Origin: Candidatus Caldarchaeales archaeon
GTDB taxonomy: Archaea; Thermoproteota; Nitrososphaeria_A; Caldarchaeales; Calditenuaceae
NCBI GenBank assembly: GCA_039630085.1
Contig: JBCNVM010000001.1
Span: 202,037-266,036 of the forward strand
Reading direction: 5' to 3'
DNA length: 64,000 bases
In this document: piece after piece, positions 1 through 64,000 of the stretch
Numbering within the stretch: position 1 is the first letter of the stretch
Layout of the letters: every line of letters starts with the position of its first letter
Notes under the pieces: generated by a model
Told to the model about the DNA's origin: nothing
What the model saw: the letters and a program-made list of their open reading frames with translations, nothing else
Database searches by the model: none
Translations under genes and position numbers: made by a program

Positions 1-455
1 GCCAGCAGCCCGTTCCCACCGGAGGGCTCGCGTACTACGTGATGGGCCCGACGTCTTACACCGACGCAGTCGCCGACCCGGTCAGGTCGGTCGCCTTCGT
101 GCTGCTGATGGTCGGGACCTGCGTCGCGCTCGGCAAGTTTTGGATCTCGGTCGCGGGCCTCTCGCCGGAGAAGATCGCGGAGCAGCTGATCAGCTCCGGG
201 ATGCAGGTGCCAGGTTTCAGGAGGGCGCCGACCGTCGTCGCCGCGATCATCAGGAGGTACATCGACGTCGTCACGATCATCGGGTCGGTCATCGTCGGGC
301 TCCTGGCGAGCGCCGCGGGCTACGTCAACGCCTTCGGGACCGGGACCGGCCTCCTGCTGATGATCGGGATCCTCTACCAGTACTACACGCTGCTGCTGAG
401 GGAGAGGATCGTCGAGATGTACCCGGCCATCTCGAGGGTCCTCGGTGAGGCGTGA
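1..455 (+). CDS. secY: Protein translocase subunit SecY, C-terminal fragment (gene starts upstream of the window)
   Basis: The frame is open from nt 1. C-terminal membrane segments carry GMQVPGFRRAP and GTGTGLLLMIGILYQYY, typical of archaeal SecY/Sec61-alpha. A DUF106 gene follows, as at the end of the archaeal ribosomal-protein supercluster. Confidence 0.85.
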   Translation, partial: QQPVPTGGLAYYVMGPTSYTDAVADPVRSVAFVLLMVGTCVALGKFWISVAGLSPEKIAEQLISSGMQVPGFRRAPTVVAAIIRRYIDVVTIIGSVIVGLLASAAGYVNAFGTGTGLLLMIGILYQYYTLLLRERIVEMYPAISRVLGEA

Positions 456-943
456 TGCCCCTCACGGTCCAGGCGGTCGAGATCGCGCTCCTCTCGCTCG
501 GGCTCTCGCTGGCCTCCTCGCTCCTCAGGAGGTTCACCTTCTCCAAGGAGGACATGATGCTGATGGCCGAGGCACAGAGGTTCCAGAGGGAGATGCTGAG
601 GGCGGTTAGGGAGAGGGACTCGAAGGCCCTGAGCAGGCTCGAGAAGCAGAAGGACTACTACCAGAGAGTCCAAGGTCGGCTGATGGGGAAGAACCTGGCG
701 CTGATGCTCGCGTCGATGGCGCTCTACCTTGGGTTCTTCAGCTGGGCCGCGGGCCACTACGGCGAGGCCAGAGTCCTGAGGGTCCCCGAGGGCTTCGCGA
801 TCCCCCTGCTCACCGTCGACGGCGGCATGACCTGGTTCGGTTGGTACCTCTTGACGGCCCTTGCCTTCGGCACCATGCTCAACAGGGTCATCAATCCTAT
901 GCCGGTCGTGGAGCAGCGCCCTCCGGCCAAGAGGCCCGACTGA
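452..943 (+). CDS. DUF106 / EMC3-TMCO1-like membrane protein (YidC/Oxa1-related archaeal insertase candidate)
   Basis: 163 aa. TM segments flank a charged coiled segment (AEAQRFQREMLRAVRERDSKALSRLEKQKDYYQRVQ). GTG452/ATG455 overlap the secY stop. Position after secY is conserved. Confidence 0.7.
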   Translation: MMPLTVQAVEIALLSLGLSLASSLLRRFTFSKEDMMLMAEAQRFQREMLRAVRERDSKALSRLEKQKDYYQRVQGRLMGKNLALMLASMALYLGFFSWAAGHYGEARVLRVPEGFAIPLLTVDGGMTWFGWYLLTALAFGTMLNRVINPMPVVEQRPPAKRPD

Positions 944-1000
944 CCGGTCCTCCGGGGCTGCGGTTAGACTTATCAGGCGTCGTTCTCCCCGGTCACGGCA

Positions 1001-2227
1001 TTGGAGTCGCTCGAGGCCGAGATAAGGCGGAACTCCAGGATACTGATGGCGCACCAAGCGATAACTGCCCTCGCGATCCAGTCGGTGGTCTCGCTGGGCC
1101 CGCTCGCGATGTTCGAGATGACCCGGTCGCCGGTCCTCTCCGGTCTGGTCTCCGCGATCACCTGGGGAGGGAGGCTCTCGGTGGTCGTCCAGTCGGGCGT
1201 CCTGATGGACAGGCTCGGCAGGAGGAAGGTGCTCGCGGCCGGGACGCTTCCCGCGTTCCTCGGGACGCTGGCCGTCTCCTGGGCCGCGCTCGCCGGCGAC
1301 CCGGTGCTGATGGTCCTAGGCCTAGGGGCCTTCGGCGTCGGAGCAGGAATAGCGATGCAGAACAGGGTCGCGATGGCCGACATGTTCCCGCCACGTCGCA
1401 GGTCCTACGCGGTAGGAGTGCTATACACTGCCAGCGTCGTCGGCAGCCTGGCGGCTCCGGCAATCACGTGGGCCGGGGAGTCCCTCGAGGGAGTGACCTC
1501 GTTGAGGCCCTACGTCTTCGTCTGGCTGGCCTGCGGGGCCCTAGTCCTCCTCTGCCTCCCGCTCGTCCTCGGCATGAGGGTCGACCCGAAGGAGATAGCC
1601 CGGACGGTCGAGGACGGACGCGGCGACTCCGGAGTACCGAACGGCGGTTCGTTGGAGGGCCCGGTTCACGTGTCGCCGCTGGTCGCGGTCTTCATCTCCT
1701 CCGCCGCCTCGCAGGGCAACATGGTCATGATGATGGGCCTCTCCTCTCTGTACCTCTTCGACCTCGGCTACTCCCAGACGCTGGTCTCCCTGGCCGTGAC
1801 CGTGCACGTAATCGGAATGTTCGGCTTCTCGACGCTGCTCGGCCGACTCTCGGACTCCGTGGGCAGGAGACCGGTCTTGGCTGCGGGGCTAGTCGTCTCG
1901 GGGCTCGGCTCGCTCGCGATCCCCCTCACGGCGGACCACCTGGTCGTGGACCTGGGAATGTTCCTCATCGGGCTGGGATGGAGCGCGGTCGTCGTCTCCT
2001 CGACGGCGCTGATACCGGAGCTGGTCCCGTTGGGCGTGAGGGGCAGGTACTTCGGCCTGAACGACGTCGTCATGGGTTTCAGCTCGCTCGCGCTGCCCCT
2101 TCTCGGCGGCGCGGTGGTCACCTCCCAAGGCTTCCTCCAGCTCGGGCTTCTGGGACTGGCCGCGTCCCTCGCGCCGCTGCCGCTGCTCTCGCAGAGGGCG
2201 GGGCTCTTCAGGGACATCCGCAAGTAA
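1001..2227 (+). CDS. MFS transporter
   Basis: 408 aa, about 12 hydrophobic segments. MFS motif-A-like GVLMDRLGRRKVL lies after TM2, and a second half-repeat carries LLGRLSDSVGRRPVL. Confidence 0.8.
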   Translation: MESLEAEIRRNSRILMAHQAITALAIQSVVSLGPLAMFEMTRSPVLSGLVSAITWGGRLSVVVQSGVLMDRLGRRKVLAAGTLPAFLGTLAVSWAALAGDPVLMVLGLGAFGVGAGIAMQNRVAMADMFPPRRRSYAVGVLYTASVVGSLAAPAITWAGESLEGVTSLRPYVFVWLACGALVLLCLPLVLGMRVDPKEIARTVEDGRGDSGVPNGGSLEGPVHVSPLVAVFISSAASQGNMVMMMGLSSLYLFDLGYSQTLVSLAVTVHVIGMFGFSTLLGRLSDSVGRRPVLAAGLVVSGLGSLAIPLTADHLVVDLGMFLIGLGWSAVVVSSTALIPELVPLGVRGRYFGLNDVVMGFSSLALPLLGGAVVTSQGFLQLGLLGLAASLAPLPLLSQRAGLFRDIRK

Positions 2228-2263
2228 ATTAGGCGGTCGTGTCCGACGGCAGCCCGAGGGAGG

Positions 2264-2551
2264 ATGCCGACGAGGGCTCTCCGGACGAGGTCGATCAGGA
2301 GGGTCAAGGTGAGGACGCCTGCGGGGAGGACCGCGGTCCACTACGAGCCGAAGAGGCCGAAACCGAGGAGGTGCGGGAGGTGCGGCAGGCCGATAGCCGG
2401 AGTCCCGCGGGACGACGTCAGGCCGATCCCGAAGTCCCAGAAGAGGGTGTCGAGGTACCACGGCGGCAACGTCTGCCACGAGTGCCTCGAGAGGAGGATC
2501 GAGGAGGCGGTCGCGGCGGAGTGGGGCCCGTCGGTCACCGGGTCGACCTGA
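2264..2551 (+). CDS. rpl34e: 50S ribosomal protein L34e (eL34)
   Basis: 95 aa basic protein: RSIRRVKVRTPAGRTAVHY...RCGRCGRPIAGVP...HGGNVCHECL. This is the zinc-ribbon pattern of eL34. Confidence 0.9.
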   Translation: MPTRALRTRSIRRVKVRTPAGRTAVHYEPKRPKPRRCGRCGRPIAGVPRDDVRPIPKSQKRVSRYHGGNVCHECLERRIEEAVAAEWGPSVTGST

Positions 2552-3116
2552 CGTAGGACCTGACCGCGGTCAGTGCGATCCTCAGCACGTCCTCCTTCGA
2601 GAGGTCGGTCGTGTCCAGGACCAAGTGGAAGGGCTCGAGGTCCTCCCCCCACCTTATCCCGTAGATCTCCCGGTAGAGCGTCCTGTTCCTCTCCTCCCTC
2701 TCCCTCAGCACCCTCAGCGCATCCTCGTAGGGCATCCTGCCCCTCCTCGCGAGCCTTTTGGCCCTCACCTCCAGCGACGCCTTCAGCCAGATCTTGTAGC
2801 CCTCGTCCATCAGCCAGGGCAGGACCCAGCTGTCGATGACCGCGGGCCGCTCCTCCGCGATCCTCATCAGCTCCTGGTCGACCATCCTGTCGAAATCGAA
2901 GTTCGCCTCCCTCTCCGCGAGGAACTTCATCCCCTCGGGAGTGTCCCACCACTTCCTCCCCTTCGCGTCGTAGCCCATCCTCCTCGCCAGCCTCATCAGC
3001 GCGTCCCCGCCCGAGTAGTACCTGACGCCGAGCCTCCTCGCGAGGGCCTTCCCGAGCGTGCTCTTCCCGGTAGCCGCCTGTCCGCTGATCAGGACGACCA
3101 CCTTCGCCCCCGCCAC
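2535..3116 (-). CDS. cmk: Archaeal-type cytidylate kinase (AAA-family nucleotide kinase)
   Basis: P-loop ISGQAATGKST. The central DSWVLPWL...KIWLKASLEVRAKRLARR and C-terminal RNRTLYREIYGI match archaeal Cmk. Its 3' end overlaps rpl34e by 17 nt (convergent). Confidence 0.75.
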   Translation of the reverse strand: MAGAKVVVLISGQAATGKSTLGKALARRLGVRYYSGGDALMRLARRMGYDAKGRKWWDTPEGMKFLAEREANFDFDRMVDQELMRIAEERPAVIDSWVLPWLMDEGYKIWLKASLEVRAKRLARRGRMPYEDALRVLREREERNRTLYREIYGIRWGEDLEPFHLVLDTTDLSKEDVLRIALTAVRSYVRSTR

Positions 3117-3137
3117 GCCGTCCGGTCCTCGAGCCTT

Positions 3138-4040
3138 CTAAAATGGGTCGCGGCCGGCCCTCTCTAGTATCGACTCGACCCCGGCCCTCAGCCTCGAGAG
3201 CTCCTCCTCCCTCAGCGGCCTCACCGGCTCCGGTGAGGGCCCCAGGTCGATCCCCCTGAGCCTGAGCGCGGACCTCTGCGTCTCCATCTCGAGCCCTATC
3301 GAGTCGAAGAGGCTCGAGGCCTCGTTGATCAGCTCCTGGAGCTCGAGGGCCCTCTCCGCGTCTCCCCGCCTCACCGCTCCGTGCAGCTCGACCGCGAGCT
3401 CCGGGAAGACCGACGAGAGCCCGCTGACGACGCACCTCGCGCCGATGGAGAACGCGAAGAGCATCAGCCTGTCGGCCCCGATCGCCACCATCTTCCTCCC
3501 CCTGAACCTCCTCACCAGGGAGACCGCGATCGCCGGGTCGCCGCTGCTGTCCTTGATCCCCTGGACGTTCGCGACATCCTCAAGGATGGAGGCCAGCGTC
3601 CCCGGCGCGACGGAGTAGCCCTGCCTCGAGGGTATGTTGTAGAGGAGCACCGGTATCCCCGAGAGCTCCGCGAGCCTCCTGTAGTACCTCGTCAGGGTCT
3701 CGGCGTCGGGCCTGTAGTAGAAGGGCGCGACCGCGGCCGCGGCGGAGGCGCCGATGTCGTTCGCGTGCCTGAGTAGCGCCACGACCGCGTCCATGTCGGA
3801 GGACCCCACGTGGACGACCGCGAGCTCTCCGGACCTGACAGACTCGACCGCCTTCTCCGCGACCCTCATCCGGTGCTCGACGCCGTGCCTCGGGCCCTCC
3901 CCCCACGTGCCCAAGACGAAGAAGCCCCTGACCCCGGCCCTCCTGAGGAAGTCGTAGTACTCCGGGAGCCTGTCGAGGTAGCCCCTCGACGGCGTCAGCG
4001 CCGCAGCTATCACGCCCTCGAAGGAGGCCAGACCGGCCAC
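3138..4040 (-). CDS. DapA-family class I aldolase (dihydrodipicolinate synthase or KD(P)G aldolase-like)
   Basis: 300 aa. GTWGEG (GTTGE-like) motif and Schiff-base lysine context VQGIKDSSGD. Substrate cannot be assigned from sequence alone. Confidence 0.75.
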   Translation of the reverse strand: MAGLASFEGVIAAALTPSRGYLDRLPEYYDFLRRAGVRGFFVLGTWGEGPRHGVEHRMRVAEKAVESVRSGELAVVHVGSSDMDAVVALLRHANDIGASAAAAVAPFYYRPDAETLTRYYRRLAELSGIPVLLYNIPSRQGYSVAPGTLASILEDVANVQGIKDSSGDPAIAVSLVRRFRGRKMVAIGADRLMLFAFSIGARCVVSGLSSVFPELAVELHGAVRRGDAERALELQELINEASSLFDSIGLEMETQRSALRLRGIDLGPSPEPVRPLREEELSRLRAGVESILERAGRDPF

Positions 4041-4100
4041 AGATGTCGGCCGCTGCCTGGCCCTATTTGTCTTTCCTGCGAGGCCCGAGCCCGTCGACCT

Positions 4101-4895
4101 TCAGAACGCCCTCCTCCTCAGGGACCTCTCGGTCAGAGCGAGCGCCAGCAGTCCCAGCGCGAGCAGCGAGGCGACGGAAGCAGAAGACGTCAGGGCGAGC
4201 TCCGCGTCGGTCAGCGGGAGGGATGCGGTCCCTACGACGGCCCTCCTGAGGGCCTCGAAGGGGTGGGCGAAGGGCGAGAGGATGACCGCGGACCTGAACC
4301 GGTCGGGGAAGAGCTCAGGTGGTATCATCCCGGAGGTCGCCGGGAGGACGAACTGGAGCGCGTTGATCACGACCCACGCGTGCCTCATCCTGAGGAAGAC
4401 CGAGCCGACCGTCATCGAGAGCGCCACTAGGGCCAAGTGGAGCGCGAGGAACGCCGCGAGGGTCCGGATCGGGTCGACCGCGGATGGAGGGAACCCCAGG
4501 AGCGACGACATCGCCGCGTAGGAGGCGGCCATCGCGGGAGCCGTGAAGAGCGCGGAGACCAATCCCCTGGAGACCATCATGACGGGGAGGCGGCCGTTGG
4601 AGAGGACGCAGGCGTGGAGCGTCCCCTCGTCCCTCGCCTGGACCAAGAAGCTGCCGACGTTCCAGAGGACCGTAGAGGCGACGACGAAGTAGCCCGCGCC
4701 GAGCGCCAAGGCCCTGGCCTGGGAGACGTCCGAGATCACGGAGGGCGAGTGGATCGCGAAGGTCAGCCCTATCCCGATCGCCCAGACTGGAGACGAGAGC
4801 ATCCCGACGAGCATCCACGTCGACCTCCTGTTGGTGATCGAGAAGGCCCAGAGGAAGGCCTTCAGCTCACTCGGTAACGACCTCGTACCTGCCAC
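4101..4895 (-). CDS. ABC-2 type transporter permease
   Basis: 264 aa, 6 hydrophobic segments. Overlaps the preceding permease gene and is last in the ATPase-permease-permease operon. Confidence 0.65.
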   Translation of the reverse strand: MAGTRSLPSELKAFLWAFSITNRRSTWMLVGMLSSPVWAIGIGLTFAIHSPSVISDVSQARALALGAGYFVVASTVLWNVGSFLVQARDEGTLHACVLSNGRLPVMMVSRGLVSALFTAPAMAASYAAMSSLLGFPPSAVDPIRTLAAFLALHLALVALSMTVGSVFLRMRHAWVVINALQFVLPATSGMIPPELFPDRFRSAVILSPFAHPFEALRRAVVGTASLPLTDAELALTSSASVASLLALGLLALALTERSLRRRAF

Positions 4896-5679
4896 CCCTC
4901 CTCACGCTCCGCTCGAGCCTGCTGTAAAGCACGTAGGAGAAGGCGCTGTAGGCCAGCACGACCGCCGCGAACGGCAACAGCCTCGAGGGCTCCATCATCC
5001 CCAAGAGGACCGCTCCCCTCACGACCTCCGCGACGTGGGTCTGGGGCAGCAGCGTCGCCAGTGCTTGGACGACCGCGGGGAACACGGTGAGCGGGTAGGC
5101 GACGCCGGTGAATGTGTAGACGATCGAGGAGACCAGGTCTATCAGGGCCTCGGTCCTCAGGAGGAGCACGACCACCGCGACCACCACCGCGAAGAGGAAG
5201 ATCGGGACCAGACCCAGGACCAGGACGAGCATCGCGGGGAGGAAGTGGGGGAGCGCGTCCGGCGCCCTGGCCTGAACGAACGGCACGGTGACCGCGACGT
5301 AGTAGAAGAGCGACATCAGTGTCGTGATGACGAACCTCCCCGCCACGACGACCCTGAAGTCCGTGGAGGTGGTCTGGAGCTGCTCGAGCTTCCCGCCCCT
5401 CCCCAGCTCTATCACGAACTGACCTATCGCCCAGCTCATCCCTATGCTCAGGAAGAGGATCGGCATCCCCGCGACCTGGTAGAGGACCGAGTCGCCGTAG
5501 CCTGCGAGCCGCGCGAACTCCTGCTCCTCCCTCCTCAGGGCCGACCCGATGACGAAGAAGAGCGCCTGGAAGGACCCCATGACCAGCAGCATCAGAGGGA
5601 GCTCTCCGGACCTGGCCATCGTCTTCAGGTCGGCCTCCACGACCGCGGCGAACGGCCTGAGCGCCCTAGCCGCCCGCAC
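4867..5679 (-). CDS. ABC-2 type transporter permease
   Basis: 270 aa polytopic protein. Its start overlaps the stop of the ABC ATPase gene. Confidence 0.65.
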   Translation of the reverse strand: MRAARALRPFAAVVEADLKTMARSGELPLMLLVMGSFQALFFVIGSALRREEQEFARLAGYGDSVLYQVAGMPILFLSIGMSWAIGQFVIELGRGGKLEQLQTTSTDFRVVVAGRFVITTLMSLFYYVAVTVPFVQARAPDALPHFLPAMLVLVLGLVPIFLFAVVVAVVVLLLRTEALIDLVSSIVYTFTGVAYPLTVFPAVVQALATLLPQTHVAEVVRGAVLLGMMEPSRLLPFAAVVLAYSAFSYVLYSRLERSVRRGGRYEVVTE

Positions 5680-6628
5680 CTCCCACCGCCCTCACGAAGG
5701 CCTCCTCCAAGGTCGGCTCCCTGACGGTCACGGAGCGCACCATGACCGACCTGCTCCTCAGCTCCGAGACGATCGTCGGTATCAGCTCGGCAGGGTCGGC
5801 GTCGACGGCGATCTTCAGCACCGAGTTCCCCCTCTCGCTGACCGAGGCCTCGGCATGCCAGGGAAGCCCCTCGAGGGCCAGATCCCCCTCCACCTCCAGC
5901 TCCACGTACCACTTCAGCCCGAAGGCCCTCTTCACCTCTGCCGGGGGACCGAGCGCGACCAGCCTCCCCCTGTTGATGACCGCGACCTCGTCGCAGACCT
6001 GTTCCACCTCCCAGAGGTTGTGTGATGTTACCAGCAGCGCCTTCCCCTCCCTCCCGAGCCTCCTCAGCATCGACCTCACCTCCCTCGCGGAGATCGGGTC
6101 GAGCCCGCTCGTGGGCTCGTCGAAGATCAGGACCTCCGGGTCGTGTATCAGGGCCCTGCAGATCGCGAGCCTCGCCCTCATGCCCTTCGAGAAGCCCTCG
6201 ACCAGTCTGTCCTCGGAGCCCTCGAGCCCCATCTCCCTCAGGAGCTTCAGGCCCCTCGACCTGGCCTCGGACCTCGGGAGGCCCTGGAGCATCCCGTAGA
6301 AGGTGAGGTTCTCGAGCGCGGTCAGCCTGAGGAAGTGGCCCCTGTCGGGGTCCAGGACCACTCCTATCCTCTCCCTCACCCTCCTCGGCTCCCTGATCGC
6401 GTCGTGCCCCGCGACCGTGACCTCGCCCTCGTCGGGGAGGACTAGCGTGCTGACTATCCTGACCGTCGTGGTCTTCCCGGCTCCGTTGGGCCCCAGCAGC
6501 CCGAAGACCCTGCCGTATCCGACCTCGAAGGAGAGGCCGTCCAGCGCCCTGACCTCCCTGTCCCTCCTAAGCAGCCCTCCCTCCCTGTAGGTCTTCACGA
6601 GCCCCCTCGCCGAGATCGCGACCTCCAT
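5666..6628 (-). CDS. ABC transporter ATP-binding protein (DrrA/CcmA-like exporter ATPase)
   Basis: Walker A GPNGAGKTT, signature FSKGMRARL, Walker B LIFDEPTSGLD. A C-terminal extension is typical of ABC-2 exporters. Confidence 0.9.
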   Translation of the reverse strand: MEVAISARGLVKTYREGGLLRRDREVRALDGLSFEVGYGRVFGLLGPNGAGKTTTVRIVSTLVLPDEGEVTVAGHDAIREPRRVRERIGVVLDPDRGHFLRLTALENLTFYGMLQGLPRSEARSRGLKLLREMGLEGSEDRLVEGFSKGMRARLAICRALIHDPEVLIFDEPTSGLDPISAREVRSMLRRLGREGKALLVTSHNLWEVEQVCDEVAVINRGRLVALGPPAEVKRAFGLKWYVELEVEGDLALEGLPWHAEASVSERGNSVLKIAVDADPAELIPTIVSELRSRSVMVRSVTVREPTLEEAFVRAVGGAGG

Positions 6629-6731
6629 CCGCGCTCGGTCGCTCCGCGGCGAATATCAACCCTCGGGAGTCCGGCAACCCTAGATAGTCGGCGCTCCAGA
6701 GCTCCGGCGCTTGGGGACGGAGGACCTGCTC

Positions 6732-7352
6732 ATGGCCCTGGGGATCGAGGAGGGCGTCGTCTACGAGTTCGTCTGCACGACCTTCTCCCCCGACGGCTCG
6801 CCTCACGCCTCCGCGATGGGCTGCACGTTCCTCAGGGACTCAGGAGGGCTCTCGACTGCCTCGAAGCTCTCGAGGGCCAGCAGGACCGCCGCGAACGTCC
6901 TCGCGAGGAGGTGCTTCGCCCTGAACGTCGTCCACCCGGAGGCCGTCGTGGAGGCCGCGCTGGACTTGGGCGTCCTAGAGATGGAGTTCGAGGCCGCCGA
7001 GTCGGTCGACGCCCCGAGGCTCAGGGGCGCCGCGGCCGTGATCGAGTGCTCCGTCGTCGATGTCTCCGAGGACAACGACTGGTTCCACGTCCGCTCCAGA
7101 CCTGTGCGCGTCTCGGTCCTGGGATCCCTGCTGAGGCCCTTCTCGAGGGGGCACGCGGCCCTGCTCGAGGCCGCGGTCCACGCCTCGAGGATACGGGTCT
7201 ACGAGGGGCTCGGCGAGCCGGAGAAGGCGGGGGAGCTGAGATCCAGGGTCTCCGCACTCCTGGAGAGCGCGGTGAGGCTGGCGCCCACGCCGACGGTCGT
7301 CGCCCAGAGCAGGGCCATCAGGTCGAGGTACCTCCGGATCCAAGGGCCCTGA
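6732..7352 (+). CDS. DUF447 family protein (FMN-binding split-barrel-like, linked in the literature to H4MPT-type C1 or pterin gene clusters)
   Basis: N-terminus GIEEGVVYEFVCTT and C-terminal SRGHAALLEAAVHASRI resemble DUF447 proteins as I recall them. ATG6732 is preferred over the TTG6711 of the ORF track. Confidence 0.55.
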   Translation: MALGIEEGVVYEFVCTTFSPDGSPHASAMGCTFLRDSGGLSTASKLSRASRTAANVLARRCFALNVVHPEAVVEAALDLGVLEMEFEAAESVDAPRLRGAAAVIECSVVDVSEDNDWFHVRSRPVRVSVLGSLLRPFSRGHAALLEAAVHASRIRVYEGLGEPEKAGELRSRVSALLESAVRLAPTPTVVAQSRAIRSRYLRIQGP

Positions 7353-7399
7353 CGCGGTCTCGGGATATGCACAAATAGCTTCCGGGGCGTCGAGCGTCC

Positions 7400-8182
7400 G
7401 TGGTGACTCTGGCTGAACTGCTCCCGCGGTGCGGTCTCGTCGTCCGCGGACCTGCGGCCCGTTCGCTCGAGGGGTTCGAGGTCCCCGTGGGCTTCGTCGG
7501 GCCTCCCGAGTCGGACTTGGTCGTCCCCGGCGATCTCAGGGAACCGGCGCTCTACCTCATCGGCCGTCAGGCGCTGGTCGAGTCCCACGAGGTCGTCCTC
7601 GCGCTGGGCCTGGGGCTGAGGGAGCTCGCGGAGCTGGACGCCCGGCACGCGGCGGTGCTGGTCCGCTTCGTCGGTCCCGAGGGCCTCGAAGCTCAGGTCG
7701 GAGGGCTCGGAGGCCCCTGGCAGGTCGAGGGCGGAGCGGCTTCGGCCGTTCTACTCGCCTTCGCGAAGCTCGCGTCCCTTATGTGCTCCGAGGTCCTGAG
7801 CGAGTCGGGGGTGAGGTCCGAGGCCCTGAGCAGGGTCGCGAGGGAGGAGTCGGAGTCGATCGAGGCCCTCATCGGGTCCGTCGGCAGGTCGCTGGTCGGG
7901 TCCGCCCAAGCCGGACTCTTCGGCGCGCTGCAGGGCCTGAGGCCGCTTCTCGAGCGGTGGTTCCTGGTCGAGGGGGAGGCGAACAGGGCCGCTTCTGTCC
8001 TGCTGGGAGGCGGGACTTCCGAGGACTCCGTCGAGCTCGGGTCGGGAAGGCTCGCCTCGATCCAGGAGGAGTTCCACCTGAGGAGGGTCAACGCGCTCCG
8101 GTCGATGGGCCTGGACCTGCTCGAGGCCCAGAAAATCGCCGAGCTGCCCGGGGGCACCGTCAAGCCGGGCTGGGGGTGCTGA
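7400..8182 (+). CDS. Hypothetical protein
   Basis: Of three overlapping long ORFs, only this frame has protein-like composition (L/E/V/A/G/S) and strong GC3 bias. The other two are Arg/Pro-rich or Ser/Pro/Thr-rich shadows. No motif recognised. Confidence 0.4.
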   Translation: MVTLAELLPRCGLVVRGPAARSLEGFEVPVGFVGPPESDLVVPGDLREPALYLIGRQALVESHEVVLALGLGLRELAELDARHAAVLVRFVGPEGLEAQVGGLGGPWQVEGGAASAVLLAFAKLASLMCSEVLSESGVRSEALSRVAREESESIEALIGSVGRSLVGSAQAGLFGALQGLRPLLERWFLVEGEANRAASVLLGGGTSEDSVELGSGRLASIQEEFHLRRVNALRSMGLDLLEAQKIAELPGGTVKPGWGC

Positions 8183-8233
8183 TCCCGGGACGTCGCGGAG
8201 CAGATTAATCTGGGCGCGATCGCTCTCCGGAGC

Positions 8234-8986
8234 GTGTCAGTCCAGCAGGACCCGAAGGAAGTCGCCGACCATCTGATCGTGACCATCGCCGATCGCATCG
8301 CCGACGGGTTCAAGGTCGTCACCGGGCTCAACTCCCACGTCCCGCTCCTCGCGATCGCGGTCGCGAAGGTCGTCCACGGGAAGAGGGTAAGCCTCTACAC
8401 GGTCGCGGAGGCCTACGACCCGGACCTCGAGAGGGTCAAGCTAAGGCCCTCGACGGGCGATCCGGCGCTCGCGGAGGACGCGACAGTCATCCCGATGGTC
8501 GAGACCTTCGACCTCGTCCAGAAGGGCCTGATCGACGTGATGTTCCTCGGGCCTGTCCAGATCGACGCGGAGACCAACATCAACCTCTCGGTGATAGGGA
8601 GCTACCGGCGCCCGAAGGTCAGGCTCCCGGGCGGTGCGGCTTCGGCGTTCATCGTGCCGCTCGTCAAGAGGGTTTACTTCTGGAGAACGAGGCACACGTC
8701 GAGGGACCTCGTCAGGCGGGTCGACTTCGTCACCGCGACCGCGAAGCACTCCGACAACGAGGTCTACCTCTTCACCAACCTCTGCGTCCTCAGGTACAAC
8801 AGGGAGAGGTCGATGTGGGAGCTGGAGGCCCGTCACCCCTGGGCCGGGAGGGACCTCATAGCCTCGAACACCGGCTTCGAGCTCCTCGTCCAAGACGACC
8901 GCGTCACGAGACCGCCCTCCCGGGAGGAGAGGGAGCTGATCAGGGCCCTCGACCCGAACGACCTGCGGGTGAAGGCCTTCCTCTGA
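8234..8986 (+). CDS. CoA-transferase beta-subunit-like protein (GctB / 3-oxoacid CoA-transferase B family)
   Basis: 250 aa. FLGPVQIDAETNINLSVIGSYRRPKVRLPGGAASAFIV and VDFVTA...FTNLCVL...NTGFEL match the family I beta-subunit pattern. No alpha-subunit gene is recognisable nearby. Confidence 0.6.
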   Translation: MSVQQDPKEVADHLIVTIADRIADGFKVVTGLNSHVPLLAIAVAKVVHGKRVSLYTVAEAYDPDLERVKLRPSTGDPALAEDATVIPMVETFDLVQKGLIDVMFLGPVQIDAETNINLSVIGSYRRPKVRLPGGAASAFIVPLVKRVYFWRTRHTSRDLVRRVDFVTATAKHSDNEVYLFTNLCVLRYNRERSMWELEARHPWAGRDLIASNTGFELLVQDDRVTRPPSREERELIRALDPNDLRVKAFL

Positions 8987-9043
8987 CCGAGGATCGCCGT
9001 TTCGCGCAAAGGCTTTAGGCGGCTGGCTGACGTCTTTCGCCCG

Positions 9044-10204
9044 ATGCCGAAGGAGACCTTAGTGACCAGCGTCGTCGGGAGCTGGCCGAGGCCCAGCTGG
9101 CTTCTCTCGGAGCTGAGGAGGAAGAACAGGGGCGAGGTGACCTACGAGCGGTTCAGCGAGGCCGCCGACGAGGCCGTGCTCCTGGCCGTGAAGTACCAAG
9201 AGGACGCCGGGATAGACGTGGTGACCGACGGCGAGCAGAGGCGCGACAACTTCTACTCCTTCGTGGCCGACAAGCTGGAGGGCATCAAGCTCGTGTCGGT
9301 CGCGGAGCTGATGGACTTCGTCCAAGACAAGAGGAGGTTCGAGGAGGTCCTGAGCAGGCTCGACGTCCCCGCCTTCGCGATCAAGAGCCCGGTCGTCGTG
9401 GGGCCCATCAGGAAGAGGAGGCCCTTGGCCCTGGACGAGCTCGAGTTCCTCAGGGAGCACACCCGCAGGAGGATCAAGGTCCCGCTTCCCGGACCTTATA
9501 TGCTGACGAGGGCCAGCTGGGTCGAGCCGCTCAGCAGGAACGCCTACTGGTCGAGGGAGGACCTCGCGACCGAGTACGTCAGGCTCCTCAGGGAGGAGAT
9601 CGTCAGGCTCGCGGAGGCCGGCGCGTCGTTCGTCCAGCTCGACGAGCCCACGCTGATGGAGGTCGTTTACGGAGAGGCCTCGCAGCAGACGTTCATGTGC
9701 GCCGCGATAATGGCCAAGGTCGACCCGAAGGAGGAGCTGGAGTTCGCGACCGAGCTGATCAACAGGACCGTGAAGGGTGTGACCGGCGTGAAGGTCGGGA
9801 TCCACGTCTGCAGGGGCAACTGGACGAGGTCCGAGGAGTCACTGCTCTCCGGCGACTACTCGCCGCTGATACCGTACTTCCAGGAGATGAAGGTCGACCA
9901 GTTCGTGCTGGAGTTCGCCACCTCCAGGGCCGGCGAGGTCAGGGTCTTCGCCGACGCCTCCGGGATCAGGGAGCTGGGGCTCGGAGTCGTCAACCCGAGG
10001 ACCGACGAGGTCGAGCCCACCGAGTCCATAAGGGCCAGGGTCCGCGAGGCGCTGAACTACTTCGACCCCGAGAGGATCTACCTCAACCCCGACTGCGGCT
10101 TCGGGACGTTCGCCGAGTCGCCCGTCAACAGGGCTCCGGTCGCGTACAGGAAGCTGAAGTCGATGGTGAGGGCCGCGGAGGAGCTGAGGAAGGAGTACGC
10201 CTGA
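9044..10204 (+). CDS. metE: Cobalamin-independent methionine synthase catalytic-domain protein (short 'core' MetE)
   Basis: 386 aa. SVVGSWPRP N-terminus. Zn-ligand contexts IHVCRGN and NPDCGFG. It lacks the N-terminal half of bacterial MetE. Confidence 0.8.
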   Translation: MPKETLVTSVVGSWPRPSWLLSELRRKNRGEVTYERFSEAADEAVLLAVKYQEDAGIDVVTDGEQRRDNFYSFVADKLEGIKLVSVAELMDFVQDKRRFEEVLSRLDVPAFAIKSPVVVGPIRKRRPLALDELEFLREHTRRRIKVPLPGPYMLTRASWVEPLSRNAYWSREDLATEYVRLLREEIVRLAEAGASFVQLDEPTLMEVVYGEASQQTFMCAAIMAKVDPKEELEFATELINRTVKGVTGVKVGIHVCRGNWTRSEESLLSGDYSPLIPYFQEMKVDQFVLEFATSRAGEVRVFADASGIRELGLGVVNPRTDEVEPTESIRARVREALNYFDPERIYLNPDCGFGTFAESPVNRAPVAYRKLKSMVRAAEELRKEYA

Positions 10205-10232
10205 GGCGCGTAGACGCATCGTACGTCAGCAC

Positions 10233-10239
10233 TATATAA
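10233..10239 (+). promoter_or_regulatory. TATA-box-like element (TATATAA) for the 10259 gene
   Basis: TATATAA is centred about 26 nt upstream of ATG10262. This spacing is expected for a leaderless archaeal mRNA. Confidence 0.45.
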
Positions 10240-10258
10240 CCAGTCCGAGTTCTGGTCG

Positions 10259-10780
10259 GTGATGAGCAGGAGACTGCTCTTGGCCGGAGTCGCGATCGGC
10301 GTGCTGGCGACGCTGCTGGTGGCGGGACTGCTGATCCCAGCGACGATTGGGTATTCGGAGCCGGTCTTCGTCCACCACGGGAGGGGACACGGGAGAGGAG
10401 GCGGGGCGTGGAGGAACGCCACGGTCACGCAGGAGCAGGTCGTGATAACCGGAAGGCTCGCGGACCTCGACTTCGGCGTGATGACGATCAGCACGGCCTC
10501 GGGGGACGTCCAAGTCAAGTACCCGATGGCCCTGTTGGTCGACGGGAGGCCCGTTAGCGTCGTCAAGCTGGTCTTCGACGGGAGGCTCCGGAAGGACGAC
10601 GCCGTTGAGGTCACGGCCCTGCGGATCACCGTCACCCTCCCCGACGGGACCACGAGGACCAAGACGGTGCTGGTCAGCATCTACGACCAGACAACGGGGT
10701 TGAGGGCCGAGGCTCCCGGAAGGGGCGCGGTCGGCCCAAGGGCGCCCTCTCAGACGCAATCCGCTGCCCCGAGCACCTGA
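10259..10780 (+). CDS. Hypothetical membrane-anchored or secreted protein
   Basis: N-terminal hydrophobic anchor RRLLLAGVAIGVLATLLVAGLLIP, followed by a beta-rich domain and a Gly/Ala/Pro/Ser-rich tail. No known motif. Confidence 0.5.
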   Translation: MMSRRLLLAGVAIGVLATLLVAGLLIPATIGYSEPVFVHHGRGHGRGGGAWRNATVTQEQVVITGRLADLDFGVMTISTASGDVQVKYPMALLVDGRPVSVVKLVFDGRLRKDDAVEVTALRITVTLPDGTTRTKTVLVSIYDQTTGLRAEAPGRGAVGPRAPSQTQSAAPST

Positions 10781-10803
10781 ATTCCCCCCAATAAACCGAA
10801 CCG

Positions 10804-10823
10804 TTTTTTATTTTGCGTTTTCT
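10804..10823 (+). terminator. Oligo-T archaeal terminator candidate
   Basis: TTTTTTATTTTGCGTTTTCT begins 24 nt after the stop at 10780. This T-rich tract is unique in an otherwise GC-rich context. Confidence 0.45.
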
Positions 10824-10837
10824 CGATCGACCACGGC

Positions 10838-11461
10838 TTGCTGGGAGCGTTGGCTCTGCTCAGACTCGACGCGATACTGGAGCTCATCAGCTTCTTCATC
10901 TGTGCCGCGATCAGCGCGGGCTTCGTCAGGGCCCACTTAAGGCTGAGGGCAGGGGTCTTCCTCTGGCTCGGCGCGGGCTTCGGGCTGATGGCGGGGGCGA
11001 TGCTGGCCCGCTCGCTCTTCATCATCCTAGCGATCTCCGCGGAGAGGGGGTTCGGGAGGCCGTTCCAACAGCTCCTCCAGCTCTACCAGGTCGAGCTCTT
11101 CTACTCGGCCGTAAGGGTTACCGCGTACGTGCTGTTCATAGTCGCCTACGTGATCCCGCTCGTCCGCGCAAGGGTCGAGCTCGGGGCTGTCCCGCCGATG
11201 ACAATCGTCTACAACGCGACCTTCGAGATAATCTCCGCTGGGCTCTTGGTCTACGTGGTCGTGGTGACCACGGTCAACTGGTACGCCAAGAGGAGCGCGG
11301 GGTCCTCGCTCATAGCCGCGGGCTTCTGGGCGCTGATGCTGAGCCACGTCGCCTTCTTCCTCACGCCTCTGAGCATCATGTATTACCTGCTCGGACACGG
11401 CCTCCAGCTCTCCGCGCTGGCGCTGATCGCGCTGGGGACCTTGGAGGCTGGGAGGGGTTGA
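10838..11461 (+). CDS. Hypothetical polytopic membrane protein (about 6 TM)
   Basis: 207 aa with six long hydrophobic segments. Its stop overlaps the TTG start of the downstream wHTH gene (TTGA). Confidence 0.55.
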   Translation: MLGALALLRLDAILELISFFICAAISAGFVRAHLRLRAGVFLWLGAGFGLMAGAMLARSLFIILAISAERGFGRPFQQLLQLYQVELFYSAVRVTAYVLFIVAYVIPLVRARVELGAVPPMTIVYNATFEIISAGLLVYVVVVTTVNWYAKRSAGSSLIAAGFWALMLSHVAFFLTPLSIMYYLLGHGLQLSALALIALGTLEAGRG

Positions 11462-11733
11462 GGAAGCACTACAGGTCCAAGGTGAGGATCTACGCGGACA
11501 TCATCGCCACGGTCCTTGAGCAGGGCGAGGCCAGGATATCGACGATCATGAGGGACGCGAACCTGCCCTACGACAGGCTCCAGCGGTACGTCGACGAGCT
11601 CTGCAGCAAGGGCCTCCTGACCAGGCGGGAGCTCGGAGGGCCCCTCTACTCGGTTACCGAGAAGGGGTCGGAGTTCCTCTCGGAGTTTAGGAAGTTCGAG
11701 AGGATCTCCAGGGCCTTCGGGATCGAGCTCTGA
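11458..11733 (+). CDS. Small winged-helix DNA-binding protein (COG3432-like archaeal regulator)
   Basis: RKHYRSKVRIYADIIATVLEQGEARISTIMRDANLPYDRLQRYVDELCSKGLLTR is a typical wHTH. Only the 3' end of track ORF 10813..11733 looks real. Start is TTG11458 (GTG11482 is an alternative). Confidence 0.6.
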   Translation: MRKHYRSKVRIYADIIATVLEQGEARISTIMRDANLPYDRLQRYVDELCSKGLLTRRELGGPLYSVTEKGSEFLSEFRKFERISRAFGIEL

Positions 11734-11766
11734 ACCGCTAAAAGGGCCCGTTCGCATCGGAGCTCG

Positions 11767-12699
11767 ATGTCGGCCGTCAGGGACCTCAGGTTGACGGGCA
11801 GCTCCACCGTCCTCGAGGTAATGAGGGGCATGTCGGAGATGGGCGGGTTCATGGGCCCGAACCTAGCCAAGGCGCTGGAGGTACTCGCGGAGATGGTCGG
11901 GGCTCAGGGCTGCCTGAGGGTCATCACCTTCACCGGGAATCTGATCGCGACCGGCGTCAGGGGAATCGTAGCGGACGCGCTAAGGAGGAGGCTCTTCGAC
12001 CTCGTCGTCACGACGTGCGGCGCCCTCGACCACGACGTGGCCAGGACCAGGTCCGAGTACCTTCACGGGTCCTTCGACGCGGACGACCTCAAGCTAAGGG
12101 AGGAGGGCTTCCACAGGCTCGGGAACGTCTTCATACCGATGAGGAGCTACGGCGTGGTGATCGAGAGGGAGATCGCGGAGCTCCTGAAGGAGCTCGGGGA
12201 GGGCAGGTCGATCTCGACCCACGAGCTCTGCTGGGCCTTGGGGGAGCGGCTGGGGTCCGAGTCCTCCTTCCTCTACTGGGCCTGGAGGAACAGAATACCG
12301 GTGGTGGTCCCCGGGATCTACGACGGCGCCGTCGGGTACAACCTCTGGCTCAGGGGCAGGGCGAGGAGGTTGACCGTCGACGTTGCCAGAGACCAGGACC
12401 TCCTCAACGACCTGATGTGGGCGAACAGGCTGAAGGGAGCGCTGATCCTCGGAGGGGGGATCTCGAAGCATCACGCGCTCTGGTGGGCCCAGTTCGGGGG
12501 CGAGGGCTTCGACTACGCGGTCTACGTCATCAGCTCCGACGAGTACGACGGGAGCCTCAGCGGCGCCAGGCCGAAGGAGGCGGTCACCTGGGGGAAGGTG
12601 GGCCCTAGGTCCAAGAGCGCCTTCGTTAAGGCCGACGCCACTTTGGTCTTACCTTTCCTCTACGTCGGGCTCCTTTCGCTCCTGAGCGGCACCGCGTAG
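11767..12699 (+). CDS. dys: Deoxyhypusine synthase
   Basis: 310 aa. TFTGNLIATGVRG, TTCGALDHD, GGGISKHH and SSDEYDGSLSGA motifs are characteristic of DHS. Confidence 0.85.
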   Translation: MSAVRDLRLTGSSTVLEVMRGMSEMGGFMGPNLAKALEVLAEMVGAQGCLRVITFTGNLIATGVRGIVADALRRRLFDLVVTTCGALDHDVARTRSEYLHGSFDADDLKLREEGFHRLGNVFIPMRSYGVVIEREIAELLKELGEGRSISTHELCWALGERLGSESSFLYWAWRNRIPVVVPGIYDGAVGYNLWLRGRARRLTVDVARDQDLLNDLMWANRLKGALILGGGISKHHALWWAQFGGEGFDYAVYVISSDEYDGSLSGARPKEAVTWGKVGPRSKSAFVKADATLVLPFLYVGLLSLLSGTA

Positions 12700-12765
12700 C
12701 GGCTACGTCCGTTCAGTTTACGGAAAACGGTAATATACGCAACCGGGGAGTTTGAAGCAGTAGTC

Positions 12766-13776
12766 TTGACGACGAGCTTCAGGACGCAGGCGAAGCAGAC
12801 GCTGGAGGTCGCGGAGTTAGCTAAGGTGTTAGAGGTCAACCTCAAACCGGGACAGGAGCTCCGGCCGGAGAGGTCCCTGGGGAGCGGGGTCTACTACGAC
12901 GTGGGGGGTCTCAAGCTCCCCGAGAGCAGGATGTACCTCCTCGCGGAGATAGGGGTACTGAAGGTCGAGCGGCACGTGGCCTTCCCCTCCTGTCCCATCT
13001 GCGGGAGCCTCGACTTGGCGATCGACATCCACTGCCCCAACTGCCTCAGCACGGACATCGAGAAGGTCGACCTGGTCATCCACTACGAGTGCCACTACGC
13101 GGACGACATCTCGAGGTTCAGGACCGGTTCGGGGGAGCTGGTCTGTCCGGTCTGCTCCAAGACCCTCAAGACCGTCGGGATAGACTACGGCAGGCCCGGG
13201 ATCGGGTACTCGTGCAACGCCTGCAACAACAAGTTCCAGTTCCCCCTCTACAGGATCACCTGCAGGAACGGGCACATCATGAAGCTCGACGAGCTGGCCC
13301 TGATCAGGGTTCCCGTCTTCGTCTACAGTCCCTCCGCGCCCGTCAGCAGGTATGAGGTCCTCGCGGTAGTGGCCCGGGAGCTGGAGAGGCGCCTGCCCAG
13401 GGCGACGATTGAGCAGTTCGTGAACAAGAGGGGCCTGCTCAGCTCCAGGGAGCATTTCATCCCGCTCTACGTCGAGAGCGCCAACGGGAAATTCGCGGTC
13501 ACCGTCGTCGACGAGGAGGCCACGGCCTTCGAGCAGCTGACGGACATCATGGTGACGGCCCTAGACCTGGGCGTGAAGTTCTTAGTCCTCATGCCGGAGT
13601 CAGTCGAGCGGTCGCTGAGGAACTCCATCTCCGGCAGGTCCGGCGGGCAACCCCAAGGGCTTGAGGAAATCTTCAGCCCCCGCCTCCTGAGAGCGATGAC
13701 TTACAGGAGCGCCGAGCCCTCCGCCGCGGCCTCAGAAGTCCTCCCTAGGCTGGAGAGGGAGATCCGTGAGGGGTAG
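12766..13776 (+). CDS. Multi-zinc-ribbon protein of unknown function (possibly TackOD1-like metal-binding domain)
   Basis: Central CPICGS-x10-CPNC, HYECH, CPVC-x20-CNAC and CRNGH ligand pairs, flanked by an N-terminal helical region and a C-terminal alpha/beta domain of about 165 aa. TTG start. The 3' end overlaps the GT2 gene by 11 nt. Confidence 0.5.
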   Translation: MTTSFRTQAKQTLEVAELAKVLEVNLKPGQELRPERSLGSGVYYDVGGLKLPESRMYLLAEIGVLKVERHVAFPSCPICGSLDLAIDIHCPNCLSTDIEKVDLVIHYECHYADDISRFRTGSGELVCPVCSKTLKTVGIDYGRPGIGYSCNACNNKFQFPLYRITCRNGHIMKLDELALIRVPVFVYSPSAPVSRYEVLAVVARELERRLPRATIEQFVNKRGLLSSREHFIPLYVESANGKFAVTVVDEEATAFEQLTDIMVTALDLGVKFLVLMPESVERSLRNSISGRSGGQPQGLEEIFSPRLLRAMTYRSAEPSAAASEVLPRLEREIREG

Positions 13777-15109
13777 GAGGGCCAAGAGGATAGGGATACT
13801 CGTTCTCCTGTTGCTCGCTCTGTCCGTCTCGCTCTACCTCTGGACAAAGGAGACCCTGACCGTCGTCGCATGGTCGATCGTCGGGCTCTACACGCTCTGG
13901 GGAGCGTTCCACACGGCCTACTTCGTCGCAGGCCGCAGACCCCCTTACGCTCCGTCAGGCCCCGCGCTGAAGAAGCTGAAGTTCTCGCTGATCGTCCCGG
14001 CGAGGAACGAGCCGCTCATAGAGAGGACCGTGAGTCACATCGTCCACGAGGTGCGGTACCCGAAGCACCTGAAGGAGATAATACCGGTGGTTGACGACGA
14101 GGGGACGGAGAGGATCGTCTTCCACCTCCAGCAGCTCTACCCGGGTTACGTGAAGCCCATAGCCAGGAGGAGGCTCTTCCCGACGAAGCCCAGCGCCCTC
14201 AACGACGCACTCGCCCTGGCTACCGGCGACGTGGTGGGAATCGCCGACGTGGAGGACCTCCTCGACAACGACATCCTCGAGAAGGTGAACGCGGCCGTGG
14301 TCAACGACGACCACAAGGTCATCCAAGCCATACTGAGGGTGAGCAACGTGAAGGACTCCTGGATAACGGAGCTCTTCGCGTGCGAGTACGCCGGGTGGTT
14401 CAGGGTCCTCCTCAACGGACGGAGCAAGCTGAGGCTCTACGCTCCCCTGGGGGGGACGGGCAACTACATCGAGAGGACGACGCTGATGACTGTGGCCAGG
14501 TGGGACCCGCTCAACCTCGCCGAGGACGCCGAGCTAGCGCTGAGGCTGCACCTCCACGGCTACAGGACCGTCCTGATCGACGCGAGACACTGGGAGGAGG
14601 CGCCGGTGGACTTCAACGCCTGGCTGAGGCAGAGGACCAGGTGGTTCAGGGGTTGGCTCCAGTCGCTCTTCGCGCACGGCCCCGCGATAACTTGGATGGG
14701 GATCAGGCACCCGAGGTCTCTGGTCAACGTCCTCTCGATACTGATGATGCTGATGGCACCGCTGGTCGTCGTCTTCAACTGGGTAGCTTACGGCATGACC
14801 GCCTTCTACCTCCTCGAGCACTTCGACGTCATCGGGACCGATTACATGTCTGGGACCTTCCCGGTGATCGCGATACTGCCGCTCTTCTTCAACGTCCTCT
14901 ACTACGGCGTCTGGTACGTGGGGAAGGAGCTCGAGCGGATACCCGTGAGCTTCCTGAGGAGGCTCCCGCACTTCGTCTTCTACGCGAACGTGATGATGCC
15001 GATCGCGGCGTTGAGGGCCCTGTACCAGGAGCTCTTCAAGGACGTCTTCTGGGAGAAGACCAGACACCCGGGTAGGGGCGCGAGGTGGGCGATGGTCGAA
15101 AGGGCCTGA
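13766..15109 (+). CDS. Integral-membrane family-2 glycosyltransferase, processive synthase type (cellulose/chitin/NodC/PgaC-like)
   Basis: Two N-terminal and about four C-terminal TM segments. Catalytic signatures are IVPARNE, VVDDEG, ADVED, LAEDAELALRL and the processivity motif QRTRWFRGW (QxxRW). Confidence 0.8.
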   Translation: MRGRRAKRIGILVLLLLALSVSLYLWTKETLTVVAWSIVGLYTLWGAFHTAYFVAGRRPPYAPSGPALKKLKFSLIVPARNEPLIERTVSHIVHEVRYPKHLKEIIPVVDDEGTERIVFHLQQLYPGYVKPIARRRLFPTKPSALNDALALATGDVVGIADVEDLLDNDILEKVNAAVVNDDHKVIQAILRVSNVKDSWITELFACEYAGWFRVLLNGRSKLRLYAPLGGTGNYIERTTLMTVARWDPLNLAEDAELALRLHLHGYRTVLIDARHWEEAPVDFNAWLRQRTRWFRGWLQSLFAHGPAITWMGIRHPRSLVNVLSILMMLMAPLVVVFNWVAYGMTAFYLLEHFDVIGTDYMSGTFPVIAILPLFFNVLYYGVWYVGKELERIPVSFLRRLPHFVFYANVMMPIAALRALYQELFKDVFWEKTRHPGRGARWAMVERA

Positions 15110-15113
15110 GCGC

Positions 15114-15602
15114 TCACTCCCTTCCCGGGGGCTTGTAGTCCTTCCTGAGCGGCGGCAGGTCGGACCACCACTCCGGCAGCAGGAGCCTCCTGAGGTCGGG
15201 GTGACCCTTGAAGACGACGCCCAGCATCTCGAAGGTCTCCCGCTCGTGGTACTCCGCGCTCCTCCAGACGCCGGTGAGCGAGGGCATCTCAGGCCCGTCC
15301 CTCGGCAGCTTGACCGAGATCGTGAGCACGGTCCCGGCGAGCTCCTCATCGGTGTAGGAGCCCGCGTGGTACATCACCTCTATCGCGTTCTCGGGCTTCG
15401 TCAGCGCGATCAGGTCCACACCAGTGACGCCCTTGACGTGGTCGAAGCCCCTCTCCTTGAGGAACGCGGCGGCCTCCACGACCACGGACGGGTCGACCTC
15501 GACCTTGACCATCTTCCTGTCCATCGAGACCAATCTCACCTTGTCCCCGAAGGCGGCCCTCAGCTCCTCCACTATCTTGGCTACCTTAGACAACGCGTCC
15601 AC
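15114..15602 (-). CDS. nuoC: NADH-quinone oxidoreductase subunit C-like (NuoC / 30 kDa)
   Basis: 162 aa. VWRSAEYHERETFEMLGVVFKGHPDLRRLLLPE matches the NuoC signature region. Confidence 0.8.
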   Translation of the reverse strand: MDALSKVAKIVEELRAAFGDKVRLVSMDRKMVKVEVDPSVVVEAAAFLKERGFDHVKGVTGVDLIALTKPENAIEVMYHAGSYTDEELAGTVLTISVKLPRDGPEMPSLTGVWRSAEYHERETFEMLGVVFKGHPDLRRLLLPEWWSDLPPLRKDYKPPGRE

Positions 15603-15603
15603 C

Positions 15604-16260
15604 CTAAAGGCGCTCGTTCAGTATCTTGTCCCTCAGTAGGATGAAGCCCTGAATGAGGGTCTCGGGGCGGGGCGGGCAGCCGGGGATGTAAACGTCAACC
15701 GGGACGATGTCGTCGATCCCCTGGACGACGTTGTAGGAGTCCTTGGCGTATAGGCCTCCGGAGATCGAGCAGGCCCCCATCGCGATCACCCACTTCGGGT
15801 CCGGCATCTGGTCGTAGATCACCCGGACTCTCTGGGCCATCTTCGTGGTGACCGTCCCCTCGACCAGCATCAGGTCCGACTGCCTGAGCGACCCGACCGC
15901 GTTGAGTATCCCGAACCTCTCTGGGTCGTACCTGGACCCGACCGTGCCCGCGTACTCCACGGAGCAGCAGGCGGTCGTGAGGTGCACCGGGAATATCGAG
16001 GAGAGCTTCCCCCAGTTCACGATGTACCTGATCAGTGACCTGTTCCGGATCCACTGGAGGACGAAGTTCACCTCGCCCTTCCTCTTCACCTCGCTGACCT
16101 TCCCCACGCCGTACCTCCTGATCGCCTCCCTGACCTCGCTGACAGGGACCTCGACCGCCTCGATCGAGTCGACCACGTGCTTGGACGACCCGAGCGTCAG
16201 GTTGAAGGCCCCCGTCTTCGCCCGGCCCGTGGAACCCGAGCCGAACCAGCAGGAGTGCAT
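15604..16260 (-). CDS. nuoB: NADH-quinone oxidoreductase subunit B-like (NuoB / 20 kDa, N2 cluster carrier) with an N-terminal extension of about 60 aa
   Basis: Cys ligands in TTACCSVEY, MGACSISGG and IPGCPP. Trimmed to ATG16260; the track ORF extends to 16497 through Arg/Pro-rich non-protein-like sequence. Confidence 0.85.
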   Translation of the reverse strand: MHSCWFGSGSTGRAKTGAFNLTLGSSKHVVDSIEAVEVPVSEVREAIRRYGVGKVSEVKRKGEVNFVLQWIRNRSLIRYIVNWGKLSSIFPVHLTTACCSVEYAGTVGSRYDPERFGILNAVGSLRQSDLMLVEGTVTTKMAQRVRVIYDQMPDPKWVIAMGACSISGGLYAKDSYNVVQGIDDIVPVDVYIPGCPPRPETLIQGFILLRDKILNERL

Positions 16261-16284
16261 TCGAGCAATCAGGCACCTGGCGCC

Positions 16285-16292
16285 TATAAAAT
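16285..16292 (-). promoter_or_regulatory. TATA box candidate for nuoB (TATAAAAT on +, ATTTTATA on -)
   Basis: Lies 25-32 nt upstream of ATG16260 on the minus strand. Confidence 0.4.
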
Positions 16293-16337
16293 CCTGCTCC
16301 ACGACGCCCGACTTGGCTCGGAGAGGCCCGTGATACC

Positions 16338-16344
16338 GATAAAT
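16338..16344 (+). promoter_or_regulatory. TATA-like element (GATAAAT) for rps17e
   Basis: Lies 28-34 nt upstream of ATG16372. Confidence 0.35.
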
Positions 16345-16371
16345 GCGACCCGAGCGTCGGAGCAGCTCGGA

Positions 16372-16596
16372 ATGGGGAAGATCAGGACGGCGAAGGTGAA
16401 GAGGACCGCGAGGGAGATCATGGAGGCCTTCAGGGACAGGGTATCGACCTCCTTCGATGAGAACAAGCTGCTGGTGGGCCAGGTCCTGAGGGGCCAAGTC
16501 TCGAAGAAGTTCAGGAACAAGGTCGCCGGGTACCTGACGAGGCTCGCGCGCCTCTCCGCCAAGGGTGAGGCGGCCGGCGAGGCGCCGGTGCAGTGA
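16372..16596 (+). CDS. rps17e: 30S ribosomal protein S17e (eS17)
   Basis: MGKIRTAKVKRTAREIMEAF...NKVAGYLTRL is the canonical eS17 N-terminus. Trimmed from track ORF 16177..16596. Confidence 0.9.
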   Translation: MGKIRTAKVKRTAREIMEAFRDRVSTSFDENKLLVGQVLRGQVSKKFRNKVAGYLTRLARLSAKGEAAGEAPVQ

Positions 16597-17684
16597 TTTT
16601 GCCGGAGGAGCTGAGCAGGAGGAAGAGTGACCACATCCGGATAGCGGCCGGAGGGGGCGTCGAGTACCGGAAGACCAACTGGCTGGAGCTCGTCGAGCTG
16701 GTCCACAGGGCGGTGCCGGAGCTCTCGCTGGACGAGGTCGACACGAGGTGCGAGTTCCTCGGGAGGACCTTCTCGATGCCCTTGCTGATAGAGGGGATGA
16801 CCGGGGGGACCGATGAGGCGATGAGGATCAACGAGGCCCTCGCGAGGGCCGCCCAGTCCTTGGGGATACCGCTCGGCGTGGGGAGCCAGAGGGCGGGGAT
16901 AGTTGACCCCAGCGTCAGGAGGAGCTTCACGGTCGCGAGGGAGGTCGGGGCCGGGGTCTTCCTGATCGCGAACGTCGGGGCCGCGCAGCTGGTGAGGGAG
17001 GGGCCGTCGTTCGCGGCGAAGGCCGTCGAGATGCTCGAGGCCGACGCGCTCGCGGTCCACGTCAACGTCCTGCAGGAGCTCGTCCAGCCGGGGGGCGACG
17101 CGTCCTTCGCGGGCGTCCTCAGGAGCCTCGGGAGGACGGTCGAGGAGGTGGGCGTGCCGGTTATCGTGAAGGAGGTCGGGTGCGGGCTCAGCTACGAGGA
17201 CGTTGTCCTCCTGAGGGAAGTCGGCGTGGCCGCGGTCGACGTCGCGGGGTCCGGGGGCACCAACTGGACTGAGATCGAGAGGAGGAGGGCCGTCGAGGCG
17301 GGAGACGAGGAGAGGGCTGGACTCGCGGAGCTCTACAGGGAGTGGGGGATACCCACGGCCGCATCGGTGCTGGAGTCGTCCCGCGTCGAGGGTATCGAGG
17401 TCGTCGGGTCGGGAGGCATCAGGAACGGCCTCGAGGTCGCGAAGGTGATCGCCCTGGGAGCGGAGATGGCCGGGATGGCGAGGCCTTTCCTGCTCGCCGC
17501 GCTGGAGGGCCCGGACTCGGTGGTCAGGTTGGCGCAGAGGGTGCGGTCGGAGCTGCGGGTCGCGATGATGCTGACCGGTTCGAGGACCGTGAGGGACTTG
17601 GGGAGAGCGCCTTACGTCCTCCACGGGCCCCTCCTCGAGTGGTACAGCCAGCGGGTCGCGCCCAGGCTCGGGCAGGCCAGGTGA
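16593..17684 (+). CDS. fni: Isopentenyl-diphosphate delta-isomerase, type 2 (FMN-dependent)
   Basis: RKSDHIRI N-terminus, MPLLIEGMTGG, and GSGGIRNGLEVAKVIALGA TIM-barrel FMN motifs. Its start overlaps the rps17e stop. Confidence 0.9.
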   Translation: MILPEELSRRKSDHIRIAAGGGVEYRKTNWLELVELVHRAVPELSLDEVDTRCEFLGRTFSMPLLIEGMTGGTDEAMRINEALARAAQSLGIPLGVGSQRAGIVDPSVRRSFTVAREVGAGVFLIANVGAAQLVREGPSFAAKAVEMLEADALAVHVNVLQELVQPGGDASFAGVLRSLGRTVEEVGVPVIVKEVGCGLSYEDVVLLREVGVAAVDVAGSGGTNWTEIERRRAVEAGDEERAGLAELYREWGIPTAASVLESSRVEGIEVVGSGGIRNGLEVAKVIALGAEMAGMARPFLLAALEGPDSVVRLAQRVRSELRVAMMLTGSRTVRDLGRAPYVLHGPLLEWYSQRVAPRLGQAR

Positions 17685-17691
17685 GGCGCCA

Positions 17692-18864
17692 CTACATCCC
17701 TATGCCGACGGTGTTCCCTATCCCCGCGACGACGACCGTCCCGTTCTCCGGGACGTTCTTCCTTATCGTCTCCTTGAGCTTCGCCAGGATGACGTCGCTG
17801 GCCTTCGCGATCGACTCCTTCATCGGGGTTATCGCCTCGCCGATCGACTGGAAGATCACGTATGCGTAGAGCGGGACGCCCCTGTCCTTCGCTATCGTCT
17901 CGATCTTGAACTTGTCGATCCCCGGGCCCCCGATCGCCACGCCGACTCCCTCCGCAACCTTCCCCGTCTCTTCCCCCTCGAGCTTAAGCGCGGCGTCGAT
18001 CGTCACGACGAGGTCAACCTTCCCCTCGGCCTCGATGACCTTCTTCACCGCGTCCCCCGGCCTCCCTACCGTCCCGCCGGGGCCCTTCGCCCTGACGACG
18101 TAGACCCTCCTGCCCTCGAACTGCCCCAGCATCACGACCGTGTCCTTCACGCTCTCGTCGACCGGGACCGCGTTAATCTCCCTCGCGAACTTGGCCGCGA
18201 CCAGTACCCCGGCTCCGTCGCCGATCGGCTGGCCGTTGTAGAAGGCGAACGAGGCCTGCCTGTAGGCCTCCGCGAGCTCCATGATCATCGGGAGCTGCAT
18301 CTGGATCTGGAGGGCGATGAAGTAGTTGGCGGTCTTCCTGCCGAGGAGGTAGTAGTGCCTCACGACCCTGTAGATGATGTTCATGGCCCTCGCCACCTCG
18401 ACGAGGTTCGTGAGGGTCTTGAGCCTGTCCCGGTCCTCGGTCCTCACGAGGGCGGCGACCTGATCCTCGAACCTGTTCTCGCCTATGTTGAGGATGTGCT
18501 CCAGCTTGTAGACGATGCCGTACGGGTCCATCGACTCGGGGGCTATGTAGAAGTAGTCCAAGAGGACGTCCAGCTTCTTCCCGATCTCCTCCTCCGACTC
18601 GCTGCTGCCGCTCTGCTTGATCGCCGCTATCGTCCGGGACCTGACGTCGTCCCTCATGGCCTTGAGCCTGTAGAGCTTCCTGTCGATGTCCCTCAGGATG
18701 TTGATCAGCTGCATCCTCTGTCCGAGCATCGGATAGAAGAAGAACGAGAGCATGATGAACAGGAACCAGAAGAGCATGAGCAGCGTCGAGTCCTCCAGCT
18801 GTCCGGTGCCCGGAGCCGCGGCCAACGCCATCCTGAGCTGCATCACGCTGTTATCCCACGTCAC
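17692..18864 (-). CDS. Conserved archaeal membrane-anchored protein (DUF1512-like)
   Basis: N-terminal TM (LLMLFWFLFIMLSFFFYPML) followed by a large soluble domain. Assignment is from recalled family features only. The start may be ATG18843, given a TATA-like CTATAAGA near 18885. Confidence 0.5.
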   Translation of the reverse strand: MTWDNSVMQLRMALAAAPGTGQLEDSTLLMLFWFLFIMLSFFFYPMLGQRMQLINILRDIDRKLYRLKAMRDDVRSRTIAAIKQSGSSESEEEIGKKLDVLLDYFYIAPESMDPYGIVYKLEHILNIGENRFEDQVAALVRTEDRDRLKTLTNLVEVARAMNIIYRVVRHYYLLGRKTANYFIALQIQMQLPMIMELAEAYRQASFAFYNGQPIGDGAGVLVAAKFAREINAVPVDESVKDTVVMLGQFEGRRVYVVRAKGPGGTVGRPGDAVKKVIEAEGKVDLVVTIDAALKLEGEETGKVAEGVGVAIGGPGIDKFKIETIAKDRGVPLYAYVIFQSIGEAITPMKESIAKASDVILAKLKETIRKNVPENGTVVVAGIGNTVGIGM

Positions 18865-19029
18865 CAGCTCTCACCCTCTCTTATAGCTTCGTCCCGAGAG
18901 CGTCCTCGGCGAGTCTTCCGGCCTCCGGGGCGTCCGGAGAGGCGCGCGGGTAATACGAGATCGGCGCGGAGGAACGGAAGGCGTCTGCTCGGGCAAGCGG
19001 CGAGGGAGCGCGAGGTCCTCCGAGCCGGA

Positions 19030-19974
19030 TCAACTTTGGACTTCGGCCCTCGCCGGGCCCTCGAGGACCTCCTTCAGGCCCTTGAACCTGTTCCTCACGG
19101 TGACCTCCGTGACGCCCGCGGCCCTCGCGATGTCCTTCTGGGTGACGTTCTGCATCGTCTCCTGGCAGGCCATGTAGAGCGCAGCGGCGGCTATCCCCAC
19201 GGGGTCCTTCCCGATCGTCGCGCCCCTCTTCGCGGCCTCGGTGAGGATCCTCACCGCCTCCTGGGCGGTCCTCTCGTCGACGTTGACCTTCGCGGCGATC
19301 TTGGAGACGTAGATCGTCGGGTCGGTGACGGGGACCCTGATGTTCAGGTGCTTCAGCATCAGCCTGTACCCCTGGGCGATCGTCTTCCTCTTCACCAGCG
19401 GGTAGGCCTTCTCGAACTCCCTGAGGTCCCTGGGGATCCCGTTGAGCCTGCAGGCCGCGTAGATCGCCGCTGCCATGATGCTCCTGATGGACCTGCCCCT
19501 GACCAGCCCGGCCTTCAGCGCCTTCCTGTAGATCAGCATCGCCTGCTCCGCGACCGCCTGCGGAAGGTTCAGCTTGTCCATGTAGATACCGAGGATGTTC
19601 GCGGCCTGCTGGAGGTTCCGGGTCTCGGAGGCGTTGACCTGCGAAGTCTGGTCGAGCTTCTTCAGCCTCAGCATCTTCTCCCTCACCTCCTTCGGGAGCC
19701 TCCTGCCTCCCGCGTCCTCGCTGGTCTTGTCGATTACCGTCGATAGCCCGAAGTCCTTGTACATGATCGAGAGCGGAGCTCCCGCCCTCGCCCTGCTCTC
19801 CTCTCCCTCCTCGGCGCCCCTCCACTCGGGGCCCCTGTTCACCCCTTTCTCAACGACGACGGCCCCGCACTCCTCGCAGCTCACCTCCCCGGTCATGGGG
19901 TCGGAGACGAGCCTCATGCTCCCGCACTCGGGGCACATCAGGTCCTCCCTCCAGGCCCTCACGCGACCGCTCAT
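19030..19974 (-). CDS. tfb: Transcription initiation factor IIB (TFB)
   Basis: N-terminal Zn ribbon CPECGS...CEECG, B-finger region, and two cyclin-like repeats ending in the HTH (TQKDIARAAGVTEVTVRNR). Confidence 0.95.
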   Translation of the reverse strand: MSGRVRAWREDLMCPECGSMRLVSDPMTGEVSCEECGAVVVEKGVNRGPEWRGAEEGEESRARAGAPLSIMYKDFGLSTVIDKTSEDAGGRRLPKEVREKMLRLKKLDQTSQVNASETRNLQQAANILGIYMDKLNLPQAVAEQAMLIYRKALKAGLVRGRSIRSIMAAAIYAACRLNGIPRDLREFEKAYPLVKRKTIAQGYRLMLKHLNIRVPVTDPTIYVSKIAAKVNVDERTAQEAVRILTEAAKRGATIGKDPVGIAAAALYMACQETMQNVTQKDIARAAGVTEVTVRNRFKGLKEVLEGPARAEVQS

Positions 19975-19997
19975 GCCTTTATCCCACCCCTGACTGA

Positions 19998-20009
19998 ATT
20001 TTTATTTGA
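19998..20009 (-). promoter_or_regulatory. A/T-rich TATA/BRE candidate for tfb (CAAATAAAAATT on the minus strand)
   Basis: Lies 24-35 nt upstream of ATG19974. It is the only AT-rich tract in the tfb-cysS spacer. Confidence 0.45.
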
Positions 20010-20071
20010 TCCCATCATGGAGAGATAAGGGTTACTCAATATTAAATCTTTCCATCCGACAACTTCTGGGT

Positions 20072-21502
20072 TTACCGGCGTAGTACGCGTCTGCCGGCGA
20101 ACCTCCAGCGGGGACCCGATGCGGTGTCCTCGACCCTGATGCCGATCGCCGAGAGGCCCGCCCTGATCGCGTCGGCGAGCTCGAACCTCCTCTCCGACCT
20201 GAGCCTCTCCCTCATGTCCAGCAGCAGCGAGAGCACGTCCTCGAGCAGCTCGCCGCCCCTCGCTCGTCCAGAGGGCAGCACGCCGAGCGCCGAGTCGACA
20301 GTCGCGTAGAAGGCCTCGCCCTCGGCCCTGAGCTCCTGCGGCACCGAGTCGTGGGACTCGAGGTACCTGGCAAGGGCCCTGGTGGCCTCGTGGAGCGCCG
20401 ATAGGGCCTGGGGCGTGTTCAGGTCGTCCTCCAGCGCCGAGAGGAGCCTCGACCCGCTCGCCTTCAGCTCCCCGAGCGTTGCCCTCCCTTCCTCGTCGAG
20501 CCCCTCCTGGGCGACGTCCCTGCCCCTGAACTCCTGCAGGACCGAGACTATACCCTCGAGGGCCCTCGAGGCCGCGTCCAGGTTCTCCCAGCCGAACTCG
20601 ACAGGGCTCCTGTAGTGCGAGGAGGCGTAGAAGTACCTGAGCTCCTCTGCCGTGTACCTCCTCAGGACGTCCCTGATCGTGATGATGTTCCCGAGGGACT
20701 TGGACATCTTCTCTCCGCCAACCGTGAGGAGGCCCGTGTGGACCCAGTACCTCGAGAAGGGCGAGACTCCCGTCGCGGCCTCGGCCTGGGCCCTCTCGGC
20801 CTCGTGATGGGGGAAGATCAGCTCGATCGCGCCGCCGTGGACGTCCAGCTGGGGCCCGAAGTAGGTCAGGATGATCGCGGTGTCCTCGATGTGCCATCCG
20901 GGCCTCCCGTATCCCCAGGGCGAGTCCCACCCGAGCTCGGTCTCGGGCCTCAGCTTCCAGAGCGCGAAGTCCTGCGGCCTCCTTTTCGTCGGGTCTGGTT
21001 CGATCCTGTGGACGCTCAGCTCCTCCGGCTCCCTCCCCGAGAGCTCGCCGTAGGGCCCGAAGGCCTCCGTGTCGAAGTAGACCCCGGTTCTGGTCTCGTA
21101 GGCGAACCCCCTCTTCAGGAGCCCCCGGATCAGCTCGATGATCTCCTCGATGTGCTCGGAGGCCCTCGCGAAGAGGTTGACGCTCTCTATCCTCAGGTCC
21201 CTCAGGTCCTCCATGAAGTACCCCTCGAACTCCTTCGCCAGCTCGAGCGGGTGGACTCCCCTCTCCGCGGCCCTCTGGATGATCTTGTCGTCGACGTCGG
21301 TGATGTTCATCAGGTAGAAGAGCGAGTACCCCGCGCCCCTGAGGTACCTCGCGAGGAAGTCGTAGGCGACGTAGGTCCTCGCGTGGCCGACGTGCGCGTA
21401 GTCGTAGACCGTGGGCCCGCAGACGTACATCTTGACCCTGTTGCCCCTCAGCGGCCTGAACTCCTCGACCATCCGGGTCAGGCTGTTGTAGACTCGGAGC
21501 AC
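20072..21502 (-). CDS. cysS: Cysteine--tRNA ligase
   Basis: Class I HIGH variant HVGHARTY and KMSKSLGN, with the Zn-binding Cys context YVCGPTVYD. Confidence 0.95.
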   Translation of the reverse strand: MLRVYNSLTRMVEEFRPLRGNRVKMYVCGPTVYDYAHVGHARTYVAYDFLARYLRGAGYSLFYLMNITDVDDKIIQRAAERGVHPLELAKEFEGYFMEDLRDLRIESVNLFARASEHIEEIIELIRGLLKRGFAYETRTGVYFDTEAFGPYGELSGREPEELSVHRIEPDPTKRRPQDFALWKLRPETELGWDSPWGYGRPGWHIEDTAIILTYFGPQLDVHGGAIELIFPHHEAERAQAEAATGVSPFSRYWVHTGLLTVGGEKMSKSLGNIITIRDVLRRYTAEELRYFYASSHYRSPVEFGWENLDAASRALEGIVSVLQEFRGRDVAQEGLDEEGRATLGELKASGSRLLSALEDDLNTPQALSALHEATRALARYLESHDSVPQELRAEGEAFYATVDSALGVLPSGRARGGELLEDVLSLLLDMRERLRSERRFELADAIRAGLSAIGIRVEDTASGPRWRFAGRRVLRR

Positions 21503-21616
21503 AATATCCCGGGCACCGCGCTGCCTTCCCCCCGCCCCTATTTAACCGAGAGCCGGGAGCGTGAGGCCCATCGGGTCTCGCGGCCATCAATCTTATAGCA
21601 AAGGCGGGAAATCGAG

Positions 21617-22105
21617 ATGAGGCCGGTGAACGGAGTGTCGGTCAAGGTGACGCAGGAGGACCTGCAGAGGGCCTTGGACGAGCTGGCCGTCCTCGAGCAG
21701 CTGATACCGGACCTCCAGGCGAGGATAGCGGCGCTCAACGCCTCGATACTCGACCACGAGAGGGCCCTCCAGCTGATCGACTTCCTCACCAGCAACCCGG
21801 GCCAGCACAAGGTCCTCTTCTCGATCGGGGGAGGCTCGCTCCTCGAGACCGACGTCTCGTTCACGGGGAGGCTCAAGGTCGGGATAGGGCAGAACGTGGT
21901 CCTCGACGCGCCTGTCGAGAGGTGCAGGAGGATAATCAACGATAGGAAGGCGGTGCTGGAGAGGAACAGGGCCCAGCTGGTCCAGCTGCTGGGCAGCTAC
22001 ACGGAGAGGGCCGAGCTCCTCAGGAGGTTCCTGTTATCGGTTCAGCAGGCGATCGCCGCGAGGGGCGCGGCCCGAGAGGGGTCAGGCGGTGCTCGAGGGA
22101 CTTAG
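21617..22105 (+). CDS. pfdA: Prefoldin alpha subunit
   Basis: 162 aa: coiled coil, beta-hairpin region (KVLFSIGGGSLLETDV...KVGIGQNVVLD), coiled coil. The pfdA-ftsY linkage is conserved in archaea. Confidence 0.75.
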   Translation: MRPVNGVSVKVTQEDLQRALDELAVLEQLIPDLQARIAALNASILDHERALQLIDFLTSNPGQHKVLFSIGGGSLLETDVSFTGRLKVGIGQNVVLDAPVERCRRIINDRKAVLERNRAQLVQLLGSYTERAELLRRFLLSVQQAIAARGAAREGSGGARGT

Positions 22106-23000
22106 GAGGGCCCTGAGGGCCGCGGTCGAGAGGCTGACGACCGAGGAGCTCTCCGAGTCCAAGCTCGAGGAGGTCCTCGAGGAGCTGAGGATCCAGCTCG
22201 TCGCCAACGAGGTCTCCCTCGAGGCCGCCGAGTCGATCGCGAGCGCCCTAGGCGAAGGGCTCAGGGGGAGGAGGCTGCCGAGGTTCTCCGACAGGAGGGC
22301 CGCGGTCCTCGAGGCCCTGAGGGGCGCCCTCGAGTCGGTCCTCCTCGACGCCGATCCCCTCGAGCTGGTGAAGGAGGTCAAGGCCCACCACGCCTCCACC
22401 GGCGAGCCCTTCCCGATACTCTTCGTCGGGCCGAACGGCGGCGGGAAGACGACGACGGTCGCGAAGATCGCCAACTTCCTCAAGACGAACTCCGTGCCCT
22501 CGGTCATAGCCTGCGCGGACACGTTCAGGGCCGCCGCGATCGAGCAGATGAGGCTCCTCGCGGAGAGGGTCGGAGTCAGGTGCGTCAGCCACAGGTACGG
22601 CGCGGACCCCGCGGCCGTGGCGGTGGACTCGATCGTCAGCGCGAGGGCCCACGGCGTGCCGGCCGTCCTGATAGACACGGCCGGGAGAACGGAGCTCAAC
22701 AGGAACCTCCTCGAGGAGATGAGGAAGATCAAGAGGGTCGCCCAGCCTAGGAGGGTGATCTACGTCGTCGACGCGCTGGCCGGGAACGTGGCCGTCGAGC
22801 AGGCGAGGCAGTTCGACTCCTACGTCGGCGTGGACTACGTCGTCCTCACCAAGTTGGACAGCGACGTCAAGGGAGGGACCGCGATATCCGTCTGCTACGC
22901 GATCAGGAAGCCGATCCTCTTCGTGGGCGTCGGACAGGACCTGAGGGACTTGGCGCCGCTCCCGAAGTCCGAGTTGATAGGGAGGCTCCTCGAGGCCTGA
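22089..23000 (+). CDS. ftsY: Signal recognition particle receptor FtsY
   Basis: NG domain with GPNGGGKTTT, DTAGR and TKLD motifs. Confidence 0.9.
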   Translation: MLEGLRRALRAAVERLTTEELSESKLEEVLEELRIQLVANEVSLEAAESIASALGEGLRGRRLPRFSDRRAAVLEALRGALESVLLDADPLELVKEVKAHHASTGEPFPILFVGPNGGGKTTTVAKIANFLKTNSVPSVIACADTFRAAAIEQMRLLAERVGVRCVSHRYGADPAAVAVDSIVSARAHGVPAVLIDTAGRTELNRNLLEEMRKIKRVAQPRRVIYVVDALAGNVAVEQARQFDSYVGVDYVVLTKLDSDVKGGTAISVCYAIRKPILFVGVGQDLRDLAPLPKSELIGRLLEA

Positions 23001-23015
23001 GGCCGTCCGACTCGG

Positions 23016-24581
23016 TCAGCGCTTCTTCGGTCTCTCGGCCTTCCCGAGCTTCGCAGGCTCCAAGTTGATCACGACCGTCTTCAGGACCATCATCTCCTCG
23101 ATCGAGTAGCCTATCCCTTCCCTCCCCAGTCCCGAGTCCTTGACGCCTCCGAACGGGAAGTACCCGACGCCGTGCCTGGGAAAGTCGTTGACGGTCACCG
23201 AACCCGCTTGGACGGCCTTCGCTATCCTCCACATCCTGTAGAAGTTGTTCGTGAAGACGCAGGAGTCCAATCCGTACCTGCTCCTCGAGACGATCGAGAG
23301 CGCTTCGTCCTCGTCCCTGACTCTGGCTACCGTCACCACTGGCCCGAAGGTCTCCTCCCAGAGGATCCTGGCGTCGCGGGGCACGTGGTCGAGGACGGTC
23401 GGCTCGTGGTAGCACCCGCTGTACTTCCCTCCCCTCAGCAGCTTCGCGCCCCGCTCGACCGCGTCCCTCACCAACGCGTTCACCCTCTCCGCGGCCGCCC
23501 TGTTGATCAGCGGGCCTACGTCGACCCCGTCGAGCCTCGGGTCCCCAAATCGTATCCCGTCCACCACCTTGAGCACCTCCTCCACGAACCTCTCGGCCAC
23601 GCTCTCAACCACTAGGATCGCGCTGACCGCGTCGCACCTCTGCCCCGCGTTCCTCAGGGATCCCATCACACACTTGCTGGCCGCGAGGGGGATGTCCGCG
23701 TCCTCCAAGACGATCGCGTAAGCCTTTCCTCCCAACTCGAGGTGGAGGCTCTTCCCCGCCGCCCTCCTCGCGACCTCCTTCCCGACCTCCGTGCTGCCCG
23801 TGAAGGAGATCATGCCGACGTCGTCGTGCTCCGCGAGCTTCGCCCCCACGCTCCCTGGGCCCGTGACGACGTTCAGGACGCCCCTCGGGAGGCCGACCTC
23901 GGCGAAGACCCTCGCCAAGAGCAGCTGACTGAGCGGCGTCTCGCTGGACGGCTTCACAACCACCGTGTTCCCTGAGAGTATCGCAGGGATCACCTTCGCA
24001 GCGGGGATGAAGAGGGGATAGTTGAAGGGCCCTATCGCCCCTACCGTACCCACCGGCTCCCTCAGGACAATCGCGATCTTGCCCCGGGTGTCGGCCGACC
24101 AGTCGCCGGGCCTGTACTCCCCGGTGACCTTCGAGACATCTTCCATCGTCATCCTCATCCTCTCAGCGACCGCGGAGACCTCGCCCTCCGCGTCCCTTCT
24201 CGTCTTTCCTCCCTCGACCACCAGGACGTCGACGAAGTCCTGCCTGTGCCGCTCGATCAGGTCAGCGCACTCGTGGAACATCTCTATCCTGTCTATCGCC
24301 GCGATGTTGCGTATCGAGGGCCTCGCGACCTTCGCGGCCGCTACCGCGAGGTTCACGTCGGTCGTGCTCCCCTTCTGGGCATAAGCGACGACGCTCTCGT
24401 CTATCGGGGTGTCGACCGGGAAGACCTCGCGGCTCGAGCTCTCGACCCACTTCCCGTCGACGTACATCCTGAAGGCCGGAAGGCCGTCTTCTCCCTCAAC
24501 GAAGATGTCCTTGAAGAGCCCGCTTAACTTTAGGCTGGGCCTCTCCAGTCCGACCTCGTACCTCTGCTCGTAACCGGCCAT
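23016..24581 (-). CDS. NAD(P)-dependent aldehyde dehydrogenase family protein (GapN or lactaldehyde-DH-like)
   Basis: 521 aa. LELGGK glutamate motif, catalytic Cys context NAGQRCDAV, and cofactor motif FTGSTEVG. Confidence 0.85.
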   Translation of the reverse strand: MAGYEQRYEVGLERPSLKLSGLFKDIFVEGEDGLPAFRMYVDGKWVESSSREVFPVDTPIDESVVAYAQKGSTTDVNLAVAAAKVARPSIRNIAAIDRIEMFHECADLIERHRQDFVDVLVVEGGKTRRDAEGEVSAVAERMRMTMEDVSKVTGEYRPGDWSADTRGKIAIVLREPVGTVGAIGPFNYPLFIPAAKVIPAILSGNTVVVKPSSETPLSQLLLARVFAEVGLPRGVLNVVTGPGSVGAKLAEHDDVGMISFTGSTEVGKEVARRAAGKSLHLELGGKAYAIVLEDADIPLAASKCVMGSLRNAGQRCDAVSAILVVESVAERFVEEVLKVVDGIRFGDPRLDGVDVGPLINRAAAERVNALVRDAVERGAKLLRGGKYSGCYHEPTVLDHVPRDARILWEETFGPVVTVARVRDEDEALSIVSRSRYGLDSCVFTNNFYRMWRIAKAVQAGSVTVNDFPRHGVGYFPFGGVKDSGLGREGIGYSIEEMMVLKTVVINLEPAKLGKAERPKKR

Positions 24582-24677
24582 TCCTCCGCTCCGATCCGGG
24601 GTTGTGCTTTAAGGGTTCGCCGAGCTACCAGTCGTGCGGATGAAGGAGTTCCGCGGTCGCGATCGAGAGCGAACCGC

Positions 24678-26681
24678 TCATTTGGGGAAGAGAACGCTCA
24701 GGAGGTCATCGAGGTGTGCGGTCGCGACGCAGACGTGCCTGTCGGCCCCGCCGTAGTAGAGGTAGACGGTGTCGTCCCTCAGGACCGCGCCGCACGGGAA
24801 TACGACGTTGTTCACGAAGCCCTCCCTCTCGTACCACTCGGTGGGCTCGAGAACCGGTGTGACCGACCTCGCGATCACATGTTCGGGCCTGTTCTCCTCA
24901 AGCAGGGCGACTCCTACCCTGTAAACGCTGTCGTGCGAGACGCCGTGGTAGAGCATTAGCCACCCCTCACTGATCTTAATCGGAGGAACCCCCATGCCGA
25001 CCTTCTTCCCGTCCCACATCCCGGGCCTCGCGGGCAATAGCTTCGTGGAGACGAGCCCCGTCGGGTCGACCTGCTCGAGGGAGCTGAGGTAGTCGTAGAC
25101 GACGTTGATCCCGCCGAGCCTGTGGATGAGGAAGTACTTCCCGTCGATCCGCTGGGGGAGGACGCAGGCGTTCTTGTCGTCGATGCCCTCCGGCGAGACC
25201 AGCACGGGCTCGGACCAGTTCCACTCGCCGCTGAGGAGGTCGTCGACTAGGATGGAGGTCAGCGCGACCCTCGGGGGGTTCATCCCGTCGAAGGCCGTGT
25301 AGAACATGTAGACTCTATTGTTGATCCTAACTAGCCTCGGGTCCTCGCACCCCGAGAGCCCCGGCACCCTCTTCTGCTCGAAGGGCATCCTCGGGACGTA
25401 GACCGGGTCCTCGAGTATCCTGTCGATGTGCAGGCCGTCCTCCGTGACCGCGAGTCCTATCCGCGACGTCAGGTCCCCGGAGAGGGCCCTGAAGAAGACG
25501 TAGATCTTGCCCTCCAGCTCGATCGCGCCCGGGTTGAAGGTCGCGAAGCTCCTCCACCAGTACCTCCCGTCGGGCCTGATCACCGGGTTGCCCTCGTGTC
25601 TCCTGAAGACCCTCGAGACGCCTCCGTCCATCATCGCCCTGAGCGTGCTGAGGGGTACGTTCGCGCAGCAGCAGGTCGTGTCGGCGGCGCCGTAGTACAG
25701 CCTTACCGTGTTCCTCTCCAGCAGGGCTGAGGTCGGGAAGACGACCATCGGGACGTTCCCGAAGACCTCGTAGACCTCCTCCGGGGTCATGAAGGGGTAG
25801 GTGGTCCTCTTCAAGACCCTCCTCGGGTCGTCCAAGTTCAGCAGGAGCGCCTCCACCCCGAAGATCCTCTGTCCCGGGTCGCCGAAGTAGTTCTGGATGT
25901 AGCTGTAAATCAGGAGCCACCCGTCCTCGAGCTCGACCGGGGGCGCCCCGACCTCGATGTGGTCCCTGTCTGACCTCCTCGGGTCAGGCTTGATCGCGTG
26001 GTCCGCGTAGCTCTTGTACCACTCGGCCATGTCGTCCTTCCACTTGGCCGGGTCGTCGGAGAGCTCCGCGATCGCGATATACGCTGGTGGCCTGTCGGTG
26101 TGGACCGTGAGGACCGCTGTGACCCTCCCGCCTATCCTCCTCGGGAAGAGGGCCATCGCCTTCGCGTTGAACGGCGTCACCAGGTACTTCGCCTCCACCC
26201 GTTTCAGGTCCTTGCTGATCGCGACCCCTACCCTTATCCCGTCGGCCGTGGGAGGTAGCGTCGATATCGCTGTGTAGAAGATGTAGTATTTGCCCTCGAA
26301 GTAGACGGCGCGCGGGTCCTCGCACCCGAACCTCTCCCAGTCGTGCTGCGGATAGATGAATCGCCTCCTCGAGCGAAAGTGTATCCCGTCGCTGCTCCTA
26401 GCGATCCCTATCGAGCTGATGGTCGTCCCCCTGCTGATGAGGTACTCGGAGGAGGAGATGGCCCTGTAGAGCATGTAGTAGGTCCTTCCCTTCCTCACGA
26501 CCGAGGGGTTGAAGACCGCGTAGCTTTCCCATGAGATCCCCCTCGTGGGGAGCAGTATCGGGTTCTCCTCGCACCTCCTGAAGCCGGGGATGGGCCTAGT
26601 CCTGAGCGCCCTCCGGGCTATCTTCGCGATGCTGTCGTTCAGCACCCTTCCGGGTCCCCCGCCTGCACCTCGTAAAGCCAT
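24678..26681 (-). CDS. Tandem (two-module) GH130-family glycoside phosphorylase/hydrolase-like protein
   Basis: 667 aa with two repeats of the GH130 (former DUF377) pattern: NPILLP..WESYAVFNPSVV...GCEDPR and NPVIRP..WRSFATFNPGAI...GCEDPR. Confidence 0.75.
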   Translation of the reverse strand: MALRGAGGGPGRVLNDSIAKIARRALRTRPIPGFRRCEENPILLPTRGISWESYAVFNPSVVRKGRTYYMLYRAISSSEYLISRGTTISSIGIARSSDGIHFRSRRRFIYPQHDWERFGCEDPRAVYFEGKYYIFYTAISTLPPTADGIRVGVAISKDLKRVEAKYLVTPFNAKAMALFPRRIGGRVTAVLTVHTDRPPAYIAIAELSDDPAKWKDDMAEWYKSYADHAIKPDPRRSDRDHIEVGAPPVELEDGWLLIYSYIQNYFGDPGQRIFGVEALLLNLDDPRRVLKRTTYPFMTPEEVYEVFGNVPMVVFPTSALLERNTVRLYYGAADTTCCCANVPLSTLRAMMDGGVSRVFRRHEGNPVIRPDGRYWWRSFATFNPGAIELEGKIYVFFRALSGDLTSRIGLAVTEDGLHIDRILEDPVYVPRMPFEQKRVPGLSGCEDPRLVRINNRVYMFYTAFDGMNPPRVALTSILVDDLLSGEWNWSEPVLVSPEGIDDKNACVLPQRIDGKYFLIHRLGGINVVYDYLSSLEQVDPTGLVSTKLLPARPGMWDGKKVGMGVPPIKISEGWLMLYHGVSHDSVYRVGVALLEENRPEHVIARSVTPVLEPTEWYEREGFVNNVVFPCGAVLRDDTVYLYYGGADRHVCVATAHLDDLLSVLFPK

Positions 26682-26721
26682 TCCCGGACAAGAGGCGAAG
26701 GGAATTCGCCGATAAATACGC

Positions 26722-27702
26722 TCACCTTCGCGACAAGTAGCTGAGGAGGTCGTTGAGGTCGACGGTGGCCACCGCGACGTGGCTGTCGGCGGCCCCGTAA
26801 TAGAGGAAGACCGCGTCGCCCCTCCTCACCGCGCCGGTTACGTAGATGACGCCCGGCTTGAAGCCCGTGAACTCGTACCACTCCGTGGGGACGAGGAGCG
26901 GCGAGTCGGTCCTAGAGATCGGGACCTCCGGGCGGCTCGAGTCTAGGAGCATGGCTCCGAGCATGTACCCGTAGCCGCTCACCTCCCTAGCAGGGCTCGC
27001 GTGGTAGAAGAGGAGCCAGCCGTCGGAAGTCTCGATCGGCGGCGCGGCCGCGCCCCTGACCACCGCGTCCCACTTGCCCCTCCTCCCCATCGCGTAGCCG
27101 CCGTCGAACTCGCTCCGTATCGTGAGACCCTCGAGGTCCTCGACGTATTCGATCTGGACCCTCGGCGAGAGCGAGTGGAGTATCGCGATCCTCCCGTCGA
27201 ACCTCTTCGGGAAGACCACCCAGTTCTTGTGCTTCTCGTAGGGCGGCGAGATGACCCTCGAGTCCCTCCACCTCCACCTCCCCTCCACGAGGTCTTCAGC
27301 GCGTATCGAGGTGATCGCGACCCTGATGTTGAAGCCGTCGTAGAGCGTATAGGTCATGAAGATTTCTTCGCCGATCGCCGCGAGCCTAGGGTCCTCGGCC
27401 CCGACGATCGAACCTCCGGAGCCCGAGGGGACGGGCCTGAACTCGCTGGGCCCGCTGACGGAGACGTCGTGCTCGAAGACGGGATGAGGCAGCCTCTCGG
27501 AGACGTTGAGGCCGTCCCTGCTGACCGCGTACCCGAGCCTCGAGACCCCGTCGTCGCCGATCGCCCGGTAGAGGAGCCTCACGGCCCCCTCGATGTCGAC
27601 CGCGCCCGGGTTGAAGGTCTGCCTGCTCTCCCATTCGTGGGCCTCGATCGGCGAGATGATCGGGTTGCCGGCGTACTTCCGTATCAGCGAGAGGGCCTCC
27701 AT
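26722..27702 (-). CDS. GH130-family glycoside phosphorylase/hydrolase-like protein (single module)
   Basis: NPIISP..WESRQTFNPGAV...GAEDPR. ATG27702 is preferred; the track ORF starts at TTG27756. Confidence 0.75.
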   Translation of the reverse strand: MEALSLIRKYAGNPIISPIEAHEWESRQTFNPGAVDIEGAVRLLYRAIGDDGVSRLGYAVSRDGLNVSERLPHPVFEHDVSVSGPSEFRPVPSGSGGSIVGAEDPRLAAIGEEIFMTYTLYDGFNIRVAITSIRAEDLVEGRWRWRDSRVISPPYEKHKNWVVFPKRFDGRIAILHSLSPRVQIEYVEDLEGLTIRSEFDGGYAMGRRGKWDAVVRGAAAPPIETSDGWLLFYHASPAREVSGYGYMLGAMLLDSSRPEVPISRTDSPLLVPTEWYEFTGFKPGVIYVTGAVRRGDAVFLYYGAADSHVAVATVDLNDLLSYLSRR

Positions 27703-27856
27703 CCCTGAACGATAATTCTCACGCGCACGAGTTAAACCTGTAAGCCTATAAGCCAAATATCACGTCGCGCATCACTCTATAAAACCGTATCTTTCGTTCG
27801 GCAGGACTAGGGCGCAGGGGGCTCGGCGCACCGCAGCTCCTAGCGTCCCGGCCGGT

Positions 27857-28720
27857 TCACCTCTCCGCGTTGAGGGCTCCGTGGGCCAAGTATCCTCCTG
27901 CTGAGAGGCAGAGGGCCGCGAAGGCCGCGAGGTAAGCCAGGTGCCCCAGCGAGGCGAGGAGGTCGAAGCTCTGCCCGTAGATCAGGGAGGTCCTCAGCAC
28001 CTCTATCGCGTGAGTCAGGGGGTTCACGTCGGTGACGGGTTTCATCCAATCGGGGACGACGGTCCTCGGGTATAGCGCGGAGCTCGTGAACATCAGGGGG
28101 AGGTTGATCAGGTTCGCGAGGGCCACGTGGTACTCCCAGCTCTTCAGCCTCAGCGTGACCGCGATCACGAGGGAGGAGAGCGCGACCGAGAGGAGGGCGA
28201 GGGCCGCGAAGCCCAGCAGCACCGCGAGGGGGCCGGCGGAGTTAACCTTCAGTCCCAGAGCTACCGCCGTGAGCACGACGAGGCCGGACTGGAGGACCGC
28301 CCTGACAGCGGACGCGATGACCTTGCTGAGGACTATCGTGAACCTGTTGATCGGCGCGGCGAGCAGCTTGTAGATGAAACCAAGCCTCCTGTCCCACGCA
28401 ACGCTGAGCCCGCTGAAGACGGAGACGAAGAGGACTATCACGCCGGCCATCCCCGTAGCGACATAGGAGAAGTAGTCGACCTCGGGCGAGCCGAAGAACC
28501 TAGCGAAGGCCGCGTTGAAGGCGCTGCTGACGACCTTCAGGGACTCAGGTGGGAGGCTGGAGACGAGGTCCTCGGGGACCGAGAACATCCCCGTGAGGTT
28601 GAAGGCCTTGCCGTACAGACCCATCCAGAGGACCGGCTGGATCATCGTCATCGCGAGGAGCGCCGGAGACCTCATCAGCTTCCTCAGCTCCCTCCCGACC
28701 AGCGCGGAGAGCTCTCCCAT
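27857..28720 (-). CDS. ABC-2 type transporter permease
   Basis: 287 aa from MGELSALVGRELRKLMRSP, with 6 TM. ATG28718-28720 overlaps the ATPase TGA (TGATG). Only this part of the 614-aa track ORF is protein-like. Confidence 0.75.
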   Translation of the reverse strand: MGELSALVGRELRKLMRSPALLAMTMIQPVLWMGLYGKAFNLTGMFSVPEDLVSSLPPESLKVVSSAFNAAFARFFGSPEVDYFSYVATGMAGVIVLFVSVFSGLSVAWDRRLGFIYKLLAAPINRFTIVLSKVIASAVRAVLQSGLVVLTAVALGLKVNSAGPLAVLLGFAALALLSVALSSLVIAVTLRLKSWEYHVALANLINLPLMFTSSALYPRTVVPDWMKPVTDVNPLTHAIEVLRTSLIYGQSFDLLASLGHLAYLAAFAALCLSAGGYLAHGALNAER

Positions 28721-29715
28721 CACGCCCTCAGCCTCCTGATCGCGAACCGCTGTCGGAGGACCTCCTCCTTCGAGGACCGCTCGTCCCTGATCCTCCTGCC
28801 GGTGAGGCTCATGAAGACCTCGTCGAGCGTCGGCTTGCGCATCTCGACCCTGTTGACCGTTACGCCCGAGGAGATCAGCCTCCTCAGGACCTCCGGCAGC
28901 ACCTCCTCGCCGCCCTCGGCCCTGATCAGGACCCTCGAGCCGTCCTCCTCGACCCGCTTCACCCCGCGGACCCCGGACAGCAGCCCCTTCATGTCGACGC
29001 TGTTCTGAACGGCCTCCAGCTCTATCGCGTCGTACCCGAACCTGGCCTTCAAGTTCTTGGGCGAGTCGATCGCCATGATCCGGCCCCTGTCGATGACCGC
29101 GACCCGGTCGCAGTTCGCGTCGGCCTCCTCCATGTAGTGGGTCGTCATGAAGACCGTCAGGCCCTCCTCCCTCACGAGCCTCCTGACGTATTCCCAGATC
29201 GAGGCCCTGGTCTGGACATCCAGGCCTAAGGTCGGCTCGTCCAGGAACAATACCTTGGGTCTGTGGATCAGCGCGCCGGCCAGCTCGAGCCTCTTCCTCA
29301 TCCCGCCGGAGTAGGTGCTGACCCTCCTGTCGATCGCCTCCCTCAGGTCCACCAGCTCGACGACCTCCTCGATCCTCCTCTTCGCGAGGTCCTTGGGAAC
29401 GTGGTAGAGCGCGGCCTGGAGTCGGAGGTTCTCCATCCCCGTCAGCTCGTCGTCGACGGTCAGCTCCTGCGGCACCAGCCCGATCGACTCCCTCACCTTC
29501 CTCTGCTGCGTGAGGACGTCGTGGCCCATGACCCTCGCGGTCCCCGAGGTGGGCCTGATTAGGGTCGTGAGGACGTTGATGGTCGTCGTCTTCCCCGCTC
29601 CGTTGGGGCCCAGAAGCCCGAAGACCTCTCCTCCCTCGACCTCGAACGAGACGCCGTCGACGGCCACGACGGTCCCGAAGACCTTCCTCAGCGACTCGCA
29701 CTCAACGGCCCTCAA
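28720..29715 (-). CDS. ABC transporter ATP-binding protein (DrrA-like)
   Basis: Walker A GPNGAGKTT, signature YSGGMRKRL, Walker B LFLDEPTLGLD. Confidence 0.9.
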   Translation of the reverse strand: MRAVECESLRKVFGTVVAVDGVSFEVEGGEVFGLLGPNGAGKTTTINVLTTLIRPTSGTARVMGHDVLTQQRKVRESIGLVPQELTVDDELTGMENLRLQAALYHVPKDLAKRRIEEVVELVDLREAIDRRVSTYSGGMRKRLELAGALIHRPKVLFLDEPTLGLDVQTRASIWEYVRRLVREEGLTVFMTTHYMEEADANCDRVAVIDRGRIMAIDSPKNLKARFGYDAIELEAVQNSVDMKGLLSGVRGVKRVEEDGSRVLIRAEGGEEVLPEVLRRLISSGVTVNRVEMRKPTLDEVFMSLTGRRIRDERSSKEEVLRQRFAIRRLRA

Positions 29716-30199
29716 GGCCCCTTCTCCCCAGTATCGAGAGAACCCGGACCCTCGCGTCTCTTAAGACCTGCGCGACTTCCCTCAGTCCTTCCGGGGGAAG
29801 GGCGGCGTAGGCCCTGAGGACTGCGGCCGCGAGCTCCCTCGCCGCGTCCAACAGCTCCATCCCCTCGGCCGAGGTGTATCTCCTCCCCCTCTCGAGGAGC
29901 TCGTCGAGCAGGTCGCGCCTCTCCTCGAGGAACGCCAGGCCCCTCTCGGTGATCCTGTAGACCCTCTTCCCCTCGACCTCCTCAGACGCGACCAGGCCTT
30001 CGTCCTCGAGCATCTGGAGCGTCGGGTAGACCGCGCCCGGGCTCGGCGAGTAAATTCCGAGGAACATCTCCCTGATCGCGCTCATCACCTCGTACCCCCG
30101 CTTCGGCCCGTCCCTCAGCGCCTCGAGCACCAGCAGCCGCATGTCGCCCCTCGCGAGCCACCTGAGGCCCTTGACCGGACTCGAGAGCCATCTCGACAT
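29702..30199 (-). CDS. PadR family transcriptional regulator
   Basis: wHTH LLVLEALRDGPKRGYEVMSAI...GAVYPTLQMLEDEGLV. First gene of the padR-ABC ATPase-permease operon; the genes overlap. Confidence 0.85.
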   Translation of the reverse strand: MSRWLSSPVKGLRWLARGDMRLLVLEALRDGPKRGYEVMSAIREMFLGIYSPSPGAVYPTLQMLEDEGLVASEEVEGKRVYRITERGLAFLEERRDLLDELLERGRRYTSAEGMELLDAARELAAAVLRAYAALPPEGLREVAQVLRDARVRVLSILGRRGLEGR

Positions 30200-30203
30200 T
30201 TCT

Positions 30204-30233
30204 CGATATACCGCGAAATATCGTGATATATAA
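30204..30233 (-). promoter_or_regulatory. padR promoter: TATA box (TTATATAT, 30226-30233) plus inverted repeat CGATAT-N8-ATATCG (30204-30223)
   Basis: The TATA box lies 27-34 nt upstream of ATG30199. A perfect 6-nt inverted repeat with an 8-nt spacer lies between the TATA box and the start codon. Confidence 0.5.
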
Positions 30234-30623
30234 GCATAATGCGCGAATCGTCCAGTCCGTTGCCTCTAGGTCCGATCAGAGCGCTGGGTTCGACATGTGC
30301 CCTGCGTCGTCCCGGACTCGTCGGCCTCTGCCGGGTCGGGGGAGGGACGACCGCGTCGTCCTCGATCGTGAAGGTCACGCGCTTGGACTTGATGGAGATG
30401 CCCCTGATGCACACCCGCAGCAGGTCATCGGCCGTTTCTCGCAGCCTCACACTTTCGAGCGCTCGACGATGAATTCGTCCGCCTCCCTCCTCCGCGAGCG
30501 CCGCGTCGGTCCACCCGGACTCCACCTCCTCGATGACCAGTTGAGCTCTATCTCGAGGCCCGTCAGCGCCTTCGCGCCACCCGAAGGCTCGCGAAGACCG
30601 ACGTAATACCGGGGATGAGCACC

Positions 30624-33020
30624 TCAGAGGAGTTTCGCGGAGAACCCGCTCCTCCAGAGCGCGAGGAGGTGGAGGTTCCCGACGTTGACGTTCCTGAGGT
30701 GCCTCTTCGCAGCCCTGTAGCACTCCCAGACCTGCCTCTCCGGCGTGACGGGGACGTCGTTCATTTTGAAGTCCGGGTGGAAGACCAAGAGGCTGTACGG
30801 TATCTCCGGGTCCAAGGAGGCGATGAACCTCGCGATCTGGTCGACCTCGCGCTCGTTGACGTACTGGGGGACGAGGAGCGTCGTGGCTCCCAGCACGGGC
30901 ACGTCCCTCCTCCTCTCGTAGAACTCGTCGTAGACGAGCTCGAAGTTCCTCAGGATCTCCTCGTTGTCCATCCCGGTCAGCGCTACGTGGACGGACTTTG
31001 TGAAGGCCTTCAGGTCGAACTTCACGTTCCCTCCCGAGGTCAGCGAGAGCTCCGCGGCCCTCCTCACCAGCGCAGGGTTCCCGTCGCCGTTCCACTCCCA
31101 GCAGATCCTCACGATCCTTCCCTCGCCCTTCTCCTCAAGGACCGTCCTAGAGGCGTTGACCGCGAAGGGGAGCTGGGGCTCGGCCGATCCGCCGAACCAG
31201 CACCAGCACGTGATCCTCTCGTTCCTGAGCGTGACCTCCACCAGCTCCCTGGTCGTGATCCTCTTCCCCCTCGAGAGGGCCTTGTGGGTCCAGTTCTGGC
31301 AATTCTTCACTGCAATGCAGTTGGCGATGTAGGAATGGTCTTCGCAATCAACCTCTATGTTGTAGACGTATCCTGAATAAGGCCGTCTCTCAACGCTCTC
31401 AATTCGCCAAGAGATGTAATTGGCGGCACCGATTCCTGAGCCCGCACCACTGCTCATGCGCGAGTCGAACGATCTCTCCTCGACCTTGATGACGTATAAT
31501 CTCGATCGGCCGACCCTCCCCGTTCCAGTTCTCTCGATGCGGGGCGGTACAGACGTGTATAGAGCTGGTTTCATTCCCAATCCGATCATCAACCAGAGAA
31601 TCTCAAAGGCCAAGCGCTTCGAGGACGTTGATGCGACGACGTATCCTCGAGTGGTGCGATCGTCCCCTTTCAAGTAAGCCCTCAAGAAAGATTTGACTAC
31701 GTTTGCTGGTGCTAGTAGAATCCGTGGCGGGACGTGCTTTTCACGTGGACCCTGTCCACAGAGTTCGCCGAACAGTGAAGCGAGCGTGGGTTCGTCGATC
31801 TCCACCGTTATGCTGGTCGCCCTCTCCACCACGGTGCACTTCACGCCGAAGATGCTCTCCAGAACGTCGACAGCCCTTCTGACTAAACCCCTCTCGCGAT
31901 GTCCGAACGAAATGACAAGCCTGTGGGCATGCGGTCCGTTACCGCCCCTCGTCACACGTCCCCTTGCGCAGTAAAGGCCTAAGATCTCTGCAAGTTCCTC
32001 GTTTAAGGTGATGAAGCGCGGAATGCAGCTCCTTTCCTCCCCCTTGGACCTCACCGTTCCGTCTTCCTCTACAGTCGTGCCCCCGGAGAGCCCGTTTCCT
32101 GCAGTCACGGCTATCTCAGCGGCCAGCTCCTCGGTCACCCTGACAGGCTCCCTGAGCTTCGCGGAGTGGCGAGCGAGCAGCTCTTCGACGTCGATTGCAT
32201 CGGCGGATTCGCCTCGCGGGCGCGGCGTTACTAGGTATGATCCGCTTCTGACCTCATCGGCCCTGACGGTCTTGACGGTTTGAGCGTCGGGGCCGTCCGA
32301 CACGAACAGGCGGTGAGACGGCGTGCACTCGAGAGGCGGACCGAGGGCCGGTTTCAACGCGATCAGCTCCCCCTCGTACCAGTGTCTGAATACCCGCAGG
32401 ACCCTCGCCCTTCTGCCCGTGTGCGTTATCGTGTAGACTGAAGCGGGATACGCCTCTTCGTGGTCGAGGAACGAGAGCTTGAGCGGGGCTTTGCGAAAGA
32501 GTTGAGAGATGGTCTTCATCCCCTCGTCGGTGAGCACGAGGACGTCGGGCGGCAGACAGAACTGGCAGTTCAGCGAGCACCCGTAGAAGAAGAGCGCGAG
32601 GATGTAGTAACCGACCTCGGGCCCCTCCCTCACCGCGAACTTCGGATACCCGCACCCTGTCCCCGCGGGGCAGAACCACGCGTTGCAGCAGTTGGTGACG
32701 TGGGGGTCGAGGTAGTAGTCCAGCAGGCCGAAGTCCGTCCCCGAGAGGCTCCACATCCTCCCGCCCCTGACGCCCCTTATCCCGCAATACCCGACCTCTC
32801 CGTCGGCCATGACGCACCTGGCCGCGCAGAGGTTGCAGGGCTTCCCTCCCGGAGACCTCGGAGGCTCGGGGGGCAGTCCGAACTCGGCCCTCGAAGCCCT
32901 GTGGCCCTCCATCGCCACCTTCAGGGCCGCCTCGGGCCTCTCGACCAAACACTCCCTGCAGACGCCGATCGCCCTCGAGGTCAGCGGCGACGCCGCGCCG
33001 CAGGTCGCGCACCTAGCCAT
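30624..33020 (-). CDS. PflA/AmrS-like radical SAM enzyme, intein-containing precursor (798 aa; predicted spliced product 379 aa)
   Basis: N-terminal Zn ribbon CATCG...CRECL. The cluster motif GCSLNCQF / CQNW is split by a 419-aa insert. The C-terminal half resembles activase-type radical SAM proteins. Confidence 0.85.
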   Translation of the reverse strand: MARCATCGAASPLTSRAIGVCRECLVERPEAALKVAMEGHRASRAEFGLPPEPPRSPGGKPCNLCAARCVMADGEVGYCGIRGVRGGRMWSLSGTDFGLLDYYLDPHVTNCCNAWFCPAGTGCGYPKFAVREGPEVGYYILALFFYGCSLNCQFCLPPDVLVLTDEGMKTISQLFRKAPLKLSFLDHEEAYPASVYTITHTGRRARVLRVFRHWYEGELIALKPALGPPLECTPSHRLFVSDGPDAQTVKTVRADEVRSGSYLVTPRPRGESADAIDVEELLARHSAKLREPVRVTEELAAEIAVTAGNGLSGGTTVEEDGTVRSKGEERSCIPRFITLNEELAEILGLYCARGRVTRGGNGPHAHRLVISFGHRERGLVRRAVDVLESIFGVKCTVVERATSITVEIDEPTLASLFGELCGQGPREKHVPPRILLAPANVVKSFLRAYLKGDDRTTRGYVVASTSSKRLAFEILWLMIGLGMKPALYTSVPPRIERTGTGRVGRSRLYVIKVEERSFDSRMSSGAGSGIGAANYISWRIESVERRPYSGYVYNIEVDCEDHSYIANCIAVKNCQNWTHKALSRGKRITTRELVEVTLRNERITCWCWFGGSAEPQLPFAVNASRTVLEEKGEGRIVRICWEWNGDGNPALVRRAAELSLTSGGNVKFDLKAFTKSVHVALTGMDNEEILRNFELVYDEFYERRRDVPVLGATTLLVPQYVNEREVDQIARFIASLDPEIPYSLLVFHPDFKMNDVPVTPERQVWECYRAAKRHLRNVNVGNLHLLALWRSGFSAKLL
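31302..32558 (-). mobile_element. Intein with LAGLIDADG homing-endonuclease domain (residues 155-573 of the radical SAM precursor)
   Basis: Cys1 (CLPPDVLVLTDEG), block B TPSH, LAGLIDADG-like EILGLYCARG and FLRAYLKGDD, block F YVYNIEVDCEDHSYIAN, block G CIAVKN followed by Cys+1. Excision restores CSLNCQFCQNW. GC is visibly lower. Confidence 0.8.
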
Positions 33021-33106
33021 TCCACCCCTATTCCCCCAGTCCGGGACATACGCCTTTTTCGCCCTCCGACCGGCCAGGCTTTAACCCGGGTCGCAGGTGA
33101 CGGCGC

Positions 33107-34231
33107 GTGGAACCGCTGAAGGGGTTGAAGGTGCTGGATCTGACGCAGTTCCCGCCATGGGAGTTCTCGACCCTGATGCTGGCTGCGATGGGCGCCGAGG
33201 TGATCAAGGTCGAGCCTCTGACAGGAGCCGCGAGCAGGAGGCTCTCCCCGGCCGCGAACGGCAGGCCCCTCCTCTTCGAGTGGCTCAACAGGGGCAAGAG
33301 GAGCGTCGGGCTGGACCTGCGGAGGCCGGAGGGAAGGGAGGTGCTGATGAGGATGGTCGAGCGCGCCGACGTGCTGGTAGAGGCCTTCACCGCCGCGACG
33401 GCCGCGAAGCTGGGCCTCGACTACCGGAGCCTCTCGGCGATGAACCCGAGGCTCGTCCTCTGCTCGGTGAGGGCCTTCGAGGGCGACGAGCCGGACGCGG
33501 GGCACGACGTCAACGTCCTCTCGCTGACCGGCGCTCTGAGCCTGATCTCGGACCCGAGCGGCAGGCCCCTGATCCCCGGGCTGCTGGTCGCGGACTTCGC
33601 GGCCTCCTACTCCGTGGTCGTGAAGGTGCTCGCCGCCCTCCTCGAGCGCCATGTGACCGGAAGGGGGTCCCACGCGGTCGTGACGATGTCATCCGCGGTC
33701 CTTCCCTTCCTCTACCACCAGGTCGCGGCCGCGGTCGCCCTCGGGAGGCAGTTGGGCTACGGAGAGGACCCGCTCCGGGGAGCCTTCCCCTGCTACAACC
33801 TCTATGGGACCTCCGACGGGAAGTTCGTGGCGGTGGGCATGCCCGCCGAGCCCCACCTGTGGAGGGAGCTCTGCGAGAGGATCTCGAGGCCCGACCTGAT
33901 CGACAGGCAGTTCGACCGCGCCGCAGTCGAGGAGCTCGCGGAGGTCTTCAGGTCCAAGAGCAGGGACGAGTGGGCAGAGGCGCTCAGGGGCGTGAGGTGC
34001 GTCACGCCGGTGCTGGACATCGTCGAGGCGATGAGGTCCGGCGAGGCCTCCAAGCTCCTCGAGGCCTCCGGCGAGGGTCCGCCGCTCCCGGTCACACCCG
34101 TGGGCCCGATCGGGCGGCTGAGGAGGGCTCCGGAGCTCGGGGAACACACCGCGGAGGTCCTGAAGTCCCTGGGATACTCGGGCTCCGAGGTCGAGAGGCT
34201 CGCGAAGGAGGGAGTGGTCCGGGTGGCCTGA
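33107..34231 (+). CDS. Family III CoA-transferase (CaiB/BaiF / alpha-methylacyl-CoA racemase family)
   Basis: LKGLKVLDLTQF...GAEVIKVEP...NRGKRSVGLDLR...ADVLVEAF is the typical N-terminal signature. Confidence 0.85.
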   Translation: MEPLKGLKVLDLTQFPPWEFSTLMLAAMGAEVIKVEPLTGAASRRLSPAANGRPLLFEWLNRGKRSVGLDLRRPEGREVLMRMVERADVLVEAFTAATAAKLGLDYRSLSAMNPRLVLCSVRAFEGDEPDAGHDVNVLSLTGALSLISDPSGRPLIPGLLVADFAASYSVVVKVLAALLERHVTGRGSHAVVTMSSAVLPFLYHQVAAAVALGRQLGYGEDPLRGAFPCYNLYGTSDGKFVAVGMPAEPHLWRELCERISRPDLIDRQFDRAAVEELAEVFRSKSRDEWAEALRGVRCVTPVLDIVEAMRSGEASKLLEASGEGPPLPVTPVGPIGRLRRAPELGEHTAEVLKSLGYSGSEVERLAKEGVVRVA

Positions 34232-34234
34232 AGC

Positions 34235-35380
34235 TCAGCAGAGCCCTGACCTCCTCAGGAGGCTGAGGGCCTCGGGACCGCTCGGCCTCCTCACGTGGAG
34301 CACCGTGAACCTCTCGGGCCTCAGGTCCGCCGCGTTGACCACCGCCTCGACTCCCTCAGCCTCGCCGACGCCTATCTCCGCGAGCGTCAGGGGGAGACCC
34401 GCGGCCTCCATCGCCCTCCTGATTCCCCGCCAGCTCATCCTCTCGTCCCTCCACCAGTTCTCGCTGTTGACCTCGGAGTGGTAGAGCGCCATCGCGACGG
34501 TCCCGAGGGCCACCTGCTCGCCGTGAAGCCCCCTGGACCTGCCCATTCCGTCGATGTAGTGGGAGATCAGGTGCTCGGAGCCTGACGCGGGCCTCGAGGA
34601 CCCGACGAGCGACATCGCCAACCCAGATAACACCAGACCCTCCAGTAGGCCCTCGTGGTCCCCCATCCCTCCTGCCACGAACGCCATCGCCCTCTCGACG
34701 GCCATCTCCTCGAGCCTGTACGCGGCCTCGCAGACCTCCTCGCCGGCGTGGTCCCTCCCCAGCTCCCAGTCCTTCAGCGCGGTGACCTTCGAGAGCAGGT
34801 CCCCCACGCCCGCGGCGGTCAGCCTCCTCGGCGACGATCTCAGGACCGCAACGTCCGCCACCACCGCGACCGGTTCCCTCGCGAGGACGCTGGTCCTGTG
34901 GGCCTTCCCTCCGAGCCAGATCGATGCGACCGGGGATGCGATGCCGTCGTGGGAGAGTGCCGTGGGGACCGAGACGAAGGGCCTGCCGGACCTGAAGCTC
35001 GCGAGCTTGCAGACGTCAATCACCGTACCGCCGCCGACCGCGACGGACGCCTCTGAATCCGCGAGGGTCCGCTCGACCAGAGCGACGTTGGCCTCGTCGG
35101 CCCTCGAGACCTCGAGCACCTTCACACCGATCCCGGAGGAGGACAGGGCCCCTGCCACCTCCCTGCCGAGCACGTCCAGCGTGACCCGGTCCACGACGAC
35201 CGCGACCCTCTCCGCCCCGCCGATCCGCTCGAGGGCCCTCGCGACCGCCTCCCCCGCGTGGCCGTTGACGACCTCGAGGCTCCTCAGCCCGACCCCGTGG
35301 GACCTCGAGCAGCTGCAGGTCTTCGAGACGCTTTCGATGAGGTCATCGATGTCCTCGGGCTCCGCGATCATGGGACTCAC
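34235..35380 (-). CDS. egsA: sn-Glycerol-1-phosphate dehydrogenase (iron-ADH/DHQS superfamily)
   Basis: GGGTVIDVCKLASF and PFVSVPTALSHDGIASPVASI resemble the archaeal G1PDH motifs. Confidence 0.7.
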   Translation of the reverse strand: MSPMIAEPEDIDDLIESVSKTCSCSRSHGVGLRSLEVVNGHAGEAVARALERIGGAERVAVVVDRVTLDVLGREVAGALSSSGIGVKVLEVSRADEANVALVERTLADSEASVAVGGGTVIDVCKLASFRSGRPFVSVPTALSHDGIASPVASIWLGGKAHRTSVLAREPVAVVADVAVLRSSPRRLTAAGVGDLLSKVTALKDWELGRDHAGEEVCEAAYRLEEMAVERAMAFVAGGMGDHEGLLEGLVLSGLAMSLVGSSRPASGSEHLISHYIDGMGRSRGLHGEQVALGTVAMALYHSEVNSENWWRDERMSWRGIRRAMEAAGLPLTLAEIGVGEAEGVEAVVNAADLRPERFTVLHVRRPSGPEALSLLRRSGLC

Positions 35381-36360
35381 GCCTTGACCTGCTGAGGGAT
35401 GAGGGGGATCATCCTGACCCGCTCAGTTCTGAGGTCGACTATCGAGGCGACGATCTCGCAGCTCCTGCAGAGGTCCTGGCCGCTGGGGAAGCAGCAGAGC
35501 CTGCACCTCCGCTTCGGGGCGTCGGGCGACTGGGACCTAGCGAGGAGGTTCTCGAGGCAAGAGAGGGCCGCGTAGAGGGAGCCCGGGTACCGATCCTCGA
35601 ACTCGGTGAGGAATGACCTGATCATCGACCGCTGGGAACCGGAGGAGTAGGGGCACTCGACCTCCTGCATAGGTATCCCGGTGTAGTATGCATAGAGGAT
35701 GACCTCCCTCTCCGGCGTGAGCCTCAGCGGCGCGACCCTCGGGATGGCTCCGGACCCTTCCCTCCTCAGCCCTATCGGCGGGTGGTTGAGGTCACCCCTC
35801 AGCGCGTTCATCAGGTACGTCTGGACGATGTCGTCGAGCGTGTGGGCCGTCGCTATCACCGTCGCGCCGGCCCTCGTCGCGCCCAGCTCTATCGCCTTCC
35901 TCCTCAGCACGCCGCAGACCGTGCATGCCCCGAGCCCGAGTTCGTCCGCGTAGCCCTCCTCGACCGCCTCGGAGACGGTGAACCCGAAGGCCTCCCTGAA
36001 GCTCACCACCACCTGCTCCACCCCCAGCTCCTCGCAGGCCCTCCTCGCGTTCCCGAGCGCCTCCTCCCTGTAACCCGGTATCCCCTCGTCGACCGTGACC
36101 GCGACCAGGCTCGCCCTCGGGAACCTCCTCTCGATCCTCGCGAGGACCCTCAGGAGCGTCAGGCTGTCCTTCCCTCCCGAGAGCGCGACCGCGATCCTGT
36201 CGTCCTCCCTCAGCATGCCGTACCTCGCGATCGTCCTCTGGACCCTCCTCTCGAAGCTCCTGACGAAGCAGGCCCTGCAGAGCCTCTCCCCCGAGTACGG
36301 CCTGACCACCGCCACCGGGTTCTCGCCGCAGGACGCGCACCTCCCGGCGCTCAACCCCAC
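35377..36360 (-). CDS. tRNA 2-thiolation protein, TtuA/NcsA (Ncs6) family
   Basis: PP-loop SGGKDS, N- and C-terminal CxxC zinc fingers (CASCG...CRAC; CRLC...CRSC), and Fe-S Cys context ACTVCGVLRR. Confidence 0.75.
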   Translation of the reverse strand: MGLSAGRCASCGENPVAVVRPYSGERLCRACFVRSFERRVQRTIARYGMLREDDRIAVALSGGKDSLTLLRVLARIERRFPRASLVAVTVDEGIPGYREEALGNARRACEELGVEQVVVSFREAFGFTVSEAVEEGYADELGLGACTVCGVLRRKAIELGATRAGATVIATAHTLDDIVQTYLMNALRGDLNHPPIGLRREGSGAIPRVAPLRLTPEREVILYAYYTGIPMQEVECPYSSGSQRSMIRSFLTEFEDRYPGSLYAALSCLENLLARSQSPDAPKRRCRLCCFPSGQDLCRSCEIVASIVDLRTERVRMIPLIPQQVKA

Positions 36361-36438
36361 CTTCGCCTCGACCGGCGGTAAAAAGGGCTACCGGGCTCCG
36401 AAGGACTAAGGCGCCCGCGAAGCTCGAGGGGGCGACGG

Positions 36439-36852
36439 TCACCGTCGGGATGCTCGGTCGCTGCGTCTCAAGTTTATTGACCACCCCCCTCGCTCCGCCG
36501 TCAGGACTCCCTCCTCCATGAGATCGCTCAGTCGTCTCCGAAGGTCTTCCCAGAATCCGTTATCGTACAGGACCACGCCGTCCTTCAAGGCGTCTAGAAC
36601 CAGAACGTTGAAGTCCTCGAACGTCTTCAACGTTTCGTCGACCGAGTAGACGAAAAGGTCGACGGGGCCCTCAGCATAGACGCTGTATTCCAGAATGCGG
36701 TCGATGATCCTTCGCCCGTTCCGTGAAACGACGATCAAAAGGGTCGAAGTCGCTGTAAGTAGTCCAGTCGTCCTTCACCATTTAGCCGAACAAAATGAGC
36801 GAAACTACCTTCTAAGCTTTTCACGCAGAATGTTGCGTACAGTGTTCTCCAG
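36439..36852 (-). pseudogene. Degraded nucleotidyltransferase (MNT) antitoxin gene of a HEPN-MNT pair
   Basis: The MNT pattern is spread over three frames: LENTVRNILREKLRR / VVSLILFG*MVKDDWTTYSDFD (TAA at the GS position) / LLIVVSRNGRR...PVDLFVYSVDE...VLYDNG. This implies two frameshifts plus one stop. Confidence 0.6.
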
Positions 36853-36855
36853 TTA

Positions 36856-37254
36856 TCAGCCATGGGCAAGCTTCGTAACTTCTCCGGCAAAAGCAACGAT
36901 TCTCTCCGCCCTCCGCAAGGCGTCTTCTGCATCGGTACTGTCGAACATATCGGATGGGGCCCCGCCGGGAAAAGCGTTGGGACAGCGGGGTGCGATGTAG
37001 TATCTGTTTAGAACGCGGGAATCGTCCTTCACCTCCTGCGAGACCGGAGTCAGTTTATCTACTTCGTTTACGAGCTCGACGAGGTCGTGGCCGATCCTCG
37101 GACGGCCGAGGTGTTCGAGGACCGCCTTCAAAGCCTTTTCAGCGGCCTGATGGCTCGCGAAACAGCTTCACGCGTGGTTGCCCGTATCGAGTAGGTCCTT
37201 CGCTGCCTTGAGGTCTGTCCTCGCCTGCCTCATCCAGTCGGCGGTCCTTCTCAC
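36856..37254 (-). pseudogene. HEPN-domain toxin gene interrupted by an in-frame TGA (37168-37170)
   Basis: Same-frame translation gives VRRTADWMRQARTDLKAAKDLLDTGNHA*SCFASHQAAEKALKAVLEHLG...LNRYYIAPRCPNAFPGG...AEDALRRAERIV. The TGA sits where HEPN proteins usually have an aromatic or Trp residue. Confidence 0.65.
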
Positions 37255-37687
37255 GTGCGTCCCGCGATGAAGAGTTTACTTAAGGTTGCTACGCTAGGTC
37301 ACTTAGTTCGTGCCGTCTCGGGTTCGCGATCTTTCCGGTTAGCTCGGTGTCGGCTGCCCCGACAGGCCGGAGAGACGCGTTCTTCCTCCCTGGCCCAAGC
37401 GGTTTCCGAAGGCGCAGTCACCGGTCGATAGGCGCCTCTCACCGGGCCTCAGCCTGTCTTCGTTCACGACGGTTCACGTGCTGCGTCCGCTGTTCCACCA
37501 CCCGAAGCCGGCTTCGGTGAAGACGCTGCGAAGTCTCATCCTCTCCGCTCTCCCTCCGGCGAGCTGGTCTCCGGGGACGACGGGGACCTCGACTTGCGGC
37601 GCTGACCGTTACGCGAGAACCGTCCAAGCGATGCCTGCGAGGGATCGATGGGTCTTCCTTAATCGAGGTCTTTAGGCACGCGTCGTA

Positions 37688-37781
37688 AGCCCCGGGCGGG
37701 ATTCGAACCCGCGACCACCGGCCACCTCCCGCGCGCCGTGCGGCTTACAAGGCCGGCGCTCTGCCGCTGAGCTACCGGGGC
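37688..37781 (-). tRNA. tRNA-Thr (anticodon UGU) with a 22-nt intron at the anticodon loop
   Basis: Hand-folded: acceptor GCCCCGG/CCGGGGC, D arm GCTC..GAGC, anticodon stem CCGGC/GCCGG with loop CTTGTAA, T arm GCGGG-TTCGAAT-CCCGC, discriminator U. Twenty-two extra nt lie between the loop and the 3' anticodon stem. No encoded CCA. Confidence 0.85.
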
Positions 37782-37810
37782 TCCCCTCGCGGCCTATGGT
37801 GCCCGGACTT

Positions 37811-38236
37811 CTAATCTACGTTTCGCGCCGCCGAGCTTCGCCTGAGACCCCAGCTGACCTTCCTCTCCGGGACCAGCTTGATCACCACGACCTCGCCCTC
37901 GTCCCAGAAGTCGCGCCTCGCCCACTCGAACCTCTCGTAGAACGCCTTGGACACCTTCCTGAACTCCTCCCCGGCCGTAAGGAGCTCGGCCCTCCCGGTC
38001 ACCATCACAGCCCTGTTCGGCTTGTAGACGTCGACGACGAGCGCCGCGTGCGGGTTCCTCTCCAGGTTCCTGTGCTTCTTCGTCCCAGGGTCCGTGACCA
38101 TGTAGAACGCGCCGTCGGCGAAGACGTAGCAGATCGGTACGACGTGCGGCCTCCCGAGCTCGTCGACGGTCGCGAGCCTGCAGAGCTCCATCCTCTCGAG
38201 GAAGCCGAGCTCGGACCTGCTGAACCTGACCGCCAT
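37811..38236 (-). CDS. Pyridoxamine 5'-phosphate oxidase family (PPOX-class, possibly F420/FMN-binding) protein
   Basis: 141 aa. CRLATVDELGRPHVVPICYVF..GAFYMVTD...KHRNLERNPHAALVVD is the typical split-barrel pattern. Confidence 0.75.
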   Translation of the reverse strand: MAVRFSRSELGFLERMELCRLATVDELGRPHVVPICYVFADGAFYMVTDPGTKKHRNLERNPHAALVVDVYKPNRAVMVTGRAELLTAGEEFRKVSKAFYERFEWARRDFWDEGEVVVIKLVPERKVSWGLRRSSAARNVD

Positions 38237-38346
38237 CGCTGGAAGTCGCCTCGCCGCGGTCTAAAACGTTCCCGGCCTCACCGGACACGAACGGAGCCGG
38301 ATGCAGGCATCAGAATTATAGCGGTCCGGCGCCTTCACCGTTCAGG

Positions 38347-39063
38347 ATGGAGTTCAAGGTCAGGGGGATCATCCCGAGGACTGGGGTGCTGGTCGCGGCC
38401 CTCCCCGACATGGGTAACGTCGCGGGGATCGCGATGGAGCACTTGGTCAGGTCCTGCGGCCTCGAGGAGCTCGCATCGGCGACGGGCGAGTGGCCTCCCT
38501 TCGTCGTCCACAGGGGAAGGACGATCGCTTTCGAGAGGGGGTGGTACAAGCTCCTAGGCAGGGACGGGTACGACTTCATCGCGTTCACCGGGAACTACCA
38601 GCCTCCGGAGAGCGTCGCGCTGTTCGAGCTCTGCGAGAGGGTCCTGGACCTAGCTCAGTCGGTCGGCGTCGACACGGTGATCTCGCTGGGCGCAGCGCAC
38701 ACCGGCGAGTCGAGGCTCGAGAACCCGAGGGTCTTCTACGCCGCGACCTCCGAGAGGCTCTGCGAGGTCGCCGAGCGGGCCGGTTCGGTTCCCCTCGCGG
38801 ACGAGGGTTACATCACCGGGTTCAACGGGCTCATCCACGGCCTCGCGATGGAGCGGCAGATGGAGGGACTCTGCCTCCTCGGCGAGATCGACAGCCCGAG
38901 GGTCAGGCAGCCCGGCGCCGCGAGGGCGGTCCTCAGGGTCCTCTCGAGGGTGATCGGTGTCGAGCTGGACCTCCGGGAGCTGGACGAAGAGGTAGCGAGG
39001 ATGAAGGCCGAGCGCGCCCTGAGGAGGGGCGTCTGGAGGGGAGGGCCTCCGGGCGTCATGTGA
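38347..39063 (+). CDS. PAC2 (proteasome assembly chaperone 2)-like family protein
   Basis: 238 aa. LVAALPDMGNVAGIA...ISLGAAHTG...YITGFNGL resembles the archaeal PAC2/PbaA-B family. Recalled pattern only. Confidence 0.55.
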   Translation: MEFKVRGIIPRTGVLVAALPDMGNVAGIAMEHLVRSCGLEELASATGEWPPFVVHRGRTIAFERGWYKLLGRDGYDFIAFTGNYQPPESVALFELCERVLDLAQSVGVDTVISLGAAHTGESRLENPRVFYAATSERLCEVAERAGSVPLADEGYITGFNGLIHGLAMERQMEGLCLLGEIDSPRVRQPGAARAVLRVLSRVIGVELDLRELDEEVARMKAERALRRGVWRGGPPGVM

Positions 39064-39835
39064 CGGGCCGAACGGTCCGCCTCAGCACCCTCCTCGCGAG
39101 GAAGCGGACGTTCCAGGCCGCGAAGGTCGCCACGTCCCTGAACCTCAGCTTGCTCTTCCCCGCGGCCCTCGGCCTGAACGCGATCGGGACCTCGACGACC
39201 CTAGCGCCGAAGGCCACGTACGTCGCCAAGCTCTCGACCTGGAAGACGTAGCCCCTGCTCGAGGCCCCGAGGTAGGCGGCGCACCTCCGGAGCAGGTCCG
39301 CGGAGATCGCCCTGTAGCCGCTGGTCGCGTCCCTCACCTTCAGCCCCGTGCAGAGCCTCGCGAGGAGGTTCGCGCCCCTGCTCACCAGCTCCCTGAAGGC
39401 CTGGCCCTCCTCCCAAGAGCCTCCGGGGACGTACCGGGACCCGATCGCGACGTCCGCGGCCCCCGAGAGCACCGGCCCCACCAGCTCCGGCAGTCGGGAA
39501 GGGTCGTGGCTCCCGTCCGCGTCCATCTCGACGACCGCCCTCAGCCCCTCGAACCTCTCGATCGCGTGCCTGAAGCCGTCGACGTACGCGCTGCCTATCC
39601 CCATCCTCCCGGGCCTCACGAGGAGCTCAACCCTGCCCAGCTCCTCCGCCAGCCTCCTCACCACGTCCGCGGTCCCGTCGGGACTGCTGTCGTCGACCAC
39701 CAGCACCACGAAGTCGAGGCCCTTCCTGCTCGCCGCCTCGACGACGCCCCTCACCGCGCTCCCCACGGTCCCGGCCTCGTTGTACGTCGGGATCACGACC
39801 GCGACCTCTGCCCTCCTCGAGCCCCCTGAGCCCAT
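39056..39835 (-). CDS. Polyprenol/dolichol-phosphate mannosyltransferase-like GT2 (Dpm1 family)
   Basis: VVIPTYNE, VVDDSSPDGT, MDADGSHDP and SGYRA motifs. Trimmed to ATG39835; the track ORF runs to 40177, antisense to the aIF1 gene. Confidence 0.8.
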   Translation of the reverse strand: MGSGGSRRAEVAVVIPTYNEAGTVGSAVRGVVEAASRKGLDFVVLVVDDSSPDGTADVVRRLAEELGRVELLVRPGRMGIGSAYVDGFRHAIERFEGLRAVVEMDADGSHDPSRLPELVGPVLSGAADVAIGSRYVPGGSWEEGQAFRELVSRGANLLARLCTGLKVRDATSGYRAISADLLRRCAAYLGASSRGYVFQVESLATYVAFGARVVEVPIAFRPRAAGKSKLRFRDVATFAAWNVRFLARRVLRRTVRPVT

Positions 39836-39908
39836 CGCCGATCCCGGAAGTAGGATCCGTCGGCCGGTAAAGGCTTTTAAGTCGGCGGAGGGTAAGGTGT
39901 GCGAAGTA

Positions 39909-40220
39909 ATGGTGGATTCGTGCCCAACCTGCGGGCTTCCCAAGAGCCTCTGCGTCTGCCAAACGATCACGTATGAGATGCAGAAGATCAAGGTGAGGCT
40001 CGAGACGAAGAAGTGGAACAAGCTGGTGACCCTGATCGAGGGGTTCGAGGGGTCGGACGTCGACCTCGACGAGGTCGTCTCGGAGCTGAAGACGAGGTGC
40101 GCCTGCGGGGGCGCGGTCAAGAACGGCGTCATCATCCTCCAGGGCGACCAGAGGGAGAAGGTCCCGAGGATCCTCACCGAGGTCTACGGCATACCCTCCG
40201 ACAGGATCGAGGTGATCTGA
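39909..40220 (+). CDS. Translation initiation factor aIF1 (SUI1)
   Basis: CPTCGLPKSLCVCQ Zn knuckle plus the SUI1 fold KIKVRLETKKWNKLVTLIEGF...ACGGAVKNGVIILQGDQR. ATG39909 (GTG39897 is an alternative). Confidence 0.85.
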   Translation: MVDSCPTCGLPKSLCVCQTITYEMQKIKVRLETKKWNKLVTLIEGFEGSDVDLDEVVSELKTRCACGGAVKNGVIILQGDQREKVPRILTEVYGIPSDRIEVI

Positions 40221-40328
40221 CCGGCGGGTCCGGCAGCTGGACGCGCGGGCCCTGCTCCGCGCCGAGGAGACCTTGTAGCGCGCCCTCTGCCCAAACTCTT
40301 AAGTCCCTTCACGCAGCGGGCCGACCGG

Positions 40329-41378
40329 ATGGCTTCGGGCCCGGTGAAGTTCGGACTCGCGCCCAACATCTACCCTCCTGAGGTGATATTCAGGGCTGCG
40401 GAGCTCTGCGAGGAGTCGGGGATCGACGGGGTCTGGCTGGCGGACCACGTGGTCGCGTTCGGGGTGAGGAGGTTCGCGGCCGTGGACGCGTGGACGACGC
40501 TCGGGGCGCTCGCGGTCAAGACAAGCAGGGTAGTCCTCGGAACGTCCGTCTCGGACCCCCACAGGAGGCACCCCGAGACGATGGCGCAGATCGTCGCTAC
40601 CGTCGATGTCCTCTCCAACGGGAGGGTCGCCCTGGGAATGGGCGCCGGCGAGCCGATGAACCTGACGCCGTTCGGGGTCGAGTGGGACCGGCCCGTCTCG
40701 AGGCTGAGGGAGGCCGTCGAGGCGATCAAGCTCCTCTGGACCAAGGACGCGGTCGACTACGAGGGGAAGTTCGTGAAGTTCAAGGGCGCCGTCCTCGACC
40801 TGAAGCCGGTCCAGAAGCCACACCCGCCGATCTGGATCGGTGCCAACTCGCCGAAGTCCCTGAAGCTGGTCGGGGAGCTCGGGGACGGATGGCTCCCGGT
40901 GGCGGGGTCGCCCGAGGACTACGCCAAGAACCTGCGGGTGATCAGGGAGACCGCGTCCGCCTCAGGGAGGGACCCGGACAGGATAGTGCCCGCGCTCTTC
41001 GTCTACGTCGGGGTCGCGAGGGACAGGGAGACTCTGGAGCGGAGGTATCTGATCCCCGCGAGGTTCCTCTACCTCACCTACGCGGTCCCGGAGTTCAACG
41101 TCTGGAAGAACGTCCCTCTGACCCGGGAGCTGGCCGAGAGGGTGCTGCAGGAGTCCCTGAAGCTGGACATGAAGCTCGACGAGCTGGTCGAGAGGAGGGT
41201 CGCCGTCATCGGCACGCCCGGCGAGTGCGTCTCGCTCCTCCATGAGTACATCGAGGCGGGAGCCCGATATCTCGTACTCGCCCCGCTGACGAGGCCCGAG
41301 GACCTCATCGGGACCGCGAGGATGCTGGTGGAGGACGTGGTCTGCGAGCTGGCGGACATCCCTCGACCGCGGACCTGA
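40329..41378 (+). CDS. LLM-class (luciferase-like) flavin/F420-dependent oxidoreductase
   Basis: 349 aa. FGLAPN...AEESGIDGVWLADH...GRVALGMGAGEP...IWIGANSP is the TIM-barrel LLM pattern (Mer-like). Confidence 0.8.
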   Translation: MASGPVKFGLAPNIYPPEVIFRAAELCEESGIDGVWLADHVVAFGVRRFAAVDAWTTLGALAVKTSRVVLGTSVSDPHRRHPETMAQIVATVDVLSNGRVALGMGAGEPMNLTPFGVEWDRPVSRLREAVEAIKLLWTKDAVDYEGKFVKFKGAVLDLKPVQKPHPPIWIGANSPKSLKLVGELGDGWLPVAGSPEDYAKNLRVIRETASASGRDPDRIVPALFVYVGVARDRETLERRYLIPARFLYLTYAVPEFNVWKNVPLTRELAERVLQESLKLDMKLDELVERRVAVIGTPGECVSLLHEYIEAGARYLVLAPLTRPEDLIGTARMLVEDVVCELADIPRPRT

Positions 41379-41547
41379 CACAGGCGGATCGACGCGTCGG
41401 GCGATGGAAGTTGCAGGCTTGGAGTCGATGGTTGAAGACCTGCTCCTAAGAGGTTCGCGTGATTAACCTCGCCGTTGCGTCGATTTCGTTGCGATTCGAC
41501 GACCAGCTGAACTCCAGAACACCGGTTGATGAAGTAAAGCTCATAGC

Positions 41548-41559
41548 AAAGAATTCTTT
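41548..41559. promoter_or_regulatory. Perfect 12-nt palindrome AAAGAATTCTTT upstream of vapB (candidate operator)
   Basis: Ends 14 nt before ATG41573. AbrB-type antitoxins commonly autoregulate through promoter palindromes. Confidence 0.35.
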
Positions 41560-41572
41560 ACCTTTGGTTGGA

Positions 41573-41806
41573 ATGGTCGCCGGCGCGTCTACCGTCAGCG
41601 AGAAGGGGCAGGTTACGATTCCCAAAGAGGTAAGGGAGCTTCTGGGCCTCAGACCGGGAGTCCGGGTGCTGTTCGTGATTGAGGGGGACAGAGTGTTCAT
41701 GGTAAAGGGAGGTGCCGTTAAGGTGTCGAAGGTGCTGCGGCGACAGCGACCATGGACCGTTGACCCTCTGGAGTTTCAGCGAAAGCTGCGCAGTGAATGG
41801 CCATGA
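41573..41806 (+). CDS. vapB: AbrB/SpoVT-family antitoxin (VapB)
   Basis: STVSEKGQVTIPKEVRELLGLRPGVRVLFVIEGDRVFM is a swapped-hairpin AbrB motif. Its stop overlaps the vapC start. Trimmed from track ORF 41459. Confidence 0.7.
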   Translation: MVAGASTVSEKGQVTIPKEVRELLGLRPGVRVLFVIEGDRVFMVKGGAVKVSKVLRRQRPWTVDPLEFQRKLRSEWP

Positions 41807-42228
41807 AAATACTGCTCGACACCAACGTGTATGTCGCAGCCAAGAACAGAGAAGGCAATCGTTATTCAGAGGCCATGGCGCTGATCGAAGACATAGACGA
41901 GGGAAGGCTCCGATGCGTCGTTCCCACGTTAGTCATAGCCGAGCTCTGCGTAGGCTACTATCAAACGGGCGACCCTGAAGGTGCCCACGAACTGCTCGCG
42001 GGGTTCGTCTCGTCGCCCAGCTACGAGATAGTGCCCCTCGACTATGAAACCGCCTGCGAAGCCGGGAGGCTGAGAGCTGAGCTCGGCCTCAAGCTGCCCG
42101 ACGCGATAGTGGTCGCCACGGCCCTGACGACTAAAGTAAACGCAATAGTGACCTACGACGACGAGATGAGCAAGTTGAAGCGGTACGTCAAGGTCGTCAG
42201 ACCGTCCGGAGTAAGGTTGCGAAGGTGA
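41797..42228 (+). CDS. vapC: PIN-domain ribonuclease toxin (VapC)
   Basis: Acidic quartet contexts LLDTN, IAEL, LPDAIVVATA and VTYDD. Confidence 0.8.
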   Translation: MAMKILLDTNVYVAAKNREGNRYSEAMALIEDIDEGRLRCVVPTLVIAELCVGYYQTGDPEGAHELLAGFVSSPSYEIVPLDYETACEAGRLRAELGLKLPDAIVVATALTTKVNAIVTYDDEMSKLKRYVKVVRPSGVRLRR

Positions 42229-42412
42229 GAGAGTCAGGACCCGAGTGTAGTCCGATCAACTTTCGTCGTTGTCGCGCCGATCCGTTCGGGCGTCGGTCTT
42301 CGCTGCAGCGTGCGAAGGCAAACGACCTCCCCGCCCGTTTGACAACGGTCCTGAAGCCGGCGAATGAGCAGTTCTTGCCTACTTAGCCCTTGAATGCACT
42401 CGGTGAGATAAA

Positions 42413-42487
42413 CGGGCCCGCCGGGACTCGAACCCGGGACCTCCGGCTCCGGAGGCCGGCGCCCTATCCAAGCTAGGCCACGGGCCC
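42413..42487 (-). tRNA. tRNA-Arg (anticodon CCG)
   Basis: Hand-folded 75 nt: acceptor GGGCCCG/CGGGCCC, anticodon stem CCGGC/GCCGG with loop CTCCGGA, T arm CCGGG-TTCGAGT-CCCGG, discriminator G. Confidence 0.9.
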
Positions 42488-42557
42488 TTCTCCACAAGCC
42501 CCGCGGATCTCTTGAACTTTCTCTGACGGGACCGCGCGAAGGGCCGCGGTCTCCTCC

Positions 42558-43127
42558 TCAGGGCCTCACCAGCTCGAGCCGGTACGTCAGGATGCCCTTC
42601 CTCAGGGAGCCGAGCCTGTAGCCCGACCTCAGTCCCTCCTCGATCACTTCGTCGGCGACGGTCCCGTGCCCCGCGAACCTGCTCCTGATCGGTTCGTAGA
42701 CGAAGAGCTTCCCTCCCCTCCTCAGCCTCCTCATGACCTCCTCCAGCGAGTCGCGGACCCTCTCGAAGTGGTGCAGGCTGTAGAGCATCACCGCCACGTC
42801 GACGCTCTCCTGCGGGACCCCGTCGAGCCTCCAGGCCTCCGACCTGATCGGCCTCAGGTTGACGAGCCCCATCGCCTCCGCCTTCCTCGCGAGCCTCGTG
42901 ACCTTGTGGTCGTCGTTGTCGACCGCGTAGACAAGTCCCTTAGGGCCGACCAGCTTCGCCGCGGGGATCGAGAGGAATCCGTAACCGCACCCGATGTCCA
43001 TGAGCACGGTCCCCCGCGTCGCGCCCATCTCCTCGAGGAGCCTCGCCGGGTCTTGGAGGGCCCTCCTCAGCGGGTTCTCGAGGACCGCCTCCTCCGCCCA
43101 CTTCGAGAGGCCGACGAGACGTGCCAT
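42558..43127 (-). CDS. Class I SAM-dependent methyltransferase
   Basis: Motif I VLMDIGCGYGFLS, post-I VYAVDND, and motif IV-like VAVMLYSLHH. Confidence 0.75.
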   Translation of the reverse strand: MARLVGLSKWAEEAVLENPLRRALQDPARLLEEMGATRGTVLMDIGCGYGFLSIPAAKLVGPKGLVYAVDNDDHKVTRLARKAEAMGLVNLRPIRSEAWRLDGVPQESVDVAVMLYSLHHFERVRDSLEEVMRRLRRGGKLFVYEPIRSRFAGHGTVADEVIEEGLRSGYRLGSLRKGILTYRLELVRP

Positions 43128-43214
43128 CCGACTTTCGCTGCCGGAGGTCAGAGATTACCCGAACTCGGCTACTCGCGGCCGAGGGCCTGCGAGACCCGCG
43201 TCGCGTCCGAAGCG

Positions 43215-43622
43215 CTAGGCGATGGCCGGCCTGTACTTGAAGCCGTAGACGATGATCCCGGCGTCACCGTCGTGGGCGATCTTCCTCACCACCCTCTCCA
43301 CGAGCATCCCGGGCCTGAGCTCCTCCGGATCCGCGTCGGTTATCGGGGCCAAGACCTTCGTCCCGTCCTCGAACTCGACTAGCCCGACCACGTAGGGCGC
43401 CAGCTCCTTGTGCTCCTCGGTCGGCGACTTGACCACCGTGAACGCGACGAGCCTCCCCCTCTCCGGGAGCTCCTCCCTCACGAGGTTCCTCGACCTGCAC
43501 CTCCTGCAGACGACCCTCGAGGTCGTGTTGACGGTCCCGCAGCTCGCGCACCTCAGGACCTCCGCCCTGTACCTGAACCTCCTGTGCCTCCAGTGGTTCT
43601 GGGGCCTGAAGTTGAACCTCAT
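43215..43622 (-). CDS. DUF35 OB-fold/zinc-ribbon protein (scaffold of the archaeal thiolase/HMG-CoA synthase complex)
   Basis: Zn ribbon CASCG...CRRC followed by an OB fold. Overlaps the thiolase gene. The three-gene arrangement is canonical. Confidence 0.8.
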   Translation of the reverse strand: MRFNFRPQNHWRHRRFRYRAEVLRCASCGTVNTTSRVVCRRCRSRNLVREELPERGRLVAFTVVKSPTEEHKELAPYVVGLVEFEDGTKVLAPITDADPEELRPGMLVERVVRKIAHDGDAGIIVYGFKYRPAIA

Positions 43623-44797
43623 TCCCGATCACCCGCGAGCAGGACCGCGGTCCCGGCGATCGCGCCGAACCCCGAGACCGAGATCGCGGCGCCGGCCCTC
43701 GCGCCGTCCACCTGCCTCTTCCCAGCCCTCCCCGTCAGCTGCAGGTAGACCTCCGCGACCTGGTAGAGCGCGGTGGCGCCTATCGGGTGTCCCCTCGCCT
43801 TGAGGCCCCCGAAGGCGTTGATCGGGAGCTCCCCGCCCATCGCGTACTTCCCCGACTTCAGGTCCTGGCCGCTCTCCGACCTCTTGGAGAACCCCCCGCT
43901 CTCGAGTATCAGGGGCGCCATTATCGAGAAGGAGTCGTGGAGCTCAAGGACGTCCAAGTCCCCCCTCGAGATCCCGCTCCGGAGGAGGGCCTCGTCGACC
44001 GAGAGCGCGACCGAGGTCATGAAGAGGGGGTCCTCCCTGTCGAAGGGCGAGACGTAGTCGGTCCTGAGGCTTATCCCGCCTATCCTGACCGCTTCGCCGG
44101 AAGCCCGCTTCCTCTCCGAGTCCCCCGACGCGAGGACCACCGCGGCCGCGCCGTCTCCGGGCGCGAAGCACTCGAGCCTCCTCAGCGGCGGCGCGACCTC
44201 CGGCGACCCGAGGACGTCCTCTAGCCTCACCTTGAACGGGAACTGCGCGTGCCCGACTCCCTCAGCGTTGCTGTGCATCAGGACCGGGAACTGGGCGACG
44301 AACTCCTGCGGCATCTCGTACCTCTCGAGGTAGGTCCTGTAGAGCAAGGCCGCGACCGGTGCCGGCGTGACTCCCGCGTACCCCATCGTCTCGTAGGGCA
44401 GCGTCATAGAGTGGACGGAGTTGAACTCGTCGGGGAGCATGTCGGAGAGCTTCTCGCCGCCGACCACCAGCGCGAAGTCCGAGAGGCCCGAGGCGACGGC
44501 CGCGTAGGCCTCCGCCAGCGCCATCAGCCCCGAGGCCTCCCCTCCCTCGACCCTGACGCCGTAGACGCTCCTGAGCCCGAGCGCCTCTGCGACTAGGGCC
44601 GAGATCCCGGCCTGGTTGGAGGTCACCTCGCAGAAGGAGCACGCGACGTAGACGCCGTCTACCCTCTCGACCCCCGCGTCCTCGATCGCAGCTAGAGAGG
44701 CCTCCGCCATCAGGTCCGTCAGCGACCTGTCCCAGTGCTCGCCCACCTTCGTGTAACCGACGCCGACGACCTGGACGCTCCTCATCCCTTCAGGCAC
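43619..44797 (-). CDS. Acetyl-CoA acetyltransferase (thiolase)
   Basis: 392 aa thiolase fold. Active-site Cys context VACSFCEVTS, and C-terminal GHPIGATA with ISVSGFGA. Confidence 0.85.
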   Translation of the reverse strand: MPEGMRSVQVVGVGYTKVGEHWDRSLTDLMAEASLAAIEDAGVERVDGVYVACSFCEVTSNQAGISALVAEALGLRSVYGVRVEGGEASGLMALAEAYAAVASGLSDFALVVGGEKLSDMLPDEFNSVHSMTLPYETMGYAGVTPAPVAALLYRTYLERYEMPQEFVAQFPVLMHSNAEGVGHAQFPFKVRLEDVLGSPEVAPPLRRLECFAPGDGAAAVVLASGDSERKRASGEAVRIGGISLRTDYVSPFDREDPLFMTSVALSVDEALLRSGISRGDLDVLELHDSFSIMAPLILESGGFSKRSESGQDLKSGKYAMGGELPINAFGGLKARGHPIGATALYQVAEVYLQLTGRAGKRQVDGARAGAAISVSGFGAIAGTAVLLAGDRE

Positions 44798-45839
44798 CGC
44801 GTATCTTGTCCCTGTGCCGGAGATATGTCGCGTAGTCGACGTATTTCGCCCTGTTGATCAGAGTCTCGAGCAGCGGAGCCCTCGGCCTCCTCTCGAGCAG
44901 GCCGTCCTTGGTCTCGATGAGGAAGGAGTCGCTGCCCGCTCCGGAACCGAAGGACGTGAGGACGATCCGCTGGCCCGGCCTGGCCGCGTCGAGGACCTTC
45001 ACCAGCCCCATCATGGAGCTCGCGGCGTAGGTGTTCCCTATCAGGTGCGTCACCACCCCGGGCTCGACCTTCTCCTTCGGGATTCCGAGGACCTTCGCCG
45101 CCGCGAACGGGAACTTGTAGTTAGGCTGGTGGAAGACGAAGTAGTCGACGTCGGAGACCTTCAGCCCCGCCTCCTCCAGAAGCCCCTTCACCGCGGAGAG
45201 GGTGTGGTGGAAGTAGGCCGGCTCGCCGGTGAACCTGAAGGTGTGGGATGGGTAGCGCTCGTGGGCCCTCCTCCAGAAGTCGGGCGTGTCGGTGACGTAG
45301 CTCCTGGCGTGCTCTATCGTCGCGACCTCGCCGTTGCCCTGCCTGCCGACGACGAAGGCGGCCGCGCCCGCGGCGGCGGTGAACTCCAGCGCGTCGCCGG
45401 GCCTGCCCTGAGCCGTGTCGGCCCCGATCGCGAGGCCTGCCCTGATGATCCCCGCTGAGACCAGGCCCGAGATCATCTGGAGGGCCTCCGTCCCGGCCTT
45501 GCAGGCGAACTCGAGGTCGGCGGCGAGGTGGTTGGGCGGGATGCCCAGGGCCTCGGCCACGACGGTCCCCGAGGGTTTCACCGCGTAGGGGTGGGACTCG
45601 GAGCCCACGTTGACGGCCCCTATCTCCGACGGGTCGATGCCCGCCCTCCTCATCGCGTACCTCGCGGCCTCGATCGCCATCGTGATCGCGTCCTCGTCGA
45701 GCTCGTTGACCGACTTCTCCCTCACCGGGAGCGCGTCCTCCTCCCTTCCCCAGACCCTCGCGATCTCCGTCGCCCTTATCCTGAGCCTCGGGACGTAACC
45801 TCCGTAGCCTAGGATCGCGACGTCCCTTATCCGGGCCAA
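44790..45839 (-). CDS. Hydroxymethylglutaryl-CoA synthase
   Basis: 349 aa. EFACKAGTEAL catalytic Cys context, HQPN and GNTYAAS motifs. TTG start in the track. Confidence 0.85.
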   Translation of the reverse strand: MARIRDVAILGYGGYVPRLRIRATEIARVWGREEDALPVREKSVNELDEDAITMAIEAARYAMRRAGIDPSEIGAVNVGSESHPYAVKPSGTVVAEALGIPPNHLAADLEFACKAGTEALQMISGLVSAGIIRAGLAIGADTAQGRPGDALEFTAAAGAAAFVVGRQGNGEVATIEHARSYVTDTPDFWRRAHERYPSHTFRFTGEPAYFHHTLSAVKGLLEEAGLKVSDVDYFVFHQPNYKFPFAAAKVLGIPKEKVEPGVVTHLIGNTYAASSMMGLVKVLDAARPGQRIVLTSFGSGAGSDSFLIETKDGLLERRPRAPLLETLINRAKYVDYATYLRHRDKIRGA

Positions 45840-45863
45840 CTCCCCAGAGAGCTCTCAGCTCGG

Positions 45864-45920
45864 GATAAAAACCTGCCTAAATCGATGTTAGGCAATCGAT
45901 TATCTGCCCGAGCTAAATAA
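45864..45920. promoter_or_regulatory. Divergent promoter region: TATA-like GATAAAAA (45864-45871, serves HMGCS operon), two AATCGAT palindromic boxes (45880-45886, 45894-45900), TATA-like CTAAATAA (45913-45920, serves lrp)
   Basis: Each A/T box lies 25-32 nt from its start codon. The two ATCGAT palindromes are 14 nt apart, between the boxes. Confidence 0.45.
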
Positions 45921-45940
45921 CGGTAAATTGGTGGGCCCGC

Positions 45941-46390
45941 GTGACGGCGCTGGACGAGAGGGACGTCAGGATCCTCGAGGCGCTGAGGAGGGACGCGAGG
46001 AAGACGTTCACCGAGCTGGCCGGCGAGCTGAACCTCCCCAGGACGACGGTCCAGGAGAGGGTCAGGCGGCTTATCGAGGAGGGCTACATCAGGTCCTTCA
46101 CCGCGATACCGGACTACTCGAAGATCGGGAGCGGGACGACCGCGTTCGTCCTGGTCTCCTTCGCGCCGACGATGGACATCTCCCAGCGGGAGCTCGCGGC
46201 CCAGCTGGCCAGGTTCCCTGAGGTCTTCGAGGTCCACCTCGTCAGCGGCCAGTGGGACATGATCCTGAAGGTGAGGGGCTCCTCGGTCGAGGACGTCGGC
46301 AAGCTGGTCATAGACAGGCTCAGGCCGATGAAGAACGTTGCCAAGACCGAGACCTGCTTCGTCTTCGAGACGGTGAAGGAGCAGCCCTGA
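45941..46390 (+). CDS. Lrp/AsnC family transcriptional regulator
   Basis: HTH LDERDVRILEALRRDARKTFTELAGELNLPRTTVQERVRRLIEEGYI plus a C-terminal RAM/ACT-like domain. Confidence 0.85.
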   Translation: MTALDERDVRILEALRRDARKTFTELAGELNLPRTTVQERVRRLIEEGYIRSFTAIPDYSKIGSGTTAFVLVSFAPTMDISQRELAAQLARFPEVFEVHLVSGQWDMILKVRGSSVEDVGKLVIDRLRPMKNVAKTETCFVFETVKEQP

Positions 46391-46484
46391 AGGCCGGTCC
46401 GGATCCGACCTCCGGGATCCCCGTCGCCCGGTCTTTCAACACGCTTAAATAACGTCGAGGAGCAGCTCCGCCAGGCGGTTCGTC

Positions 46485-47318
46485 ATGCTTGTGACCGGTA
46501 CCGACGTGAGGGACGCGCTGGTCAGGCTGATAAGGGTCGGTTCGCTGATAGCGGTCCTGGGCGCGGTCCACGTCCTAACCCTCCTCCTCGACTGGGTCTC
46601 CCTTCTCTACGACAACGTGATGGTCACGGGCGTCCAGGGCTACGACCTGACCACGAGCTTCCTCCTCTCGATGACGGCCGCGGCCCTCGCGGGGGCCTCC
46701 GGGGTCCTGGCCTCGGTCTCCACCAACGTCAGGGTCCTCAGGTTCGCGGTCCCGGCCTTCGCGCTCGGCGGCGCGGCCCTCGCGATCCTCTCACCGCTCT
46801 ACTCGGTCCTCTACGTCCTCCCCTCGCTCCAGGTCGAGTTCAGGACCGAGGTGGGGGCGATCGCGGCGCTCTTCACTGGGGTCGCGATGGCCGGGGGCGG
46901 CGCGATATCCACGATGATCGGCCTGGTGGCCCTACGTCCCGAGAGCCAGCCCTCCGCCTACCAGCCCTACGCCCCGGTGGAGTTTGAGGCCGCAGAGGTC
47001 GGAGCGGCCTCGACGCCGGTCGCGCCGTCCGAGGAGGAGGTCTTCGAAGAGCTCCTGAGGGGCGAGCCCGAGGAGGCCTATACCGGCTTCGGGGCGCAGG
47101 CGCAGCAGGAGGCCCAGCAGGTCTTCACCCCTCCCTCGAGGTCTCCGGCTCCTCAGCAGCAGGCGTCTAGGAGGGTCTGCGTGATGTGCGGCGACGTCGT
47201 GCAGCCTTCGTCGCTGAGGACCTGCCCGGGGTGCGGCGAGCCGATGCACAGGGAGTGCGTCGAGACCTGGAGGGACATAGGGGGCAGGTGCCCGAACTGC
47301 GGGACCCAGCTCTCCTGA
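46485..47318 (+). CDS. Polytopic membrane protein with C-terminal C4HC3 (PHD/RING-like) zinc finger
   Basis: About 5 TM segments, an acidic/Gln-rich linker, then C-x2-C-x11-C-x2-C-x4-H-x2-C-x10-C-x2-C (CVMCG...CPGCGEPMHRECVETW...CPNCG). Confidence 0.6.
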   Translation: MLVTGTDVRDALVRLIRVGSLIAVLGAVHVLTLLLDWVSLLYDNVMVTGVQGYDLTTSFLLSMTAAALAGASGVLASVSTNVRVLRFAVPAFALGGAALAILSPLYSVLYVLPSLQVEFRTEVGAIAALFTGVAMAGGGAISTMIGLVALRPESQPSAYQPYAPVEFEAAEVGAASTPVAPSEEEVFEELLRGEPEEAYTGFGAQAQQEAQQVFTPPSRSPAPQQQASRRVCVMCGDVVQPSSLRTCPGCGEPMHRECVETWRDIGGRCPNCGTQLS

Positions 47319-47356
47319 TGGGTTTTTCTATGACGGCCTGACGCTCGGGATCGGCG

Positions 47357-48829
47357 ATGTCCGGCAGGGTCTACGACGAGCTGATCGACCTCTCCCTCAG
47401 GAGGGGCTTCTTCTTCCCTTCCTGCGAGATCTACGACGACGCCCCCGCTGGCTTCTGGGACTACGGCCCGCTAGGGCTGGGGCTGAGGAACAGGTTCGTC
47501 GAGGCCTGGAGGCGGTACGTCGTGAGGTACGACGGCATGGTCGAGCTCGACGGCTCGGTGATCATGGCGAAGAGGGTCTTCGTCGCCTCGGGGCATCTGG
47601 CCTCCTTCGCGGACCCGGTCACCAGGTGCAGGTCCTGCGGCGCGATTTACAGGGCCGACAGGCTGGTCCAGGAGGCGACCGGGAGGATAGTCCCGGAGAG
47701 GCTCAGGGACGAGGAGATCTACGCGCTCATCCTCGAGCACGGGATCAGGTGCCAGAGGTGCGGCGGCGAGTTGGGGGGAGTCGAGAGGTTCAACATGATG
47801 TTCAGGGTCAGCGTCGGAGGCGAGGGCGAGGAGGCCTACCTCAGGCCCGAGACCTGCCAGTCGCTCTTCGTCGACTTCCTCAGGGCCTACAAGACGGGCT
47901 GGTCGAAGCTCCCGCTTCCCCTCTGCCAGTTCGGGAAGAGCTTCAGGAACGAGATCGCGCCCAGACAGAGCCTCTTGAGGCTCAGGGAGTTCTACCAGGC
48001 CGAGGTCGAGGTCTTCTTCGACCCCGAGGACGAGGTCGATCCGGTGAGGTGGAGGAGGCTGAAGGACCACGTCCTGAGGTTCGGGGACGAGCGCGGGAAC
48101 TTCACCGAGGTCACCGCCGAGGAGGCCCTGAACGGTGGGATCGTCTCCCACTGGCTCCCCGCCTACTACCTGGCCCTGATCCAGAGGTTCTACGAGCTCC
48201 TGGGCGTCGAGAGGTCGAGGATACGGCTCAGGAGGCTCGGCGAGGACGAGAAGGCCTTCTACGCGAGGGAGGCCTGGGACCTCGAGGTCCTGACCTCGCT
48301 CGGGTGGATCGAGCTGGTCGCTTGCAACTACAGGGGCGACTACGACCTCTCCGGCCACGCGAGGGTGAGCGGGAAGGACCTCACGGTCCTGAACCGGAAC
48401 AGGAAGGTCCTGCCGCACGTCTTCGAGCTCTCGATGGGCGTCGACAGGAGCGTCTACGTCCTGATGGAGCTCGGGTACGCGAAGGAGCCCAAGAGGAGGG
48501 TCCTGAGGGTGCCCAAGTTCCTCGCGCCGGTCCAGGTCGCGGTCCTACCTCTGGTCGAGAGGGACGGCCTCCCCGAGAGGGCATGGGAGATCTACGAGGG
48601 CCTCAGGGTCGAGTTCGACGCGGTATACGAGCCGAAGGACGCGATCGGGAAGAGGTACCACATGCTCGACGAGATCGGCGTCCCCTACTGCGTCACGGTC
48701 GACTACCAGACCCTCAAGGACGACACGGTCACGGTCAGGGACAGGGACACGACTCAGCAGGTGAGGGTCCACGTCTCGGAGCTGAGGGAGTGGCTGAACA
48801 GGGCGCTGGCTTACCCGCGGGCCGATTGA
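47357..48829 (+). CDS. glyS: Glycine--tRNA ligase (archaeal/eukaryotic dimeric type)
   Basis: RRGFFFPSCEIYDDAPAGFWDYGPLG N-terminus, class II motifs (FRNEIAPR), and an anticodon-binding C-terminus. Confidence 0.85.
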   Translation: MSGRVYDELIDLSLRRGFFFPSCEIYDDAPAGFWDYGPLGLGLRNRFVEAWRRYVVRYDGMVELDGSVIMAKRVFVASGHLASFADPVTRCRSCGAIYRADRLVQEATGRIVPERLRDEEIYALILEHGIRCQRCGGELGGVERFNMMFRVSVGGEGEEAYLRPETCQSLFVDFLRAYKTGWSKLPLPLCQFGKSFRNEIAPRQSLLRLREFYQAEVEVFFDPEDEVDPVRWRRLKDHVLRFGDERGNFTEVTAEEALNGGIVSHWLPAYYLALIQRFYELLGVERSRIRLRRLGEDEKAFYAREAWDLEVLTSLGWIELVACNYRGDYDLSGHARVSGKDLTVLNRNRKVLPHVFELSMGVDRSVYVLMELGYAKEPKRRVLRVPKFLAPVQVAVLPLVERDGLPERAWEIYEGLRVEFDAVYEPKDAIGKRYHMLDEIGVPYCVTVDYQTLKDDTVTVRDRDTTQQVRVHVSELREWLNRALAYPRAD

Positions 48830-48898
48830 GGGCCGCGGCGTTCGCCGGGAACACCTATAGGAACGGGGATCGCCCTGCAGGTCGCTGAGGGTGATAGG

Positions 48899-49372
48899 GT
48901 GAAGCAGAGGGTGAGGCTCACCTGCGCGCTGGTCGACAGGCCCGGGACGCTCCTGAAGGTCCTCGAGCAGATAGCCCTCGCGGGCGGCAACATCATCTCG
49001 ATCGTCCACAACAGGGAGAGCATAGCCTCGGGGTACGTCCCCGTCAGCATCAACGTCGAGTTCCCCGACGCCCAGAGCCTCGAGAGGGCCAGGAGGGGAA
49101 TAGAGGGGGTCGGAGTCCCCGTGATGGGCGCCGAGAGCCTCGAGAGGCGGATGGTGACCGCGATCGTGGTCGGAGGCGTGAGGCTCGACTCCCTCCTCTC
49201 CGAGCTCGAGTCAAGGGGTTACAGGGTCATCGAGTCCTCCGCCAGGGGGTTCGGCGAAGGCCTGACCGTGAGGCTGCTCCTGGAGGTCCCGACGGGGAGG
49301 GTGAGGGAGCTGGAGGAGGACCTCGCGGCGATCGCGGAGAGGCACGGAGCCCTGGCCATCCCGGAGGTGTGA
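48899..49372 (+). CDS. ACT-domain protein
   Basis: VRLTCALVDRPGTLLKVLEQIALAGGNIISI is a beta-alpha-beta ACT start, with a second ACT-like half. Lies immediately upstream of homoserine dehydrogenase. Confidence 0.6.
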   Translation: MKQRVRLTCALVDRPGTLLKVLEQIALAGGNIISIVHNRESIASGYVPVSINVEFPDAQSLERARRGIEGVGVPVMGAESLERRMVTAIVVGGVRLDSLLSELESRGYRVIESSARGFGEGLTVRLLLEVPTGRVRELEEDLAAIAERHGALAIPEV

Positions 49373-49376
49373 GGCG

Positions 49377-50369
49377 CTGGAGCTGAGGGTCTTCGTCAAC
49401 GGCTACGGGTTCTTGGGGAGGCTGCTCGCGAGGAGGCTGGTCGAGGGCAGGGTCCCGGGCGCGAGGCTCGTCGGGGTCGCGAGGTCGTCGGGCTACGTCT
49501 ACAGGGAGGAGGGCCTGACCCGGGAGGACGTCTCGGGGGAGATCAGGGACTCCGCGGCCTTCGTCGGTGGAAGCTCGGCCTCGCTGATCGGGGAGCGGGC
49601 CTTCGACGTCCTTGTGGAGCTGACGCCGACCAAGCTCCCCAGCGCGGAGCCGGGCCTCAGCAACATCAGGTCGGCCCTGAGGAACGGGATCGACGTTGTC
49701 ACGGCAAACAAGGCGCCCATCTCGCTCCACTACGCCGAGCTGTCCGAGCTCTCGAGGTCCACGGGCTCCCTCCTGCTCTTCGACGCGACCGTGGGAGGGG
49801 GGATACCGCTGATAACGCTCAGGAGGCTCTGCATGCGCGGCGACGACCTCCTCTCGATCAAGGGCATCCTGAACGGGACCACCAACTACGTCCTCAGCAG
49901 GATGCAGTTCGAGGGGCTGACCTTCGAGCTGGCGCTCAGGGAGGCCCAGAACCTCGGGATCGCGGAGAGGGACCCGTCGCTGGACGTCAACGGCTACGAC
50001 ACCGCCCTGAAGCTGCTGATCCTCGCGAACTCCCTGATGGGGCTGAACAGGGGCCTCGGCGACGTCAAGGTCGTCGGGATATCCAGGGTCACGCAGGAGG
50101 CGGTCGCGGCGGCGAGGGAGTCCAACATGTCGGTCAAGCTGATCGGGTCCGTCGACGGGGAGGGTAGGCTCTCGGTCGGACCGAGGCTCGTGAAGGCCAA
50201 CGACCCGCTCTGCGTCCACGGTACGCTGAACGCGGTCACGTTCAGGTTCAGGATCGCGGGGGACCTGACGCTGATCGGCCACGGAGCGGGCGAGCCCACC
50301 GTCGCGGCCCTCCTCAACGACCTCCACCAGGTGGTCGAGCACCGGCTCAGAGCGAGAGCCTCAGGGTGA
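49377..50369 (+). CDS. hom: Homoserine dehydrogenase (start codon unresolved)
   Basis: Rossmann N-terminus LRVFVNGYGFLGRLL (GxGxxG), then NKAP and GILNGTTNY catalytic-domain motifs. The first canonical start (TTG49413) would delete beta1 and the Gly loop. CTG49377 and CTG49383 are the only in-frame candidates. Confidence 0.75.
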   Translation: MELRVFVNGYGFLGRLLARRLVEGRVPGARLVGVARSSGYVYREEGLTREDVSGEIRDSAAFVGGSSASLIGERAFDVLVELTPTKLPSAEPGLSNIRSALRNGIDVVTANKAPISLHYAELSELSRSTGSLLLFDATVGGGIPLITLRRLCMRGDDLLSIKGILNGTTNYVLSRMQFEGLTFELALREAQNLGIAERDPSLDVNGYDTALKLLILANSLMGLNRGLGDVKVVGISRVTQEAVAAARESNMSVKLIGSVDGEGRLSVGPRLVKANDPLCVHGTLNAVTFRFRIAGDLTLIGHGAGEPTVAALLNDLHQVVEHRLRARASG

Positions 50370-51123
50370 CCAGCGCGGCGAAGGCCGCGGTCGAGGCCGC
50401 GAGGACCGCGAAGTCCCTCCGGGTCGGCCTCAGGACGTAGAAGCTGGTCCTCTCCCTGACCGCGCCGTAGCACTTCACCTCGAGGGCCTCGGCCATCTCG
50501 AAGGACCTCTTCAGCGCGTTGATCACGACGGGTACGAAGGCCCTCACGTAGTTCCTGAACCTCTTGACCGGGTTCCTGGTGCTGTAGTCGACGCCCCGCA
50601 GCCTCTGGGAGTCGATCACCTCCTGGATCTCCTCGAGGAAGAGCGGCGCGAACCTTATCGCGGCCGTCATCGCGAAGGCGTAGTCCTGGGGCATCCTGAG
50701 GGACCTAAGGGTTGCGGCCATGGCCTCCGGCGAGACCGTCAGGAGGAAGAAGGAGAAGGAGACGATCGCGGCGACGAACCTCATCAGCTGGGACGCGTTC
50801 AGCAGCGCGAACTCCAAGGTCAAGGGGTTGAGGCCCTGTGTGACGAACCCGAGCGCGTTGAGCAGCACAACGAAGGCCAGGAAGAAGGAGAGCGCCCTCA
50901 CCGTCCTCAGGAGCCTCCTCGCGGCGCCCATGGCCCGGAGCGTGAGCGCCACGACGGAGAGGACCGCCGCGGAGACCGGGATGCTGAGGAGGGGAGGCCT
51001 GTCGTAGATCAGTGTCGAGGCGAAGAGGTAGACCGCGATCAGGAGCTTCACCCTCGGGTCCAGCCTGATCAGGGCCGAGTCGACTTCCCTGTACCTCAGG
51101 AGGTCAGCGACGTTCACCGACAC
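50347..51123 (-). CDS. ecfT: ECF transporter transmembrane (T) component, EcfT/CbiQ family
   Basis: 258 aa polytopic protein. LDPRVKLL N-terminus and the coupling-helix Arg motif region IDSQRLRGVD. Overlaps the ecfA gene. Confidence 0.75.
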   Translation of the reverse strand: MSVNVADLLRYREVDSALIRLDPRVKLLIAVYLFASTLIYDRPPLLSIPVSAAVLSVVALTLRAMGAARRLLRTVRALSFFLAFVVLLNALGFVTQGLNPLTLEFALLNASQLMRFVAAIVSFSFFLLTVSPEAMAATLRSLRMPQDYAFAMTAAIRFAPLFLEEIQEVIDSQRLRGVDYSTRNPVKRFRNYVRAFVPVVINALKRSFEMAEALEVKCYGAVRERTSFYVLRPTRRDFAVLAASTAAFAALVTLRLSL

Positions 51124-51934
51124 GGGACTTGCACCTCAGGAGGCGCGCGACGCTTGAGACCAGCTCGTCGACCCTGTGCGTGGTCGGCACTCCAAGGTGG
51201 GCAAGACGCCTCGATATCACGACCGACTGGGGAGGGAGGAGGTTCGCGGACCTCAGGAGCTCCTCGTCGGAGAGGACGTCGGAGGCGGGGCCGGAGGCCA
51301 GCACCCTCCCCGAGCTCAGCACTGCGACGCAGGGGTCCAGCTCGGAGACGAACTCGACGTCGTGGGTCGCGACCACCACTCCCCTCCCTTCAGTCCTGAT
51401 CGACTCGATCGTCTCGGCGATCGCCTCCCTTCCGGCCTTGTCCTGGCCGAGCGTCGGCTCGTCGAGGAGGACGTACTTCGGGTCCCACGCGAGGACGACC
51501 GCGATCGCGAGCCTCTTCTTCTGGCCTCCGCTGAGGGAGAACGGCGACCTCTCCCTGAGGCCGCTGAGCCCGAACCTCTCGAGGAGGGACTCGACCCTGC
51601 GCTCCGCGTCACCAATCCCGAAGTTCCTGAGGGCGTAGTTCATCTCCTCCCAGACGCTCTCGAGGAAGAAGAGGCTGTCCGCTATCTGGGGGACGTAACC
51701 TACCATCCTCGAGACCTCCTTCGTGGGCATCGAGTGGACTTCCCTGCCGTCGAGGAGGACCTTTCCGCTCTTCGGCTTCAGGAGTCCCACGAGGACCTTC
51801 ATCAGCGTGGTCTTCCCGGCGCCGTTGCTCCCCATCAGGGCCAGCACCTCTCCTCCCTTCACCTGGACGTCGACACCGTCCAGGGCCACCTTCCCGCTGG
51901 GGTACTCGTAACGGACGCCCACGGCCTCCAGCAT
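51104..51934 (-). CDS. ecfA: ECF transporter ATPase component
   Basis: Walker A GSNGAGKTT, signature LSGGQKKRL, Walker B VLLDEPTLGQD. Confidence 0.85.
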   Translation of the reverse strand: MLEAVGVRYEYPSGKVALDGVDVQVKGGEVLALMGSNGAGKTTLMKVLVGLLKPKSGKVLLDGREVHSMPTKEVSRMVGYVPQIADSLFFLESVWEEMNYALRNFGIGDAERRVESLLERFGLSGLRERSPFSLSGGQKKRLAIAVVLAWDPKYVLLDEPTLGQDKAGREAIAETIESIRTEGRGVVVATHDVEFVSELDPCVAVLSSGRVLASGPASDVLSDEELLRSANLLPPQSVVISRRLAHLGVPTTHRVDELVSSVARLLRCKSRVGERR

Positions 51935-52782
51935 CAGGGATCACCGGAGGAGACCAGCTCGACCAGCTCGCCGGCCGTCAGCGGCACCCTCCCGCGCCTG
52001 TTCGAGCCCGAGGCCGCGACCGCCCTGTGGTAGACCTCGGGGACCCTCGGGGGCTTGACCCCGAACTCCGCGCCCGTGTGCCTGAGGAAGAAGTCCTGGG
52101 GCCTTCCGTCGAAGGCGATCCTCCCCTCGGAGAAGACGACGATCCTGTCCACCAGCGGGACCAGGAGGTCGAGCCTGTGCTCCGAGACCAGCATCGTCTT
52201 CCCCTCGGACCTGCAGTACCTCAGCACGAACTCGAGTATCTCCTGCGCCGAGACCGGGTCCAGCATCGAGGTCGGCTCGTCGAGGAGGAGGACCTCGGGC
52301 CTCATCGCGATTATCGAGGCGATCGCGAGCCTCTGCTTCTGGCCTCCCGAGAGCTCCGCGGGGTTCCTCTTCCTCAGCTCCGCCATGCCGGTGGCCCTCA
52401 GTGCCTCCTCGACCCTCGCGAGCATCTCGTCCCTGGGGACGCCGAGGTTCTCGAGCGGGAAGGCGACCTCGGCCTCGACCGTCGTAGAGAAGAGCTGCGT
52501 CTCGGGGTTCTGGAAGACCATCCCTACCTTCGTCGCGATCACGTGGACCGGCGTCTCGGGGACGTTCAGGCCGCAGACCCTCACCGAGCCCTGGTACTCG
52601 CCCCTGTAGAAGTGCGGGACAAGCCCGACGATGGCCCTCAGGAGGGTCGACTTGCCCGAACCGGTCGGACCCACGACCAGCACGAGCTCGCCCTCGGAGA
52701 CCTCGAGGTCCACGCCGTCCAGCGACCAGGCCTCGGAGCCCTCGTACCTGAACCTGAGTCCCTCGACCTCGATTACCGGCAT
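51934..52782 (-). CDS. ecfA: ECF transporter ATPase component (second copy)
   Basis: Walker A GPTGSGKST, signature LSGGQKQRL, Walker B LLLDEPTSMLD. Trimmed to ATG52782, which overlaps the upstream stop; the track ORF extends to 53124. Confidence 0.85.
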   Translation of the reverse strand: MPVIEVEGLRFRYEGSEAWSLDGVDLEVSEGELVLVVGPTGSGKSTLLRAIVGLVPHFYRGEYQGSVRVCGLNVPETPVHVIATKVGMVFQNPETQLFSTTVEAEVAFPLENLGVPRDEMLARVEEALRATGMAELRKRNPAELSGGQKQRLAIASIIAMRPEVLLLDEPTSMLDPVSAQEILEFVLRYCRSEGKTMLVSEHRLDLLVPLVDRIVVFSEGRIAFDGRPQDFFLRHTGAEFGVKPPRVPEVYHRAVAASGSNRRGRVPLTAGELVELVSSGDP

Positions 52783-53816
52783 CACTCCTCGACCGGCGTA
52801 GGGTTGTAGCCGAGCATGTCCCCGATCAACTCGACGCACCTCCTGAAGGCCTCCTCGAGCCCGACCCGGACCCTCGCCCTCGCCGCAGCCGCGTGTCCCC
52901 CTCCCGCGCCGCCGTACCTCTCGACCAGCGGGTTGACCAAGTCCCTGACGGCGTTGAAGGAATAGGTCGAGACGACCTCGGCCGCGACCCTGACCGTCAG
53001 CTCCGAGAAGCCGTCGCGCTCGTCTCCGACGACCGCTATCCCCGCGCCCGCGGCCAGGAGGAGCCTGGCGACCGAGGGCCTGAAGGCGCTGACCCTTGTG
53101 AGTGCGATTATCACGTTCTCGCACCTGTAGAGCCTAGCCCTCTTGACGCCCTTCAGCCTCGCGATCCTCTCCGAGTAGTCCGGCGGGACCTCGAGCCTCT
53201 CGGCCAACGCGCCCGGGTCAGCGCCGAGCTCGCCCAGAAGCCCGACCTTCCTGAGGGTAAGCGAGTCCGCGGCCGCGAGCCTCACCGTGTCGTAGTAGGT
53301 CCCGAAGTAGAGGGCGGTGGCCTCGAGGGGGCTCGGGGCCTGGCCCGCGACGACGCAGAGGTCCAGGACTACCTCCGAGCACGACCTGTAGCTCGGGTCC
53401 GCGAAGACCTCCGCCGACCCGAAAGGCCCCTGGGGCTGGTGGTGGTCGATCACGGTCAGCCTGCCCGCGGCCCTCGCCAGGGCCTCTCCGAGCTGCGAGG
53501 GCGACCCGACGTCGACCGCGACGTAGTGGTCCGATTCGGGGAGCTCCGCGGCGAGCTCGATCCCGAAGGCCGACGCGAACCTCGCTGCCGAATCGGAGAC
53601 CTCCCCCGGGACGTGAACGTAGACCGCCGAGCACCCGACGGCCCTCTCGAGGAGCGACTTCAGGGCCATCGAGGAGGCCAGCGAGTCCGGGTCGCCCCCC
53701 ACGTGCGTGAGGACCGTGACCCTCAGGCCCCTCAGCGACCTGAGCCTTTCCCAGAGCCTACCGACGAGCTCGGGAGACCTGATGAGGCCCTCGCGCGCCG
53801 CCGACCGGGCTCTCAC
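52782..53816 (-). CDS. DHH/DHHA1 family phosphoesterase (NrnA-like)
   Basis: DHH motifs HVGGDPDSLAS, VDVG and IDHHQ, plus the DHHA1 GGGHAAAA. Confidence 0.75.
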   Translation of the reverse strand: MRARSAAREGLIRSPELVGRLWERLRSLRGLRVTVLTHVGGDPDSLASSMALKSLLERAVGCSAVYVHVPGEVSDSAARFASAFGIELAAELPESDHYVAVDVGSPSQLGEALARAAGRLTVIDHHQPQGPFGSAEVFADPSYRSCSEVVLDLCVVAGQAPSPLEATALYFGTYYDTVRLAAADSLTLRKVGLLGELGADPGALAERLEVPPDYSERIARLKGVKRARLYRCENVIIALTRVSAFRPSVARLLLAAGAGIAVVGDERDGFSELTVRVAAEVVSTYSFNAVRDLVNPLVERYGGAGGGHAAAARARVRVGLEEAFRRCVELIGDMLGYNPTPVEE

Positions 53817-54178
53817 GCCTCCTCTGACCGGCCTGACCCCAGGCTCATCTGTATCTCCTTCTGGAGCGTCGCGATCTGGCTCCTCGTCCTCGCCTCCTGC
53901 TTCTCGAGGACCTTCAGCCTGGTGTCGTTCAGGTCCCTCTTCTCGGAGAGCTCGCTGATCACCTTCTCCTTCGCGGTCTGGATCAGCAGCGGCCCCACCG
54001 CCTTGTACACGGTCACAGACTCGTCGACCTTGGAGAGCTCCTCCAGCGCCAGCTTGATCTCCTCCAGCTCCGTCTGGATCCTCTGCTTCTCCGAGAGGAG
54101 GGCCGCGAGGGTCTGCTGGAGCTGCTGGAGCCTCGCTAGCTGCTGCTGGACGTTCATCGGCAGCTCGTTTGAAGACAT
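53813..54178 (-). CDS. pfdB: Prefoldin beta subunit
   Basis: 121 aa: coiled coil, beta hairpin (VYKAVGPLLIQ), coiled coil. Confidence 0.8.
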   Translation of the reverse strand: MSSNELPMNVQQQLARLQQLQQTLAALLSEKQRIQTELEEIKLALEELSKVDESVTVYKAVGPLLIQTAKEKVISELSEKRDLNDTRLKVLEKQEARTRSQIATLQKEIQMSLGSGRSEEA

Positions 54179-54322
54179 CTCGAGCCCACGATCTCCCTCC
54201 CCGGTATTAGGGTTTTGCCCAAGACGTGTCTGCGAGCTCCAACATGAAGAGGCGGTCGAAGTCCCTTCGGGGCTTCAACATCCTGGCTGCAAGGCCAACG
54301 GTTATGAGGGGCCGGTCGTTCA

Positions 54323-54817
54323 GTGCTCCCGGTGGACGCGAGGTCGGAGCTCGAGAGGGCCGAGGGCTTTAGGGGAGTCTTCGCGCTGGTGAAGAAGGTC
54401 GTCGAGAGGAGGCTCGGGCTGAGGAGGGCCGGTCTGATGCTCGTGCTGGCCGACGAGCCGGCCTTCGTCCTCGCCTACCACGGCGTCGGGTCGAACTTCA
54501 TCGTCCTGAACAGAAGGGCGATCTCGGCCCTGGTCGGACAGGGAGCCTCCCAGACGGAGCTCAAGTCCTACCTGTTCACGGTCCTCCTCCACGAGTACCT
54601 CCACTCCCTCGGGTTCCTCGACGAGTCCGAGACCCGCAGGCTGGTGGCCGAGATCGTCAGGTCCGAGTTCGGGGAGGACCACCCGGCGTACAGGTTCGCG
54701 GTGAGGCCGCTGGGAGAGGATGAGGCGAGGGCCCTCGTCGGTCAGGGGCAGTCCGGCCCCTCTGAGCCGAAGATCGTGAGGGACTTCGACGACGAGAACC
54801 TCACCTACATCGCGTGA
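54323..54817 (+). CDS. Hypothetical protein with HExxH motif (putative small metallopeptidase-like)
   Basis: LLHEYLHSLG is an HExxH context. No other recognisable motif. The 3' end overlaps the convergent mtaB-like gene by 17 nt. Confidence 0.4.
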   Translation: MLPVDARSELERAEGFRGVFALVKKVVERRLGLRRAGLMLVLADEPAFVLAYHGVGSNFIVLNRRAISALVGQGASQTELKSYLFTVLLHEYLHSLGFLDESETRRLVAEIVRSEFGEDHPAYRFAVRPLGEDEARALVGQGQSGPSEPKIVRDFDDENLTYIA

Positions 54818-56123
54818 CAGGGCTCTCGGCCGGACCCTTCGACCTCCCGACCAAGCAGTGCGTCCTCGCGCCGACCACCTCCACCTCGACCCACTCGCCG
54901 AGCAGGGCCCTGCCGTCGGCCCCGGGGATCGCGATCGGCCTGTAGTCGAGGTTCCTGGCGATTGGCTCGCCCTTCGGCCCCACCTCGTCGATCAGCGCAG
55001 GCCCCTCCCAGCCCACCCACTCCTCCATCCTCTCCCTCGAGATCCTCGAGCAGACCTCCGTGATCTCCCTGCTCCTCCTGTTGACCATCCAGTCAGGCAG
55101 GGGACTCAGCCTCGCGGCCTCGGTCTTCGGCCTGGGGTAGAACCTCGAGACGTTCACGAAGTCCGGCCTCACCTCCTCCATCAGCCTCACCGTCGCCTCG
55201 AAGTCCTCCTCGTCCTCGGTCGGGTAGCCGACTATCACGTCGGTCATCAGGGTCATGCTGGGGAACGCCTCCCTGAACCTCCTGACGTAATAGGTGAAGT
55301 CCCCGACGGCGTAGCCGCGCCTCATCTCCCTGAGGACATCGTCGCTCCCGCTCTGGACGCAGAGGTGGAGGAACTTGAAGACGTGGACGTCGCCGTAGGC
55401 CCTCACCAGGTCCTCCAGCTCGAGCCTCCTGAAGTGTAGCGGGTTCATCATCCCGACCCTGATCGCGTAGTCGCCCCCGACCGATGCGGTCACGCCCTCC
55501 AGCAGCTCCGCGAGGTTCGTCCCGATGTCCCTCCCGTACGCCGACATGTCCTGCGAAGTCAGCCAGACCTCCTTCGCGCCGCTCCTTACCGCCCTCTCCA
55601 CCGCCTCCCTGATCACAGAGGGCCTGTAGCTGAAGAGCGTCCCCCTCGCGACCTTCGTCTGACAGAACGTGCAGGAGGAGAGGCACCCGCTGGCGACCTC
55701 GACCACCTCGACCACTGGGTTCGTCCTGACGTGGGGCAGGGCCGGCTTCTCGACCCTTCCGTCCTCAAGAACCACCGCCCTTTTGCCCGCGAGGGCCTCC
55801 CTGACCACTTCTCCGATCCTGTGGACCGCGTTCGGGCCGATCATCGAGGCCGCGGGGCTTACTCTCGCGACGGTCTCGGGCTGGACCTTCGCGAAGCACC
55901 CCGCCACCACCAGCGGCTTCCCGGTCCTCGAGAGGACGGATATCCTGTGGACCATCCTGTTCGCGGTGGGCGTCTTGACCGTGCAGGTGTTGATCAGGAG
56001 GAGGTCCGCTTCCCTCGGGTCCCGGACCTCCACGTGCCCCTCCTCGGCCAGTATGCCCCTCATGATCTCCGCGTCGTGGAGGTTCGCCGCGCACCCGTAG
56101 CTCTCGACGTAGAACCTCGCCAT
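54801..56123 (-). CDS. MiaB-like tRNA methylthiotransferase, archaeal/eukaryotic (MtaB/CDKAL1) type
   Basis: UPF0004 N-domain ESYGCAANLHDAE, radical SAM SGCLSSCTFCQT, and a C-terminal TRAM-like domain. Confidence 0.85.
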   Translation of the reverse strand: MARFYVESYGCAANLHDAEIMRGILAEEGHVEVRDPREADLLLINTCTVKTPTANRMVHRISVLSRTGKPLVVAGCFAKVQPETVARVSPAASMIGPNAVHRIGEVVREALAGKRAVVLEDGRVEKPALPHVRTNPVVEVVEVASGCLSSCTFCQTKVARGTLFSYRPSVIREAVERAVRSGAKEVWLTSQDMSAYGRDIGTNLAELLEGVTASVGGDYAIRVGMMNPLHFRRLELEDLVRAYGDVHVFKFLHLCVQSGSDDVLREMRRGYAVGDFTYYVRRFREAFPSMTLMTDVIVGYPTEDEEDFEATVRLMEEVRPDFVNVSRFYPRPKTEAARLSPLPDWMVNRRSREITEVCSRISRERMEEWVGWEGPALIDEVGPKGEPIARNLDYRPIAIPGADGRALLGEWVEVEVVGARTHCLVGRSKGPAESPVTRCR

Positions 56124-56195
56124 TCCCTCCAGCTGGCCGGCGGAGGTGAGCCTTAATCTTGTGCCCGCTCCCCCTCGGCCTACGAGTTCAAGGGG

Positions 56196-56804
56196 TCAAG
56201 GCGGTGAGGCGGCGACGACGGCCCTGACCCTCTCCTTGTCCATCCCGACGAGCTCCGAGAGCTTCTCGATCAACAGCTCCCCCGACATGCGCCCCGACAT
56301 CTGCCTCCAGAGGTCCCTCAGGCTCTCGTACCTGCTCCAGGGGTAGAGGATCCAGTGTGAGGTCTGGAGGATGAAGTAGTCCGGCACGAACTTGGTCCAG
56401 GGCTTGATGTGGAGGACCGCGCTCCTCAGCCCCGCGGGCCTCGAGGACTCGGTGATCAGGGAGGTCGCGACCTGGAGGGTCTTGCCCTCGTCGGAGACGT
56501 CGTCCACGAGCAGCACCTTCTTGCCGTTCAGGGAGTCCATCCCGGGCTTGTGGTAGACGATCGGGGTCCCCCGCTCCTTCACGCCGACGTAGCTCCTTAT
56601 GCCCAAGGGCACCACGTCCTCCACGTTCAGCACGTCCGAGAGCAGGTTCGCGACGAAGAGCCCTCCCCTCAGGACCCCGACGATCGTCTCGGGCCGGTAG
56701 CCGGACCCGGTGACCTTCGCCGCGAGCTCCTCGACCTCCTCGACGATGTCGTCCCACCCCAGCAGCAAGAACCTCTCCGTGCCCAGCGCTACTTCCTTCG
56801 CCAC
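56196..56804 (-). CDS. Purine phosphoribosyltransferase (type I PRT)
   Basis: PRPP-binding loop KVLLVDDVSDEGKTL and the flexible-loop region. Confidence 0.75.
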   Translation of the reverse strand: MAKEVALGTERFLLLGWDDIVEEVEELAAKVTGSGYRPETIVGVLRGGLFVANLLSDVLNVEDVVPLGIRSYVGVKERGTPIVYHKPGMDSLNGKKVLLVDDVSDEGKTLQVATSLITESSRPAGLRSAVLHIKPWTKFVPDYFILQTSHWILYPWSRYESLRDLWRQMSGRMSGELLIEKLSELVGMDKERVRAVVAASPP

Positions 56805-56926
56805 GTCCGAACCCGTCCGAGGTCCTATATCCGCCTTAGCTCCCGCTTGACGCGACCGAGGACATTCGAGTTAAAGCCGCCCTGGCCGTCGAAACCGAGA
56901 GGAGGCCAGTCCCGCCGTCGAGGCGG

Positions 56927-57259
56927 TCACTTCTCTACCCTGTCCCTCAGGAAGTCGGGGAGCACGCCCTTCTTGGCCAGCTCGAGCGCCTGGTTCTTCG
57001 TGAACCTCCACCAGATGTCGCCCCTCCTGTCGCTCTGGAAGTCCCACGGGCTCACCGCGACCAGATCACCCTCCTTTATCCAGATCCTCCTCTTCAGCTG
57101 GCCCCTGATCCTGCAGAGCCTCTGCTTCCCGTCGGAGCACTCGACCAGGACGTTGTCGTAGCCCATCAGCTTCACGACGACTCCGTAGAGGTCGCCCGCT
57201 CCCAGCTCCGGCATCTCCTCGAGCTCCTTCGGCTCCGAGATGATCTTCCTCTTCCCCAA
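56927..57259 (-). CDS. eif1A: Translation initiation factor aIF-1A
   Basis: S1-like OB fold: GVVVKLMGYDNVLVECSDGKQRLCRIRGQLKRRIWIKEGDLVAVSPWDF. Confidence 0.9.
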   Translation of the reverse strand: MGKRKIISEPKELEEMPELGAGDLYGVVVKLMGYDNVLVECSDGKQRLCRIRGQLKRRIWIKEGDLVAVSPWDFQSDRRGDIWWRFTKNQALELAKKGVLPDFLRDRVEK

Positions 57260-57368
57260 TCCCCACGCTCAGCTCTGGCCGGCCTCATTTAGGTGTAGCT
57301 TTCCCTCCTCCGGAGGCCTTCAGGCTAGCGATTAAATCGGGCTGGAACCGTCTCCTGAACGGGGAGGA

Positions 57369-57677
57369 TTGGGGAGGCAGCGGTTCTGGGCGAAGCTCCA
57401 TCACACCTACACCGGCGAGGTCGTGCTGGCGGCCTGCGACGAGGAGATCCTCGGGAGGCGCGTACCGGTCGAGGACGGGTTCGAGGTCGTGATCTCCGAG
57501 GGCTTCTACATGGGGAGCCTCGTCGACTGGGAGCAGCTCAGGTCGATGCTCTCGAGCGCGACGATCGTCAACCTCGTCGGGAACGAGCTCGTCGAGACGG
57601 CGGTTAGGGAGGGACTGGTCCCCGCTGCCGCCTTCAGAGTGGTGGGCGGAGTCAAGCACGTCCAGATCTTGCGCTGA
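57369..57677 (+). CDS. DUF424 family protein
   Basis: About 100 aa. GEVVLAACDEEILGR...EGFY.G resembles the conserved archaeal DUF424 pattern (recalled). Confidence 0.55.
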   Translation: MGRQRFWAKLHHTYTGEVVLAACDEEILGRRVPVEDGFEVVISEGFYMGSLVDWEQLRSMLSSATIVNLVGNELVETAVREGLVPAAAFRVVGGVKHVQILR

Positions 57678-57679
57678 GC

Positions 57680-58168
57680 TCAGAGCTCGACCCGGGCCTG
57701 CGGCTTCGTCCCGTAAACCACGACTATCTCGTCCCTGAACTTCCTGTTGGGGACCACCACGATGCAGCCCTCGCCGGCTATCCTCGTCGTCGTGAGCGTT
57801 ATCGCGATTATCCTCCCCCTCTTCCCCGCGATCTCGACCTCAGTCCCGATCTTGATGTATGGGTTCAGGAGCAGCGATATACCGGTGTAGATGTCCGAGA
57901 GCCACGGCACGAGCCCGAGTCCCATCACGAGCCCGAGGGCCCCGATCGCGGTCAGGGTCCCCACCACGACGTCGAAGAGCTCCAGCCTGTACGCGAAGTA
58001 AACCAGAATCCCAAGCACTGTTAGCGATGAGAGAAAATAATAGAATTTCAGGTAATCCCTCGAAATAGCGACGAGCCTCCGGAAGACTGACCTGAGGAAG
58101 AACCAGACCGCGGCCCCGATCAGGACCGCGAGGAGGGACTCTGGCGTCAGGAGCACCCTCGGGTCCAA
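57680..58168 (-). CDS. Small MscS-like mechanosensitive channel family protein
   Basis: Three TM segments, then an MscS beta-domain-like GTEVEIAGKRGRIIAITLTTTRIAGEGCIVVVPNRKF. Confidence 0.5.
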   Translation of the reverse strand: MDPRVLLTPESLLAVLIGAAVWFFLRSVFRRLVAISRDYLKFYYFLSSLTVLGILVYFAYRLELFDVVVGTLTAIGALGLVMGLGLVPWLSDIYTGISLLLNPYIKIGTEVEIAGKRGRIIAITLTTTRIAGEGCIVVVPNRKFRDEIVVVYGTKPQARVEL

Positions 58169-58181
58169 ACCGGGACACCTC

Positions 58182-58568
58182 TCAGCCGGTTTTCGCCACA
58201 GCCACGGCGTCGATCTCGACCAAGAACTCCTCCCTGACCAGGTCGCAGACCACGGTGGTCCTCGCGGGCGGGTCCTTCTGGAAGTATTGGGAGTAGACCT
58301 CGTTCATCGCCTGGAAGTCCTCCCTCCTCCTGATGTAGACGTTGACCTTGACGACGTCCTCCAGCGTGCAGCCCGCGGCTCCCAGTATCGCCCTCACGTT
58401 CTCGAGGACCTGCCTCGTCTGCTCCCTTATCCCTCCCTTGACGACCTTTCCGGTCCTCGGGTCTATAGGGACCTGGCCCGCGACGAAGACGAGGTCTCCG
58501 GCCCTCACCGCCTGAGAATAGGGCCCGACGGGTCTCGGAGCCAGCTCGGTGAATATCACGCGCCTCAT
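58182..58568 (-). CDS. RidA/YjgF family reactive-intermediate deaminase
   Basis: 128 aa. APRPVGPYSQAV..GDLVFVAGQ...PARTTV..L is the canonical pattern. Confidence 0.85.
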   Translation of the reverse strand: MRRVIFTELAPRPVGPYSQAVRAGDLVFVAGQVPIDPRTGKVVKGGIREQTRQVLENVRAILGAAGCTLEDVVKVNVYIRRREDFQAMNEVYSQYFQKDPPARTTVVCDLVREEFLVEIDAVAVAKTG

Positions 58569-58678
58569 GTCGGGCTCCCAACCTTCCAGTCACGTGATTA
58601 GGTTATCGGGCGAGGTCCGGTCTGAGGGTTGACTCTCACCTCAGGGGCGACGCATGAAGCCAGGCCCTCGGCGCGTCC

Positions 58679-59560
58679 TCATGAGAGCAACTTGACCTCC
58701 GGGAAGAACGGGATGATCTTGTGGTTGACAAGACCGAGCCACAGGAGCCCTCCCAGCGTGGTGTTGATGTACGGCAGGTACCAGTAAACCCTGTTGATGT
58801 CACGGTTGAAGACCAGCACCGATATCGGCACGAGGACGTAGATCAGGGAGAGGAAGCTGAGAGGGTGGAAGCCGGTAAGCGTGACCGCGAAGTAGACCAG
58901 CCCCGACCAGAAAGCGGTCACGAGGATTAGGGCTGGAACCCTCCCTATCAGGACCGGCGTCGTGACAATCCCTGCCCTCCTGTCGTACTCGATGTCCGGA
59001 ATGGCCGAGAAGACGTGCATCGCGGCGACGTGGAAGAACGCGGCGACGAGGGCTGGCGGCTCCGGGAACCTGCCAGAGGCTATGTAATGCCCGAAGATCC
59101 CCGGCATGATGTAGAGGTAGTTCGAGGCGAAGTCGACGAAGGGCTTGCTCTTGAACCTGAGCGGAGGGGCGCTGTAGAAGACCGTGAGGAAGAGGAAGCC
59201 CCCGAATAGGAGCCTGGCGGTATTGTCCTGGAAGGCCATCAGAGCGAGGCTCAGCACGATCACCAACGTCAGCATCCTCCTGAGCCTGGCCCGCAGCTCT
59301 CCGACGGCCCTCAGCTCCTTCCCGTCCTTCTTCGGGTTTGCCGCGTCGGTGTCTAGGTCGAAGTAGTCGTTGATCCCGTAGATCAGGACGTTCGCGGGGA
59401 CGAAGAAGTAGAACAGATAGACGTAGTACTCCGGCCTGAGGAAGTCCTCGAACCTCGAAGCGCCCAGCGTGTAACCCACGACGTAAGGTCCAGCGGCGTA
59501 GATCCAGAACCTGAACCTCGAGACCTTCAGGAGCTCAGCAAACCCCTCCCTCAACCGCAA
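58679..59560 (-). CDS. UbiA-family prenyltransferase (lycopene-elongase-like by context)
   Basis: NDYFDLDTD (NDxxDxxxD) first Asp-rich motif and 8-9 TM segments. Overlaps crtB by 10 nt. Confidence 0.7.
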   Translation of the reverse strand: MRLREGFAELLKVSRFRFWIYAAGPYVVGYTLGASRFEDFLRPEYYVYLFYFFVPANVLIYGINDYFDLDTDAANPKKDGKELRAVGELRARLRRMLTLVIVLSLALMAFQDNTARLLFGGFLFLTVFYSAPPLRFKSKPFVDFASNYLYIMPGIFGHYIASGRFPEPPALVAAFFHVAAMHVFSAIPDIEYDRRAGIVTTPVLIGRVPALILVTAFWSGLVYFAVTLTGFHPLSFLSLIYVLVPISVLVFNRDINRVYWYLPYINTTLGGLLWLGLVNHKIIPFFPEVKLLS

Positions 59561-60435
59561 TACGGACTACCCCCGGGGAGCTTGTACATCGCCGCCCCGA
59601 CGAGGTTCACATAGGCCTGAGAGACTATTCGGTTCTTCCTAGGCTTGACCTTCCTTACGTACACTATAAGCGGGTTCCTGTAAATTATTTTGGCGGTAAA
59701 CTTGTACATGTCGGCAGCTGTCTTTATCGGAATGAGATACCTGTAGGGGATGTAGCAGTACCCCTCCTCCGCGAACCCCTGCCACACCGTATACCTCCTG
59801 ATCTGCTCCCGGAGGAAGGCGGCGAACTCTTCCCTCCTCGCGTGGGCCGTTTCGGGCTCGAGGCTCCACAGTCCGTACCTCGCCATCTCCTCTACCGGGA
59901 GGTACTGCCTTCCGAGCTCGAGGTCCTCCTGGATGTCCCTGATGAAGTTGATGTACTGCATCGCCCTCCCGAGGAACCTCGCGTGGACGAAGGACTCCTC
60001 CGGCAGCCCCAGTATCCTTGCCATGAAGAGGCCCACGACCTCAGCCGAACCGTAGACGTAGACGAGGAGCTCGTCGAGGGTGTGGTAGACCCTCTTGTGG
60101 AGGTCGGCCTCCATCGAGTCGAGGAAGGCCTCGACCCAGCGCTCGTCGAAGTCCCTCTCCCTAGAGAGCGCGACGAACTCCCTGATCACGATGTCCGAGG
60201 TCTCGTGGCCCCTCGCGGCCCTCTCGTACTCTTTCCTGAAGGCGTAGAACCCCTCGGCGTCCTGGGTGACCCTGTCGACGAAGTTGTCGGCCTTCCTGAG
60301 GAACGCGTAGAGCCTGAAGACGTCCCTCCTGACCTCCTTCGGGAAGAAGAGGGTGCTGTTGAAGTACGTGACGCTGCCCTGCTTGAAGAGCCTGAATATC
60401 GTCGGGTCCACCCGGACCTCCTCGCGCGGTATCAA
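59551..60435 (-). CDS. crtB: Phytoene synthase (squalene/phytoene synthase family)
   Basis: YAFLRKADNFVD region and the second Asp-rich region YINFIRDIQEDLELGRQYLP. Confidence 0.8.
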   Translation of the reverse strand: MIPREEVRVDPTIFRLFKQGSVTYFNSTLFFPKEVRRDVFRLYAFLRKADNFVDRVTQDAEGFYAFRKEYERAARGHETSDIVIREFVALSRERDFDERWVEAFLDSMEADLHKRVYHTLDELLVYVYGSAEVVGLFMARILGLPEESFVHARFLGRAMQYINFIRDIQEDLELGRQYLPVEEMARYGLWSLEPETAHARREEFAAFLREQIRRYTVWQGFAEEGYCYIPYRYLIPIKTAADMYKFTAKIIYRNPLIVYVRKVKPRKNRIVSQAYVNLVGAAMYKLPGGSPYCG

Positions 60436-61977
60436 CTATCCGGCCACCTCCCTCGCGACCTTCCTCCGGACTATCTCCGCGGATATCAGGACCATCGGGA
60501 GGCCTATGCCCGGGTGAGTGTACTGCCCGGTGTAGTAGAGGTTCCTGACCTTCCTGCTCCTGTGCCTCGGCCTCCAGAAGGCGGTCTGGCCGAGCGTGTG
60601 AGCCAGTCCAAGGGCCGAGCCCTTGAAGGAGTTGAAGGCGCTGACGAAGTCGCTCACGCTGAAGAGCCTCCTGACGGCGACCCTGTCCGCGATCTCCTCA
60701 CCGGTCCTCCTCTCCAAGTCCCTCAGGACGTTCGAGTAGAGTCTTTCCCGCTCCGCCTCGCCGTCCCTCAGCCCCGCAGGGACCGGGACCAGGATGAAGA
60801 GGGCCTCGCCTTCCCGGGGAGCGGCGGAGGGGTCGGTCTTGGAGGGCACGTGGACGTAGTATGAGGCGTAATCCGGCCATCTCGCGGCCCTAGGGTCGAA
60901 TATCTGGGAGAAGTTCTCGCCCCAGTCGCGCTCCAACACCACGTTGTGGTTCACCAGCGACTCGAGCTTCCCCCTCACCCCCACGAACGCTATCAGGGCG
61001 GAGGGCGTGAACGTCCTCCTGTTCCAGTAGTCGAGGTCGTAGGTCCGGTATCTGGGCTCGAGGACCTCCGTCTCGAAGTGGGCGTAGTCCGCGTTGACGA
61101 CCACCGCGTCGGCCTCCAGCGAGGCCCCGTCAGCTATGACCCGCCTGACCCTGCCACCGGAGATCTCGAGGCTCCTTACCTCGCGACCGAGGACGAACTC
61201 GACGCCGTGCTCCCTCGCGAGTCCGTAGACGGCCTCGACCACCTTCCTTACGCCTCCCTCGGGGTAGTAGACGCCCTGGACCAGCTTGACGTAGTTCAGG
61301 ATCGCGTAGAACGACGGCGCCCTCGAGGGGGGCGTGCCGACGAACCCTATCGAATAGAGCAGGATCTTCCTCGCCTTGTCGCTGCTGAAGTGCCTCTTCA
61401 CGAAGCTCTCGACCGACTCGAGGACGTTGACCTTCATTCCCTGTGAGAGTACCTCTCGGTTGAGGAGGCTGGGCGGCGAGTCGAGGTCCAGGTAGAGCGT
61501 CCTCCTGATGCTCGCATAGAGCTCCCCGCATTTCCCGAGGAACCTACGGAGCTTCTCTCCGCCTCCGTCCTCGAGCTCGTCGAAGAGCCCGTAGACCTCC
61601 TCGATGTCGGCGCTCACGTCGATGACGGTTCCGTCGTCGAAGAAGACACGATAGCTCGGGTCGAGCCTGTGGAGCCTGTAGAAGTCCTCGGGCCTCCTCC
61701 CGAACTGGGCGAAGAACTGCTCGAAGACGTCCGGCATGAGGTACCACGTCGGCCCGGTGTCGAACGTGAACCCGTCCCTGCTGAAGGATCCTGCCCTGCC
61801 CCCGACCCACTCGTTCTTCTCTATCACGGTGACTTCGTGGCCGTCCCTCGCCAGGAGGGCTGCCGCCGCGAGGCCTCCGAGCCCCGCGCCGACCACGACC
61901 ACCCTCTTGCCTCTGCCTCGTCCCGCGTCGTCCGGGGAGCGCGAGGTCGCTAGAGTTCCGAGGAGCTCAGAGGACAT
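60436..61977 (-). CDS. crtI: Phytoene desaturase (CrtI family)
   Basis: FAD fold VVVVGAGLGGLAAAALLARDGHEVTVIEKN and C-terminal LYYTGQYTHPGIGLPMV. Confidence 0.85.
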   Translation of the reverse strand: MSSELLGTLATSRSPDDAGRGRGKRVVVVGAGLGGLAAAALLARDGHEVTVIEKNEWVGGRAGSFSRDGFTFDTGPTWYLMPDVFEQFFAQFGRRPEDFYRLHRLDPSYRVFFDDGTVIDVSADIEEVYGLFDELEDGGGEKLRRFLGKCGELYASIRRTLYLDLDSPPSLLNREVLSQGMKVNVLESVESFVKRHFSSDKARKILLYSIGFVGTPPSRAPSFYAILNYVKLVQGVYYPEGGVRKVVEAVYGLAREHGVEFVLGREVRSLEISGGRVRRVIADGASLEADAVVVNADYAHFETEVLEPRYRTYDLDYWNRRTFTPSALIAFVGVRGKLESLVNHNVVLERDWGENFSQIFDPRAARWPDYASYYVHVPSKTDPSAAPREGEALFILVPVPAGLRDGEAERERLYSNVLRDLERRTGEEIADRVAVRRLFSVSDFVSAFNSFKGSALGLAHTLGQTAFWRPRHRSRKVRNLYYTGQYTHPGIGLPMVLISAEIVRRKVAREVAG

Positions 61978-62111
61978 GGAACAGCCCCTTCCGGTCCCGC
62001 GGAGCGCCCCCGGCTCTAAAATAGCTCACCCGACTACTCAGCGCGCGGAACGGCCGTGCCCTCAGAGAACTGTCGGGCAAACCTTATCTCCGGCGCGGGT
62101 CACTCCGGCCC

Positions 62112-63500
62112 GTGAGGCACGAGCTGGTAGAGAGGCTCTGGAGGAGGATCCAGGAGAACGAGGCCTTGTACGTGAGCAGGCTCAGGAGGATCCTCGAGGT
62201 CAGCGGCGTCTCCGCGACCGGCGAGGGGATCGACGAGGCCGCATCTGTCACGAGGGAGCTGATGGAGGAGGTGGGGCTGAAGGCCGAGACGCTCGGCACC
62301 GGAGGGCACCCCGCGGTCTTCGGGGAGCTGAGGGAGGAGAGGCACGGCACGCTGCTGTTCTACAACCACTACGACGTCCAGCCGCCCGACCCCCTCGAGC
62401 TCTGGGAGAGCCCTCCCTTCTCCCCCTCGGTCAGGGACGGAAGGGTCTTCGCGAGAGGGGCTGCGGACAACAAGGGCAACTTGGTCGCGAGGCTCTGTGC
62501 GATCGACGCTGTCAGAGAGGTCGCAGGAGAGCTCCCGGTGAACGTGAAGATGCTCGCGGAGGGCGAGGAGGAGATCGGCAGCCCGAACCTCCCCCTGCTC
62601 GTCAGGACCCAAGGCCACATGCTCGAGGCCGACGCCTGCCTCTGGGAGATGAGCTACCTCGACGACAAGGACAGGCCCGTGATCGCGCTGGGCGCGAAGG
62701 GCATCGTGTATCTGGAGCTGGTCGCGAGGCGCCGCGGCGGCGACCTCCACTCGTCGTGGGGCGCGGTCTCGGTGAACCCGGCCTGGAGGCTGATGGCGGC
62801 CCTGAGCGTCCTCGCCGAGCCCGACGGTACCCCCAAGCTCCAGGAGCTGAGGGAGGACGTCGACCTCGACCCGAAGTTCCTCAGGATCGTGGAGGAGTCC
62901 GAATACGACTTCAGGGAGATAGAGGAGGGCGCGGGGGAGCTAATACCGGTCGCGAAGGGGAACCCTAGGGAGGCCCTGAAGAGGCTGACGATGATGCCGG
63001 TCGTGAACGTCTGCGGGATCCACTCCGGTTACACCGGTAAGGGCTCGAAGACGGTCCTGCCCTCGGAGGCCTTAGCGAAGGTCGACGTCAGGCTGGTCCC
63101 CAAGATGAGGCCGGAGAAGGTGATCGAGGCCGTGAGGAGGGCCCTGAGGGCGGGAGGCTTCGTGGACGTCGAGGTCAGGCAGCTGGGCGGCTCCTACCCT
63201 GCCGCGAGGACCGATCCCGAGTCGCCGTTCGTCGAGGTCGTCTCCAAGACCGCGAAGGTCGCCTTCGAGAGGGACCCGGTCCTGCTCCCGTCGATGCAGG
63301 GCTCCGGTCCCATGTACCTCTTCACGGAGGTCCTCGGGCAGCCGTGCGTCCTCGCGGGCGTCAGCAGGAGAGACTCCAAGTACCACGCGCCGAACGAGAA
63401 CCTCAGGATCGACGACTACCTCAGGGGGATATTCCACGTCGCGCTGCTGATGGTGAACTTCGTCCCGATGATGAGGTGGGGGGTGATGCCCTACCGATGA
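62112..63500 (+). CDS. M20-family metallopeptidase (dipeptidase or ArgE/DapE/CPG2-like)
   Basis: HYDVQP, RGAADNKG and EGEEEIGS metal-ligand motifs. GTG start. Confidence 0.8.
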   Translation: MRHELVERLWRRIQENEALYVSRLRRILEVSGVSATGEGIDEAASVTRELMEEVGLKAETLGTGGHPAVFGELREERHGTLLFYNHYDVQPPDPLELWESPPFSPSVRDGRVFARGAADNKGNLVARLCAIDAVREVAGELPVNVKMLAEGEEEIGSPNLPLLVRTQGHMLEADACLWEMSYLDDKDRPVIALGAKGIVYLELVARRRGGDLHSSWGAVSVNPAWRLMAALSVLAEPDGTPKLQELREDVDLDPKFLRIVEESEYDFREIEEGAGELIPVAKGNPREALKRLTMMPVVNVCGIHSGYTGKGSKTVLPSEALAKVDVRLVPKMRPEKVIEAVRRALRAGGFVDVEVRQLGGSYPAARTDPESPFVEVVSKTAKVAFERDPVLLPSMQGSGPMYLFTEVLGQPCVLAGVSRRDSKYHAPNENLRIDDYLRGIFHVALLMVNFVPMMRWGVMPYR

Positions 63501-64000
63501 GACGAATCCTCTCCGGCGTTGAGGTCCGAGCTGGAAGTCCCTCGGTGCCCCAGTAAATCGCCCATCAGTCGACTCCGGGCGTAGCCCACGCTACCTTGCC
63601 GGTTTTGGTGAAACCTTAACACAAAGAAGAACGTTATCGCTAGGGTAGCAGCCCTGAGCAGGGCCATCGTTTGGGGGAGTGACCCCGGCAGCGTCGGCGT
63701 GTCCGTTGTGAACCACGTGTATATGATGAAGACGTTAGCGACGTCAATCACGGGCCATAGGAACATCGCTACGGGAGAGAAAGGCATGAGAACTATTAAC
63801 CACAGGAACATCTGGGGCGTGAACACGTATGACGTCAACAGCCAACTGGACATGATCAATAGCGCTTTGACGCCCAGAGGGAACGTCACGGCGTAGCTCC
63901 GCAACAGCAGGGGGATCAGCAACACGACTCCGAAGATCTTCGCGGAAACGGAGAAGGGGCTTTGGAAAACCCAGATGTACCAAGCGTTCTCAAGGCCCCA
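63491..64000 (-). CDS. Polytopic membrane protein, C-terminal part (gene continues beyond the window end)
   Basis: The frame is open from nt 64000 downward (WGLENAWYIWVFQSPF...) through several TM segments. GC is visibly lower than in neighbours. Function unknown (GT-C-like is only a guess). Confidence 0.45.
   Translation of the reverse strand, partial: WGLENAWYIWVFQSPFSVSAKIFGVVLLIPLLLRSYAVTFPLGVKALLIMSSWLLTSYVFTPQMFLWLIVLMPFSPVAMFLWPVIDVANVFIIYTWFTTDTPTLPGSLPQTMALLRAATLAITFFFVLRFHQNRQGSVGYARSRLMGDLLGHRGTSSSDLNAGEDSSHR

Follow-up and report, generated by a model that had tools for sequence, protein, structure and literature searches.

Within the 64,000 nucleotides of DNA analysed here (the window), a gene of a Caldarchaeales ('Aigarchaeota') archaeon very probably carries a genuine intein of class-1 type, of horizontal origin, that interrupts the iron-sulfur motif of a radical SAM enzyme at CX3CX2/C (the slash marks the insertion point here and below), with its splicing residues intact and its endonuclease most likely inactive. 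GenBank labels the 798-aa product 'hypothetical protein ABDH63_01305 [Candidatus Caldarchaeales archaeon]', and once the intein is recognised, a conserved archaeal radical SAM enzyme emerges from behind this label. The insertion site is not new, since on sequence evidence a sizeable family of inteins habitually resides there; the Caldarchaeales intein is therefore a new example of an already known kind of element, not a new kind.

An intein within the cluster-binding motif

The layout of the gene is given in the table below. As encoded, the precursor has its CX3CX2C motif split into seven residues plus one, so that a contiguous CSLNCQFC exists only without the intein, which runs from 'CLPPDV' (residue 155) to '...AVKN' (residue 573). 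Removal of the intein in silico produces ...YGCSLNCQFCQNWTHK... in a protein of 379 aa. The sequence-only reading of this DNA had proposed a full-length LAGLIDADG intein with exactly these boundaries, and its statement that excision of the 419 residues restores CSLNCQFCQNW is exact on re-translation. It had also held that the third ligand of the iron-sulfur cluster doubles as the +1 splice nucleophile, and the junction residue is indeed Cys+1.

Table. Features of the intein-interrupted radical SAM gene, in positions of the window
Feature	Position	Strand	Remarks
Precursor gene	30624..33020	(-)	798 aa + stop; intein-interrupted radical SAM enzyme
N-extein, aa 1-154	32559..33020	(-)	contains N-terminal CxxC...CxxC
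CSLNCQF	32559..32579	(-)	cluster cysteines 1 and 2, at -7 and -3 from the splice site
Intein, 419 aa, protein residues 155-573	31302..32558	(-)	
Block A (CLPPDVLVLTDEG)	32520..32558	(-)	includes Cys1 nucleophile
Block B (ECTPSHRLF)	32304..32330	(-)	T79-P-S-H82, intein numbering
Linker + LAGLIDADG endonuclease domain	31419..32198	(-)	roughly intein residues 121-380
LAGLIDADG core	31479..32015	(-)	intein residues 182-360
LAGLIDADG motif 1 (LAEILGLYCARGRV)	31953..31994	(-)	Arg199 replaces acidic residue
LAGLIDADG motif 2 (VKSFLRAYLKGDDR)	31656..31697	(-)	Asp299 kept; next Gly -> Asp
Block F (GYVYNIEVDCEDHSY)	31329..31373	(-)	N400 and H408 invariant in family
Block G (IANCIAVKN)	31302..31328	(-)	penultimate Lys418, terminal Asn419
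Cys+1 codon (TGC)	31299..31301	(-)	third [4Fe-4S] ligand of CX3CX2C and splice-junction nucleophile
C-extein, aa 574-798 + stop	30624..31301	(-)	remainder of radical SAM partial TIM barrel

All the parts that the same reading had listed, namely Cys1, block B, two LAGLIDADG helices, blocks F and G, a terminal Asn and Cys+1, are found in the sequence, and the splicing profiles score above their curated cut-offs: Pfam Intein_splicing with 43.8-46.4 bits (cut-off 35.8), TIGR01445 with 31.0 bits (cut-off 24.5) and TIGR01443 with 18.0 bits (cut-off 15.6). Both the Intein_splicing match and the AlphaFold model of the intein (pLDDT 85.8, pTM 0.85) indicate a HINT fold. The best match of this model in the PDB is the TliVMA intein (E = 9e-25, TM 0.71/0.80), followed by PI-PkoII, PhoVMA, PI-PfuI and PI-SceI. 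The closest solved structures, TliVMA (7qsu/7qss), PhoVMA (7qst), PI-PkoII (2cw7) and PI-PfuI (1dq3), share with the Caldarchaeales intein a HINT domain with a nested LAGLIDADG endonuclease (sequence E about 1e-9, fold TM 0.6-0.8), but they occupy other hosts and sites (V-ATPase subunit A, DNA polymerase, RNR), and the fold-based identity to solved inteins is only 13-20%. A search of the 64-kb window with a profile of the intein family revealed no second intein.

In an alignment of 22 family members, residues C1, T79, H82, N400, H408 and N419 are invariant, and the Caldarchaeales copy has all of the family-invariant splicing residues, including Cys+1; its C-terminal junction, ...AVKN/CQNW, presents a terminal Asn followed by Cys+1. 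It is from these conserved residues that we infer splicing competence. The penultimate position of block G is occupied by Lys418 instead of His. A penultimate His is common in inteins, but not obligatory. The sequence-only reading was right about the Lys but not in calling it unusual, because residues other than His are typical of this family (G in six of the aligned members, S in six, A in four and K, C and H in two each), so that 20 of the 22 have no His there. Block F of the Caldarchaeales intein has an Asn at the presumed F:4 position, and this feature, together with the missing penultimate His, suggests that the C-terminal chemistry may be slow or conditional.

The proposed course of events would follow the standard order of steps: in the precursor, a domain of roughly 46 kDa would lie within the [4Fe-4S]/SAM loop, and splicing would proceed by an N-S acyl shift at Cys155, trans-thioesterification to Cys574, cyclisation of Asn573 and a final S-N shift, joining ...CSLNCQF to CQNW... 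to yield the 379-aa enzyme and the free intein. Since the intein interrupts the iron-sulfur-binding motif, the enzyme would be functional only after the predicted splicing.

Relatives of the host gene provide the empty form of the site. None of the best 120 homologues, which have 290-426 aa, carries the insert; the top one has 82% identity and a length of exactly 379 aa, and a partial homologue with 93% identity is continuous across the insertion site. Alignment with nine homologues leaves the single 419-aa gap at CQF/CQNW that had been anticipated from the sequence, and the best 80 orthologous loci among GTDB species genomes are likewise intein-free; the contrary expectation, that homologues would carry the same 419 aa as a conserved part, is thus borne out by none of these 120 proteins and 80 loci. 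At one syntenic locus (L002, 85-93% nucleotide identity), the alignment breaks at 32557/32558 and 31301/31302, precisely at the two ends of the intein, and the empty site reads CTGAACTGCCAGTTC/TGCCAGAACTGGACC; the flanking DNA is almost identical between the Caldarchaeales copy and this empty-site relative. Another locus with a 3.2-kb match was considered as an intein-bearing orthologue and rejected, for it consists of a complete gene plus a second downstream fragment and has no intein.

The base composition of the intein looks foreign. Its GC is 0.58 vs 0.68 and 0.63 in the two exteins, and the difference is larger at third codon positions, with a GC3 of 0.683 vs 0.916 and 0.942 (Fisher p = 1.4e-19), other genes in the window ranging from 0.88 to 0.955. 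The lower GC that had been assigned to the endonuclease part (about 31380-32050) is therefore real, but it spans the whole intein; the accompanying suggestion that composition is consistent with horizontal arrival gains support from the low GC3. Combined with the absence of the intein from close relatives, this low GC3 argues for horizontal arrival. The intact reading frame of the precursor is by itself weak evidence, given that long frames are common by chance in a genome of 65% GC.

The host enzyme and the intein family

The effect of the intein on its host is apparent in the Radical_SAM profile (PF04055, cut-off 29.5), which aligns with the unspliced protein from profile position 14 to 166 with 34.3 bits and with the protein spliced in silico from position 3 to 166 with 49.7 bits. 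The N-extein contributes Cys-rich segments, CNLCAARC...C and NCCNAWFC, as well as strand beta1 of the radical SAM core, and the cluster cysteines C148, C152 and C155 of the spliced form are invariant in 40 homologues. From the model of the joined exteins (pLDDT 90.5), the top match of which is PFL-AE 3c8f (TM 0.75 on target, 2.7 A), we are confident in predicting a PFL-activase-like radical SAM fold. Membership of AmmeMemoRadiSam (TIGR04337) is to be rejected, for the spliced form reaches 67.7 bits against a cut-off of 220; judging from sequence, the host is a paralogue family related to the AmmeMemoRadiSam radical SAM enzymes but not part of them. None of the genes called around it on contig L001 (10 kb) has an AMMECR1 or Memo Pfam match, and there is no conserved operon partner from which the host could be named, no neighbour being common to more than 19 of 81 loci. 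Weak matches of LC3 to the extein profile were dismissed as chance.

The sequence-only reading had left it undecided whether the insertion site was already catalogued. It is already known for inteins. An exhaustive phmmer search with the intein gave 3188 hits, and 31 of the 36 related inteins for which the match reaches residue 1 sit at CX3CX2/C, in several radical SAM families, while two more of the 36 sit at the same position behind a second intein; one protein has two inteins only three residues apart in the same cluster motif. Moreover, two curated NCBIfam 'exception' models deal with inteins within radical SAM proteins: NF045703, the intein-containing tetraether lipid synthase Tes, and NF038136, the intein-containing Rv2578c family radical SAM protein. 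The former aligns with the Caldarchaeales intein and its C-terminal junction (residues 532-579 to profile 568-616, 48.3 bits), and the latter matched the other intein of P0151, which is placed before the second cysteine; scores lie far below the cut-offs of 1700 and 700, respectively, so that the Caldarchaeales protein belongs to neither family. In the literature on inteins combined with radical SAM, AmmeMemoRadiSam or Fe-S oxidoreductase, searched with few subscription journals covered, we found no description of the intein family.

The members of this family (P0121-P0153, P0168, P0192 and P0271-P0277, of metagenomic origin) have the same insertion point and 26-44% identity with the Caldarchaeales intein, with which they share an architecture of 390-465 aa combining HINT and LAGLIDADG parts, the same invariant residues and a penultimate residue that is mostly not His. 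Their hosts are diverse: most belong to the true AmmeMemoRadiSam enzymes (283-629 bits with TIGR04337 once spliced in silico), to NrdG/PflA-like or unclassified enzymes or to B12-binding HpnJ-like enzymes, and only P0121 has the same host family as the Caldarchaeales protein (extein identity 52-57%). Nearly all these relatives retain the motif-1 Glu and a conserved HTH-like segment, whereas the Caldarchaeales copy has lost both.

Probable decay of the endonuclease and rival explanations

In the model, the LAGLIDADG core has the pseudo-dimeric alpha-beta-beta-alpha-beta-beta-alpha fold with two LAGLIDADG helices, and it matches structures of I-DmoI (TM about 0.7 on target) as well as the endonuclease domains of VMA, PI-PkoII and PI-SceI inteins. 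The Pfam profile LAGLIDADG_3 gives 18.0-20.7 bits, below its cut-off of 22.5; of the profile searches that had been recommended for this element, the splicing part thus turned out positive and the endonuclease part did not. The acidic residues that end the two motifs bind the catalytic metal ions, as established for I-DmoI, PI-SceI and I-CreI. In the first motif of the Caldarchaeales intein this position is Arg199, where 20 of 22 family members have Glu (E199R) and where the only other exception is the Lys of P0153, an intein that also lacks the HTH-like segment. The residue at position 300 is Gly in 21 of 22 members and Asp in the Caldarchaeales copy alone (G300D), and about 35 aa of the HTH-like conserved region are deleted; the stretch around this deletion is poorly modelled (pLDDT <50 at residues 133-141 and 153-160). 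On account of these two substitutions and the loss of the HTH-like DNA-binding segment, the endonuclease is probably dead, and the LAGLIDADG part noticed in the earlier reading looks degenerate. The intein would then be inherited vertically at present, probably splicing still but having lost homing.

How does this interpretation compare with other explanations for the same sequence? That the intein is still mobile, its active endonuclease cutting intein-less alleles at the DNA coding for CQF/CQN and spreading the element by gene conversion, would agree with the intact and confidently modelled two-motif fold, the retention of Asp299, a low GC3 that suggests fairly recent arrival and the empty site of close relatives within nearly identical DNA; the Arg at the acidic position of motif 1, G300D and the HTH-like deletion speak against it, and we regard this possibility as unlikely. 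An activity as a one-site nickase, or one that uses a non-canonical residue, may nonetheless exist. Quite improbable, in our judgement, is an insertion dead for splicing, which would in effect turn the host gene into a pseudogene or make the 419 aa a permanent domain. Besides the missing penultimate His, it could draw on the lack of a conserved operon partner, whose presence would have pointed to strong selection on the host; but the same His is missing in most of the aligned family, every family-invariant residue from C1 to Cys+1 is present, the exteins are 82-93% identical to intein-less orthologues and have the high GC3 of the host, and the insert, being absent from all orthologues, does not qualify as a conserved domain. 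Since the sequence comes from a metagenome-assembled genome and the insert is atypical in composition, a chimera of assembly or binning might have placed foreign DNA into the gene; this we consider next to impossible, for the insertion is in frame, lies at an exact codon boundary and has the full hallmarks of an intein. Moreover, the identical 798-aa protein is found both in an NCBI MAG and in a Logan assembly of run SRR28200751 (on a 10-kb contig 99.94% identical), although the two possibly derive from the same sample. The explanation we favour thus remains a splicing intein with a decayed endonuclease.

Possible redox control of splicing

The residues at the junction allow a further possibility, which concerns the conditions under which such an intein would splice. 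According to published accounts (PMC3922620, PMC10663303), the activity of the MoaA intein of Pyrococcus abyssi is controlled by a disulfide between Cys-3 and Cys1, a redox trap (Callahan et al. 2011) that delays the maturation of an oxygen-labile enzyme. The two inteins are alike in having a radical SAM host, a cysteine at position -3 of the N-extein and Cys1 as the nucleophile, and the succession of Cys-3, two residues and intein in MoaA fits CX3CX2/C, an identity of site that we infer from the descriptions; they differ in the host itself, MoaA in P. abyssi and an uncharacterised PFL-AE-like enzyme in Caldarchaeales. The Caldarchaeales junction, C152-Q-F/C155, likewise has Cys-3 next to Cys1, and because Cys-3, Cys1 and Cys+1 are adjacent, disulfide control of splicing is plausible by analogy with the MoaA intein.

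Extended to all four cysteines, this analogy leads to a conditional intein, in which Cys-7, Cys-3, Cys1 and Cys+1 would form a redox- or metal-sensitive trap and splicing would take place under reducing conditions only. We consider this doubtful, though somewhat less so than continued mobility. It is favoured by the junction itself, C-x3-C-x2-/C1...N/C+1, by the native disulfide that, in the accounts cited above, governs the MoaA intein, by the family-wide lack of the penultimate His, a possible brake on the cyclisation of Asn, and by the retention of the intein despite the apparent decay of its endonuclease. On the other side, the arrangement of cysteines is set by the host motif, whether regulatory or not, and nearly all orthologues manage without an intein, so that the function of the enzyme does not need it. 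Even more tentative, and in our estimate unlikely, is the broader proposal that the four-Cys junction acts, together with a penultimate His lost throughout the family, as a gate responding to redox state or Fe-S availability, for which the intein family would have been kept at this motif in several radical SAM families as a means of post-translational control. With such a gate, a disulfide or premature ligation of metal or cluster would block the first splicing steps, and the oxygen-labile radical SAM site would be assembled only when conditions are reducing.

In every protein with an intein at CX3CX2/C, the loop that binds the cluster and SAM is broken until excision. The copy of this thermophile, in which four cysteines surround the junction, the penultimate His is missing and the endonuclease is apparently dead, offers a small natural system for probing control of splicing by redox state or cluster, in addition to MoaA as the one published example, and it might find use in protein engineering as a redox-gated intein. 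If the gate proved true, the retention of such inteins, even after decay of the endonuclease, would reflect control of the host enzyme beyond the persistence of a selfish element.

An intein in the cluster-binding motif of a radical SAM enzyme

In the precursor gene the radical SAM loop is encoded as two separate parts, with Cys574, the third ligand, as the +1 residue of the intein; in-silico removal of the 419-aa insert gives ...LFFYGCSLNCQFCQNWTHK..., with a contiguous CX3CX2C. Translation of the ORF and this deletion agree exactly with the coordinates, sequence and motif put forward in a sequence-only reading, which had looked to intein and LAGLIDADG profiles for confirmation. This came from Pfam Intein_splicing (43.8 bits on the whole 798-aa protein vs. 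a cut-off of 35.8), TIGR01445 for the N-terminal splicing region (residues 155-240; 31.0 vs. 24.5) and TIGR01443 for the C-terminal one (residues 551-574; 18.0 vs. 15.6), but not from LAGLIDADG_3, which stays below threshold (18-20.7 vs. 22.5). The nearest solved proteins by sequence are the archaeal VMA inteins 7qsu, 7qst and 7qss and PI-PkoII (E ~1e-9). An AlphaFold model computed with 12 relatives (pLDDT 85.8, pTM 0.85) has exclusively intein homing endonucleases as its top PDB matches, TliVMA (E = 9e-25, TM 0.71/0.80) preceding PI-PkoII, PhoVMA, PI-PfuI and PI-SceI; I-DmoI matches the central domain. The insert carries every sequence and fold feature of a splicing-competent intein.

An assembly artefact is very unlikely, since the same protein occurs on a 10-kb contig, 99.94% identical, of the Logan assembly of run SRR28200751, and an identical one in an NCBI Caldarchaeales MAG, under the name 'hypothetical protein ABDH63_01305'. 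If the 419 residues were instead a permanent domain, homologues would share them. The 379-aa protein spliced in silico has 1918 homologues at E <= 1e-10, of which the best 120 measure 290-426 aa, none with space for the insert. The top one (82% identity; Ca. Calditenuis / Nitrososphaerota) has exactly 379 aa, a partial homologue (93% identical) is continuous across the insertion site, and alignment with nine homologues opens the single clean 419-aa gap between CQF and CQNW that the initial reading had anticipated. No intein was found at the best 80 orthologous loci (one genome per GTDB species); one long match, considered as an intein-bearing orthologue, was rejected, being the gene plus a duplicated fragment. 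A syntenic locus (L002; Nitrososphaerota MAG SKYBB_hs_bin131) runs collinear with the window at a nucleotide identity of 85-93%; the match is interrupted at window 32557/32558 and 31301/31302, and the DNA on either side of its empty site hardly differs from the window flanks. Between related genomes, therefore, the intein is present or absent as one precise unit of 1257 bp.

About 1.1 kb at window 36414-37687, directly adjoining a tRNA gene, is also missing from this locus. It contains two small ORFs of low GC3 and looks like a HEPN/MNT toxin-antitoxin islet gained beside the tRNA gene, the 99-aa ORF perhaps encoding the nucleotidyltransferase partner. The Rfam tRNA model is matched in full, its 71 positions spread over 94 nt, and the gene probably contains an archaeal tRNA intron of ~20 nt.

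Features of the window discussed in the text
Feature	Window position	Strand	Remarks
Precursor ORF	30624..33020	minus	798 aa encoded
Intein	31302..32558	minus	419 aa, from residue 155 (CLPPDV...) to residue 573 (Asn of ...IAVKN)
99-aa ORF	36439..36738	minus	GC3 0.72; no Pfam match
HEPN-domain protein ORF	36856..37131	minus	PF05168, 49 bits; GC3 0.65
tRNA-Thr(TGT)	37687-37782	minus	ARAGORN, 96 nt

The host enzyme

With the intein removed in silico, the Radical_SAM Pfam match becomes longer, covering profile positions 3-166 (49.7 bits) as against 14-166 (34.3 bits) before. The spliced model (pLDDT 90.5) most resembles 3c8f, the pyruvate formate-lyase activating enzyme of E. coli (TM 0.75 on target, 2.7 A), and has the CX3CX2C motif in the loop following strand beta1 (residues 139-145); none of C148, C152 and C155 (spliced numbering) varies among 40 homologues. 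With only 67.7 bits vs. a cut-off of 220 (TIGR04337), the host is not a member of AmmeMemoRadiSam but of a separate, related family, widespread in Nitrososphaerota, Bathyarchaeia, Archaeoglobi, Thermoprotei and Asgard archaea. No neighbour gene that would point to a substrate is conserved across the 81 loci. The annotation of this widespread archaeal enzyme goes no further than 'radical SAM protein' or 'pyruvate formate lyase activating enzyme'; its first 125 residues contain additional invariant cysteines (CxxC...CxxC, CNLCxxxC...C and NCCxAWFC segments).

Composition and catalytic residues of the intein

The intein, with a GC of 0.58, lies below its two exteins (0.68 and 0.63), and its GC3 of 0.683 compares with 0.916 and 0.942 in these (Fisher p = 1.4e-19); nine other window genes have GC3 of 0.88-0.955. 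The dip ascribed earlier to the endonuclease part is real, but low GC3 covers the entire intein. This fits a horizontal arrival, as had been proposed, and one whose trace mutation bias has yet to erase.

Across 22 aligned inteins of the family, C1, T79, H82, N400, H408 and N419 are invariant, and the window intein keeps them all. Its Lys before the terminal Asn, previously singled out as replacing the usual His, is present but not peculiar to it: the family has G6, S6, A4, K2, C2 and H2 at this position, which makes the substitution a family trait. Penultimate His is absent from 20 of the 22 inteins, and the invariant Asn at position 400 (VYNxEV) probably corresponds to position 4 of block F, at which many inteins have Asp. 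This C-terminal active site (window 31302-31373) is non-canonical and may merit biochemical study.

Where LAGLIDADG motif 1 ends (consensus LLGYYCAEG), 20 of the 22 inteins have Glu and the window intein has Arg (LGLYCARG); in motif 2, Asp299 is kept and the next residue, Gly in 21, is Asp in the window intein only. A conserved segment of ~35 residues leading from the N-terminal HINT lobe to the endonuclease core, which resembles a helix-turn-helix (consensus ...SSREIG..G.HP.YVR.LRS...), is absent from the window intein, and AlphaFold models the residues around this point poorly. In I-DmoI, PI-SceI and I-CreI, acidic residues at the equivalent positions coordinate the catalytic metals. The two replacements and the missing segment therefore suggest an endonuclease that would be inactive, or at most a nickase, beside an intact splicing apparatus.

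The same site in other radical SAM proteins

An exhaustive phmmer search with the intein against 1.84 billion cluster representatives (E <= 0.001) returned 3188 matches, the best being the metagenomic protein P0121 (818 aa; intein identity 44%), whose host belongs to the same family (extein identity 52-57%) and carries its intein at the identical site. Among the 150 matches listed, 36 align from intein residue 1, and 31 of these inteins are placed directly between CX3CX2 and a Cys; two further ones among the matches listed sit at CX3CX2/C behind a second intein. Spliced in silico, some hosts of related inteins are AmmeMemoRadiSam enzymes proper (283 and 629 bits on TIGR04337); others are an NrdG/PflA-like enzyme, B12-binding HpnJ-like enzymes and unclassified radical SAM proteins. 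NCBIfam covers radical SAM proteins that contain inteins with two curated 'exception' models, one for Tes (NF045703) and the other for the Rv2578c family (NF038136). The sequence-only interpretation is essentially right and the finding real: the window element is an intein that interrupts a conserved active-site motif, and its position is not new, many radical SAM inteins already occupying it.

The AmmeMemoRadiSam enzyme P0151 (946 aa; also fragment P0163) has two inteins three residues apart within one CX3CX2C, arranged as CNWL / C...(mini-intein ~170 aa)...HN / CRY / C...(full-length intein, 405 aa)...AN / CQN, so that the +1 residue is the second cluster cysteine for the first intein and the third for the other; the first intein matches NF038136.

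Splicing would follow the standard four-step pathway to a 379-aa enzyme. As a ~46-kDa domain occupies the cluster loop, the precursor should be unable to form a working [4Fe-4S]/SAM site. More speculatively, splicing could depend on redox state or cluster availability, if a disulfide formed between Cys1 and either Cys-3 or Cys+1, or if the four junction cysteines bound metal; the arrangement of these cysteines is imposed by the host motif and so is not in itself evidence for regulation. MoaA is a radical SAM enzyme with CX3CX2C at its N-terminus. Its intein in Pyrococcus abyssi has Cys at -3, as the CX3CX2/C site predicts, and may occupy the same position. Reviews describe a native Cys-3/Cys1 disulfide governing the splicing of this oxygen-labile enzyme (PMC3922620, PMC10663303).

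A literature search did not find the breadth of the intein family at the CX3CX2C motif described. New here are this breadth, an apparently decayed endonuclease, and a host family in which the intein is rare, P0121 being the one other example found.

What the first reader, a model, noticed from the sequence alone, without database searches (positions are those of the whole stretch)
46485..47318. Membrane-anchored C4HC3 (PHD/RING-like) binuclear zinc finger in an archaeon
The last 45 residues read C-x2-C-x11-C-x2-C-x4-H-x2-C-x10-C-x2-C (CVMCGDVVQPSSLRTCPGCGEPMHRECVETWRDIGGRCPNCG). This is eight ligands with PHD/RING-CH spacing and the H-x2-C-x3-W feature seen in RING-type fingers. The domain is tethered by an acidic/Gln-rich linker to about five TM helices. 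Cross-brace RING/PHD fingers are hallmark eukaryotic modules and are only sporadically reported in prokaryotes. A membrane-tethered version resembles MARCH/Doa10-type E3 architecture. No E1/E2/ubiquitin-like genes are visible in this window.
Basis: partly seen in the sequence, partly recalled or inferred. Interest (0 to 1): 0.6.

Follow-up and report, generated by a model that had tools for sequence, protein, structure and literature searches.

The report
Membrane-anchored RING finger of archaeal ubiquitin system
This hot-spring archaeon (Candidatus Calditenuis, Aigarchaeota) encodes a four-helix membrane protein with a cytoplasmic RING zinc finger of the same type as the proven archaeal ubiquitin ligase, so it is probably a membrane-bound ubiquitin ligase, a job so far known only from eukaryotes.

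Summary
The ORF (window 46485-47318, +, 277 aa) and its C-x2-C-x11-C-x2-C-x4-H-x2-C-x10-C-x2-C motif are real. The finger is a RING:
- Pfam's best hit is zf-RING_2.
- A profile of 49 archaeal copies hits the RING-H2 ligases Arkadia (2e-15), EL5, RNF165, HRD1 and gp78.
- The AlphaFold model (pLDDT 85) matches only cross-brace RING E3 domains in the top 50 PDB hits.

There are four TM helices, not five. The positive-inside rule puts the RING in the cytoplasm in 31/31 orthologues.

The ligand spacing is identical to srfp, the biochemically validated E3 of Ca. Caldiarchaeum subterraneum. The genome carries Ubl-E2-E1, Rpn11 and a small srfp-like RING on other contigs.

The 4TM-RING gene is present in 75/76 genomes of the order and in none of about 340 other Thermoproteota sampled. 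In most families it lies in a conserved cluster: Rpn11 | Ubl-E2-E1-srfp-cc103 | cc302 | memRING-GlyRS.

E2-contact residues (I/M at C1+2, W/Y, P) are conserved. The linchpin Arg/Lys is Gly in this genus.

Most likely this is a membrane-anchored RING E3 of the aigarchaeal ubiquitin system. That function is untested, and I found no description of it in the literature I could read.

The parts
46485..47318 (+). Gene for the 277-aa membrane-anchored RING protein ('memRING'). The end coordinate includes the stop codon.
   Evidence: ORF. The start matches the orthologue N-termini. Found in 75/76 genomes of the order.
46445..46452 (+). TTAAATAA, a TATA-box-like element 33-40 nt upstream of the ATG. 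Possibly the gene's own archaeal promoter (inference only).
   Evidence: Sequence read.
46530..46595 (+). TM helix 1 (residues about 16-37). Holds near-invariant G26, H29, L31 and L35, and invariant L33 and W37.
   Evidence: Hydropathy. AlphaFold helix 5-48. Conservation.
46656..46724 (+). TM helix 2 (residues about 58-80). Holds invariant S62 and near-invariant A69-G70.
46743..46814 (+). TM helix 3 (residues about 87-110), with the conserved S103-P104-x-Y106 motif.
46851..46934 (+). TM helix 4 (residues about 123-150), Gly/Ala-rich, with invariant G124. Almost invariant within the genus.
46935..47177 (+). Cytoplasmic linker (residues 151-231), acidic and Gln/Pro-rich, predicted disordered. 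It holds a short genus-conserved acidic helix, EEEVFEELLR (183-192).
   Evidence: pLDDT 31-47 and helix 183-192. Conservation within the genus. Length and sequence vary across the order.
47178..47300 (+). RING domain (residues 232-272). Ligands are C232, C235, C247, C250, H255, C258, C269 and C272. Predicted E2-contact residues are M234, W262 and P270. G273 sits at the linchpin position.
   Evidence: Pfam zf-RING_2 scores 31.4 bits on the domain alone. Profile versus PDB. AlphaFold pLDDT 88-94 and a beta-beta-alpha core. Foldseek. Residue counts.
47357..48829 (+). Glycyl-tRNA synthetase gene, 39 nt downstream on the same strand. This adjacency is kept in almost every genome of the order.
   Evidence: Pfam. 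Synteny.
45941..46390 (+). Lrp/AsnC-family regulator upstream. In this genus it occupies the place that the ubiquitin operon holds in other families.
   Evidence: Pfam. Comparison of loci.
43619..45839 (-). Thiolase (43619-44797) and HMG-CoA synthase (44790-45839). In Ca. Caldiarchaeum these genes flank the far side of the ubiquitin cluster, so they mark the shared ancestral neighbourhood.

Best explanation
The gene encodes a polytopic membrane protein with four TM helices and both termini in the cytoplasm. A flexible acidic linker of about 80 residues holds a C-terminal RING domain at the cytoplasmic face of the membrane.

The RING binds two zinc ions in cross-brace fashion: site 1 is C232/C235/H255/C258 and site 2 is C247/C250/C269/C272. 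It is a paralogue of srfp, the small RING finger E3 of the aigarchaeal ubiquitin operon.

The proposed mechanism is that of a RING E3. The domain docks the ubiquitin-charged E2 of this genome (contig C65) through M234, W262 and P270. It then promotes direct transfer of the ubiquitin-like protein to lysines of proteins that the conserved TM domain recognises in or at the membrane. This would mark them for proteasomal removal or for regulation.

Shown here:
- The RING sequence and fold class.
- A cytoplasmic topology prediction.
- Presence of Ubl, E2, E1 and Rpn11 in the genome.
- Order-wide conservation.
- Gene-neighbourhood linkage to the ubiquitin operon in most related families.
- Paralogy with a validated E3.

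Inferred: E2 binding, ligase activity, the substrates and the fate of those substrates.
For: 1. RING identity.
- zf-RING_2 is the best Pfam hit: 26.7 bits on the whole protein, 31.4 bits on the domain, cut-off 27.3. It scores 30.5 bits, over the cut-off, in the genome scan. The Ca. Caldiarchaeum orthologue scores 38.2 bits.
- The profile of 49 archaeal copies hits the solved RING-H2 E3s Arkadia (2e-15), EL5 (2.6e-13), RNF165, RNF4, RNF38, synoviolin/HRD1 (4e-10) and AMFR/gp78 (2e-9).
- The AlphaFold domain model has pLDDT 84.9. Its top 50 PDB matches are all RING E3 domains, probability about 1.0. The best is RNF165, with TM 0.74 and rmsd 1.7 A over 48 columns.

2. Same type as a proven E3.
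- The ligand spacing is identical to that published for srfp CSUB_C1477 (PMC3082918).
- srfp is required for ubiquitylation in vitro, and its I30 and W58 are needed (PMC5654768).
- The equivalent positions here are I/M/L in 31/31 orthologues, W or Y in 31/31 and P in 31/31.

3. Topology. There are four TM segments, and K+R residues are enriched on the N-terminus, loop 2 and the post-TM4 side in 31/31 orthologues.

4. Partners in the same genome.
- Ubl ending in GG, a UQ_con E2 (92.8 bits) and an E1 form an operon on C65.
- Rpn11 is also on C65.
- An srfp-like small RING is on C2.

5. Distribution.
- The gene is in 75/76 genomes, 43/43 high-quality genomes and 15/15 genera of the order.
- No full-length match was found outside the order in a 401-genome phylum sample.
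- Only 13 clusters reach E<=1e-30 among 1.84 billion representatives.

6. Neighbourhood. In families f2-f4 the conserved cluster is cc264-Rpn11 | Ubl-E2-E1-srfp-cc103 | cc302 | memRING-GlyRS.

7. Independent parallels.
- An unrelated multi-TM protein with the same RING type sits in the srfp position of a Ub-E2-E1 operon in another metagenomic archaeon (L043).
- Another such protein lies next to a ubiquitin-domain gene (L042).

8. Age. The memRING and srfp RINGs form two separate groups (support 95/92). This indicates an old duplication that has been kept in all lineages.
Against: - No biochemical or expression evidence exists.
- The linchpin basic residue after the last Cys is R69 in srfp, and R69A impairs the cascade (PMC5654768). 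Here it is Gly, as in 16/31 orthologues. It is Lys in 11/31.
- In this genus the gene is not next to the ubiquitin operon.
- Synteny within a single order may partly reflect shared descent rather than selection for linkage. The equally conserved GlyRS adjacency shows that neighbours need not be functional partners.
- The whole-protein Pfam score is 0.6 bits under the gathering cut-off.
- The cross-brace ligation rests on homology and an AlphaFold model without zinc. I could not measure ligand distances because model coordinates are not exposed.
- The TM domain matches no known family, so substrate recognition is conjecture.
Confidence: 0.65

Rival explanations
1. The RING is real but does not act as a ligase by itself. 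It serves as a membrane docking site or regulatory partner of the ubiquitin system. For example, it could pair with the soluble srfp RING, as BARD1 or BMI1 pair with their active partners. Alternatively it could hold the E2 at the membrane without activating it.
For: The linchpin Arg/Lys needed in srfp is Gly here and in half of the orthologues. Two paralogous RINGs are kept side by side in nearly every genome. Foldseek's top hits include the heterodimeric RING1B/BMI1 pair.
Against: The E2-contact positions (I/M, W/Y, P) are conserved like those of active E3s. Eleven of 31 orthologues do carry Lys at the linchpin place. Many active RING E3s lack a canonical linchpin (general knowledge). Nothing here tests dimerisation.
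Confidence: 0.17
2. It is a RING-like zinc finger used for something other than ubiquitin. One possibility is a membrane-tethered protein- or nucleic-acid-binding module in signalling or regulation. The synteny with the ubiquitin operon would then be inherited gene order only.
For: In this genus the gene is unlinked from the operon and lies between an Lrp/AsnC regulator and GlyRS. The GlyRS adjacency is as conserved as the ubiquitin adjacency. RING-like treble-clef fingers have non-ubiquitin roles in prokaryotes (Burroughs et al. 2011, from memory; that paper was not readable here).
Against: The family occurs only in the one order of this phylum that has the eukaryote-type Ub system, and in all of its genomes. 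The closest sequence relatives are bona fide E3s and the validated srfp. Unrelated TM-RING proteins sit inside Ub operons elsewhere.
Confidence: 0.13
3. It is not a RING at all. The eight ligands form two independent sequential zinc ribbons or knuckles (a DZR or rubredoxin-like module), as in many small archaeal zinc-ribbon proteins.
For: Weak sub-threshold hits to DZR (17.4-23.4 bits, cut-off 27.3), Zn_ribbon_3 and the archaeal rubrerythrin-like domain (24.2 bits, cut-off 32). Four CxxC-type knuckles can in principle pair sequentially.
Against: All of these hits are below their cut-offs and weaker than zf-RING_2. The profile hits to RING E3s reach 2e-15 across the full domain. The predicted beta-beta-alpha core and all top 50 fold matches are RINGs, with no zinc ribbon among them. 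The H-x2-C-x3-W helix and the C-P-x-C motif are RING signatures.
Confidence: 0.03

Closest known systems
srfp, the small RING finger protein CSUB_C1477 of Candidatus Caldiarchaeum subterraneum. It is the E3 of the reconstituted archaeal E1/E2/RING cascade (PMC3082918, PMC5654768).
   Same: The ligand spacing is identical: C-x2-C-x11-C-x2-C-x4-H-x2-C-x10-C-x2-C. It has the same variant in which a Cys upstream of the canonical C3 replaces the RING-H2 His4. The hydrophobic residue at C1+2, the Trp at C6+4 and the C-P-x-C motif are shared. The RING parts are 30-40% identical. Both occur in the same lineage and, in most genomes, in the same gene cluster.
   Different: srfp is a soluble protein of about 75 aa with Arg/Lys at the linchpin position. 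This protein has a conserved 4-TM domain and a long linker, and in this genus has Gly at the linchpin position. The two form separate paralogue groups. Activity has been shown for srfp only.
Eukaryotic membrane-anchored RING-H2 E3 ligases: plant ATL/EL5, RNF13/RNF24/ZNRF3-type TM-RING proteins, and Hrd1/synoviolin and gp78/AMFR of ERAD.
   Same: TM segment(s) are followed by a cytoplasmic C-terminal RING-H2-like domain. These are among the best sequence and fold matches of the RING: EL5 at 2.6e-13, synoviolin at 4e-10, AMFR at 2e-9, and gp78 as the top Foldseek hit.
   Different: There is no detectable homology in the TM parts. The fourth ligand is Cys at a shifted position, giving C4HC3 instead of C3H2C3. 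The organism has no endomembranes, so the site of action would be the cell membrane.
RING-CH/RINGv ligases (MARCH, Doa10) and PHD fingers, which are the other C4HC3 fingers.
   Same: The ligand composition is C4HC3. In MARCH and Doa10 the architecture is also polytopic membrane protein plus cytoplasmic finger.
   Different: RINGv has C-x-C-x7-H around ligands 3-5 and its finger is N-terminal. Here the spacing is C-x2-C-x4-H and no RINGv hit was listed. PHD scores 10-17 bits against a cut-off of 24, and the PHD Trp before C7 is absent. PHD structures first appear at rank 27 in the full-length fold search and not at all in the top 50 of the domain search.
Prok-RING_1 (PF14446), the prokaryotic RING family linked to Ub/E1/E2/JAB operons. 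From memory, its bacterial members are described as carrying TM helices.
   Same: It is a prokaryotic RING associated with a ubiquitin-type gene cluster. There is a weak partial match of 18-23 bits, and precomputed PF14446 hits exist on most orthologues.
   Different: The score is below the 29.1-bit cut-off and covers only the first 36 of 54 profile positions. zf-RING_2 scores higher.

Membership tests
RING finger, RING-H2 class (Pfam zf-RING_2, PF13639) | Profile score at or above the curated cut-off (27.3 bits) | tested here: inconclusive
   The whole protein scores 26.7 bits, which is 0.6 under the cut-off. The domain alone scores 31.4 bits. The genome scan gives 30.5 bits, marked 'over cut-off'. 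The orthologue in Ca. Caldiarchaeum scores 38.2 bits. Precomputed PF13639 hits exist on 11 of the 12 database homologues.
RING finger, RING-H2 class (Pfam zf-RING_2, PF13639) | Eight zinc ligands in the C3H2C3 pattern | tested here: not met
   The pattern is C4HC3. In the alignment to Arkadia and EL5 the canonical His4 position is not a ligand, and an extra Cys three residues upstream of the canonical C3 takes its place. The same deviation was noted for the validated srfp (PMC5654768). It is therefore a variant of the class, not a textbook member.
RING finger, RING-H2 class (Pfam zf-RING_2, PF13639) | Cross-brace beta-beta-alpha RING fold | tested here: met
   This holds at the level of prediction. 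The AlphaFold domain model has pLDDT 84.9, with strands 27-29 and 36-38 and helix 39-48. All top 50 Foldseek PDB matches are RING E3 domains. Zinc ligation itself was not observed.
RING-type E3 ubiquitin ligase (functional class) | E2-binding surface: hydrophobic residue at C1+2, Trp in the central helix, Pro after C7 | tested here: met
   This protein has M234, W262 and P270. Across 31 orthologues the counts are I29/M1/L1, W27/Y4 and P31. The srfp equivalents I30 and W58 are required for activity.
RING-type E3 ubiquitin ligase (functional class) | Linchpin Arg/Lys directly after the last Cys | tested here: not met
   This protein has G273. Across orthologues the counts are G16, K11, N3 and Q1. 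The srfp paralogues carry R or K, with one exception (G in L019) among the 20 read.
RING-type E3 ubiquitin ligase (functional class) | Cognate Ub, E1 and E2 present in the organism | tested here: met
   Contig C65 carries a Ubl ending in GG, a UQ_con E2 at 92.8 bits and an E1. Rpn11 is also on C65.
RING-type E3 ubiquitin ligase (functional class) | Stimulates ubiquitin transfer from E2 to substrate | not testable with these tools
   This needs an in vitro assay.
Aigarchaeal srfp-type RING | Spacing C-x2-C-x11-C-x2-C-x4-H-x2-C-x10-C-x2-C and significant similarity to srfp | tested here: met
   The spacing is identical to the published motif. tblastn of srfp against the memRING RING parts gives 1e-7 to 1e-10 at 30-42% identity. 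The tree shows a distinct paralogue group.
PHD finger (PF00628) | Profile score of at least 24 bits and a conserved Trp two residues before C7 | tested here: not met
   Scores are 10.1 bits on the whole protein and 16.8 bits on the domain, and only the first 30 of 47 profile positions align. The residues before C7 are G-G-R.
RING-CH / RINGv (MARCH, Doa10) | C4HC3 pattern with C-x-C-x7-H spacing, and a RINGv profile match | tested here: not met
   The spacing here is C-x2-C-x4-H. RINGv does not appear in the hit lists shown, which give the best 25 families per query.
Double zinc ribbon (DZR, PF12773) | Profile score of at least 27.3 bits, with two sequential ribbons | tested here: not met
   Scores are 17.4 and 23.4 bits. 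No ribbon fold appears among the top 50 structural matches.

The most novel reading that the evidence does not exclude
Caldarchaeales (Aigarchaeota) possess a dedicated, universally conserved ubiquitin ligase embedded in the cell membrane. It would be an archaeal counterpart of eukaryotic membrane E3s such as Hrd1, gp78 and the ATLs, built on a TM domain of its own. Ubiquitin tagging of membrane or membrane-proximal proteins, for quality control or turnover, would then have existed in archaea with no endomembranes. It would be older than ERAD-type pathways. A recurrent TM-RING gene inside Ub operons of other uncultured archaea (L043) suggests this is a general feature of archaeal ubiquitin systems.
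Probability: 0.4. Interest if true: 0.8.

Novelty: new variant of a known kind. Interest (0 to 1): 0.6.

Why it matters
The aigarchaeal Ub/E1/E2/srfp operon is the best-studied prokaryotic model for the origin of eukaryotic ubiquitylation. It has been treated as a minimal system with a single soluble E3, and no physiological substrates are known.

A second RING protein that is order-wide conserved and integral to the membrane would mean three things:
- The ancestral system already had E3 diversification.
- It had a membrane-directed branch.
- There is a concrete handle for finding native substrates.

The idea is directly testable with the published reconstituted cascade from Ca. Caldiarchaeum, whose genome encodes the orthologue about 1.2 kb downstream of srfp.

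Tried and rejected
- PHD, RINGv, DZR, rubredoxin-like and Prok-RING_1 assignments were all below their cut-offs or failed on spacing.
- An extracytoplasmic finger was rejected by the charge distribution in 31/31 orthologues and by the even TM number.
- The TM domain gave no Pfam or NCBIfam hit.
- The full-length AlphaFold model was poor in the TM part (pLDDT about 50-60). Its weak Foldseek matches to four-helix membrane proteins (Cav gamma, TARP, claudin; E about 0.3-1.6) are not interpretable.
- Model coordinates are not exposed, so I could not measure ligand distances to prove cross-brace pairing.
- The key prior survey of prokaryotic RINGs (Burroughs, Iyer & Aravind 2011, PMC5938088) is not held. 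I cannot exclude that it already lists this protein.
- None of the papers I could read mentions a membrane RING in Aigarchaeota. These include Nunoura 2011, Hennell James 2017, Grau-Bove 2015 and Hua 2018. Grau-Bove et al. only count zf-RING_2 genes per aigarchaeal genome.
- Public databases name the family 'hypothetical protein' or 'RING finger (domain-containing) protein'.
Full report
**Observation**

The + strand carries an ATG-started ORF at 46485-47318 encoding 277 aa. Residues 232-272 read CVMCGDVVQPSSLRTCPGCGEPMHRECVETWRDIGGRCPNC.

Hydropathy gives four hydrophobic segments, not five, at about 16-37, 58-80, 87-110 and 123-150. AlphaFold gives four long helices.

The tail after TM4 is acidic and rich in Gln and Pro, and it is predicted disordered up to the finger.

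A TTAAATAA element lies 33-40 nt upstream of the ATG. It may be the gene's own promoter, but this is inference only.

**What the finger is**

- Pfam's best hit is zf-RING_2. It scores 26.7 bits on the whole protein and 31.4 bits on the domain alone, against a cut-off of 27.3. PHD, DZR, Prok-RING_1 and zinc-ribbon models are all weaker and below their cut-offs.
- I collected the RING parts of 28 orthologues and 20 srfp paralogues from genomes of the same order. The nine invariant columns are the eight ligands plus the Pro after C7.
- The profile of this alignment hits solved RING-H2 ubiquitin ligases across the full domain: Arkadia 2e-15, EL5 2.6e-13, RNF165, RNF4, RNF38, RLIM, synoviolin/HRD1 4e-10 and AMFR/gp78 2e-9.
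- That alignment shows how the archaeal finger deviates from RING-H2. The canonical His4 is not a ligand, and a Cys three residues upstream of the canonical C3 replaces it. Hennell James et al. noted the same oddity for srfp.
- AlphaFold on the 60-residue domain with the 49-row alignment gives pLDDT 84.9 and a beta-beta-alpha core.
- All 50 best Foldseek matches in the PDB are RING E3 domains. They include gp78, RING1B, RNF165 (TM 0.74, rmsd 1.7 A over 48 columns), EL5, TRAF6, RNF38, HRD1 and Arkadia. No zinc ribbon or PHD finger is among them.
- The full-length model gave the same RING matches, but its TM part was too poorly predicted to use.

**Side of the membrane**

With four TM helices, both ends lie on the same side. 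In this protein the N-terminus (R9, R14, R17), loop 2 (R83, R86) and the post-TM4 flank (R151) carry the basic residues. Loop 1 has none.

Over 31 orthologues, mean K+R counts are 1.6, 2.1 and 1.6 on those three segments, against 0.6 and 1.35 on loops 1 and 3. All 31 sequences have the excess on the proposed cytoplasmic side. The RING is thus predicted to be cytoplasmic, which is also what a Cys-rich zinc site needs.

**Organism and partners**

The closest database homologues are MAG proteins of Candidatus Calditenuis / Nitrososphaeria. They are named 'hypothetical protein' or 'RING finger protein'. This is the Aigarchaeota (order Caldarchaeales). Its member Ca. Caldiarchaeum subterraneum has the Ub/E2/E1/srfp operon (PMC3082918), which has been reconstituted in vitro with srfp as the required E3 (PMC5654768).

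The RING motif published for srfp has exactly the spacing found here.

The window's own assembly is 1.41 Mb in 66 contigs. It encodes the following elsewhere:
- On contig C65, a ubiquitin-like protein ending in ...TVGG directly before the stop codon.
- Also on C65, a UQ_con E2 (92.8 bits) and an E1, arranged in an operon.
- An Rpn11 homologue, about 19 kb away on C65.
- A small srfp-like RING, on C2.

**Distribution and neighbourhood**

The full-length protein has a match in 75 of 76 genomes of the order, 43/43 high-quality genomes and 15/15 genera.

In a sample of 401 genomes of the phylum, full-length matches occur only in this order. Seven other genomes have weak RING-only hits.

Among 1.84 billion representative proteins, only 13 clusters reach E<=1e-30. 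The remaining roughly 41,600 hits match the RING part only.

One metagenomic protein (P0033) is a distant full-length relative, with hhalign probability 98.8.

In the genome that matches Ca. Caldiarchaeum (its Ubl carries the nine extra residues described in PMC5654768), the gene order is as follows:

HMGCS-thiolase-DUF35 | cc264-Rpn11 (minus strand) | Ubl-E2-E1-srfp-cc103 (plus) | cc302 (minus) | memRING-GlyRS (plus)

The same cluster recurs in at least 12 loci from three families.

In the window's own family the Ubl-E2-E1 genes have moved away. Three genera keep srfp about 1.3 kb from memRING. In the window's genus only memRING-GlyRS remains, with HMGCS/thiolase on the other side and an Lrp/AsnC gene in between.

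The RING domains of memRING and srfp form two separate groups with support 95/92. Each group roughly follows the family structure, which indicates an old duplication retained in every lineage.

**Independent parallels**

P0085 is a metagenomic protein with a different multi-TM N-terminus and the same RING type; hhalign matches the RING part only. It sits exactly where srfp would be in a JAB | ubiquitin-UQ_con-ThiF-[TM-RING]-UQ_con cluster.

Another TM-RING protein, P0122, is next to a ubiquitin-domain gene.

Membrane anchoring of the operon's RING has therefore arisen more than once.

**Mechanism**

The residues that contact the E2 in RING E3s, and that were shown to matter in srfp (I30, W58), are conserved: I/M/L in 31/31, W/Y in 31/31 and P in 31/31.

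The linchpin residue (srfp R69) is Gly in this genus and in 16/31 orthologues, and Lys in 11/31.

The TM domain is conserved beyond what a plain anchor needs. R14, L33, W37, G52, S62, S103 and G124 are invariant. H29, P104 and Y106 are nearly invariant. This suggests it recognises something in the membrane.

My reading, at confidence about 0.65, is a membrane-anchored RING E3. It would recruit the Ub-charged E2 to the cytoplasmic face of the membrane and ubiquitylate membrane or membrane-proximal proteins.

The rivals are:
- A non-catalytic RING partner or E2 dock (0.17).
- A RING-like finger with a non-ubiquitin role (0.13).
- Sequential zinc ribbons (0.03).

**Known or new**

Multiple zf-RING_2 genes per aigarchaeal genome were counted by Grau-Bove et al.. 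Database annotation already says 'RING finger protein'.

None of the papers I could read mentions the membrane anchor, the order-wide conservation or the position in the extended ubiquitin cluster. The 2011 survey of prokaryotic RINGs was not available.

An earlier agent of this scan, working on another Calditenuis genome, reached the same reading. I re-derived each step here and do not count that note as evidence.

I class the finding as a new variant of a known kind. It has an srfp-type RING E3 module on a lineage-specific four-helix membrane domain. It is analogous in architecture, but not homologous in the TM part, to eukaryotic ATL-, RNF13-, Hrd1- and gp78-type ligases.

Noticed in passing
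G000 contig C23:62053-67382 (L002 covers part); not in the window: A second ubiquitin-like cluster in the same genome. It holds a short E1-like gene (62053-62895), a single 272-aa protein fusing an N-terminal Ubl ending ...PRPVGG to a UQ_con-like E2 domain (63527-64345), and a JAB peptidase (64359-64850). About 2 kb further on is a 105-aa protein with a degenerate RING-like finger (67065-67382; Prok-RING_1 at 23.5 bits). Pilin-like small membrane proteins lie in between.
   Followed up: partly
L018:9173-9484 (+), 9479-10387 (-), 5460-6254 (-), and the same positions in L019-L041: Three coiled-coil proteins without a family (cc103, cc302, cc264) are conserved parts of the extended aigarchaeal ubiquitin cluster. 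cc103 and cc302 lie between srfp and memRING, and cc264 lies beside Rpn11. Only weak coiled-coil Pfam hits were found. They may be adaptors of the system.
   Followed up: partly
window 47318-47357; L018:11132-11144; most loci L007-L041: The glycyl-tRNA synthetase gene follows memRING on the same strand, with a gap of 12-100 nt in most of the genomes of the order that I looked at. The exceptions are L026 and L028, where it is on the opposite strand, and L031 and L032, where the gap is larger. This suggests co-transcription, but no functional reason is apparent.
   Followed up: no
G000 contig C65:9204-9611 (-): The ubiquitin-like protein of this genome ends exactly at the di-glycine (...VTRTVGG, then stop). 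The Ca. Caldiarchaeum protein instead needs Rpn11 to remove nine extra residues. Processing may therefore not be required here. The annotated ORF start is probably too far upstream.
   Followed up: no
G000 contig C65:6925-7485 (-) and C2:3549-3700 (-): In this genus the gene after E1 is a 186-aa protein with a coiled-coil-looking N-terminal part and no family hit, not srfp. The srfp-like small RING sits alone on contig C2 and has Leu instead of the conserved Trp (CYEAL...).
   Followed up: partly
L043 (metagenome contig, 10.7 kb), genes at 735-8243: An uncultured archaeon's ubiquitin cluster has JAB-PKD | ubiquitin-E2-E1-[multi-TM RING]-second E2, followed by a coiled-coil protein and a second JAB. 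Here the operon's RING itself is membrane-anchored. The lineage was not determined.
   Followed up: partly
G000 contig C56:36239-36508 (+): An 89-aa protein with two TM-like segments and a single C-terminal CxxC...CxxC zinc ribbon. It was picked up as a weak false RING hit (14.9 bits).
   Followed up: no
window 48899-50369 (+): An ACT-domain protein (157 aa) is followed by a 318-aa ORF that looks to the eye like homoserine dehydrogenase. They lie downstream of GlyRS and are ordinary amino-acid metabolism genes. Only the ACT protein was scanned.
   Followed up: no
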